DNA of 37,237 nt from a virus (taxonomy: Duplodnaviria; Caudoviricetes), in the IMG/VR virus record IMGVR_UViG_3300043395_000557, positions 1 through 37,237 of that record, one strand, 5' to 3'. This document shows, in pieces, positions 1 to 37,237 of the stretch (positions are counted from its first letter, which is position 1; every line of letters begins with the position of its first letter). Both the position numbers and the translations under genes were made by a program. Under the pieces are notes generated by a model. The model was not told the origin of the DNA. It did no database searches and was given only the letters and a program-made list of their open reading frames with translations.

Positions 1-17
1 GTCTGTAGTTTCGCATA

Positions 18-1184
18 TCATAGCAATCCTGGTTTAATGAGTGTGCCCTTATAGTTACTAAGGATTTTATCTACAATCATGTTTCCAGTACCCTCCAAAA
101 ATTGTGGTGCAAACTTAATGTCAAATTGGTCTGTGCTGTATTCAGTAATAAAGCGGTTGTAATAATCATTCTTTCCGCATTTAATGTCTTCAATTAACAT
201 CTTAATTGCAAGTTCTACATCTGGTGGTACAGCCTTAAAGCCAGCATCCACAATAAAGATATAATCATATCCTCTTGGGAATGCAATTGGGTAATAGCCA
301 TAGTATCCAAGGTCTCCAACTCCAGGTGGAAGGATTAATGGAGCCTGTTCCATTCTATTATAAGTACCATCCTGAACTCGCATAATTGCTGAGTTATCTA
401 GTGTTGGTTTATAAGTATATTCCCAAACAGATTCTACTCCACCACGAGTAGTAATTGCTTCATTATCAGTTGCAGAAATATCTACATTATCAAGGCTGAA
501 TGTGGTTGCTGTTGGTACTGCTGTCACATAAAATGTTCCATTAAATTTTGATGGGGTTACTCCAGAAATTATTACAGCCTGACCTACCTGGAAGCCATGA
601 GAAATGGTCGTAGTAAGCGTCAGAACACCGCTAGTAACATCTACGTTTTGAATTGCAATACCAATAGGGGTATTTTCTGCATCATAAACTAGAACGTTAT
701 TTTCGTATACCTTTAGTACACGGTTTACTGGATGCCATACTGGGAAATAGTCATTACCCTCGCCTGTACGCTGAATAATAAGTTTGTGGTTATAGAAAGC
801 ACCACCAGTTCCAGAACCTTCTTGAAGATAGGTATCAATAATGGAACGAGCAATGATTTCATATTCTTGATAAGCAAAAACTTCTGCTGTTGTTGTACCC
901 AATAAATTTGGGTCTACATATGGACGATAAATTGTTAGATTTGACTCTACAACAATCTCTCCATAAATATCTGTTTCATAAATCTTAACAGCAAAATCAC
1001 GGTCATACTGAGCCTTTGCTCTTGGGATAATGTATGTTAGTTGTTTGCTTGAATTAGATGTTAAAGTAGTTCTTTCAATTGAGTGGTCCACCAAATCCTC
1101 AACTTCAAACACATATGCTGCGTTTGCACTTGGGACATCCCATGTTGTTGTAATTGGATAAGGTGGAACTCTCAATACTTCCAT
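18..1184 (-). CDS. putative head-tail adaptor/connector protein
   Basis: 388 aa, two genes downstream of the capsid; adaptor-like segments (IARSIIDTY...; AGFKAVPPDVELAIKMLIEDI; VDKILSNY). Confidence 0.55.
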   Translation of the reverse strand: MEVLRVPPYPITTTWDVPSANAAYVFEVEDLVDHSIERTTLTSNSSKQLTYIIPRAKAQYDRDFAVKIYETDIYGEIVVESNLTIYRPYVDPNLLGTTTAEVFAYQEYEIIARSIIDTYLQEGSGTGGAFYNHKLIIQRTGEGNDYFPVWHPVNRVLKVYENNVLVYDAENTPIGIAIQNVDVTSGVLTLTTTISHGFQVGQAVIISGVTPSKFNGTFYVTAVPTATTFSLDNVDISATDNEAITTRGGVESVWEYTYKPTLDNSAIMRVQDGTYNRMEQAPLILPPGVGDLGYYGYYPIAFPRGYDYIFIVDAGFKAVPPDVELAIKMLIEDIKCGKNDYYNRFITEYSTDQFDIKFAPQFLEGTGNMIVDKILSNYKGTLIKPGLL

Positions 1185-1580
1185 TTAGGCAAACGCCTCC
1201 GCAACTTCTTCTGGTGTTGCTAGACGAACGCCACGTTGTGCTGTCCAAAACTCTACATACTTCTTTGGAACAATGTTATAACCAACATTGATTTTTCCAA
1301 AACCATCAGCATATAGGTTTCTGGTTGAGAATAGTGCAACCTTAGTTGTCACTGAACCTTCAGCAACTGGTGCTGGCTCTGCCTTTGGCTTACCAGCCTT
1401 TGTTGTGGTAGAACCCATAACTCCGTCTTCATTGAATCCCAATGTAGGAACGTCCTTTGTAGGTTCTGGTGCTTCGATAACCTTTTCCTCAACTACTTCT
1501 GCTACTTCTTCAACAGGTGCTTCTACAACTGCATCTTCAACAACAGGCTTTGGGGTAGGTGTCTTTTTTACTTCAGCCAT
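1185..1580 (-). CDS. hypothetical virion-associated protein, E/P/A-rich N-terminus
   Basis: 131 aa, AAGGAGG RBS, extended -10 (TGGTATAAT) near 1608-1616. Confidence 0.7.
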   Translation of the reverse strand: MAEVKKTPTPKPVVEDAVVEAPVEEVAEVVEEKVIEAPEPTKDVPTLGFNEDGVMGSTTTKAGKPKAEPAPVAEGSVTTKVALFSTRNLYADGFGKINVGYNIVPKKYVEFWTAQRGVRLATPEEVAEAFA

Positions 1581-1627
1581 GATTAAATCCTCCTTAGATT
1601 TATTTTAATTATACCAGACAAATCAAT

Positions 1628-1660
1628 GAAAGGGGCAGGAATCGAAATCCCTGCCCCCTC
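1628..1660 (-). terminator. intrinsic terminator after the capsid gene
   Basis: GGGGCAGG/CCTGCCCC stem followed by TTTC on the minus strand. Confidence 0.7.
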
Positions 1661-1682
1661 AAAGGGTAACACGTTACAGAGA

Positions 1683-2846
1683 TTAGTCTGTAGTTGTGTC
1701 TGCGAATGCAACTGCATCCAGTTCTTCCCAGGCGATGCCGAAACGAACGAAGACAGTGTATTCAATTGTGTCCTTCTTAGGAACGTAGAAACGGTTAACA
1801 GTGATGTCTCGCTGGAAACCCCAGATACGGTTCTGTGGGAAGGTTAGGTCAACGAAGCCTGTTGGGTAGTAAGGAACTTCCAAAACAGGAACTCCGAGAA
1901 CACGAGTCTGACGTGCGCCACCAAAAGTCTGGTTAGCACCGCCGATGAACTCACCACGAGTACCTTCAGTTGAACCGATTGTTGAGTAAACAGTAGCGTT
2001 GTTCTTTACGATGTTAGCGAATGTGTCTGTACCAGCGTAGAACTTAAGTCCATTGGTAATAGCACGGTAACGGCGTGGCATTGCAAGAATCAGAGCCTGT
2101 AGTTTATCGGTTGTCCAATCGGTAAATGCTGCGTTAGAACCAACAAGTGATGTGTTGATTACTTCGTGAGCACTTCCAAGGTTTGAACCTGAACCAACGT
2201 TAGGGTTGGTCTTCTCCATGTTGATGAATCCGTTCATAATGCTTAGGAATGAACCTGTTGAACCGTCACCATTGATGGCTAGGTCTTCGATGTCGTTACC
2301 GAAAGCATTAGTCATAAGACGAACTAGGTGGTCCTCAAGAGCAGCACCTTCGATGTTGTCTTCAAGTGACTCTGCAGAAACTTCCCAGTCTAGACGAATC
2401 TTCTTTGTGGTTAGTTCAACCTTTGAGAAGGTTGCACCAGTGTTGGTGTATGTTGAAACACCCTGGCTAGCAGCACGAATAACACGGTCTCCCACGTTAA
2501 TCTTCTCTAGTTCCATTGTGTTTGCTCGCATTGTTACTCTGCGTCCGTCCTGAGCAAGTGTGGTTGCGTCCCAAACATAGTCGATAAATCGGCGAGCCTG
2601 TTCAGGGCGTAGGATACCAGTACCTGGATAAGTTGGACTTGCAGTAGCAGATGGGTTTACACCATTTGCACCAGTGGTTACACCAAAGTTAGCGGTTGGG
2701 CTGTTAGCCATGTAAGTACCGTGCTCTGAGAAAGAGCCTGTACCTGACGAAACGCTACCTGATGTACCGAAAGCACCTTCAGCGTTAGGGTAGTTTGAAA
2801 CTGGGCTAGCACCTGAAGGCATATTTTTGATAATTTCTTCTGACAT
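1683..2846 (-). CDS. major capsid protein (HK97 fold)
   Basis: GILRPEQARRFID, VELTTKKIRLDWEVSAESLEDNIEG, DIEDLAINGD motifs; follows protease gene; ATG at 2846 chosen from the GGAGGT RBS (ORF track starts at GTG 2858). Confidence 0.9.
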   Translation of the reverse strand: MSEEIIKNMPSGASPVSNYPNAEGAFGTSGSVSSGTGSFSEHGTYMANSPTANFGVTTGANGVNPSATASPTYPGTGILRPEQARRFIDYVWDATTLAQDGRRVTMRANTMELEKINVGDRVIRAASQGVSTYTNTGATFSKVELTTKKIRLDWEVSAESLEDNIEGAALEDHLVRLMTNAFGNDIEDLAINGDGSTGSFLSIMNGFINMEKTNPNVGSGSNLGSAHEVINTSLVGSNAAFTDWTTDKLQALILAMPRRYRAITNGLKFYAGTDTFANIVKNNATVYSTIGSTEGTRGEFIGGANQTFGGARQTRVLGVPVLEVPYYPTGFVDLTFPQNRIWGFQRDITVNRFYVPKKDTIEYTVFVRFGIAWEELDAVAFADTTTD

Positions 2847-2870
2847 TTTATTTTTCACCTCCTAGTGAAT

Positions 2871-4115
2871 TTATTTTAGTAAATCGGATGTTGTGAGGAA
2901 ACTTCCGCCCCATACTGATTTTTCCACCAGTACTGGTTCCTGAATGACCTCACCGAGGTCACCAGACTTACGGAAAGCGGTATCTGCTTCTACTGCATCG
3001 ATACGCTTTCCAAGATTATTGAAATCTGATTCTGCATCAGCAACTGCTGCTGAGACATAACCTAGTGATTTCTTTAGTTCAGCAAGTTCGTTAACTAGTG
3101 ATGCATTTGCATCTGCTAGTGACTTAACGATTGCTGTAATGTCGCTAAAGGCTGTTGTAACTGTTGTGCCTAGTTCTGATACTGCCTTAGCAATAACTTC
3201 CTCTGAACCTGGTACAACTTCTTCTACAACTTCTTCTACATGTGCTGGCTCGGCTACTGGAGCCTCTTCAACAACTTCTTCTGTAGCAGGAGCGTCAACA
3301 ACTTCTGCCTCTGGAGCGACATCAACTGATTCAACGTTTTCGTTTTCAGCCATGTTATCATTCTCCTTTTTAATAGTCTTAGAAGTATTAATGCCTTTAG
3401 CACTATCTACTAAGAACTTTATCATGTTAAGTTTATCATCATCTGATTTCTCAACAAAACCTATGTTCTGCATTTGATTTCCAGTTACTGGACTTACTGC
3501 AGATTCTTCTTCGGACAGTGTTACTAGTCCTGATTCTTTGTCCCAGAATACATTTTCTAGAACTGCTTGTGTACCCTCGCCAGTAATGGTGTCAACGCCA
3601 TCTACCTTTTCAACAGATAGAATATTGGCAAACTGGTTTGCAGGGCTATCGACTAGTGACAATTCAACTAGGTCATATTCTTTAATAATACGAATTGTAG
3701 CATCCATCTTTTCGTCATAAGCATCTTCGTACTTGTTCATTTTACCGCCAATAGAAAAACCTGTATATGTTCCATCTAGAACCTTTTCCCATGCATCCTG
3801 AGCACCCTTTGAAACATATGCTGATACATAAATACCCTGATAAAACTTTTTGGTTTCTGGGTCAAAATATTTATCTTCCTTAAATGCAACCATCTTACCG
3901 ATAGCCTTTGGTTGGTGCATTTCACGGATGTTGCCACGGAATTTAGAGAAAGCGTTAAGAGATGCTTCTGGGGTAACGATGTCATTCTGCTTGTCAATGT
4001 TATCAAGCGTAGCAAATCCAGATACGATTCGACGCTCTGCGTCCACCTTAGTAAGAGGCATAGAAATACGGACGTTATTTCCGTCAATGTCAAAATGTGC
4101 CTTCTGAATACTCAT
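2871..4115 (-). CDS. prohead protease fused to an acidic/coiled-coil scaffold region
   Basis: RIVSGFATLDNIDKQND, IREMH, YTGFSIGG, LVELSLVDSPANQFA motifs; acidic helical C-terminus; between portal and capsid. Confidence 0.85.
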   Translation of the reverse strand: MSIQKAHFDIDGNNVRISMPLTKVDAERRIVSGFATLDNIDKQNDIVTPEASLNAFSKFRGNIREMHQPKAIGKMVAFKEDKYFDPETKKFYQGIYVSAYVSKGAQDAWEKVLDGTYTGFSIGGKMNKYEDAYDEKMDATIRIIKEYDLVELSLVDSPANQFANILSVEKVDGVDTITGEGTQAVLENVFWDKESGLVTLSEEESAVSPVTGNQMQNIGFVEKSDDDKLNMIKFLVDSAKGINTSKTIKKENDNMAENENVESVDVAPEAEVVDAPATEEVVEEAPVAEPAHVEEVVEEVVPGSEEVIAKAVSELGTTVTTAFSDITAIVKSLADANASLVNELAELKKSLGYVSAAVADAESDFNNLGKRIDAVEADTAFRKSGDLGEVIQEPVLVEKSVWGGSFLTTSDLLK

Positions 4116-4173
4116 ATGATAATTATAGCCCCTTTTTAATAAAGTGTTATATAACTGTTATTATAACACAATT

Positions 4174-5772
4174 TTATTGAGAGCGTCTCCCTTCACCTTT
4201 TGGATTTCTACCCTGAGTAGTTGCAGTGTTGTCTGCCTGTGCTTGCTGACGTTCTGCATCACGAGTTCTATTTTCTGCGTTGTTGGCATTTGCATCGGCA
4301 GTCTGGCGAGCAGTTGGTTGAACCATTTCATCTCCATCTGGACGCTCTGCAAGATTAAGAATTTCACGAGCCTCATTAGGAGACATAATCTGGTTCTTGA
4401 CATAGTTGGTAATAATCTGTGACTGAGCAAGTTCGTCAGTAAGAGTAAGTTCGTTGAACTTAAGTTCTAGGATATCTGTCTTCTCACGGATAATCTTATT
4501 AAGAATCTTTTCAAGATTACGCTGTGCTGGACGAGCAACCTGTTCCTTAAATGTACGGTCTTGTGATAGAGATGCTGCTAGATTAGATGCATCGCTACCG
4601 CCAAGTTTTGAAAGTGGAACCTGGTGGGCTACAAGGATGTCGTCACGAACTTGCTGACGATACTGAGCAAATGAACCCTCTTGTGGTTCGTTCTCAATAG
4701 GTTCCATCTTAAACTCAACCTTGTTACTTTCAGTATCTCCAGGAAGTGGAATATAAAGTGTACGGTGTGATTGTCCTTTTAGACCAGTTTGTAGGAAACG
4801 GAACAACTTGTCTTCTGCTTCCTGTGTAAGTTGTGCACCCTTTAGAGTAACAATATAGCGTGGAACAGCCTTGTTGTTAAAGTAGTCAATGTTGTATTGT
4901 GATGCAAGTTGGTCACCAAGAATAGAAGCCATAGCAGCCATTACGTCTGGAACACCATAGAAAGTATTTAGAGGTGAGTATTCCTTAATGTGGATAATCT
5001 CATTTGGACGTGGGTCATCGGTAATGTAGTTGATGTTCTTTGCTCCGAAGTTACGGAAATAAACAACCTTGTTCGCAATAATCTGAACGTATCCGTCACG
5101 AAGTCTGCGTACACGCATGGTGGCAGCAGGAATATGACCAATGTAGCCAATCTCTCCAGTTACTGTTCTTCCAACTTCAATGTATCCATTACCCATTGCG
5201 TGAACATCTGTAAACACCTTTTCCATTACAGAAGAGAATGACTCGTCTGCATTTAGACTTTCTAGCCAGTCTCTGAGTTGAACCTTTAGTCGCTCAATAC
5301 GTTTACGAGCACGGTCAACCTGTTCTGCGTTTGCTGCCTCTAGTTTAAGACTTGTTTTATCTGACACAATAAAGTCATATCCAAGACCAACAGTATTTTC
5401 AACTTTTGCATCAATAGCAGCGTGATTAGCAAATGATGTATCGTAATAACTTGCTAGTTCATAAAGATTGTATGGTGGTGTAATTACATCAAAGAGTGCG
5501 TATGCGTTTCGAAATACAATACCAGGATTAATTGCATTGGAACGTGCTCCATTAATACCAGTTTGCACTGCACCTGCTGATTCAAGATATGCATCGTCAC
5601 CTAGAGCCTTTACCATCCTTGTGCTTCTACGCTTAAAGTTGGCATTCATACCGCCAAAAGTTTTTACTTCATCCCAAGATTTTGTAAATGGGTCCATAGC
5701 AGCAAAGTCATTTACTGGCTCTGGGGCTTCGTCAAGGCGAGCAGGTGTATTTGCGTATTCGTAATAACTCAC
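4174..5772 (-). CDS. portal protein (PBSX/HK97-like)
   Basis: 532 aa; GNGYIEVGR, NEIIHIKEYSP..FYGVPD, YFNNKAVP, ILVAHQVP, MSPNEARE motifs. Confidence 0.9.
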   Translation of the reverse strand: MSYYEYANTPARLDEAPEPVNDFAAMDPFTKSWDEVKTFGGMNANFKRRSTRMVKALGDDAYLESAGAVQTGINGARSNAINPGIVFRNAYALFDVITPPYNLYELASYYDTSFANHAAIDAKVENTVGLGYDFIVSDKTSLKLEAANAEQVDRARKRIERLKVQLRDWLESLNADESFSSVMEKVFTDVHAMGNGYIEVGRTVTGEIGYIGHIPAATMRVRRLRDGYVQIIANKVVYFRNFGAKNINYITDDPRPNEIIHIKEYSPLNTFYGVPDVMAAMASILGDQLASQYNIDYFNNKAVPRYIVTLKGAQLTQEAEDKLFRFLQTGLKGQSHRTLYIPLPGDTESNKVEFKMEPIENEPQEGSFAQYRQQVRDDILVAHQVPLSKLGGSDASNLAASLSQDRTFKEQVARPAQRNLEKILNKIIREKTDILELKFNELTLTDELAQSQIITNYVKNQIMSPNEAREILNLAERPDGDEMVQPTARQTADANANNAENRTRDAERQQAQADNTATTQGRNPKGEGRRSQ

Positions 5773-6167
5773 TACTCTTCACTTCCAAACTCAAGTTGAG
5801 TTTTCTTAGCAGCAATGAGAGCACCAAGGTCTGTTTCTGAAGGAATATATCCCTGTTGCATACGGTCAATCTGTTCGCTATATTCTTCATCTGATACCTT
5901 GCGAACATTAGGGAAAAACACTGCCTGACCATGTGGCTGACCATTCCATGCTGCTTCATTACGAAGTAAGGCAATGCGAGATTCGTCACCCTTCATAGAG
6001 TCAATGCTTAAGGCATTACCGTGGTCGTCTGTAAAAAACTTGCCAGAGGCTAACTGCCATACATAAATTCCATAGTTGGAAAATGGTTCTTCTACGATTG
6101 ATACCTTTGTCTTACCAATCTGGTTGGGCATAACTTGCCCGAAATCTTTGTTAACGTCAATATTCAT
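5772..6167 (-). CDS. hypothetical protein upstream of portal
   Basis: 131 aa; stop overlaps portal start; -10 TATACT ends 7 nt upstream of ATG. Confidence 0.75.
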   Translation of the reverse strand: MNIDVNKDFGQVMPNQIGKTKVSIVEEPFSNYGIYVWQLASGKFFTDDHGNALSIDSMKGDESRIALLRNEAAWNGQPHGQAVFFPNVRKVSDEEYSEQIDRMQQGYIPSETDLGALIAAKKTQLEFGSEE

Positions 6168-6184
6168 ACCATAAGTATACCATA

Positions 6185-9172
6185 TTATGTCGCACTAGCG
6201 GTAATAATTTGACTATTTAGGTCAGCAAAGTACTTATATTGGTTACTACTGATACCAAAATTGTTAGCAATATCATTGTTTCCTGTAATTCTGTTTGTTC
6301 CAGTAAACATAGATGACATATCTGATGGAGAAATTGCTGTAAGTATTGATAATTCTCCCCATACATAGTTATTGGCTAGATATGACCAAGTGTATGCCTT
6401 TTGACTATTCCATGTTACTGGGAATGTGTTTTGAGCAATTTTTACTGAATCAAATTGATAATAAGATAAATTATCAATAGAAATACCGCCAACTAAATCA
6501 AACTCGCCCTCTGTTGAATTAAATATCAGTGGGTCAGTAAATACAATGCCAAGTGTGTACCACTGATTGGTTGATATGCTTGGTGCTGAATTATATTGAC
6601 CATTTAAATAATAAGATATATTTTCATTTGTAATGCTATTTGACAATGCTGATATTGTTGCAGTATCTCCATTACCTGTTCTGGTCAGGAAGAATTGAAT
6701 TGTTCTTGTATTTGTTTTTATTTCAAATATCTGTTCTGATGAATATGGAAATTTAGCATAAAATGGTGATGAAGATGTGTCAAGTTCTGCATTATAAAAT
6801 ATTGATAATTGCATAATGCTGATATTGAAGGAAGACTTTAATTCTGAATTAATTGGAATTTTAATACCACGGTAAACTCCAGCAGTAGTTGTGTCAAATC
6901 CAACTAACCTAATTCCAGAATCTCTTGCCATATACAAATATGGATTATCCTTTTTGTTTATTAAGAATGGGTTATATGCACTATAGTCATATACTCGGCT
7001 TGCACCACTAATTGTATATGTATATGGAATAATCTTTGTTCCATATTTTGTTCCAATTGGATTGCTTGAGTTGGCATTATATGCCTGAGATGCCAATTGC
7101 ATTTTTTGAATGTTAATTAAGTTGTTCTCTGTATCTACAACACTAAAATCAGCATGAACAACCATAGTATATTCTTTTAGGTCAATTCCAGTTGGTGGAT
7201 AAATAATGAAACCATCAACTACCTCGTATTTGGTTGTTGCCCAACCTGCTCCTGGAATTACTGTTCTATCTGATGGGGCATCAACGATTGTTGTAAATAC
7301 AGAGTCTGCTTGATATGTTGCATTTAATGGTTCAAAAGTTACATATGTTTTAACATCAGATGACTCGTAGTTTGTAGTATCAAAATATTTTTTAGAACTG
7401 ACAGTTTTTGACAATAAGGATGATTCATAATCTATATTAAATTGAACAAAGTTATATGTATATGTATCATTTCCACCAGAGTCTTTAACAGTTTTACAGA
7501 ATTGTGTTAGAGGAATATCATTTTTCCAGTACCCCTGAGTTGCAACACTTAACCTACGTCCTGTACTTGTATATTCTAACAAATCTTGATATGGTCTTAT
7601 ATCGTAACTTCCAACAATATTGTTTTGTGTTGCTTCTGTACCACTTGGACTTGTGTTAATTGCTGATGGATATTGAAAAACACCAGATGAAAATACTAAT
7701 GTAGAACGTCTATTCAAATTTTCTTGTGTAAGCAATTTTACAGAATATATTTCTGCACTACATGTCTTTGAACTAGTTAAGTCATCATCTCCACCAACAT
7801 ACATAATAAGGTCAGACTGATTTGCAAAAAAGTCTTGAACATTCGTGCCAAGTCCTCCGCTATTATTAGTTGTACAATATGCAGCAAACTTATCAATATC
7901 AATACCAACAATAAAGTTATATTTTGAATTATATAACTGAAAGTTTGATGCTGGATTGTTAAAAGTAAGAACTGCGGTTTCACTTGTAGCCTGATATTTT
8001 AATTTGTAATAAACATATGTTACGCTAGAAATTCTTGCAACGCTAATAGAAAAGTAATCCCTAGTCTTTTTATTTACAACTTTAAAAAGTATTTGTTCAG
8101 ATGTTGGCAAAGTTGTGTAGTATCCATGCATATAAAAAGCCTTGGTAGGCTGATTCATAATATTCAAAGCATCTACTTGTAGATTAGAAATGGCGGTAGA
8201 CATTGTTCCAGTCTTTAGATTAAATGTAGTTCCGCTAATTGTGCTCTCAAGGTCAGTTATAGTTTTTGTATCTGAGTTTAACGTTGGCTTGCTATATTGA
8301 AAATTAGAGATATGTGTATTTTCTACATTTATGTTGTCTGTTTTTGATTGTTTCCAACTTGCATTAGTCGTATAGTTATAATTAGATGCATATTTAGATT
8401 TTGAATAATCTACTACCACTGATTGACCATCAAATGACCTAACAACATTGTCTGGAAAAGAAATTCCATGTCCATATCCAAAATGAATAGTTGCTTGTTT
8501 TGCATCAATCTGATAGGAATATGTTGATATGCAATCATATGTGCCCTGACCAAATGAAAGATATTTAGTATTTGTTAACATTGCTAGGTCAGAATCTGCG
8601 AGGCTTAGTGAAATAAGGATTTCCCCATTTACTGTAAGGGTTGCTGAATGCGAAGTATTGGAGATTTGAATTAAAAATGGTCTATTAAAGTCTTTAATAT
8701 ATGCTGTTCCAGATTTATTGCCAATTTTTAAAATAAAAGATGTTTGATTTACATATAAGCCATTGCCATCATCTGTGGCTGAAAAAGCACCAACAATTTT
8801 TCTTTTTCCTGAATATGGCTTATCTATCTTGGTCCAAAATTCCAAAGTATTTGTGTTATATCTACCATTATATGTAAGAATTCCTTGTGATGGAATTGTA
8901 ACAGCATTAGTTGACCCAGACAAATATACAGAATATTCAGAACCATGAACAATTGGTGCTGTTTTTGTAATAGTTACCGAAGAAGTAACAAATCCAAGGT
9001 CTTTTGCTGTATTTACTGACCTAAGTATTTTTCCACTACTAGCAGATAGAGATGAATCAAAATTCTTTAAAGTAATAGAGGTAGAGTTAATTAATTCATC
9101 ATCAAAAATGTGGATTGAGGTTGGATGTTCCGCCAAAATCTTTTCTGCGTAGGAATGTGAAATAGTAGCCAT
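6185..9172 (-). CDS. large putative virion structural protein (beta-rich, possible LamG-like N-terminal region)
   Basis: 995 aa, S/T/N/Y-rich; TLEFW motif; location in structural module. Confidence 0.55.
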   Translation of the reverse strand: MATISHSYAEKILAEHPTSIHIFDDELINSTSITLKNFDSSLSASSGKILRSVNTAKDLGFVTSSVTITKTAPIVHGSEYSVYLSGSTNAVTIPSQGILTYNGRYNTNTLEFWTKIDKPYSGKRKIVGAFSATDDGNGLYVNQTSFILKIGNKSGTAYIKDFNRPFLIQISNTSHSATLTVNGEILISLSLADSDLAMLTNTKYLSFGQGTYDCISTYSYQIDAKQATIHFGYGHGISFPDNVVRSFDGQSVVVDYSKSKYASNYNYTTNASWKQSKTDNINVENTHISNFQYSKPTLNSDTKTITDLESTISGTTFNLKTGTMSTAISNLQVDALNIMNQPTKAFYMHGYYTTLPTSEQILFKVVNKKTRDYFSISVARISSVTYVYYKLKYQATSETAVLTFNNPASNFQLYNSKYNFIVGIDIDKFAAYCTTNNSGGLGTNVQDFFANQSDLIMYVGGDDDLTSSKTCSAEIYSVKLLTQENLNRRSTLVFSSGVFQYPSAINTSPSGTEATQNNIVGSYDIRPYQDLLEYTSTGRRLSVATQGYWKNDIPLTQFCKTVKDSGGNDTYTYNFVQFNIDYESSLLSKTVSSKKYFDTTNYESSDVKTYVTFEPLNATYQADSVFTTIVDAPSDRTVIPGAGWATTKYEVVDGFIIYPPTGIDLKEYTMVVHADFSVVDTENNLINIQKMQLASQAYNANSSNPIGTKYGTKIIPYTYTISGASRVYDYSAYNPFLINKKDNPYLYMARDSGIRLVGFDTTTAGVYRGIKIPINSELKSSFNISIMQLSIFYNAELDTSSSPFYAKFPYSSEQIFEIKTNTRTIQFFLTRTGNGDTATISALSNSITNENISYYLNGQYNSAPSISTNQWYTLGIVFTDPLIFNSTEGEFDLVGGISIDNLSYYQFDSVKIAQNTFPVTWNSQKAYTWSYLANNYVWGELSILTAISPSDMSSMFTGTNRITGNNDIANNFGISSNQYKYFADLNSQIITASAT

Positions 9173-9193
9173 ATACTTTATTTTACCACATAA

Positions 9194-9228
9194 AGAAATA
9201 CCCTGCCAAACTAATGACAGGGTATTCT
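9194..9228 (-). terminator. intrinsic terminator after nrdJ
   Basis: ATACCCTG/CAGGGTAT stem followed by TTCTTT on the minus strand. Confidence 0.65.
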
Positions 9229-9236
9229 AAATTTAC

Positions 9237-11255
9237 TTAGTTCTTATCTGGAATCTTAATCTCACAGGCATCTGTGGTGCAATAAGCCTCACCCATAGCC
9301 TCAAGATTATCAACACCATCATAAATAGCAGAGAAGTCAATCTTTGCAATACGACCAACGTAATAGTCATACTCTTCTTCAGTAATCTCTGAATATGGCT
9401 GTTGCTCATATACATCGTTACCCATTGGTAAGAATGATACCGCCTTTAGTTGACCCTCATACATGTTCAGAACTGATGCAACGTGTTCTTTTTCCTTTTC
9501 CTTGTCAAATGACAGAGTTACAGAAACACCGTTGTCTGACCAATACTTCTGTGCAGTAGCAGCAAGTGCCATCTTCTCAAAGATAGTAACATCCTTTTCA
9601 GAACGCTTGATTCCCGAAGAAATTGGGAAATATACTACAGATGTGTTATCTGAGTATAGTGCTGGTTCAATCTTGTACCCTGCTGCCTTAAACAAGTGAA
9701 GCATTGGGTCTGTGTTTCCAAATCGGATAGCACGAAGATAGAACTTGCCACCTGGCATCCAGTGAACACCAGGGGTAGCACCAGAAAGGATTGATACAGA
9801 GCCAGAAGGTTTAACTGTAGTTACACGGATTGACTCACGAACACATAGCCATTCTGAATACTTCTTGTCATAGAAGCGAATCTTATTATAACCTTCGTCC
9901 ATCCATTCACGAGTTGCTGGCAAACCATGTGCATCAGCAAATGATGCAATACCAGTTAGAGATGTACCAATACGGCGGTTTCTCTGCATGATACCGTTTG
10001 TCTGTTGCCAGTGAGTAGGAAGAAGTGTTACAGTCTTTCCATACAAGTAAGCAAACTTAAGAGTGCGTAGGAAGTCTTCTTTGCTTTCGTGACGGTTTAG
10101 GTGAACCTCAACTAGAGTACACAGTTCGTATGATTCTAGTGGCTGTTCTGCACATGGGTTAAAGCCCATTACACGATAGTCCTTTCCATCTGCAGGGTCT
10201 GCAAGACGACCATAGTTACGAGCAACGTCAAGCCAGATAAATCCAGGCTCTCCGTTATCTGCAATGCGGTCAACATACTTTGAATAATCCATACCAACAG
10301 TTGCTGAGATAGAGTTATTAGACATCCAAGCCCAAGGTGCACGGTCTGGGAATGCGTCATAGTTCTTTAAATTAATAAAGTCCTCGTCTTCTGCACCACC
10401 CAAAGCAAGAGTAGCAGAACGGCGGACGTTACCTGCAACAACACAAGTACCAATAAGATTAACGATGTCAACAATGGCACGAGAGTCTAGTTTTTCTCCT
10501 GCCCTACCGCCAATTACTTCACGAAGTTGATTATGAACCTTGATTAGTGGTGCTGGACCAGATGCAGTTCCACCGAAGCCCTTGATGGGAGCACCTTCTG
10601 GACGAATCTCAGAATAATCAAATTCCTGAATAGACTGATTTGGTCGTAGGAAAGAGTTCAGGAGAAGGCGTAAAGATTCTACCCAACCTTCACGAGTATC
10701 TGGAATAACATAGGTGACTGATGGCTCTGTTGGTGCAAAAATTGAAAAATTCTTTTCTGCTCCAAGGGTATCAAAGCCAACACCAATGCCAAGCATCAAG
10801 GCATCCATTACCCAAGCAAACAATGCTCCAGGGTCATTCTTATCTAGGTCTTTTGTAGAAACCATAGCACAATTCTGCAAAGCAGCAGAGTTACGCTTTT
10901 CCATTGTTAGTGGAGTTCCAAATGTCCACATACCACGACCTGGTGGAGTCCACTTTAGGTTGAACATGCGGTCAAATGCTTCTTGAGCAGACTTTTGAGC
11001 CTTGTAGTCATTCCACGGTAGGCGGTTCTCCTTTGCATGGTTTTTCTGGACAGAATACATACCTTCGATAACTCTGCGTACGACTTCGTACCAGCGTTCC
11101 TTAGTTCCGTCTTCTTTGACTCGTGAGTAGGTACGCACAAAGGTAATTTCACCTAGTGAGTTTAGACCTGCATCCACGAATCCAAAGGGTGATTCCAGTG
11201 ATTTGTACTTTTCGACAAAATCTGCTGGTAGGGTAAAAGAGAAAAATTCCGACAT
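9237..11255 (-). CDS. nrdJ: class II adenosylcobalamin-dependent ribonucleotide reductase (monomeric RTPR type)
   Basis: RTYSR, PPGRG, LQNC, VVAGNVRRSA, NPCAEQPL, TVKPSGS and C-terminal CTTDAC redox pair; AGAAAGGTGG RBS. Confidence 0.9.
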   Translation of the reverse strand: MSEFFSFTLPADFVEKYKSLESPFGFVDAGLNSLGEITFVRTYSRVKEDGTKERWYEVVRRVIEGMYSVQKNHAKENRLPWNDYKAQKSAQEAFDRMFNLKWTPPGRGMWTFGTPLTMEKRNSAALQNCAMVSTKDLDKNDPGALFAWVMDALMLGIGVGFDTLGAEKNFSIFAPTEPSVTYVIPDTREGWVESLRLLLNSFLRPNQSIQEFDYSEIRPEGAPIKGFGGTASGPAPLIKVHNQLREVIGGRAGEKLDSRAIVDIVNLIGTCVVAGNVRRSATLALGGAEDEDFINLKNYDAFPDRAPWAWMSNNSISATVGMDYSKYVDRIADNGEPGFIWLDVARNYGRLADPADGKDYRVMGFNPCAEQPLESYELCTLVEVHLNRHESKEDFLRTLKFAYLYGKTVTLLPTHWQQTNGIMQRNRRIGTSLTGIASFADAHGLPATREWMDEGYNKIRFYDKKYSEWLCVRESIRVTTVKPSGSVSILSGATPGVHWMPGGKFYLRAIRFGNTDPMLHLFKAAGYKIEPALYSDNTSVVYFPISSGIKRSEKDVTIFEKMALAATAQKYWSDNGVSVTLSFDKEKEKEHVASVLNMYEGQLKAVSFLPMGNDVYEQQPYSEITEEEYDYYVGRIAKIDFSAIYDGVDNLEAMGEAYCTTDACEIKIPDKN

Positions 11256-11338
11256 AGTGTTTCCACCTTTCTAAAACTGTAATGAATATAGTATAGCACA
11301 GTTTTAAGAAAAGTCAAACGCTACCTTAAAGTAGTACT

Positions 11339-12640
11339 TTAATTAAATGCACCAACGCTTTGAACAGTACCATTTCCAATAGGAGTAATTTTAAAATAAC
11401 TATTTGTTGATACTGATGGAACGTTTGCTGTTCCAGCAGTTGGGGTAATACTTGGATATATTTTTACTGACCCAGTTCCAGTGACACGAATAATACCCCT
11501 ACCTTTCCAAGTAATATAACGAGAACCTGTAGCACCTGGGCTAGTAAAGTTTGTAGTCGTTGTTTCAGAACCAATAATGCTGCTTAGTGTTGTAGCAGTA
11601 GCAAACGATGTTGTATTGTTACCATAATCAAGCCATGATTGAATAGTTGTAGTTGGAGTTCCAGATACCGTGGTTCTTGTCCAACCAAGGTTTAATGATG
11701 TTGTTGTATCTCCAAATGACTGATACCGAAGACCAAAATACATTTCAAACTCGTATGATGTTCCAGCAAGAAGCGTAATTCCCCTAGTTGTATTTGTTCC
11801 AACACCATCACTAAGCATGGTCTGGGCTGCTGCTGATGTTGAAAAGTCCATACTTACAAGAGTTGTAACAAATGTATGTGGACTAGCAATCAATGACCTA
11901 CCAGCAGTAGCAGTTCCAGAATTGTTTTCTGGTGTAGCATAATGAACAACACCATCATATTCGATAGCCCCTGGAATTGGTGTAGTAAGAAGTGCTGGTG
12001 TAGATGTTCCAAAATATAGTGGAGCAGTTCCAGCAGTTGCTGTTCCAGAACGAAGTGTCAATGATGATGTAAGAGTTCCACCAGTAAACGAAGTACCAGC
12101 ATCACCCTTTACTCCACGAAGTTCAATTGCAGTAAGAACTGGACCATCAGTTTCACCAAAGTTGAAAGTTCCTGCTGCAGCAGCACTTGCTGTTTTTAAT
12201 GAATAGGTATATGTACCAGCAACTGGTGCATCAATTACGGTCAATGCATATGGTATATTTTCTGAACCAGCAGATGATTCAACCTGAACAATTTTTCCAA
12301 TAGCAGTTGAGTCACGATAAAGTTGAAGTTTTATCCATCCACCAGCAGTGCTGTTTTCAGCATCTCCTGTAACAAGAACTTGGACTGGATATCCAGTTGT
12401 AGTTATAGATGCAGAAACAATGGTTACACCTGATGCAGAAATAGTAGATTGCTTTGTTGCTTGAGTCTGAGCATAGTTCATTGCACCAGATGCAATTGAT
12501 GCCCAAGTTGGGGTATTTCCAGCACCAGCCGAAGTTAAAACCTGACCAGGTGCACCAGCAGAAGCATCTAACGTGAATTCGCCATCAATGTTCAACTTAG
12601 CAGCAGTTGGTATTTGTACTCCAGATAATTTGCTTCTCAT
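11339..12640 (-). CDS. tail fibre/receptor-binding-like protein
   Basis: 433 aa, G/T/S/A-rich; GAPGQVLTSAGAG..PTW fibre motif; leaderless start. Confidence 0.6.
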   Translation of the reverse strand: MRSKLSGVQIPTAAKLNIDGEFTLDASAGAPGQVLTSAGAGNTPTWASIASGAMNYAQTQATKQSTISASGVTIVSASITTTGYPVQVLVTGDAENSTAGGWIKLQLYRDSTAIGKIVQVESSAGSENIPYALTVIDAPVAGTYTYSLKTASAAAAGTFNFGETDGPVLTAIELRGVKGDAGTSFTGGTLTSSLTLRSGTATAGTAPLYFGTSTPALLTTPIPGAIEYDGVVHYATPENNSGTATAGRSLIASPHTFVTTLVSMDFSTSAAAQTMLSDGVGTNTTRGITLLAGTSYEFEMYFGLRYQSFGDTTTSLNLGWTRTTVSGTPTTTIQSWLDYGNNTTSFATATTLSSIIGSETTTTNFTSPGATGSRYITWKGRGIIRVTGTGSVKIYPSITPTAGTANVPSVSTNSYFKITPIGNGTVQSVGAFN

Positions 12641-12657
12641 AAGTTAATTATAGCAGA

Positions 12658-14706
12658 TTAACCGATAATTACAACACGATAGGTTGCAGCAGATACTGTA
12701 GTAGAGGCATTCCAACTGATAGTTACGTTTCCAGTAGGAGCAGAAGAACCTGCAGTCTGGTCTACTAATACGTCAACATCAACCATTGCTCCATCGGAAA
12801 CTTGGAACATTTGAACCATAAGTGCTTGAGTGTTTCCTAAACCATGAGTAGATGCCAAAATTGACCATGTGGCTGTTCCAGATGATGGAGTAATTGAAGA
12901 GTTAGTTGCAGTATACTTTCTAGCACCTGTTGAAATCGCTGATGTAACATATGCTGTAGTTGCAACTTTTGTACTGTTGTCTGGATATGTAGGTGTAGTT
13001 GCAGTAGCAGCACCAATGTCACCACCAGCAAATACTAGAGAGCCAGTACCCGATTCATCAGTAAGTGCTGCACGAAGGTTAGCACTAGTTGGTGTTGTAA
13101 GGAATGTCTGAATACCAGTTGCAGAAGAGTTTAATAGTGTAACTCCACCAGAAGGAATTGTTGTTCCATTTACGCTAGTTACGTTTGGAAGAGATGTTAC
13201 ACCAGCAGCAAGATATGCAGAGGTTGCTGTAAAGGCAGCAGAACCAAGCGTACCACCAGTACCAATGTTAAGTGTTGATGTATCTGTACCAGCAAGTGTA
13301 AGAGTATTACTTACTGTAAGGGTCTTGCTTGTTGTACCACCAGCAACTGTGAATCCAGTTGTTGCAGATGTTAGCGTAACACCATTTACTGTCTTGTTTG
13401 TTAGTGCTTCAGAACCAGCAAGGGTAGCAAGTGTACCAGTTGTTGGAAGTGTAAGAGATGTATTTCCAGTAGCAGTAAATGTCTGAGTAAATGAACCTGC
13501 GTGAGATACGTTTCCAGCAAGTGTCAGGGTACTAGAACCATTGTTTACACCAGTACCACCATAAGTAGGACTTACAGTACCGCTGGCAATTACAGAACCT
13601 GCAAGAGATGCAATGGTAACTGCACCAGCAGCATCTACAGTAAACTGTGCTGATGGGAATGATGCAATACCAGCACTAGAAGTAGTAGCATAAGGAACTG
13701 CACCTGTACCAGAATACTGTGTCCAGTTAATTGGGTCTGTTCCAATAGCAGTAATTACTGCAGTTTCAACATATCCGTCTCCACCATTTGTAGTACCAGC
13801 AATAACGTATACAAGGTCACCAGCGTGAACTTCTGGAAGTGTGTCATAGTCAGTAGCACGAGTAAATACAAATGATGTTGTATTTCCAATAGCACCAACA
13901 GATGTTACTGTATAAATACCGTTTTGGAGAGCAGAAGCCTGGTTCTTAATAAGAACACGGTCAGTTACTGTTAATGATTGACCATCAATTGTGATTGCAG
14001 TCCAGTTTGTAGATGTAGCAATTGTAAGAGTTGCACCCTGTCCTGATGTACCGTTTGCATAAGTGGTGGTAATTGTTCCACCAACAAGGTTTCCAGTAGT
14101 ACCCAAAGCACCTGTAGTTGCATACTTAACTGCAGCGTGGACGTTAATTCCAGCAGCAACTGTATCTACATAATCTTTAGTAACAGCGTCAGCAGCGGAG
14201 GTAGGAGTTCCAAGACCTGTAATCTTGTTGTTTCCCATAGCAATGTTGCCACCCATTGTAAGACCAGTAAGAGTTCCTACGCTGGTTAGTGAAGAGTTAA
14301 CAACAGTTGATTTTAATGTAGTACCTGTAAGGGTACTTGCATCTGCAGTAACGGTAATATTGGCAGAGCCATCGAAGGAGACACCGTTAATTGTTCTAGC
14401 AGTTTGAAGGGCAGTTGCAGTAGATGCGTTACCTGTAAGAGCACCTACAAAAGATGTTGAAGATACAGAAGACAAACCTGTAAACGTTGTCTGTGAGCCA
14501 CCAATAGTAACAGCAGTGCTACCAATGGTTACTGTATCGGCGGTAGTTGCTACGCTAAGTGTGCTTGAACCATTACCGAAGACAAGTCTACCACTTGAGT
14601 AGTACAAAGCACCTGCGGTTGTGCTTGCCCCATGTGTGCTGTTTAGCACTGGGTTCAACAGTAGATTATTATTTAAATCTATGTTGGTTAAAAACTTTCT
14701 AGACAT
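12658..14706 (-). CDS. tail fibre-like protein
   Basis: 682 aa, T/G/S/A-rich; LQTARTINGVSFDGSANI, ITGLGTPTSAADAVTKDYVD, DRVLIKNQ..QNGIY, NSTKVATTAYV motifs typical of phage fibres. Confidence 0.7.
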   Translation of the reverse strand: MSRKFLTNIDLNNNLLLNPVLNSTHGASTTAGALYYSSGRLVFGNGSSTLSVATTADTVTIGSTAVTIGGSQTTFTGLSSVSSTSFVGALTGNASTATALQTARTINGVSFDGSANITVTADASTLTGTTLKSTVVNSSLTSVGTLTGLTMGGNIAMGNNKITGLGTPTSAADAVTKDYVDTVAAGINVHAAVKYATTGALGTTGNLVGGTITTTYANGTSGQGATLTIATSTNWTAITIDGQSLTVTDRVLIKNQASALQNGIYTVTSVGAIGNTTSFVFTRATDYDTLPEVHAGDLVYVIAGTTNGGDGYVETAVITAIGTDPINWTQYSGTGAVPYATTSSAGIASFPSAQFTVDAAGAVTIASLAGSVIASGTVSPTYGGTGVNNGSSTLTLAGNVSHAGSFTQTFTATGNTSLTLPTTGTLATLAGSEALTNKTVNGVTLTSATTGFTVAGGTTSKTLTVSNTLTLAGTDTSTLNIGTGGTLGSAAFTATSAYLAAGVTSLPNVTSVNGTTIPSGGVTLLNSSATGIQTFLTTPTSANLRAALTDESGTGSLVFAGGDIGAATATTPTYPDNSTKVATTAYVTSAISTGARKYTATNSSITPSSGTATWSILASTHGLGNTQALMVQMFQVSDGAMVDVDVLVDQTAGSSAPTGNVTISWNASTTVSAATYRVVIIG

Positions 14707-14720
14707 TTCTTATTCTCCTT

Positions 14721-15080
14721 CTAAGACAGATACGCATATCCTATATACGCATCTGAAAGTGTTACAGTAACCTCATTATTGCCAACATATTCAATATCGC
14801 ATTCTAGGATATTACCATTATAATCAGTTATTACAACATTTGGCTTAAATGATAGGTTGTGTGTAATATGCCATACAGAAAGAAGTGCATTTTGTGTGTG
14901 CTTGTAAGAAATGCTTTGTGGGTCTACCTTTGTGTATTCAAGATTGTTCCAGTGGGTGACACCATCTCCAACTTTCATTTTGTTGGAATCGGTTTCTACC
15001 CCAATCTCTCCAGCAAGCAGAATAGGGTTAGTTGAAGTCCAACGACTTGAAGTTCCCCTCTTCTGTTGCATGGTTGGCAT
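14721..15080 (-). CDS. small tail protein with major tropism determinant N-terminal-like domain
   Basis: QQKRGTSSRWTSTNPILLAGEIGVETDSNKMKVGDGVTHWNNLEY, followed by a WHITHNL domain. Confidence 0.7.
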   Translation of the reverse strand: MPTMQQKRGTSSRWTSTNPILLAGEIGVETDSNKMKVGDGVTHWNNLEYTKVDPQSISYKHTQNALLSVWHITHNLSFKPNVVITDYNGNILECDIEYVGNNEVTVTLSDAYIGYAYLS

Positions 15081-15081
15081 G

Positions 15082-15324
15082 TTATTCTGTTACCTCAGTC
15101 TGTGGTGGCAAAGCATCCAGTTCAGCCTGATAGGCTGCGATAACTTGTGACAGAGTTGCAATATTCTTATCAATCTCTGCAATAACTGCTTCATCTTCGT
15201 TTGTTTCTGCGACCTTGCGGTTGATTGAGATTTGGTATCCCTCAACAGCAAACTGCTGAATACGCTGAAGAATAATGCTTCGCTTTTGCTCGTCATTTAG
15301 ATAAGCACTAAATTCATTAGACAT
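15082..15324 (-). CDS. hypothetical coiled-coil protein
   Basis: 80 aa, GGAAGGAA RBS, co-oriented with tail genes. Confidence 0.7.
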   Translation of the reverse strand: MSNEFSAYLNDEQKRSIILQRIQQFAVEGYQISINRKVAETNEDEAVIAEIDKNIATLSQVIAAYQAELDALPPQTEVTE

Positions 15325-15383
15325 TTGGTTCCTTCCAATAGTAGTTTATATCAATTTATGATACACCAAAATTATACCACATA

Positions 15384-15412
15384 TTGCACGTTTAGGGAAA
15401 GGGTGGTATAAT
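15384..15412 (+). promoter_or_regulatory. housekeeping-sigma promoter for the NlpC/P60 gene
   Basis: TTGCAC-N17-TATAAT with TG extension. Confidence 0.7.
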
Positions 15413-15540
15413 TATTAGACAACTTCCCCCTCAAGGAAGTTTTTGCTTTACAGGCTCTACTTCTATAAAGAATACTGTCTGCCAGGATGCCGTGCAATTT
15501 GATGGTATCGTAACAACATAAAAAATAAGGAGGTAGCAAA

Positions 15541-16134
15541 ATGAATAAAAAATTTGCTGCAGTAGGACTAGCATTTGTACTAATACTAGGTCTTACAAAC
15601 TGTACTGGCGATACCCCTGCCAATGCAATACAACTAAAAACACATGAGTCCATATTGCCAATATCCAATGTTTTAAATATTGGTAAAAAGATTGGTAATA
15701 TGACTATGCTTGAAAAAGACAATCTTAAAAGAATTAAGACTAATAAAAATACTATCAGAATGCAAAAAGTTCTTAAGTATTTAAAAACTAGAAAAGGAAA
15801 GACCCCATATGTCTTTTCTGGTTCATCTCCGAAATGGGGATGGGATTGCTCTGGTTTAGTTCGATGGACATATGAGCAATTTGGAATTACCCTTGAACAC
15901 TCTGCCACAAAACAGGCACACTCTGGAAAAAGAGTTAGTTATAAAAACGCAAAACCTGGTGACATTGTTACATTTAGTTGGGGTAGTGATTATTGGTTCT
16001 ATCATGCTGCCATATATCTAGGTCATGGAATCATTATTGATGCTAATAGAGGTCATGGAACAACAGTAATTCAACCACTAACTAATTTCAAAGGTAGTAA
16101 AATACGATTTATAAGAATAGTAGAAACTAACTAA
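15541..16134 (+). CDS. NlpC/P60 cell-wall endopeptidase with signal/lipoprotein-like N-terminus
   Basis: TPYVFSG..GWDCSGLV, PGDIVTF, HAAIYLG catalytic motifs; hydrophobic leader ending LTNC; AAGGAGG RBS. Confidence 0.85.
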   Translation: MNKKFAAVGLAFVLILGLTNCTGDTPANAIQLKTHESILPISNVLNIGKKIGNMTMLEKDNLKRIKTNKNTIRMQKVLKYLKTRKGKTPYVFSGSSPKWGWDCSGLVRWTYEQFGITLEHSATKQAHSGKRVSYKNAKPGDIVTFSWGSDYWFYHAAIYLGHGIIIDANRGHGTTVIQPLTNFKGSKIRFIRIVETN

Positions 16135-16135
16135 T

Positions 16136-16170
16136 AAAGATACCCTCAGAAAAATCTGGGGGTATTTTTA
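16136..16170. terminator. bidirectional terminator between convergent genes
   Basis: ATACCCTCAGA/TCTGGGGGTAT stem with A-run before and T-run after. Confidence 0.7.
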
Positions 16171-16172
16171 TA

Positions 16173-17312
16173 CTATACTACTGTTCCTGCTATCATTGGA
16201 TACCAAGATGTTCCGTTAGAAACCAACATTACCCTTCTGTTTGCAGTAGATGCAGGGAACCAAGTTACGTTTGATGTTGCTGCTGTACCATTAATATGTC
16301 CAGAAACTGTAATTACGTTTATAGAGTTATCTGTTCTATTTAAATATAAAATTTTTCCAGCAGTTGGTGTTGGCAATGTAACTGTGTATGCCGTTGATGG
16401 TGCACTCAAATGAACTATGTCATTTGCAACAGTTAATGTTACTGCTGCAACATATGTATCTGATGCATAGGTTGGTCCAGTAATTGTTGGAGTTGTTGCC
16501 ATAACTACGTTTCCAGTACCAGTATATGTACTAAAATCTGTCAAACCAGATTCCCAAGAAGCAGCGGTAGTTCCAGAAGTAAGAATACATGTAACCATTG
16601 CAGTAGTTCCAGGAATAACTGTAATAACAAGGTTACCACCAGAAGAGTTAACTGTTAAGTTGCTAGTACTATTATTTACAATGTGGAAGGTCCATCCAGT
16701 AATCAATGTGCTAGTTACAGGAAGAACAACTGTTTGTGTGCTAGTTCCAGTAAACTGTTGGTAATAAGAACTTGTGTTCGTAAGTGTAGTTGTTCCTGCT
16801 GCTGTGGCTGTTGATGTATAGCCCATCAAAGTAGCCATTGACTTAGGTGGGTTTGTATCCAAGATTGCGGTGTTGTTAATTCTTACTTGTTTGCTTGCTG
16901 CTAAGTTCCAGTGTTCTGATGATGTCCATGCAGTGTTAACGTTATCCCAAATAATTGTTTTATCAGTTGCACCTTTAAGTGTAATACCACCACCATTTGC
17001 AGTTGTATCTGATGGAACTGCGACTGAACCAAGTTCAATATTTATATCGTCTACTGTTAATACAGTTGAGTTAAGCGTAGTAGTGGTTCCATTTACAGTA
17101 AGAGTTCCTGTAATTGTTACGTTACCAGCCAAAGTAGGGTTACCAGTATAAAGAGTATATAAAGCACCATAAATACCATTAGTTGTAACTGCTGCTCCAG
17201 TTGAACCAAAATACAAAGATTTTAACGCTGTTTGAATATCAGCGGTATCTGTCAGGTCTGGAATATAAGAAGCACCAAATGACGCAATTGAAGAACCTAT
17301 TGAACTAGCCAT
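16173..17312 (-). CDS. tail fibre-like protein
   Basis: 379 aa, T-rich; GNVTITGTLTVNGTTTTLNST..VDDINIELG..ANGGGITLKGATDKTI motif. Confidence 0.65.
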   Translation of the reverse strand: MASSIGSSIASFGASYIPDLTDTADIQTALKSLYFGSTGAAVTTNGIYGALYTLYTGNPTLAGNVTITGTLTVNGTTTTLNSTVLTVDDINIELGSVAVPSDTTANGGGITLKGATDKTIIWDNVNTAWTSSEHWNLAASKQVRINNTAILDTNPPKSMATLMGYTSTATAAGTTTLTNTSSYYQQFTGTSTQTVVLPVTSTLITGWTFHIVNNSTSNLTVNSSGGNLVITVIPGTTAMVTCILTSGTTAASWESGLTDFSTYTGTGNVVMATTPTITGPTYASDTYVAAVTLTVANDIVHLSAPSTAYTVTLPTPTAGKILYLNRTDNSINVITVSGHINGTAATSNVTWFPASTANRRVMLVSNGTSWYPMIAGTVV

Positions 17313-17319
17313 AGGTCAA

Positions 17320-18384
17320 TTATAGCACGTCTTCCTCTGTAAATAACTCAAAATTACTAGAAATCAACGATAGTGGGTTCATTTTTAGAGTGTCATCATT
17401 GTATGTTACTGATGACTTGTCTAGTTTCTTATTGTGACGACTAACATATAGCATATTTGTTGGTAAATATCTCCATGCAAAATCTGCATAATTGTGGTCA
17501 GTTACTTTTTGCGTAATCTTGAGTGCCTTTTCACAGTATTCCTCGCACTTTTCCCATTCTTCTTTTAAGAAATAGTGTACTGCTAAGGTAACAATTGGTT
17601 CACGAATCTGGTCATAATAATCAATTGCCTTTAGTAAATATTTTTCTGCATTTCTTTTTTCAATTGCAGATAACATGATATATGCTGCAGTTACGTCAGA
17701 TGGCGATGTTACTTTTTTAGGCATTTTAATAAATTTTTTAAGTTCACGAGCAGCCTCTTTTTTATCCTCACCAAAATGAACAAGCGTCCTAGCATAATAC
17801 AACTGATATCTATCGCTAGTTGGGTCTTCATCTAGAGCATCCTTAATAAGTGGATTATAGACAGCCCTATCTTTGCTTAAATCTGGGTGATGATAAATTT
17901 CAAAATCTTCTGATTTTTCTTCAACGTGATTTGGATTCCTATCTGGTGAAATATATTCATGCACAATATACTTCCATCTATAGCCATGTCTAGCATGAAC
18001 TTTCATTGCAGCCATAATTGTTTCTGGAATTGTTTGGTCTGCATCTTTCCAATTTTGTGTATACTTGTACAAAATTTGAGTACCAGTTGTTTTTTCAAGT
18101 GCTTCTCTCCAACCGTTAGACAAAGTTTCATCCATATCAAGCGAGATACACATGTCAATATCGTCTGGTAACAAAGCAAGAGCAGCATTACGAGCATCGT
18201 CAAATCGCCAAGGCTTAATAGAAATCTTTACAACATTGATTCCAAGTTTCTTAGCAAGTCTAACAGTCTTATCTGTAGAACCAGTATCAGCAATAAGAAG
18301 GTAGTCTGCATCCTTGGCTGTTTCATACCATCTCTGCACAAACTGTTCTTCATTTAAGGCGATAGTATATACCGCAATTTTCAT
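17320..18384 (-). CDS. GT2 glycosyltransferase with TPR-like C-terminus
   Basis: IALNEE, IADTGSTD, FDDARN, SLDMDE, VHE motifs. Confidence 0.85.
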   Translation of the reverse strand: MKIAVYTIALNEEQFVQRWYETAKDADYLLIADTGSTDKTVRLAKKLGINVVKISIKPWRFDDARNAALALLPDDIDMCISLDMDETLSNGWREALEKTTGTQILYKYTQNWKDADQTIPETIMAAMKVHARHGYRWKYIVHEYISPDRNPNHVEEKSEDFEIYHHPDLSKDRAVYNPLIKDALDEDPTSDRYQLYYARTLVHFGEDKKEAARELKKFIKMPKKVTSPSDVTAAYIMLSAIEKRNAEKYLLKAIDYYDQIREPIVTLAVHYFLKEEWEKCEEYCEKALKITQKVTDHNYADFAWRYLPTNMLYVSRHNKKLDKSSVTYNDDTLKMNPLSLISSNFELFTEEDVL

Positions 18385-19334
18385 TCTTCAATCCTTTGGT
18401 CATTTTCATTATACCATTTTTCAATTTCTGCCTGTAGTCGTTCTACTGCTCCAGACCAAACTTCTTTATTGTTAAATACATCAAATTTTGATGCTGTGTG
18501 CTTTATGGCTTGGTCAATGTAGAATTTAGCCAGTCCCCAAACTTCTTTTTGAACATAATATTCGGCAAGGTAGTAATATGGTTCACGTCTTTCTGGGGCA
18601 TGCTTCAAACATTCAATTAAATATTGATAACGTTTTTCTGGAACAATGTCTGCCATTAGTTTATAGACGTGTGCCTTATCAGTATTATCAAATCCTGGAA
18701 CTTTCATCATTTCTATATACCAAGTCTCAGCCTCCTCATAACGTTCAAGTGATACCAATGCATCTGTGTAATATTTGTAATAGCGTGTAATATTTGGATT
18801 TTCATCTAACGCTGCTTTAATTAGGTCAAGGTATTGACTACGAGGTTTTTCGGTATCTGGTAAGTGATAAACCTCAAGACCATAAGCAAACTCAATATTG
18901 GGTTCAGTTCTATCCTGAACAATACCCTCGTGCATTAGAAATTTCCAAACATATCCATGACGTGAGTGAATCTTATTATTAATCATGCTGTGTTGTTTAT
19001 GAAAATTATCAAAGACGTAGGTAATCTGATTGCCAGTTGTTTTTTCTAGAATCTCTCTCCAGCCTTCTGAAATAGTTTCGTCCATGTCAAGGGATACGCA
19101 CATATCAATATCATCTGGTAAAAGGGCTAGGGCTGTGTTCCTTGCAACGTCAAATCTCCAGGGTTTTACCGAAATGTTATAAACATTAATACCAAGAGAC
19201 TTGGCAATTTCCACGGTACGGTCAGTTGACCCTGTATCAGCAATAAGCAAATAGTCAGCATCCTTTACGGAGTTATACCAACGTTCAACGTGCTTTTCTT
19301 CATTAAGTGCAATTGTATAAACTGCAATTTTCAT
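18381..19334 (-). CDS. GT2 glycosyltransferase with TPR-like C-terminus (paralogue)
   Basis: N-terminal ~100 aa closely similar to the neighbour (MKIAVYTIALNEE...DTGSTD...SLDMDET). Confidence 0.85.
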   Translation of the reverse strand: MKIAVYTIALNEEKHVERWYNSVKDADYLLIADTGSTDRTVEIAKSLGINVYNISVKPWRFDVARNTALALLPDDIDMCVSLDMDETISEGWREILEKTTGNQITYVFDNFHKQHSMINNKIHSRHGYVWKFLMHEGIVQDRTEPNIEFAYGLEVYHLPDTEKPRSQYLDLIKAALDENPNITRYYKYYTDALVSLERYEEAETWYIEMMKVPGFDNTDKAHVYKLMADIVPEKRYQYLIECLKHAPERREPYYYLAEYYVQKEVWGLAKFYIDQAIKHTASKFDVFNNKEVWSGAVERLQAEIEKWYNENDQRIEE

Positions 19335-19348
19335 ACCCTAATCCATTT

Positions 19349-19924
19349 CTATGATGCGGAAATATAAGTTCCGTTAACGTAAATCTTGCTACTTGTAGTT
19401 AGTGTTACTGGCGTACCCTGCTTGAAAATTGCTTCCATAATTGGAGAGTTTGCTCCACCAGATTGTTTCAAGTAGTGTAGGTCAAGTGTTTGTGTTCCTG
19501 CCAAGTGGTCTATATTAAGTATAGCATGTCCAGCATTATCTGGGTTTTGGGTAGGGTCAACATTGCACCATCCAGAAAAGTGGTTCATAGTTCCAGCAAG
19601 TGGCATAAAAGGAAGTTCTAGCATGAGTTGACCAGTTCCAAAATTTGTAACGGTATTTAAATCTACTGCAATCCAAAAAGTAACAAACTGTCCAGCCTTA
19701 ACGTAATAAGAATTGTATGTAGGGTATGTTGTTCCAGTTCCAGTAAATACAAGACCAGTTGCACTAAAGTTTGGAGACCATCTAACTGCAGTAGGGTTTA
19801 AGGCAGGTCCAGAAGGTCCAGTGGCTCCAGTCGCACCAGCAGGTCCAGATGGACCAACAGTTCCAAGGACCTTTATAACTGCAGGAGTAATAGTTTTAGG
19901 AACAATTTTTACAATATTAGCCAT
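19349..19924 (-). CDS. short collagen-like repeat plus beta-domain tail protein
   Basis: GTVGPSGPAGATGATGPSGPA G-X-Y repeats. Confidence 0.65.
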   Translation of the reverse strand: MANIVKIVPKTITPAVIKVLGTVGPSGPAGATGATGPSGPALNPTAVRWSPNFSATGLVFTGTGTTYPTYNSYYVKAGQFVTFWIAVDLNTVTNFGTGQLMLELPFMPLAGTMNHFSGWCNVDPTQNPDNAGHAILNIDHLAGTQTLDLHYLKQSGGANSPIMEAIFKQGTPVTLTTSSKIYVNGTYISAS

Positions 19925-20220
19925 TAGATTTCACCTGCATCCACTTTTTCAATAATAAGAGTATTTGTACTTTGGTTATAAGCAAGACCGCCACCTACTG
20001 TTAGGTTTCCCAATGCCCCTGGTGGTCCCTGAATTCCTTGGGGTCCCTGGGGTCCAGTTGGTCCAACACTTCCAGTATTTCCTGTATCGCCCTTGGCTCC
20101 AGGCATAGGAATAATCTTAATGGTCGATGCTTGTTGCTGATTAATAATCTTAATGATTACATCGTTGGTGTTATTAGGAACAACTTGTCCTAAGATTGCT
20201 GGCGATACGAAACCAGACAT
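19924..20220 (-). CDS. collagen-like repeat protein
   Basis: GAKGDTGNTGSVGPTGPQGPQGIQGPPG. Confidence 0.7.
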   Translation of the reverse strand: MSGFVSPAILGQVVPNNTNDVIIKIINQQQASTIKIIPMPGAKGDTGNTGSVGPTGPQGPQGIQGPPGALGNLTVGGGLAYNQSTNTLIIEKVDAGEI

Positions 20221-20600
20221 TAGGCGTTAATACTCACATCAGCAAGTACGGTGATTTTACCGATTACTGGTGTCCATACTTCAGAATTAATGGTTACTTG
20301 TAGGTCAAATGAAAGTTCGGTGACAACCGATGTTTGACCAGTACCCCATGTTTTTGTTAAACTTGCAGGTGCAACAATATCAACATATCCAGTGCCAGCA
20401 GTAACTGTCAATGTGTCAAAACCACCGTTTTTTAAATCATAAGCGGAACTTGTAAAAGTCCAAGTTGAGATATCGTAGTATGTTTCTCCATCAGTCTGAT
20501 AGAATTCAACACGAATCTTAGCAGTATCACCACGAACTACTTTCCATTGAACGAAAGCAGGGTCCGCACCAAAATTATCGGGAATATCGCAATTAGTCAT
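20220..20600 (-). CDS. small structural protein (BppU-like N-terminal pattern)
   Basis: WKVVRGDTAKIRVEF..YDISTWTF..FDLQV; start moved to ATG 20600 because a TATAAT ends 7 nt upstream. Confidence 0.55.
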   Translation of the reverse strand: MTNCDIPDNFGADPAFVQWKVVRGDTAKIRVEFYQTDGETYYDISTWTFTSSAYDLKNGGFDTLTVTAGTGYVDIVAPASLTKTWGTGQTSVVTELSFDLQVTINSEVWTPVIGKITVLADVSINA

Positions 20601-20620
20601 AGATTTATTATACACCATAA

Positions 20621-20678
20621 ATGAAGAACCAGTGTCCGAAGAGTGGGTATGAGAGAGAGATATCGAACACTGGCTCAT
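20621..20678 (-). ncRNA. candidate small RNA hairpin with CU-rich loop
   Basis: 14-bp stem with two G.U pairs on the minus strand, 23-nt loop, TATAAT at 20689-20684 just upstream. Confidence 0.4.
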
Positions 20679-20725
20679 TAAAAATTATATCATATAACAT
20701 TGTTACATTTTCGTTATCTTTTAAC

Positions 20726-20754
20726 TTGACAAATCTCAAAATCTGTGATACCCT
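20726..20754 (+). promoter_or_regulatory. possible promoter facing the AT-rich tract
   Basis: TTGACA-N17-TACCCT with TG extension. Confidence 0.4.
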
Positions 20755-20774
20755 CTAAACATAAAGGTTTAGGG

Positions 20775-20835
20775 CTATATATTATATATATTATATATTA
20801 ATATATAGTATATATTATATATAAATAATAATAAT
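20775..20835. repeat. TA-rich low-complexity tract with internal inverted repeat
   Basis: about 60 nt almost entirely A/T; CTATATATTA...TAATATATAG inverted repeat. Confidence 0.8.
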
Positions 20836-20847
20836 CAAAGTTCGGTT

Positions 20848-21111
20848 TTACTCTGACTTTGTTTTCTTTTGTGTTTTGACACCTTCGGTAACTAGAATGT
20901 TATATAGATTATCAATCTTCTCTTCTAGTTTGTCTGTTTTTTCTTCAAGTCGTGATACTTGGTCTTTAATTGAAGAACCATTATTTGGTTTCATTTCGTG
21001 CTTGATTTCTTCGAAGTAGTGCTTGGTAAGCCAACGGACACCATAACCAACAGATGTGATTACGCTGGCAACGCTGATTATCAATGCGAGAATCTGTTCG
21101 GTGGTAGTCAT
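20848..21111 (-). CDS. membrane-anchored coiled-coil protein (DUF2746-like, common in actinophages)
   Basis: N-terminal TM helix then KPNNGSSIKDQVSRLE; start moved to MTTTEQ just downstream of TATAAT. Confidence 0.6.
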   Translation of the reverse strand: MTTTEQILALIISVASVITSVGYGVRWLTKHYFEEIKHEMKPNNGSSIKDQVSRLEEKTDKLEEKIDNLYNILVTEGVKTQKKTKSE

Positions 21112-21464
21112 AATAGAACTATTATACATTACTTTTTCGGCGGAAAATAAGAGTTCTGCGATTTTAAAAACGGCGATATATAGAAACACCACATCCAAAT
21201 ACGCATAGTGGATAAATGCGACATGGATGCGATAGCACTTTGATGCAATATAAAAACATAGCCCAATTAGCCCCAGAATGCCCCTAGAATCGATTTTCAG
21301 CCTATCGAACCTATCTCAGTATGGTCTTATTTGCATATGTATAAAATATGGTCAAAAGTATATACATTTCGTATATATGTATAGTTATTTGTGACCAATC
21401 AGGAGAGGCGGAGCCTCTTGTGTACCGTCCAAAAATAGGCTAGCCCATATGTTAAAATTGAACT

Positions 21465-21560
21465 ATGAAAAAATTCCTAATCGTCCTATCTGCCATAGCG
21501 TTTATTCCTATTTGGATGTATCTGTTTATGATTACTGTTAAGTATTTGGTGAATATTTGA
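21465..21560 (+). CDS. 31-aa hydrophobic peptide, leaderless
   Basis: MKKFLIVLSAIAFIPIWMYLFMITVKYLVNI; TGTTAAAAT extended -10 ends 7 nt before ATG. Confidence 0.5.
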   Translation: MKKFLIVLSAIAFIPIWMYLFMITVKYLVNI

Positions 21561-21781
21561 TACCCTGGCAAATCTGAAAAAAATTTGTTTTTGACAAAAT
21601 CTGAATATTTTGCAAAGATGTATGATACACGTTTAAATACTACACGCACACCCGATTTAGTGAGCACACATGCGCCGAAAAAAAATAACGAAATGATAAC
21701 AATGTGTAAAACACTATCTAAATAAGGATAAATGTCGGTGGTGTCTTGTATAATAGAGACACAAGAAAGAAAAGGAAAAAA

Positions 21782-21976
21782 ATGAAAGCAACTATCTATT
21801 CAATCAAGTTCGACATTTTCAACGGAACTAACACCATTAGCCCTGTCTATGAAGTTCATTCGTGGGATAAGGCTCAGGAAGTCATTGACGCTACCGCTGA
21901 CCTAATCAAAGACATTCCTAACGCTTCATTCTCGTTTGAAGTATCTGGCAACTCTTCTGTTGCTTTGGCTTGGTAG
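21782..21976 (+). CDS. hypothetical protein (64 aa)
   Basis: MKATIYSIK...; follows promoter box and AAAGG RBS. Confidence 0.75.
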   Translation: MKATIYSIKFDIFNGTNTISPVYEVHSWDKAQEVIDATADLIKDIPNASFSFEVSGNSSVALAW

Positions 21977-21986
21977 GGGGTCTAGT

Positions 21987-22154
21987 GTGGGTAATCTCGC
22001 TCTTATCGTTGGTAATCTTATTCATCTGGCTAAGGCAGTAAACCAAAAGGCTATTCCTGTGGTCAAGGCGTATGCTTGTAAGCAATGCTCTTCACTTGCT
22101 AGTGTGTCACTAGTAGATAACAAGATAACAGTAAAGAAATGTAGGTGTGTGTAA
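21987..22154 (+). CDS. hypothetical protein with CxxC and CxC
   Basis: GTG start after AGGGGG; CKQC...CRC. Confidence 0.55.
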   Translation: MGNLALIVGNLIHLAKAVNQKAIPVVKAYACKQCSSLASVSLVDNKITVKKCRCV

Positions 22155-22228
22155 TGGGTGTTGAAACTATCTTACTGCTAGCAGTAGCGTATCTCTTCTT
22201 CAAGGATAAGGAGAAGAAAGATAAATAA
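22154..22228 (+). CDS. 24-aa membrane peptide
   Basis: TAATG coupling; MGVETILLLAVAYLFFKDKEKKDK. Confidence 0.45.
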   Translation: MGVETILLLAVAYLFFKDKEKKDK

Positions 22229-22507
22229 ACCATTTGCCTTCACTGGTCTAGGACTATTCCTAATAACAGCGTGGTCATTCATCTCACAGATACACTGGGG
22301 TAGTGTGATGGGTTGTGTAGCAGGGTATAGCCTAATGGATTGGTTGTTTCACTAAGTCTGTGGGTGTGTCGTCTTGACATACCCCAGATTTTTTGGCGCA
22401 GATTTTTGTAACGAATTGATAACGCTTGTAATAATAGGCGTGTTGCTACTAATAAATGTCCGTGGTAGCCCTTATACTAGTAGTAGAAACAAAGAAAGGT
22501 AAAACTA

Positions 22508-22750
22508 ATGAATAGAAAAGGTAACTGGCAAGTAGCAGGAACACTAGCCAATGGCAATGTGTTTAGGGTAATCGTATCAGCCCTGTATGGCTATGACGCT
22601 ATGCGTGTAGCCGAATACAAACTAGGTTCTAAAATCAAAGTAGGTTCTGCCATGCGTGTAGAACACTTCCCTAGTGCCGAGTGTGCCGAGTGTGGTGAGC
22701 ATGTACCTACACCATACCAGCCTACCCATGCATGCACTAGGCTAGTATAG
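22508..22750 (+). CDS. hypothetical protein with C-terminal Zn-ribbon-like CxxC..HxC
   Basis: promoter box 22455, AGAAAGG RBS. Confidence 0.75.
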   Translation: MNRKGNWQVAGTLANGNVFRVIVSALYGYDAMRVAEYKLGSKIKVGSAMRVEHFPSAECAECGEHVPTPYQPTHACTRLV

Positions 22751-22905
22751 GGCGTGTCGCTATTGCGATACCCCAAAAAATCGGCGCAGCCAAATATAAC
22801 GAAATGGTAACAATTCGTAACACACCCCTAAAAACACTATCTAAATGAACATAAATGTCGGTGGTTGCCCTTATACTGTAAGTAGATAAAAAGAAAGGCT
22901 AACTA

Positions 22906-23049
22906 ATGGCTAAAAAGAAAAGTGTCCTAACACACGAACAGAATGCTCGCTACCGAGAACTAATGTGGATTGCCCAGTTTGGCGATTTTATGTCTGGTTT
23001 TGAGTTTGAAGAACTGGCTAAGTTGATGAAACTAAAAGGCTATAAATAA
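22906..23049 (+). CDS. 47-aa protein, paralogue A
   Basis: MAKKKSVLTHEQNARYRELMWIAQFGDFMSGFEFEELAKLMKLKGYK; own promoter box and RBS. Confidence 0.8.
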   Translation: MAKKKSVLTHEQNARYRELMWIAQFGDFMSGFEFEELAKLMKLKGYK

Positions 23050-23052
23050 AAG

Positions 23053-23133
23053 TTTGGTTTAGGTGGTGAGCCTAATTTGGTGAGCCTAGAAATAGCAAAT
23101 AAACAAATTAGCAAATAAACACCTAAACACAAA
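23053..23133 (+). ncRNA. structured RNA element 1: long hairpin, two UGAGC/CAAAUAA loops, GAAA cap
   Basis: GTTTAGGTG/CACCTAAAC, CTAATTTG/CAAATTAG and CTA-GAAA-TAG stems separated by identical internal loops. Confidence 0.65.
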
Positions 23134-23167
23134 AAAGTAAAAACTAAAAAAAAGAAATGAGAAATAA

Positions 23168-23344
23168 ATGAGAAATAAAAGATACTATCAAAAAGTAAAT
23201 GGTGGAATAAAGTATTCTGCTGATTGCCCTAAATGTGGAATGACCTATACAGGTAATTCTTACTACTTCCAAAAAGACATAAAAGAAAAATGTTTTGACG
23301 GAATTACCGAATTGGTAAATTACCGAATTGCTGAAAAAAAGTAA
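23168..23344 (+). CDS. hypothetical protein (58 aa, CPKC)
   Basis: MRNKRYYQK...CPKCG...; AGAAATGAGAAATAA leader shared with other units. Confidence 0.6.
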   Translation: MRNKRYYQKVNGGIKYSADCPKCGMTYTGNSYYFQKDIKEKCFDGITELVNYRIAEKK

Positions 23345-23482
23345 GCAATTTTTTCGGCGCATAAAAAGTTGCGCCCCGATTTATAACAAAATGATAACAA
23401 AAAATAAATAATAGGCTAAATAGGCGTGTTTTGGGGGATAAATGTCGGTGGTTAGCCCTATACTATAAGTATCAAGAACTTC

Positions 23483-23537
23483 GGGAATGAGCCTGAGCAA
23501 ATAATCCAGAAATGGTGAGCCTCAGCAAATAAGTCCC
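23483..23537 (+). ncRNA. structured RNA element 2: hairpin with two opposed UGAGC/CAAAUAA loops, GAAA cap
   Basis: GGGA/TCCC, CTGAG/CTCAG and CCA-GAAA-TGG stems; in the 5' leader of ORF 23559. Confidence 0.65.
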
Positions 23538-23558
23538 CTAAAAAGAAAGGTGGCACTA

Positions 23559-23687
23559 ATGCCAAAAAACCCATACACCCTATACACCTATTCATTCAAC
23601 GGACAGCAGGTTGTTTCTGCTATCCACATCTATGACTTAGGCAAGTTTTTGCGTGAACACCCTGACGCTAAGGTTTTCAAAAAGTAA
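23559..23687 (+). CDS. hypothetical protein (42 aa)
   Basis: MPKNPYTLYTYSFNGQQ...; AGAAAGG RBS. Confidence 0.7.
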   Translation: MPKNPYTLYTYSFNGQQVVSAIHIYDLGKFLREHPDAKVFKK

Positions 23688-23740
23688 AATGTCGGTGGTT
23701 GCTGGTAAAATAATAACATCAAGAAGAAATGAGAAATAAA

Positions 23741-23941
23741 ATGGAAAATGAAAAAAAGAGATACACCTTTGGTGGCTTCACCTTTGGCACTGACAACCTG
23801 TTCAACCTAACTATTCTAGTTCGCAACCACGCTGGACACGGAACAAGCAACTCTGTTGAACTTGGACTAGAACTAAACACTGCTGAAATCCAAGAACTAA
23901 TCACTGTTCTACTAACTAGAAATGTAAAGGAAGATAACTAA
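23741..23941 (+). CDS. hypothetical protein
   Basis: MENEKKRYTFGG...; follows promoter box 23688 (alternative start 23729). Confidence 0.7.
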   Translation: MENEKKRYTFGGFTFGTDNLFNLTILVRNHAGHGTSNSVELGLELNTAEIQELITVLLTRNVKEDN

Positions 23942-24132
23942 TGATGACACGCAAAGACTATGTTTCAACTGCTAACATTCTCGCTGGTGTTCGTGAGAGT
24001 TTGCTCTCGCTAGGTGTTGAAGGTGAAGACATCTTCTCTAATCTAGTTGCTGACTTTGCTGAAATGTTTGAAGCCGATAATGAGCGTTTCCAGAGTGAGC
24101 GTTTTGATAACGCTTGCTGGCAAGAAGACTAA
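23941..24132 (+). CDS. conserved phage-type small protein (MTRKDY...DNERF..ERF..AC)
   Basis: coupled start, AAGGAAG RBS; motif pattern recurrent in phage early proteins. Confidence 0.75.
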   Translation: MMTRKDYVSTANILAGVRESLLSLGVEGEDIFSNLVADFAEMFEADNERFQSERFDNACWQED

Positions 24133-24280
24133 GTTTTGTGGGTGGCTTCGGCTACCCCAAAATTTCGGCGCAGAGTTTTATAACGTTTTGATAACAGACT
24201 GCGACACACCCCCTAAATGTCCAATAAATGTCAGTGGTGTGGTGTAATGTAATAGTATCAAAAGAATAGGAAATAAATAA

Positions 24281-24424
24281 ATGGCTAAAAAGAAATCAAC
24301 ACTTACAGCAACTCAGGCTATCCGTTATCGTGAGTTGATGTGGACTGCTCAGTTTGGTGAGTTTATGTCAAACACCGAGTTTGCTGAACTTGCTAACCTA
24401 ATGAAGATAAGGGGATACCACTAA
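24281..24424 (+). CDS. 47-aa protein, paralogue B
   Basis: MAKKKSTLTATQAIRYRELMWTAQFGEFMSNTEFAELANLMKIRGYH. Confidence 0.8.
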   Translation: MAKKKSTLTATQAIRYRELMWTAQFGEFMSNTEFAELANLMKIRGYH

Positions 24425-24600
24425 TGCCATTCGTGCTAATTTTTGTTGGTCTGTTTTTCTGGTTAGAGTTTGTAATTCGTGCTTGGCTAGTAGTTGGAAC
24501 AGATAACTATGCTCTGGTAAATAGTTATACCAATTCGGCTATGCTAGGTTTGTGGATGATGGTTTTTGGTGGTCTGTGGTTATTGCTTCGCAAGCAGTAG
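24424..24600 (+). CDS. 58-aa two-TM membrane protein
   Basis: TAATG coupling; two hydrophobic segments. Confidence 0.6.
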   Translation: MPFVLIFVGLFFWLEFVIRAWLVVGTDNYALVNSYTNSAMLGLWMMVFGGLWLLLRKQ

Positions 24601-24730
24601 CCCTACCCCGAAAATCGGCGCAAAAATTTATAACAAAATGATAACAACTATCTAAAAAGGCGTGTTGAAGAAAATAAATGTCGGTAGCCCCCTGTATAAT
24701 CGAAGTAGATAAAAAGAAATGAGAAATAAA

Positions 24731-24916
24731 ATGAACAGATACACCAAAGAAAACTTGCTAGATGTAAACTACCTAATCGGGCAGTATGTCGCTATCACTA
24801 AAAACATTGACCTAGCCGAAGAAAAGTTTGGCGTGTTTCCAACCGAAGCCGAGTTGCGTGAAGTGGCTATGCTTGCTAAGGCTATCAAGGCTCTCGGTGG
24901 AAAACTGCCATACTAA
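24731..24916 (+). CDS. hypothetical protein
   Basis: MNRYTKENLL...; follows promoter box 24677 (alternative start 24719). Confidence 0.7.
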   Translation: MNRYTKENLLDVNYLIGQYVAITKNIDLAEEKFGVFPTEAELREVAMLAKAIKALGGKLPY

Positions 24917-24964
24917 AATGTCGGTGGTTAGATGTATAATGGAAACAGAAAGAAAGGATAACTA

Positions 24965-25135
24965 ATGATTGTTTTGAGTTTTGAAACTTGGGAAGAGTTT
25001 GATAACGCCATTGGCGACATTGCTTCGGCATTCTACAACGCTTCGCTTCAACAGGAAGAAGAAGAGATGGATTGTGCTAGGTGTGGCGAATGGGTCAAGC
25101 CTAGCGAACACCCTTCGATTGGTTGTGATGTGTAG
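24965..25135 (+). CDS. 56-aa acidic protein with CxxC..H..C
   Basis: MIVLSFETWEEFDNAIG...CARCGEW..H..GC; AGAAAGGA RBS. Confidence 0.7.
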   Translation: MIVLSFETWEEFDNAIGDIASAFYNASLQQEEEEMDCARCGEWVKPSEHPSIGCDV

Positions 25136-25169
25136 TTATTCACAGCACAGGCTAACTGCCTGTGGATAA
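25136..25169. promoter_or_regulatory. inverted pair of DnaA-box matches around a hairpin
   Basis: TTATTCACA (25136-25144) and TGTGGATAA (25161-25169, reverse complement TTATCCACA). Confidence 0.45.
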
Positions 25170-25309
25170 CTTTTCGGCGCAGACTTTTTGTGCGCCCCCC
25201 GAAAATAACAGTTTAGTTACGATTGCCAAAAACTTTCCCCAAGTTTAAGAAGTTTAAGATAAATGTCGGTGGTCCCCTGTATAATGGAACTATCAACGAA
25301 AGGCTAACT

Positions 25310-25516
25310 ATGAATGAAATTGAAACCGAAATTCGCTCGCTAATGGCTGAGGTAGAAGCCGAAGGCTTGGTAGGCAATACTGCTGATGAAGAAGGCGACC
25401 CTCGCCTATTCCGTATCGGCAATCTTCTCTCTCTGCTTCAAGTAGTAGATTGGGAAGCCTATAAGCAATTGGTCATTGAGAAGTTCAATGTCCCTGCCGA
25501 TTACTTTGAAGACTAA
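25310..25516 (+). CDS. acidic hypothetical protein
   Basis: MNEIETEIRS...; GAAAGG RBS after promoter box 25262. Confidence 0.75.
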   Translation: MNEIETEIRSLMAEVEAEGLVGNTADEEGDPRLFRIGNLLSLLQVVDWEAYKQLVIEKFNVPADYFED

Positions 25517-25526
25517 GGAGAACCAA

Positions 25527-25658
25527 ATGGTATCAATCGAAAAACTAATCGAAATGCGTGTCTTGCGTGAGTCAATGTTTGGTTCTGGCGACTGGTATGT
25601 TATCTATACTGAAGACGGACCAAAAGATGTTTCTTTGGCAGAACTGACTGCTGAATAA
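25527..25658 (+). CDS. hypothetical protein (43 aa)
   Basis: AAGGAG RBS; MVSIEKLIEMR... Confidence 0.7.
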   Translation: MVSIEKLIEMRVLRESMFGSGDWYVIYTEDGPKDVSLAELTAE

Positions 25659-25751
25659 ACTACCCTTCGGGGTGCGCAAAATTTTTGGCGTGTCGCTACC
25701 AATAAATGTCGGTGGTAGGCTGTATAATGGTATTATCAAGAAAGGAAACTA

Positions 25752-25904
25752 ATGGACACGATTTGCTCATTCTGTCTAAACATCTTCGCACCAGACACTA
25801 TTGTTTGTAGTGTTTGCCACGAATACAAGGGCATTATGCCACTAAACAAAGAAACACTAATCTACCTAGACCTAGACCTAGAAGAATACGCTGACTACCT
25901 ATAA
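25752..25904 (+). CDS. 50-aa protein with two CxxC pairs
   Basis: MDTICSFC...CSVCHEYKG; AGAAAGGA RBS. Confidence 0.75.
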   Translation: MDTICSFCLNIFAPDTIVCSVCHEYKGIMPLNKETLIYLDLDLEEYADYL

Positions 25905-25954
25905 TGTCGGTGGTTGGCTGTATAATAAACTTATCAAAAGAAATGGAGAAATAA

Positions 25955-26113
25955 ATGGAAGAGTTTTACGCAGACAGAGATAGAGATTTACAGAACTATC
26001 TTCTTACAAATGCTGAGTTGCTAGAAAAGGGTTTGCTCTCGCCAGCAGACATCTTCACACACGCCTACACGCTAGGTGCTTTACAGAATGCGACTAAGGG
26101 AGAAAATGACTAA
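25955..26113 (+). CDS. hypothetical protein (52 aa)
   Basis: MEEFYADRD...; GGAG RBS. Confidence 0.65.
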   Translation: MEEFYADRDRDLQNYLLTNAELLEKGLLSPADIFTHAYTLGALQNATKGEND

Positions 26114-26261
26114 CGAACAAATCTTTTTTTATGTGGCTATTGGGTCTATTGTTCTTATTGGCTCTTATGCTGTGGTTCTCGCAGTAATGCTAGACAAGGC
26201 TAGCAAACTTATTGAAAAGCAGAAGGCTGAAATAGCCAGAATGGTCTTGCCACCCTTTTAG
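26106..26261 (+). CDS. single-TM membrane protein
   Basis: MTNEQIFFYVAIGSIVLIGSYAVVLAVML...; GGGAG RBS. Confidence 0.7.
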   Translation: MTNEQIFFYVAIGSIVLIGSYAVVLAVMLDKASKLIEKQKAEIARMVLPPF

Positions 26262-26330
26262 GGCTGGCTCGGCTGCGCAAAAAATGTCAGTGGCTAGTTG
26301 TATAATAATCTTATCAACGAAAGGATACTA

Positions 26331-26474
26331 ATGAACGAAGACTACGAGATGGACGAAACATGGATGGATGGCGATGCTCTTGCCTCTGCTGGTTGGGGGA
26401 CTGACGAGGACTATGGCTACTACCCCGAAGACGACTGGGGAACAGTTGAGTCCGAACTCTTTGGAGACTGCTAA
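26331..26474 (+). CDS. 47-aa very acidic protein (DALASAGWGTDEDYG motif)
   Basis: 16 D/E and no K/R; GAAAGGA RBS. Confidence 0.75.
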   Translation: MNEDYEMDETWMDGDALASAGWGTDEDYGYYPEDDWGTVESELFGDC

Positions 26475-26592
26475 CGCAGTCCCATTGGGGTGCGCAGATT
26501 TTTGCGCCCCCTGCCCCTAAATTCATTTACGATTACAAAATAAGTTTCCCAGGTTTAAGAACAATGTCGGTGGTGTCCTGTATAATGTAGGT

Positions 26593-26763
26593 ATGAAGAA
26601 AAGAAAGAAACCACTAAACAAGTTAGCCGAAGCGACACGCAAGGCACACTCTAAGGCTCTATTTGAGAGCCTAATGCTAAACCCACACCTAGTAGAAACT
26701 CCTGCTAATCGCAAGGGAAGCCGTCAGGCTAACAAGCGTAAGGCTATCGCTGAACACCTATAA
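26593..26763 (+). CDS. 56-aa very basic protein, leaderless
   Basis: MKKRKKPLNK...RKGSRQANKRKAIAEHL; ATG 7 nt after TATAAT. Confidence 0.7.
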   Translation: MKKRKKPLNKLAEATRKAHSKALFESLMLNPHLVETPANRKGSRQANKRKAIAEHL

Positions 26764-26814
26764 TGTCAGTGGTTGCCTGTATAATCTAACTAACACTAAA
26801 AAGAAAGAAACCCT

Positions 26815-27291
26815 ATGACTACTCTTGAAAAGCAAACTGTATCCGTCACTACCGACTGCCTATGCGAGAATGAAGACGGAACACCGCAAGACTATTGCGA
26901 TGGTTGCTATGAATGGCAAAAAGAAGATGTCTTTATGTTGCTAGGCGAATGGTATCTTGCCAATGGTATTGAAGAAGATGACCCTATTCTAATCGAAGGC
27001 ACTGGAATGACTTGGCAACGCCTAAGCGGACACAAGTGGACAACGCCAATGGAACTTGACGGAGCGTTAGCCCTGAATGGCGACTTCAAGATTGAATGGT
27101 ATCTTGAGAATGGCGAACTAACCGCTAGACGCTGGAGCCACGATGAACCGACTGGCACTGGACTATTTACCTTTACACACTACAAGGACTGCAACGACTG
27201 TGGAGAGCCTGTCAAGGCAGACATACACGCTGAAGAACTTGGTATGTGTGTTGATTGTTCAAACAACTACTACTCTCACGAAGGAGAATAA
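26815..27291 (+). CDS. hypothetical protein with Cys clusters at both ends
   Basis: 158 aa; CLC..CDGC and CNDC..CVDC; SHDEPTG. Confidence 0.8.
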   Translation: MTTLEKQTVSVTTDCLCENEDGTPQDYCDGCYEWQKEDVFMLLGEWYLANGIEEDDPILIEGTGMTWQRLSGHKWTTPMELDGALALNGDFKIEWYLENGELTARRWSHDEPTGTGLFTFTHYKDCNDCGEPVKADIHAEELGMCVDCSNNYYSHEGE

Positions 27292-27377
27292 TGGAAGACT
27301 GGAAGCAAACTCTAAAAGAACTTAGCGAGCAACTCCGTAAGGAGCACCTTGCCAAACTCACAACTAAGGAGAAGTAA
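27291..27377 (+). CDS. 28-aa peptide
   Basis: AAGGAG RBS, TAATG coupling. Confidence 0.5.
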   Translation: MEDWKQTLKELSEQLRKEHLAKLTTKEK

Positions 27378-27496
27378 TGGAAGAGAACATCAAAGAACTG
27401 TTCGACCAGTTTCACGCTGGCGAGATAGATGTACTGGAACTAATGGCTGAGTTAGAGACTGAGCGTTTTGACGGTGACATCATCGACTACCTGTAA
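27377..27496 (+). CDS. 39-aa acidic peptide
   Basis: AAGGAG RBS, TAATG coupling. Confidence 0.55.
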   Translation: MEENIKELFDQFHAGEIDVLELMAELETERFDGDIIDYL

Positions 27497-27573
27497 TGGG
27501 TAGTTTTTTGCGCAGAAAATTTAAATGTCGGTGGTTACGAGTATAATGTTATTACCCCTAAGAAAGTGAAACT

Positions 27574-28290
27574 ATGTTAGTCCGTTCAAAAGATAGAAAA
27601 GTTGCCAACCTTGTAAATAAAGGTGGTAAGCAGCCTTTGATTGCCAATACCTTCGGTTTGCCGAGTGGTAAAGCATTCTCCTGCCCTGGTGCTACTAGTG
27701 TATGCGAAACTATTTGCTACGCTGGCAAGTTAGAAAAAGTATTCAAGGGTGTGCGTGATGTAATCACTAGCAACTATGAGCAACTAATTTCAGTAGGTTT
27801 GTTTGGCAAGATTGACTTGCTAAGTCAAATGATTGAAGAGTTTGTTGCTGATTGCGAAAAGCGTAATGCCGAAAAGTTATTCCGTATTCACTGGGACGGA
27901 GATTTCTTTGATGAAGAGTATGTTGTTGCTTGGCGTGAAGTCATTCAACAAAATAAGGATGTTCAATTCTGGGTCTATACCCGAAGCGACTTTGCTATTC
28001 CGTTGCTGATTGACCTGCCTAACCTTGCTCTGTATTTCTCTGCCGATAGTGCCAACAAAACTTTGGCGTGGGAGTTGAAGAAAAAGTATGGCGTGAAGTT
28101 AGCGTATCTTGCTAAAGACTTTGCTACTGGTAAAAGTGATTTCAATGAGCAACAAGAAAAGTCTGCTGTGCCTTGCCCTGAAAACAACAAGAAGATACCG
28201 CTGATTAGCGAAAAGGGTTCTGCCTGTGTTGTTTGTTCTCAATGTGTTTTTGCTCGCAATGACATTCTATTCTCTGCGAGTAAAAAATGA
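27574..28290 (+). CDS. GP88-like protein (Cys-cluster, radical-SAM-like fold)
   Basis: FGLP...SCPGATSVCETICYA, FRIHWDGDF, FWVYTRS, CP..CVVCSQC. Confidence 0.7.
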   Translation: MLVRSKDRKVANLVNKGGKQPLIANTFGLPSGKAFSCPGATSVCETICYAGKLEKVFKGVRDVITSNYEQLISVGLFGKIDLLSQMIEEFVADCEKRNAEKLFRIHWDGDFFDEEYVVAWREVIQQNKDVQFWVYTRSDFAIPLLIDLPNLALYFSADSANKTLAWELKKKYGVKLAYLAKDFATGKSDFNEQQEKSAVPCPENNKKIPLISEKGSACVVCSQCVFARNDILFSASKK

Positions 28291-28299
28291 GAGGATACT

Positions 28300-28368
28300 A
28301 TGGAAAATTGTTTATTCGTAAGCGTAGTTATAGGCGTAATCGTACTGCTAGTTTTCTTCATCCAATAG
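28300..28368 (+). CDS. 22-aa hydrophobic peptide
   Basis: GAGGA RBS; MENCLFVSVVIGVIVLLVFFIQ. Confidence 0.4.
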   Translation: MENCLFVSVVIGVIVLLVFFIQ

Positions 28369-28454
28369 GGTGAGGAAATCTGCGCAAAAAAATCGGGTAT
28401 TTACAATGTCGGTGGTCAGGTGTATAATGGATTTACGAAAGAAAGAGAGAACCC

Positions 28455-28865
28455 TTGGAAGATTATTGGGACGAAGTAGAAAACGCTGTTCATTACGCTA
28501 GTGGTATTGCCTTTGATGGTTGCCACAAGATTTATGTGCTTATGGACGAAACGCAGGTTGGACTTATGCGTGAGTATGAGTATGAGTTTATTTTTACTAA
28601 GGCAGATAAGAATAGAAACGAAATGCTAGAACAACTACGAGAGTGGTTTGCTAATAGTTGCTTCCTAAGATTTATTGAAGCCGTTCAATCTGTTCCCGAA
28701 GGACAAGACGAGAATGACGGATTTACTACGCTCATTCCACAAGGGGCAGAACAGGAAGAAGAAGAAGAAAACGAATGGTGCTGGAAGTGTAGTTATCGTG
28801 AGATTTATGAAGACGACCTATGCGAAGAATGCTATGAAGCCGAAAACGGAGATGACCAAGACTAA
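28455..28865 (+). CDS. acidic hypothetical protein with C-terminal CxxC pairs
   Basis: 136 aa, TTG start; IAFDGCHKIY, SCFLRFI. Confidence 0.75.
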   Translation: MEDYWDEVENAVHYASGIAFDGCHKIYVLMDETQVGLMREYEYEFIFTKADKNRNEMLEQLREWFANSCFLRFIEAVQSVPEGQDENDGFTTLIPQGAEQEEEEENEWCWKCSYREIYEDDLCEECYEAENGDDQD

Positions 28866-28914
28866 ATGTCGGTGGTTGGTTGTATAATAGAACTAACAAG
28901 AAAGAGAGATAAAA

Positions 28915-29505
28915 ATGGGAACTAGACACCTTATTACTGCCTTTGACGAACAGGGCGAACTGAAAGTTGCTCAATACGGACAATGGGACGGATACCCAGA
29001 AGGACAGGGTATCACTATGCTAAACATTCTACGCTTTACTACCCGAACCGATTACACAGGTAAGTTAGTTAGTGAAGTTGCTGACGGACTTGCTAGATGT
29101 CGCTGGGGTAGTGAAGACGAACTCAATGCTATCTACAATAGCCTACCAGAAATGAGTTATGTTGGAACTGACGACCAGAAGTCTTTTGACTTGCTGTATC
29201 CTAATCTAACCAGAGATACAGGTGCTAACATTCTAAATGTTGTTGCTTGGTCTGTTGGCGAAGTGTTGCTTGTAGACCACAGCGATTTCGCACAAGACGA
29301 ACTATTTTGCGAAGGTATTTATTCTGTGAACTACCAGAGCAAGATGTTCACAAGTAAGTATGGAGAGTTGCTGGTTTCATTTCCACTTGACGACCTGCCA
29401 ACTAATCAGGAATACCTTGACGCTTTTGATAAAGCCAAGAGAGATTTCTACGATAATGTAAGGGCTAACGCCAGAGCAGAGAGTGAAGAGGTGGGGGCTT
29501 TATAG
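28915..29505 (+). CDS. conserved phage protein (MGTR...QWDGYP pattern)
   Basis: 196 aa; MGTRHLI...AQYGQWDGYPEGQG. Confidence 0.8.
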   Translation: MGTRHLITAFDEQGELKVAQYGQWDGYPEGQGITMLNILRFTTRTDYTGKLVSEVADGLARCRWGSEDELNAIYNSLPEMSYVGTDDQKSFDLLYPNLTRDTGANILNVVAWSVGEVLLVDHSDFAQDELFCEGIYSVNYQSKMFTSKYGELLVSFPLDDLPTNQEYLDAFDKAKRDFYDNVRANARAESEEVGAL

Positions 29506-29586
29506 CCCTTGCTTTTTCTGCGCCGATTTTCAATGTCGGTGGTAGGGAGTATAATGGATTTACGATAAAGAAAAGGAAATCCCAGA

Positions 29587-29709
29587 ATGAACCAAAACAC
29601 TAACCCCATAATCTTGCTAGAAGGGGCAATCAACGAAGATGTAATCGAAAGCCTATCTGCCGAAAACATCGAACTCATTATGTCTATTTTAGAGAAAGCA
29701 GGTTACTAA
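29587..29709 (+). CDS. 40-aa acidic peptide
   Basis: AAAGGA RBS; coupled to the next ORF. Confidence 0.6.
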   Translation: MNQNTNPIILLEGAINEDVIESLSAENIELIMSILEKAGY

Positions 29710-30014
29710 TGATTGAATACAACAACACAACTAACGCAGACTTTATGTATTTCGCAGGAGATGGCTCTTGGGGAGATGCCAGCGACATTGTTATTGTCAA
29801 TGTTGAAGAACTTGACGGACACTTTGGCGAGTTCCTTGACGAAGTAAATGAATGGCAACGACCAGAGTTTATGCGTTGGTATGTAGAGAACCAAACTCAC
29901 GACCAAGACCCACACACCTACACCGCTTGCCGAGTTTGTGAGCAGTGGAACGAGGGCTTGACCGAAACCGAAATCCTAGAAGAACTAGACAACCAAGACG
30001 CTGACGAAAACTAA
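29709..30014 (+). CDS. acidic hypothetical protein
   Basis: 101 aa; YFAGDGSWGDA; CRVC. Confidence 0.75.
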   Translation: MIEYNNTTNADFMYFAGDGSWGDASDIVIVNVEELDGHFGEFLDEVNEWQRPEFMRWYVENQTHDQDPHTYTACRVCEQWNEGLTETEILEELDNQDADEN

Positions 30015-30063
30015 ATGTCGGTGGCTACCTGTATAATAGAACCCTAAACAAGAAAGAAGAAAA

Positions 30064-30516
30064 ATGAACGAATACACAGACCCTAACGCAACACCAACAG
30101 ACGAAGAGATTGCTAAGGCTATTTCTCACCCTGTTCTAACTCACCTAAACAGCAGACTAGAAAACCTACAAAGCCAACTTACAGCAAGTCAGGATACCGT
30201 TATGCGTTTGCGTGATAAGTATCGCACAACCGAATACAAACTAACTGACCTGCTAAAAGAGTTGCTTGATAACGAAGACATCACCTATGATGACGCACAG
30301 CGTATCGCTGACCTGTTTGATAGCATTACTCTAACTAAACAGATTACCATTCACTACACCGTTAGTGCTACTGCCACAGTAGAAGTGCCTTACAACGCTG
30401 ATGATGAAGATGTAGCGTCTTCTACTTATGTTGAGAGAGTTGAGTTCTATACCGACTTTGATAACGCAGAAGTGTTGGAAGAAGACCACGACATAGAAGA
30501 TTGGCGAGTTGGGTAG
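30064..30516 (+). CDS. acidic hypothetical protein with coiled coil
   Basis: 150 aa after promoter box 30014. Confidence 0.8.
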   Translation: MNEYTDPNATPTDEEIAKAISHPVLTHLNSRLENLQSQLTASQDTVMRLRDKYRTTEYKLTDLLKELLDNEDITYDDAQRIADLFDSITLTKQITIHYTVSATATVEVPYNADDEDVASSTYVERVEFYTDFDNAEVLEEDHDIEDWRVG

Positions 30517-30545
30517 GGTTCTTATTCCTTTCTTTTCCCCTGCCC

Positions 30546-30573
30546 CAACCTGAGCAAGTTGTAAAACGGCTCA
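30546..30573 (+). ncRNA. H-type pseudoknot copy 1
   Basis: S1 CAAC/GTTG, S2 TGAGC/GCTCA, linker TAAAAC. Confidence 0.6.
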
Positions 30574-30746
30574 CCCAAAATCTGCGCAAAGTCTGCGCCC
30601 CCGATTGTAACAATTAGGTTACGAAGGTTACGAAACACCCCCCAAATCCCCATAATGTCGGTGGTAGGGGCTATAATAGATACACAGGCAGAGAACCGAA
30701 CAAGACAAAATAATTTACGAAAACTAAAAATTTTTCCAGAAAATGC

Positions 30747-30775
30747 TTGACTTTCAGTTTCTCTTCCTGTATAAT
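30747..30775 (+). promoter_or_regulatory. canonical housekeeping-sigma promoter
   Basis: TTGACT-N17-TATAAT. Confidence 0.75.
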
Positions 30776-30842
30776 AGACTTATCAACAAAAGTTGGTAAT
30801 AGATAAATGAAGCAAGTCCTAGAAATAGGCAGAAAGGTCATT

Positions 30843-30998
30843 ATGACTAACATCACAGCACCACAGGTTGGCTCACCATTCACTACTAGCGTAAGCAAGG
30901 TGTCTGGCATTGTTCAGGAAGTCGTGGCGAACAAGAACGGCTCGTTCCGTGTTCGTCTTGATGTTGCTGGTCAGCCACGCTGGACTACCATCAAGTAA
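30843..30998 (+). CDS. 51-aa beta-rich small protein
   Basis: AGAAAGG RBS; PQVGSPF...SGIVQEVV...FRVRLD. Confidence 0.7.
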   Translation: MTNITAPQVGSPFTTSVSKVSGIVQEVVANKNGSFRVRLDVAGQPRWTTIK

Positions 30999-31011
30999 TC
31001 CCCATTGGGTA

Positions 31012-31038
31012 ATCCTGAGTATGATGAAAAACTGCTCA
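31012..31038 (+). ncRNA. H-type pseudoknot copy 2
   Basis: S1 ATC/GAT, S2 TGAGTA/TGCTCA, linker GAAAAAC. Confidence 0.55.
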
Positions 31039-31122
31039 CCCCCAAAATCTAAATGTCGGTGGTCTCGGCTATAATAGACCTATAACAAATAAACCCCCTA
31101 ACAACAAACAAAGGAGATAACT

Positions 31123-31575
31123 ATGGCAAGAGCCATTAGCGTCAAAATCCCAACAGGCAAAGTCATTGAGATGATTGAGAGCAAGATTGCTCAAATCAAC
31201 GAAGACATTGCTACCTACCCTGCTCGCAAGGCTCAGTATGTAGCAGACCGACAGGCTTACACCGAAAAGGTTGTAGCCATTGTTGCTGACCTACTAACCA
31301 AGCGTGGTGCTGAGTTGCTAGCAACCGAAGACCACGACAGCAAGGTTAGCGTTAGCCAGAACTATCGCAACGCTGTGGAACTTACCATTGGTAAGGACTT
31401 GCTTGCTGGTTTGGAAAAGCCAGAAGAGCCACAAGACCCAGAGCCAAAGGGCTACTATGGTCGCACCTATGGTTCTAAAAAGGCAGAGTTGGAGAAGACC
31501 CTAACTCTACTCAAAATGAGTGAGCAGGAGACGATTACTTCGTCTGCCTACAACAGCGTTTTGGAACTGCTGTAA
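31123..31575 (+). CDS. hypothetical protein (150 aa)
   Basis: AAGGAG RBS after promoter box 31052. Confidence 0.8.
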   Translation: MARAISVKIPTGKVIEMIESKIAQINEDIATYPARKAQYVADRQAYTEKVVAIVADLLTKRGAELLATEDHDSKVSVSQNYRNAVELTIGKDLLAGLEKPEEPQDPEPKGYYGRTYGSKKAELEKTLTLLKMSEQETITSSAYNSVLELL

Positions 31576-31595
31576 AACCATAGGCTTACGCCTAA

Positions 31596-31622
31596 ACACC
31601 TAAGCAAGTGTCTAAACTGCTT
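31596..31622 (+). ncRNA. H-type pseudoknot copy 3
   Basis: S1 ACAC/GTGT, S2 AAGCA/TGCTT, linker CTAAAC. Confidence 0.6.
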
Positions 31623-31843
31623 CCTGAATTGGGGTAGCGACTAGACAGGTAAAATAATTTCGCTAATCTTCCTGCTAGAAATGGCAGGGAGATTTTTTTG
31701 CGCAAGTTTTTTTCTGCGCCCCGATTTTTATAACGTTTTGGTTACGATTATAACAATCTTTGCCTAGCCTATTTACAATGTCGGTGGTAGCCTGTATAAT
31801 AGGACTATCAACAAAAAATCACTACTAATGAAAGGTGTGTCTT

Positions 31844-32863
31844 ATGGCTCACGAACTAGAAATCAACGAAGAAACAGGCGAAGCAACTTTTGCTAGCCTA
31901 CGCCAACCTGCTTGGCACAATCTTGGAACTGTGTTTCAGGAAGAAGTAAATACTGCCGAAATGCTAAAACTAGCAAAACTAGACAACTGGAATGTTCGCC
32001 TAGAAGATGTGGCAATCCCCGAAGGGTTTGAGAGCGACAAGTCTTACTCGTTCGTATCTCGCACTAACCCATTCAACGCAGACCAGACAGACATTCTTGG
32101 TGTCGTTGGTGAGCGTTATGTTCCCCTACAAAACGAAGACCTGTTCTCGTTTGGTGATAACCTGCTAGACGGTGGTGGTCGTTGGGAAACTGCTGGCTCT
32201 ATCAAGGGTGGTCGTCAGGTGTTCGGTTCTATCGCTCTTGCTGATAGCATTACCCTAGACCCTAATGGTCGTGCTGATAAGATAGACAACTATCTTCTAA
32301 TCAACACAAGCCACGATGGTTCTATCGCTATTCAGGCAAGTATCACGCCTGTTCGTGTTGTGTGTGCTAACACTCTAAACCTTGCTCTCTCTGCCTTCAA
32401 GGGTCGCAAAGCCCCTAAGCAGTCATTCAAGATTAGACACACGCAGACTGCCGAAGGTAAAATCGCAGTTGCTCGTGAAGCACTTGGTCTTGCTAAGACT
32501 TACATTGACGATTTTTCTGTAATGGCTAACGCTCTTATTGAAAAGGAAATCACTAAGTCGCAGTTTGACGAAATCGTAAAGTTGGCTTACCCTGCCCCTG
32601 AGAAAGACGCTAAGGGTTCGTTCAAGAAGTATGACGCAAAGGTAGATTTGCTCAACAGCATTTATGTTGGTCAGTTCAACGACACCATTGCTGGAACTGC
32701 TTGGGGAGCATACAACGCTCTAACCGAACGCCTAGACTGGTATCGCTCGGCTCGTGGTGGAAGCAACGAAAGCATTTACGCTTCGGCTTCTGGTTTTGAC
32801 CCTGTAATCAACGCAGAGAAAAACCGTTTGATGAAGGTTGTCCAACAGGTAGTAATGGCGTAA
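31844..32863 (+). CDS. DUF932 / TIGR03299-type phage-plasmid protein
   Basis: PAWHNLG, LGVVGERYVPLQN, WETAGSIKGGRQVF, NTSHDGS, TPVRVVCANTL, IRHT, GTAWGAYNALTE. Confidence 0.85.
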   Translation: MAHELEINEETGEATFASLRQPAWHNLGTVFQEEVNTAEMLKLAKLDNWNVRLEDVAIPEGFESDKSYSFVSRTNPFNADQTDILGVVGERYVPLQNEDLFSFGDNLLDGGGRWETAGSIKGGRQVFGSIALADSITLDPNGRADKIDNYLLINTSHDGSIAIQASITPVRVVCANTLNLALSAFKGRKAPKQSFKIRHTQTAEGKIAVAREALGLAKTYIDDFSVMANALIEKEITKSQFDEIVKLAYPAPEKDAKGSFKKYDAKVDLLNSIYVGQFNDTIAGTAWGAYNALTERLDWYRSARGGSNESIYASASGFDPVINAEKNRLMKVVQQVVMA

Positions 32864-32878
32864 GCCATTCACTATCGC

Positions 32879-32904
32879 TGGCTCACCCCTTCGGGGGTGG
32901 GCTG
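32879..32904 (+). terminator. UUCG-capped terminator-like hairpin
   Basis: GCTCACCCC-TTCG-GGGGTGGGC followed closely by a T-run and GCGC. Confidence 0.65.
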
Positions 32905-32989
32905 GCAATTTTCTGCGCAAAAATTTTGGGTATTTACAATGTCGTAGGCATCCTGTATAATAGAGTATAAACCCAAGAGAAAGAGAAAA

Positions 32990-33409
32990 ATGTCCAGATA
33001 CGAAAACAGAACCTTTGGTACTATTGTCCATGTCCTAGATGTTGATAAGGCTACTAAGTTTATCAAGGATAGGTTCGAAGCACCAGACCTAGACATCACA
33101 GCAGAACGCATGGCTATTGTCAATGGTAAGAATGGCGTGGCAACTGTTATTGACGAAGGTGTTGGCTGGTATGCTGACGCTAATGGTAAGTTGCCTATAA
33201 ACTATTGGGGTAAGAATGGTAGCGGTGGCTATCTTGACATTACCCCCGAAGAGTTGGCTCCGCTAATCTCTGATGAAACTATTGACCTTGCTGACCATGT
33301 GCGAGTATTTGGCGACAGGCTAGAAACTAACCTATGGATTTGGCAGAACTACGCCAAGGGCTACCCACAAGACAAGATGTCGGTGGTTAGTGCTACAATG
33401 GTAGCCTAA
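32990..33409 (+). CDS. hypothetical protein (139 aa)
   Basis: after promoter box 32938; C-terminus runs through the next promoter box. Confidence 0.75.
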   Translation: MSRYENRTFGTIVHVLDVDKATKFIKDRFEAPDLDITAERMAIVNGKNGVATVIDEGVGWYADANGKLPINYWGKNGSGGYLDITPEELAPLISDETIDLADHVRVFGDRLETNLWIWQNYAKGYPQDKMSVVSATMVA

Positions 33410-33425
33410 GAGAAAGAGAAACCCT

Positions 33426-33674
33426 ATGAAAAAGAAATACTATGTTCAGGTTCAGGTGAACTATGATGGCGACATCTGGGCTGAGAGTGAAGCAGAAGCA
33501 GAAGACCTTGCTTGGCATTCCTACTATGGTGATGACCCTGCCTTGACCTACGACAGCGTAGAAGAAATCAAGGTAGAAGAATACGACCACTGCGAGAAGT
33601 GCGGTGTCCCTGATGATGATTGCGATTGTTGCCAAGATTGCGATAAGGTCTATGACGAATGCGAGTGTGAATAA
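33426..33674 (+). CDS. acidic, Cys-rich small protein
   Basis: WAESEAEAEDLA motif; CEKC..CDCCQDC..CEC. Confidence 0.75.
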   Translation: MKKKYYVQVQVNYDGDIWAESEAEAEDLAWHSYYGDDPALTYDSVEEIKVEEYDHCEKCGVPDDDCDCCQDCDKVYDECECE

Positions 33675-33793
33675 TGCCTGAACTATACAAGATTAGACTT
33701 ACAGACCAATACTACAATCTCTATGAGTGTAAAGGTTGCGGTAAGCAGTGGAAGTCTTACTACAAAAAGATTGGGCATAAGCGATGTCCATAA
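33674..33793 (+). CDS. 39-aa Zn-finger-like peptide
   Basis: TAATG coupling; YECKGCGK...H..C. Confidence 0.55.
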   Translation: MPELYKIRLTDQYYNLYECKGCGKQWKSYYKKIGHKRCP

Positions 33794-33855
33794 CAGGCTG
33801 CCTAGTTATAGTTATTTTGATAATCATAGTATTTATGTTTCAGTAAAGGAGAAAA

Positions 33856-34131
33856 ATGGAAACTGAATTCACACTAGCGGATGAATTGTATGAAACTAAG
33901 AAAATGGTTACTGCAACCATTACCTACACTATTGAGGTAAACAAAGATAATGTTTTCATTAGTGAGATTGAAGACTTCTGGGGAGAAAGCCAAGAAGACT
34001 ACGATGAACTAAAACGAACTGATGAAGAACTAATAAATGCAGCAGGTAGCGAACTAGCAGAAATGATTTACAACTCTGTCAAGTATAACGACCTTGCTGA
34101 CATGATTAGCATTGAGGTAAATGAAGCATGA
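33856..34131 (+). CDS. acidic hypothetical protein
   Basis: 91 aa; AAGGAG RBS. Confidence 0.75.
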   Translation: METEFTLADELYETKKMVTATITYTIEVNKDNVFISEIEDFWGESQEDYDELKRTDEELINAAGSELAEMIYNSVKYNDLADMISIEVNEA

Positions 34132-34292
34132 GTGAAGATAAAGAGATGATGATTGAGTTTATCAACAATCTTCTCAAGACACCAAACCTAGATTTGCTTC
34201 CTACTAGTTCTGTTCTTGGATTGCTCAAGATGCGACTAGAAGACCCTTATGCGTTTATGCGAGTTAAATCTGTTTTAGACCCTGTAGAGTAA
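34128..34292 (+). CDS. hypothetical protein (54 aa)
   Basis: ATGA overlap; MSEDKEMMIEF... Confidence 0.6.
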   Translation: MSEDKEMMIEFINNLLKTPNLDLLPTSSVLGLLKMRLEDPYAFMRVKSVLDPVE

Positions 34293-34347
34293 TCTATGGG
34301 GTTCTAAAATCTGCGCAAAATTATTATGTCAAGTAGTACGGATAAAC

Positions 34348-34480
34348 ATCAAATCCCGATTACGAATAGCAATATTTTTCCCAGGATATGCAGACATCAA
34401 ACACCGATTACGAATGATGTCATGCATCCCAGGATATTTTATTATCAAACCACGATTACGAAGGGTGTTTATTTTTCCTG
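34348..34480 (+). repeat. three 48-bp-period repeats ATCAAA-N3-CGATTACGAA-N12/13-TCC
   Basis: ATCAAA at 34348, 34396, 34444; CGATTACGAA at 34357, 34405, 34453. Confidence 0.85.
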
Positions 34481-34481
34481 A

Positions 34482-34679
34482 TTAATCGTATTTACTATCT
34501 TGCTCAACAAGGTATTCAAGATTATCAATGATATCTGGTAAATCAGTTTCAATTACACCAGTTATAAGAGCATCAATTTCAACAGCCAAGACTTCCCATT
34601 GTTTATCAGTAAGGTTTAGTCCATAGTCTCTATCTATAGCACTACGAGTAATTAGTATTTCTAGTTTATTTTCTAACAT
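34482..34679 (-). CDS. acidic hypothetical protein, near-leaderless
   Basis: MLENKLEILITR...; start moved to just after the minus-strand promoter box. Confidence 0.7.
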   Translation of the reverse strand: MLENKLEILITRSAIDRDYGLNLTDKQWEVLAVEIDALITGVIETDLPDIIDNLEYLVEQDSKYD

Positions 34680-34686
34680 ACCGTCC

Positions 34687-34710
34687 ATTATAGCAGCCAC
34701 CACTGACATT
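34687..34710 (-). promoter_or_regulatory. minus-strand copy of the box promoter
   Basis: AATGTCAGTGGTGGCTGCTATAAT. Confidence 0.85.
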
Positions 34711-34975
34711 ATTTGTTGGAGGCAATGAATATGTCATCCAATACCTCAAACCCAGTGTCTTCAACTTCAAGACTAGCCAATAGCAAATCAAATGTTTCAT
34801 TGACAAACTTATCAGCCATCTCCGTGCTTTTTACGATGCCAGCAGATAACGCATAAGCCAAGGGTAGACCCAAATCATTGTATTCGATAAAGTCTTCAAA
34901 GTCTCCATCAAACCTATAGTTCATCCATAGTTCAGCGAGTATGTCTTGCTTATTCTCTTGTGTAGTCGTATTCAT
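34709..34975 (-). CDS. acidic hypothetical protein
   Basis: 88 aa; ILAELW..FEDFIEYNDLGLPLAY. Confidence 0.8.
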   Translation of the reverse strand: MNTTTQENKQDILAELWMNYRFDGDFEDFIEYNDLGLPLAYALSAGIVKSTEMADKFVNETFDLLLASLEVEDTGFEVLDDIFIASNK

Positions 34976-35153
34976 TTGACTTCTCTTCTCTTTCGTGTTT
35001 CATTGCTTCCATTATTGTTAGTATTCTTCGGTAGGATACATTTGGTAAATACCACGCCAAATAACGCCCAACCAATTCTAGGTCAAGTCGTAAGTCACTT
35101 ACATAATCACCAATAATCTTAGCAAGTTTTTCTTCATTGCTTCTATTTCTCAC
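34950..35153 (-). CDS. hypothetical protein
   Basis: 67 aa, GTG start; promoter TTGTAT-N17-TATAAT at 35205-35177. Confidence 0.7.
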   Translation of the reverse strand: MRNRSNEEKLAKIIGDYVSDLRLDLELVGRYLAWYLPNVSYRRILTIMEAMKHEREEKSNEYDYTRE

Positions 35154-35256
35154 TCTACTCTATTCTCTTATGTTCTATTATACCAAAATGTAGTGGGGGA
35201 TACAAGTAGTAATTACTCATACCCCCCACAAATTGGCGGACTCGGAAACCCCTAAC

Positions 35257-35670
35257 CTATCCGCCGTTAGTAGGGAGTAGTCTCAACCCACTAAGTTTCT
35301 CCACAGTATCGATATCATATATGTCATCGTATTGGCTTACGTCAACCAGGGAAGGGTCCCCTAGTGAATCGATGAAATCATTGATAGATTTACTAATCTC
35401 TAGTGCATAGAACTCGTCAGCAAAATCAAACCAGTCTGTACCGTATTCAATCTCGCTCCTGAATGCACGGATTTTAGTAGTCTCTATAGGGGTGCATGTG
35501 TATATGATTCCTGTATATACTTTGCGTACTTCATCTAATACCCCACCGTCTCCAGTGCGGATATAGATAGCAGGATTAATAGACAATACGTCATCCCATG
35601 TAGTTTCTTCAGTTTCAACGTTATAATCTTCTTTAAACCAAACGTTTAGGTCCCATAATATTTCTGTCAT
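35257..35670 (-). CDS. acidic hypothetical protein
   Basis: 137 aa; AAGGA RBS. Confidence 0.75.
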   Translation of the reverse strand: MTEILWDLNVWFKEDYNVETEETTWDDVLSINPAIYIRTGDGGVLDEVRKVYTGIIYTCTPIETTKIRAFRSEIEYGTDWFDFADEFYALEISKSINDFIDSLGDPSLVDVSQYDDIYDIDTVEKLSGLRLLPTNGG

Positions 35671-35822
35671 ACAATCCTTTGCATTAATTCTTCTAGGGTT
35701 TCAATGTTATACCCAGTATACTTCATCTCGTCCGCAATGTCAAGAACCATTTTAATGGCACTAGCCCAGGCTTCTTCATACCCTGCGTCATAGTCAGGAT
35801 TGTTATTAAACTTATTTTCCAT
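35667..35822 (-). CDS. hypothetical protein (51 aa)
   Basis: MENKFNNNPDYDAGYEEAW...; coupled at both ends. Confidence 0.65.
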   Translation of the reverse strand: MENKFNNNPDYDAGYEEAWASAIKMVLDIADEMKYTGYNIETLEELMQRIV

Positions 35823-36196
35823 TAGTCTTTCCAATCTGTGTAAGTGCCTTCACCGTAACATAGGTCGCAGTCTTGGTCTGGCTCTGTCTCTTCATCATCT
35901 GGATTGTAACACGAGCATACGACATACTCGCATATGGTAATACATACGTCATCGTTTTCCTGCCACGGTATTTCAGTAATGTAGTATTGAATACGATTTA
36001 CATAGTGATAACCATTAACAAGATATACACCGTTATCGCCATCCATTTCAGTCCAGATAGTGTTAGGCTCCTGTGAAGTTACAAAGGCAAGTTCATCGCC
36101 ATATGTTTCAAAAGAACAACATTCACCAGTTATATGATTAGGGATAGGCTTATACTTTGCTTCCCATTCGCTATAGGTTATCTCACTCATATTCAT
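35822..36196 (-). CDS. acidic hypothetical protein with C-terminal Cys cluster
   Basis: FETYGDEL..IWT..GYHYVNRIQYYITEIPW; alternative start 36190. Confidence 0.8.
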   Translation of the reverse strand: MNMSEITYSEWEAKYKPIPNHITGECCSFETYGDELAFVTSQEPNTIWTEMDGDNGVYLVNGYHYVNRIQYYITEIPWQENDDVCITICEYVVCSCYNPDDEETEPDQDCDLCYGEGTYTDWKD

Positions 36197-36356
36197 CCTT
36201 ATACATACTAAGATAGATTATTGCTTGGTCTGCTTCCCATTCATCGTGGGTAGCACAGTATTCTTGATTACCTTCACAGATATCACAGAAAGGTGTACAG
36301 TCAAAACTACCGTGATGTTTAGGGCAGACTACTTTTTCGCAGTCGCATTCGCTCAT
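36183..36356 (-). CDS. 57-aa Cys/His-rich protein
   Basis: MSECDCEKVVCPKHHGSFDCTPFCDICEG..YC..H. Confidence 0.7.
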   Translation of the reverse strand: MSECDCEKVVCPKHHGSFDCTPFCDICEGNQEYCATHDEWEADQAIIYLSMYKDEYE

Positions 36357-36387
36357 AGGGGTACTTTCTATTGGGGGTTACATATCT

Positions 36388-36416
36388 ATTATACAGGAAA
36401 GACTATGCCTTGTCAA
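36388..36416 (-). promoter_or_regulatory. perfect consensus promoter
   Basis: TTGACA-N17-TATAAT. Confidence 0.85.
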
Positions 36417-36621
36417 GGTCTTCTCTAGCAAAGATTAGGTCGTATATTAGTTTATATACATCAGCATAACCGTCTAATCTACCCTGCCAATATTGGGCGA
36501 AGTCTTCATCAGAGGCTTCTACCTTTTCATCTGCATAGAGCATTAGATTTTTTAGTTCACCATGTACTAGGTCATGGATAGGGATAGACGTATCTGCAAT
36601 TGCTTTAGGATTTATATTCAT
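36403..36621 (-). CDS. hypothetical protein
   Basis: 72 aa; YWQGRLDG; ATGA overlap with upstream gene. Confidence 0.7.
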   Translation of the reverse strand: MNINPKAIADTSIPIHDLVHGELKNLMLYADEKVEASDEDFAQYWQGRLDGYADVYKLIYDLIFAREDLDKA

Positions 36622-36848
36622 CTAAAGATACTCCAACCACCGAAGTCTCCTAAGTCTACTACATATCGCTGCACGGCAGACCATGCACTCTCACCTTTGA
36701 AATACTTAGTAGTCTTTTTAGACTTTACTCGGTAGTAGTCTCGGAAGTTTGAGGCTTCGTAAACTGTGGCGGTATCGGAATGATACAATTCATCCCAATA
36801 GGCTACGTCTGATACTCTTGTTGTTTTCTCTACATACACTTTACTCAT
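36618..36848 (-). CDS. hypothetical protein, leaderless
   Basis: MSKVYVEK...; ATG 7 nt after TATAAT. Confidence 0.7.
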   Translation of the reverse strand: MSKVYVEKTTRVSDVAYWDELYHSDTATVYEASNFRDYYRVKSKKTTKYFKGESAWSAVQRYVVDLGDFGGWSIFR

Positions 36849-36854
36849 ACCCCT

Positions 36855-36883
36855 ATTATACACCTACCCTCCGACATTGTAAA
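36855..36883 (-). promoter_or_regulatory. minus-strand box promoter with TTTACA -35
   Basis: TTTACAATGTCGGAGGGTAGGTGTATAAT. Confidence 0.8.
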
Positions 36884-36959
36884 GGGGCAATTTTTGCTAT
36901 GTAAAATAGGCTTATTTGTTATGGAGGCATAGGGGCAAGGCTGTCAGGATAATCATTGT

Positions 36960-37237
36960 TTGGCAGGGTATTACGAACCCCAAAATATTTCTCCCAGTTT
37001 TCCAGGGTATTACGAACACCACCTGATTCCCCATATAAATAAATACCCTATAGGTATTACGAACACCAAATATTTTTTCCCAAATATTGTATATTTATTT
37101 TATTTTTTATATAAAAAAGATTACGAACGTATAACTTTTTCCCCAAAATTGGAATATTTTGATATGTTTTATTTGGGGATTTGGGGATATAACGATTTGG
37201 TTAATTTGGGGATTTGGGGGTTGACATTACGAACGCC
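36960..37237 (+). repeat. non-coding region with five ATTACGAA repeats and TTTGGGG repeats
   Basis: ATTACGAA at 36970, 37009, 37056, 37120, 37226; ATTTGGGGATTTGGGG twice. Confidence 0.8.

Follow-up and report, generated by a model that had tools for sequence, protein, structure and literature searches.

Single-strand nicks at short sites, which vary between lineages and are paired with a phage enzyme, are described for phages T5, tf and phiKMV, the T5 consensus being R/GCGCRGG (accessible text of PMC3517423). The sites reported here (hereafter tags) are likewise short and lineage-varying, and in the window (the whole 37,237-bp stretch of viral DNA that was analysed) they contain the same GCGC, yet they lie in both orientations, are strictly intergenic and are restricted to an early-gene array. 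T5 and BF23 also possess an early repeat of about 10 kb with small genes, transferred in a first step (PMC10644984; bioRxiv 10.64898/2026.04.02.716235, in the parts available). T5-like phages become sensitive when this first-injected repeat carries restriction sites (PMC10644984), which means that a double-strand cut in it can do harm; by what means the DNA of T5 escapes the phage's host-degrading nuclease is stated as an open question (PMC10644984; bioRxiv 10.64898/2026.04.02.716235). Our array resembles this repeat in that its early genes are further depleted of restriction-type words and that DnaA-box-like words lie nearby, but T5 must, as the available text has it, lack sites there, whereas here one word fills every junction; two-step DNA entry is a T5 feature that is at most putative for the present phage.

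PeSL cassettes of the T4-type phages RB49 and phi1 are also repeated units of an intergenic stem-loop and an early promoter around small genes, but they use sigma-70 -35/-10 promoters whereas those of the window are PafBC-type, and the available part of the source describes no lineage-specific tag or partner nuclease for them (PMC2839356). PafBC promoters follow the consensus tGTCgg(N10)tA(N3)T (PMC8635444), and PafBC is activated by single-stranded DNA, for example resected break ends (PMC11804915). The 24 promoters of the array match the TGTC core and the -10 spacing of these actinobacterial promoters and few have a -35 element (PMC8635444, PMC11804915), although such promoters were described on bacterial chromosomes and the phage copies are putative, motif-based assignments. 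Judged by its sequence, the phage is a relative of the Streptomyces cluster BE phages, and its array matches the BE terminal repeat. The two share array architecture and tag slot, and GTCGG and TGCGC, half-sites of tags that accompany the BE HNH endonuclease, are the two commonest tags of the uncultured lake phages to which the window belongs, but the HNH itself was not found in the window's lineage. A last parallel lies in the stoperators of cluster A mycobacteriophages, each an asymmetric site of 13 bp that points along transcription and binds the lysogeny repressor: these too recur close to gene boundaries as a word peculiar to the phage, and they co-evolve with a phage protein, as the tags may do, whereas the tags are 5-6 bp and orientation-free, with an HNH protein as the BE partner.

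GCGC in the early-gene array

GCGC occurs 23 times in the window, once at 1915, 22 times within 21,672-34,313 and nowhere beyond, and all 22 array-region copies are intergenic (Table 1), which bears out the original prediction that the word is near-absent elsewhere yet present at 17 cassette junctions. Splitting the counts by coding and intergenic DNA, as had been proposed, confirmed both a coding deficit and a junction excess: array coding DNA holds 0 copies in 9,571 bases against 21.9 expected (maximal-order Markov; Poisson P = 3e-10), junction DNA 22 in 3,108 bases against 4.2-9.2 (Markov; P = 2e-4 to 8e-10), and the first 21.6 kb one against 15-19. The 22 copies fall in 17 junctions owing to five doublets, likewise part of the original prediction, which on recounting have GCGC starts spaced 11, 12, 14, 15 and 16 bp and GCGCCCC as the second member in 5/5. 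Every GCGC site extends to TGCGC or its reverse GCGCA (nine TGCGCA, seven TGCGCC, six GGCGCA), giving 16 sense and 15 antisense strand-counts; the real word is TGCGC(A/C) in both orientations, with GCGC as its core. AGCT, CCGG, CGCG, GATC and GGCC have 0 copies across the entire window, and because these five palindromes are absent even from junctions, GCGC is retained on purpose, beyond mere tolerance. Array genes are also cleared of ACGT (0/28), ATAT (0/27), TTAA (1/37), TGCA (5/48) and GTAC (4/29).

Table 1. Tags and other features of the window
Feature	Position	Strand	Source
Early-gene array, ~38 small ORFs, cassettes hairpin / tag / spacer / promoter / gene	21660..34320	+	
24 PafBC-type promoter motifs, TGTC-N12-TAnnnT	21733..33399	+	motif search
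Tag TGCGCC, first junction	21671..21676	.	word count
Tag GGCGCA	22395..22400	.	word count
Tag GGCGCA	22783..22788	.	word count
Doublet GGCGCA ... TGCGCC	23356..23375	.	word count
Tag GGCGCA	24167..24172	.	word count
Tag GGCGCA	24617..24622	.	word count
Doublet GGCGCA ... TGCGCC	25176..25196	.	word count
Tag TGCGCA adjoining UUCG hairpin	25673..25678	.	word count
Tag TGCGCA, nearest to own promoter (about -36)	26274..26279	.	
Doublet TGCGCA ... TGCGCC	26491..26508	.	word count
Tag TGCGCA	27509..27514	.	word count
GP88-domain gene, array cargo	27574..28290	+	
Tag TGCGCA	28381..28386	.	word count
Tag TGCGCC	29519..29524	.	word count
Doublet TGCGCA ... TGCGCC	30583..30599	.	word count
Doublet TGCGCA ... 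TGCGCC, directly 3' of hairpin and T-tract	31699..31720	.	
DUF932 gene, anchor common to BE phage terminal repeats (about 54% identity)	31844..32863	+	
Tag TGCGCA	32914..32919	.	word count
Tag TGCGCA, last of the window	34312..34317	.	word count
Small acidic ORF, 68 aa	34482..34688	-	
Sole extra-array TGCGCC, inside major capsid gene	1914..1919	.	

The tag is a lineage-specific double-stranded word that follows the hairpin at the end of one cassette and precedes the upstream region belonging to the next promoter. A hairpin of at least -8 kcal/mol strength lies directly upstream of 71% of 285 tags and downstream of 6%, many of these upstream hairpins missing a U-tract, and the median position of 216 tags is -90 from the promoter (IQR 82-104), with no 10.5-bp phase between the two (R = 0.01), which rules out a helically phased activator site. 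In the window, GCGC lies at most 100 bp upstream of 16 of the 24 PafBC-type motifs, the other eight having none within 100 bp; most of the 24 have GG directly after TGTC, and a -35-like word accompanies 3 of 26 plus-strand promoter motifs. The words at 25136 and 25161, upstream of the doublet at 25176, are DnaA-box-like.

A homologous DUF932 array sits in the 10,666-bp terminal repeat of Samisti12 (BE repeats are ~10.7 kb), and we infer that the array of the window, a linear record 26% complete, probably corresponds to the first-injected terminal-repeat region. The family of the 68-aa acidic ORF was found in seven of the 11 contigs with a TGCGC tag and in none of the 28 with another tag (contigs covering the locus, the genomes not being independent), which makes the protein, as a lead only, a candidate inhibitor or partner of the putative GCGC-reading protein. 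Other searches around the array gave little: no tRNA genes were found in the window, a single-sequence fold of window positions 28915-29505 was of low confidence (pLDDT 38), Atlas searches with two array proteins recovered no family, and one candidate locus (L243) was a false match.

Tag slot and tag word in uncultured relatives

The original prediction took conservation in relatives as its test; here the slot stands and the word does not. Uncultured relatives retain the tag position with a different word, at least 14 words being found overall, and what is conserved by sequence comparison is the position, not GCGC. GCGC is the HhaI/HinP1I site, which is probably a coincidence, given that the slot is filled by at least 13 other words in relatives. 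The tags of lake phages, 5-8 bp long, are not 5-N3-5 palindromes, and N3-spaced tag pairs do not occur in these phages. Between sister phages, orthologous junctions differ at the tag while the flanks are kept, all tags being replaced together; within a genome, it is the tag that is invariant while the flanks vary. Tag changes on a DUF932 tree (a quick tree) number 28, against a minimum of 13 and a shuffled mean of 34.5, and these changes, together with the in-place swaps between kept flanks, call for a trans-acting reader. The two orientations are about equal in most genomes, the exception being one lineage (G016) with a single orientation, 10/0.

Tag words are avoided in genes across the family (O/E mostly 0.02-0.46), and GCGC is avoided in the coding DNA of 22 of 26 genomes regardless of their tag. 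A genome's own tag was observed 3 times in array coding sequence against about 46 expected (hand-summed over 24 contigs, with motifs refined after data inspection), while the avoidance of the own tag beyond that shared by the family is modest, with 73 observed against 93 expected (P = 0.02; tags taken from junction DNA only, with that of G009 mis-picked and left in the total). Where genomes show no genome-wide avoidance of GATC or AGCT, these words are cleared from early genes but persist at distances of up to about 30 bp from the tag, as in one genome (G007) with GATC at 0/23 in array coding sequence, 17/10 in junctions and 77/83 elsewhere, and this retention near the tag suggests that breaks at the tag spot are tolerated.

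The HNH endonuclease of cultured BE phages

The tag of 17 cultured BE phages takes the form of a 5-N3-5 palindrome, and its four classes match four variants of the N-terminal segment of an HNH endonuclease in 17/17, across genera. This HNH is encoded in the terminal repeat, that is in the early repeat and not with the late genes, and is present in 89 Streptomyces phage records; in Samisti12 it is gp021 (YP_009611460.1), annotated only as HNH endonuclease, and it is gp021 in Bmoc, gp027 in Tomas and gp024 in Coruscant. Among the 14 ORFs compared in Bmoc and the eight in Riptide, the HNH alone is closer to the tag-sharing Karimacviruses than to the class-A Samistiviruses, by margins of +11 and +10 points against -3 to -45 for the other ORFs, some of which are alternative frames. 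In a blind test, 3/3 metagenomic contigs bore the tag class that their HNH suggested, one of them TGCGC-CCG-GCGCA, with TGCGC half-sites. The His-Asn-Asn active-site residues H78, N92 and N101 and the zinc cysteines C55, C97 and C100 are invariant in 35/35 homologues, PF14279 and PF01844 match 9/9 BE HNH proteins weakly (best E 9e-6, the first member below the curated cut-off), and the predicted fold (pLDDT 81) has HNH neighbours, although no PDB match reaches E 0.001. We infer that the BE HNH may read the tag as a dimer and cut it; a stretch of ~15 residues, at about positions 17-31, seems to set the specificity of this 150-residue protein, with four natural variants matched to four 13-bp sites. 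The full Samisti12 tag site occurs 11 times in the repeat and once in 109 kb and is too long for an avoidance test, while its half-word CCGGAC shows no depletion outside the repeat (20 against 22-29). The literature searched, largely outside subscription journals, describes neither the tag nor the HNH that goes with it and assigns this HNH no function.

An equivalent reader was sought in the lake lineage. No BE HNH orthologue was detected in the window or in 48 relative contigs (30,137 six-frame ORFs), PF01844 was found in 0 of 6 records at least 90% complete, and the HNH proteins of three relatives (G027, G029 and G046) are unrelated to that of BE. Identity contrasts, presence/absence and column tests yielded noise or co-ancestry only, and in no conserved lake-phage protein did residues vary with the tag: a column in a 73-aa family adjoining WhiB was inspected and dropped, as were families 1, 4, 9 and 108, family 3 hardly differs between G038 and G039 despite their different tags, and the tag is not tracked by the HTH gene with which the array starts. 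A terminase or genome-end site was also rejected: although the Samisti12 sequence opens with GTCCGG, those of Karimac, Bmoc and Coruscant open with something other than their tag, and lake contigs do not end at tags. Phage-encoded methylation, one of the original suggestions, fared no better, with PF00145 in 0/30 and PF01555 in 0/32 relatives; Lake Biwa actinobacterial bins have no methylated motifs in the accessible text of PMC6329791.

Candidate roles of the tag

We tentatively favour, at a little under even confidence, a tag-specific nuclease that nicks or cuts the early region between gene cassettes and not inside them. In the BE relatives the word tracks the nuclease gene, which suggests a 'cut here' mark that likely spares gene units; in the most speculative step, the putative breaks would fall where each promoter-gene-hairpin unit survives. 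The originally proposed protein-recognised boundary site leaving units intact is supported by the slot, the two orientations, the in-place swaps between sister phages, the other palindromes retained near the tag and the match between tag and HNH in BE phages. Against the nuclease count the failure to find, in the lake contigs searched, a BE HNH orthologue or a protein that varies with the tag, the modest extra avoidance of the own tag, the harm that cuts in a first-injected repeat can do, the non-palindromic lake tags, the single orientation in G016, the eight promoters with no tag nearby and the weak Pfam and PDB matches of the HNH. In the lake lineage a counterpart would read a half-site-like word, a diverged phage protein being somewhat likelier than a host restriction enzyme; as part of the same speculative step, the tag nuclease might hit tens to about 1,500 sites on the chromosome of the host, and single-stranded DNA made in this way could switch on host PafBC, an activator type suited to the array promoters. 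The fuller scheme, which we regard as decidedly unlikely in its entirety, is a self-cutting ignition switch: a private-word nuclease, which would be the terminal-repeat HNH in BE phages and a diverged or host enzyme in lake phages, would chop the first-entering repeat into working one-gene pieces and attack the host chromosome at that word, single-stranded DNA would act through PafBC on the early promoters, the acidic protein would stop the cutter, and word and enzyme would be re-keyed jointly between lineages.

Binding without cutting is a somewhat unlikely but serious contender, in which the tag, much like a short stoperator, is occupied by a protein of phage or host that acts as insulator, roadblock or repressor, and the HNH fold serves mainly as a sequence-specific clamp in BE. 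The slot directly behind hairpins, many without a U-tract, and the exclusion of the tag from transcribed genes fit a roadblock, and the lethality of cutting the repeat is sidestepped; yet the catalytic H-N-N set is kept in all the HNH homologues, about 800-1,500 host sites would swamp a 5-6-bp operator, the tag is not helically phased to the promoter, and other restriction-type palindromes cluster at the tag spot, as expected of a place where breaks are tolerated.

Programmed single-strand virion nicks of the T5, tf and phiKMV kind, introduced late and sealed once the DNA has entered, are improbable. They would leave the repeat undestroyed, GCGC lies within T5 nick sites (PMC3517423, accessible text), and the HNH nicking enzyme PDB 4h9d turns up, weakly (E 0.2), as a fold neighbour of the BE HNH, but the known sites lie on one strand while the tags split 16:15, and the BE HNH belongs to the early repeat. 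The T5-type nick site of the original prediction fails on this equality of orientations and on the absence of the T5 consensus from all 23 contexts on either strand (by eye).

Highly improbable, too, are recombination sites at which gene units are excised or swapped, after the manner of the repeated promoter and stem-loop units of PeSLs (PMC2839356, in part). Some strain-contig joints do lie within junctions, three adjoining GCGC (31040-32914, 27496-29526 and 22788-21685), but others lie at the promoter element or within genes (best 15 of 81 joints, at 85% likeness and possibly from other strains), tag orientation is random yet genes are never inverted singly, and a 2.4-kb inversion in the window has no break at GCGC. 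Least probable of all is that the tag is a neutral remnant or a methylation mark, the site of a host restriction enzyme or methylase that junctions tolerate and gene conversion spreads, which would suit the family-wide avoidance of tag words in genes but not the five avoided palindromes missing from window junctions, the invariant tag among varying flanks, the joint replacement of all tags in sister phages or the lack of a phage methylase in the relatives searched.

The reading of the tag by a nuclease is directly testable in the cultured BE phages, whose HNH may prove to be a small re-targetable rare cutter or nickase. If cutting between cassettes is true, the phage would be deliberately equipping the part of its DNA that enters first with nuclease targets, contrary to the T5 rule, and this would provide testable answers to the old questions of what purpose site-specific breaks serve in phage DNA and of how a terminal-repeat phage may discriminate its own DNA from that of its host.

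GCGC at the cassette junctions

GCGC occurs 23 times in the 37,237 nt of the window by word count, and the counts bear out the original prediction that it is nearly absent elsewhere yet present at 17 junctions of the early-gene array: a single copy lies at position 1915, inside the major capsid gene, and 22, all intergenic, fall within 21,672-34,313, including the five doublet junctions already seen by eye. When k-mers are split by coding and intergenic DNA, array genes hold none (21.9 expected) and array junctions 22 (4.2-9.2 expected). All sites read TGCGC or GCGCA, with a strand split of 16:15. As AGCT, CCGG, CGCG, GATC and GGCC have zero copies anywhere in the window, the junctions retain one word specifically. 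This tag, TGCGC(A/C), is real and under strong selection. ACGT, ATAT, TTAA, TGCA and GTAC are also lost from array genes and largely retained in the left 21.6 kb, a pattern of restriction-word loss described for the first-injected DNA of T5 and BF23 (PMC10644984, in part), by analogy with which the array is probably first-entering DNA.

From the stop codon, a junction runs through a hairpin, the tag, an AT-rich spacer, the promoter and a ribosome site to the gene. The 24 array promoters (TGTC-N12-TAnnnT) match the PafBC consensus tGTCgg(N10)tA(N3)T (PMC8635444, in part), and for 16 of them a tag lies no more than 100 bp away. For 216 tags in 23 genomes the median position relative to the promoter is -90 (IQR 82-104), without helical phasing; a stable hairpin lies directly upstream of 71% of 285 tags vs. 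downstream of 6%, which places the tag at the transcript end, mostly beyond the next promoter's footprint. Tag-promoter spacers contain TAAC repeats 11 bp apart, together with DnaA-box-like TGTGGATAA and GGCGTGTC/GACACGCC. We take the TAAC repeats to resemble GlnR/MtrA sites and GGCGTGTC/GACACGCC presumably to resemble WhiA sites; these words are possibly host-regulator sites or decoys.

At 26% completeness, the window covers part of a tailed-phage genome; genes for capsid, portal and ribonucleotide reductase lie in its left part, and the sequencing runs in which it is best represented are freshwater or aquatic. Its capsid (~41% identity) and DUF932 (~54%) proteins resemble those of Streptomyces phages of Stanwilliamsviridae, in which DUF932 lies inside a direct terminal repeat of ~11 kb (PMC5764925). 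This kinship, the promoter type and the presence of a WhiB gene in relatives together point to an actinobacterial host. The array is likened to a T5-type early repeat made of PeSL-like units (PMC2839356, in part); judged by defining features, however, its promoters do not fit those of PeSLs, nor do the tags fit stoperators. Other features are collected in the table below.

Features of the window, its relatives and a cultured phage
Feature	Position	Remark
Class II (B12-dependent) ribonucleotide reductase	9237-11255	Class I NrdE/F/I genes in its place in several relatives
Two tandem glycosyltransferase genes (PHROG 13126)	17320-19334	Beside tail-associated genes
TAGTGAGCACAC-like word	21655-21668	Directly before first cassette; conserved in several relatives; may mark repeat boundary
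Spacers with TAAC repeats, DnaA-box-like TGTGGATAA or GGCGTGTC/GACACGCC (examples)	21686-21700, 22410-22422, 22796-22812, 23383-23400, 25136-25169	
Paralogous 47-aa basic ORFs	22906-23049, 24281-24424	In separate cassettes, suggesting that a cassette was duplicated
Hairpin CCTGAG(C/T)A...AAAC(T/G)GCTCA	30553-30573, 31015-31040	Behind stop codons; form recurs in many relatives
Non-coding stretches	34340-34470, 36960-37237	Repeated ATTACGAA words, reminiscent of T5's repeat-rich injection-stop region; many relatives also have ATTACGAA in the tag-promoter spacer
About nine early-type genes	34470-36890	Inverted vs. relative contigs G001, G003, G037, where the block continues the array; PafBC-type promoter at 36876 (minus strand); breakpoints lie away from GCGC; the inversion may be genuine or may come from assembly
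68-aa acidic ORF	34482-34688	Only covarying gene
Sporadic HNH gene, unrelated to that of the BE phages	G027:C1:26937-27404, G046:C1:24618-25157, G029:C1:36904-37668 (relative contigs)	Just beyond array end
Half-tag GTCCGG	L057:1-6 (Samisti12)	Starts left physical genome end; not so in three other BE phages

A kept slot and a changing word

Comparison with 56 related loci and 48 relative contigs upheld conservation of the sites as far as the slot is concerned, whilst the word GCGC itself is replaced by others. The tags include TGCGCM, GTGCGCCC, GAGCGCY, GGTCGGCA, GGTCGGGC, GCTCGGGS, GGTGCCCC, GGGTACS, GTCGATV, GGTCGAYC, ACCGATGC, GGCGCGGC, GGGCGGCC and CCCGCGGG, mostly in both orientations (the exception, contig G016, has 10/0). 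A quick DUF932 tree gives 28 changes of tag, against a minimum of 13 and a mean of 34.5 for shuffled labels; tags differ within sister pairs, including loci L007 and L009, whose DUF932 is identical. Orthologous junctions of L029 and L032 carry TGCGCA vs. GGTCGGCA with unchanged flanks, and L043 vs. L041 shows the same swap; replacing a whole site set in place requires a reader of altered specificity.

With tags picked from junction DNA alone, and one mis-picked motif kept in, the coding DNA of 24 genomes holds 73 copies of its own tag against 206 expected, an expectation that drops to 93 (P=0.02) once avoidance common to the whole family is taken into account. Avoidance is clearest in contigs G002 (3/18.8; others 0.92) and G012 (2/9.5; others 0.94), and the refined GTCGATV motif of G006 occurs 16 times in junctions and in genes 0 of 33 expected times. 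Since 22 of 26 genomes avoid GCGC in genes regardless of tag, its avoidance in the window cannot by itself be linked to the tag. Genomes lacking genome-wide GATC/AGCT avoidance have early genes cleared of these words, with copies within ~30 bp of the tag retained. The coding DNA of G010 (L093-L097) has no CATG (~166 expected), unlike all other relatives examined.

A candidate reader in cultured phages

The hairpin-then-tag design is common to 17 cultured Streptomyces cluster BE phages, whose tag is a 5-N3-5 pseudo-palindrome. Each of them encodes an HNH endonuclease at the array end, in a gene transcribed away from the array; 89 Streptomyces phage records match it, and the N-terminal segment of the protein sorts exactly by tag class.

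Tag classes of the BE phages
Class	Tag	Phages	HNH segment
A	GTCSG-N3-CSGAC-like	9	N(A/S)R(I/V)RRQ-type
B	GGCCG-CCC-CGGCY	6	TAGS(A/K)YRRQ
C	GACCG-N3-CGGTC	Tomas	GAGSLAKRRI
D	GGCGC-N3-GCGCC	Coruscant	GTGSRTQRRI

Bmoc (Samistivirus) and Riptide (unclassified, Bmoc-like) carry the class-B tag, and as HNH alone among their compared ORFs is closer to Karimacviruses (1/14 and 1/8), the match does not stem from common repeat ancestry. Three metagenomic contigs also fit it: L224 with 8 class-B sites, L233 with 14 class-A sites, and L238, which pairs a Coruscant-like segment with TGCGC-CCG-GCGCA, a site that has the word of the window as its half-site. The protein retains H78, N92, N101 and zinc cysteines, and the nearest structures to its predicted fold (pLDDT 81) include HNH proteins, with weak matches in PDB (best E 0.04) and one of E 2e-4 among viral models. 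On this sequence evidence it is a candidate tag-reading enzyme.

The window's lake-phage lineage contains no detectable ortholog of this HNH, and no methylase or protein with residues tracking the tag was found there. Among contigs covering its locus, the 68-aa acidic ORF occurs in 7/11 with the TGCGC tag vs. 0/28 others, with a remote homolog at the equivalent place in contig G017; its product could inhibit the GCGC reader by mimicking DNA, but many array proteins equal it in acidity. The reader may be a diverged phage protein, which is favoured by the 8-bp invariant, non-palindromic tags and by half-sites that also occur in BE phages. Alternatively it may be a host restriction enzyme, which is favoured by the gene missing from the phage and by the restriction-like words.

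Possible roles of the tag

The likeliest role, held tentatively, is that of a putative nicking or cutting target, placed so that every cassette would survive. A simple base-composition model predicts ~800-1,500 TGCGCM sites for a host genome of 1.4 Mb and ~190-310 full sites of BE classes A and B for one of 8.5 Mb and 72% GC, so an enzyme made by the phage would be expected to harm the host's own DNA as well. Because ssDNA activates PafBC, with resected break ends named as a source (PMC11804915, in part), breaks could even fire the array's own promoters, a speculation to which we give little weight. A point against cutting is that T5 becomes sensitive to restriction when its first-injected repeat contains sites. 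A tag that is only bound, with no cutting, is a rival we consider doubtful rather than improbable. Nicks in virion DNA are improbable, and the suggested match to T5-type programmed nick sites found no support in the sequence features that define them; recombination sites have a slim chance and neutral or methylation marks a slimmer one.

A 2026 T5 preprint states that the escape of T5 DNA from its own host-degrading activity is unresolved (bioRxiv 10.64898/2026.04.02.716235, in part). Neither the tag nor its HNH partner was described in the literature searched, nor mentioned in the passages of PMC10690885 that were consulted. Tag and partner are a candidate for a system of site plus enzyme that marks the boundaries of early cassettes and can be re-keyed; in the cultured phages the candidate enzyme can be named, and the lake lineage would have a counterpart to it.
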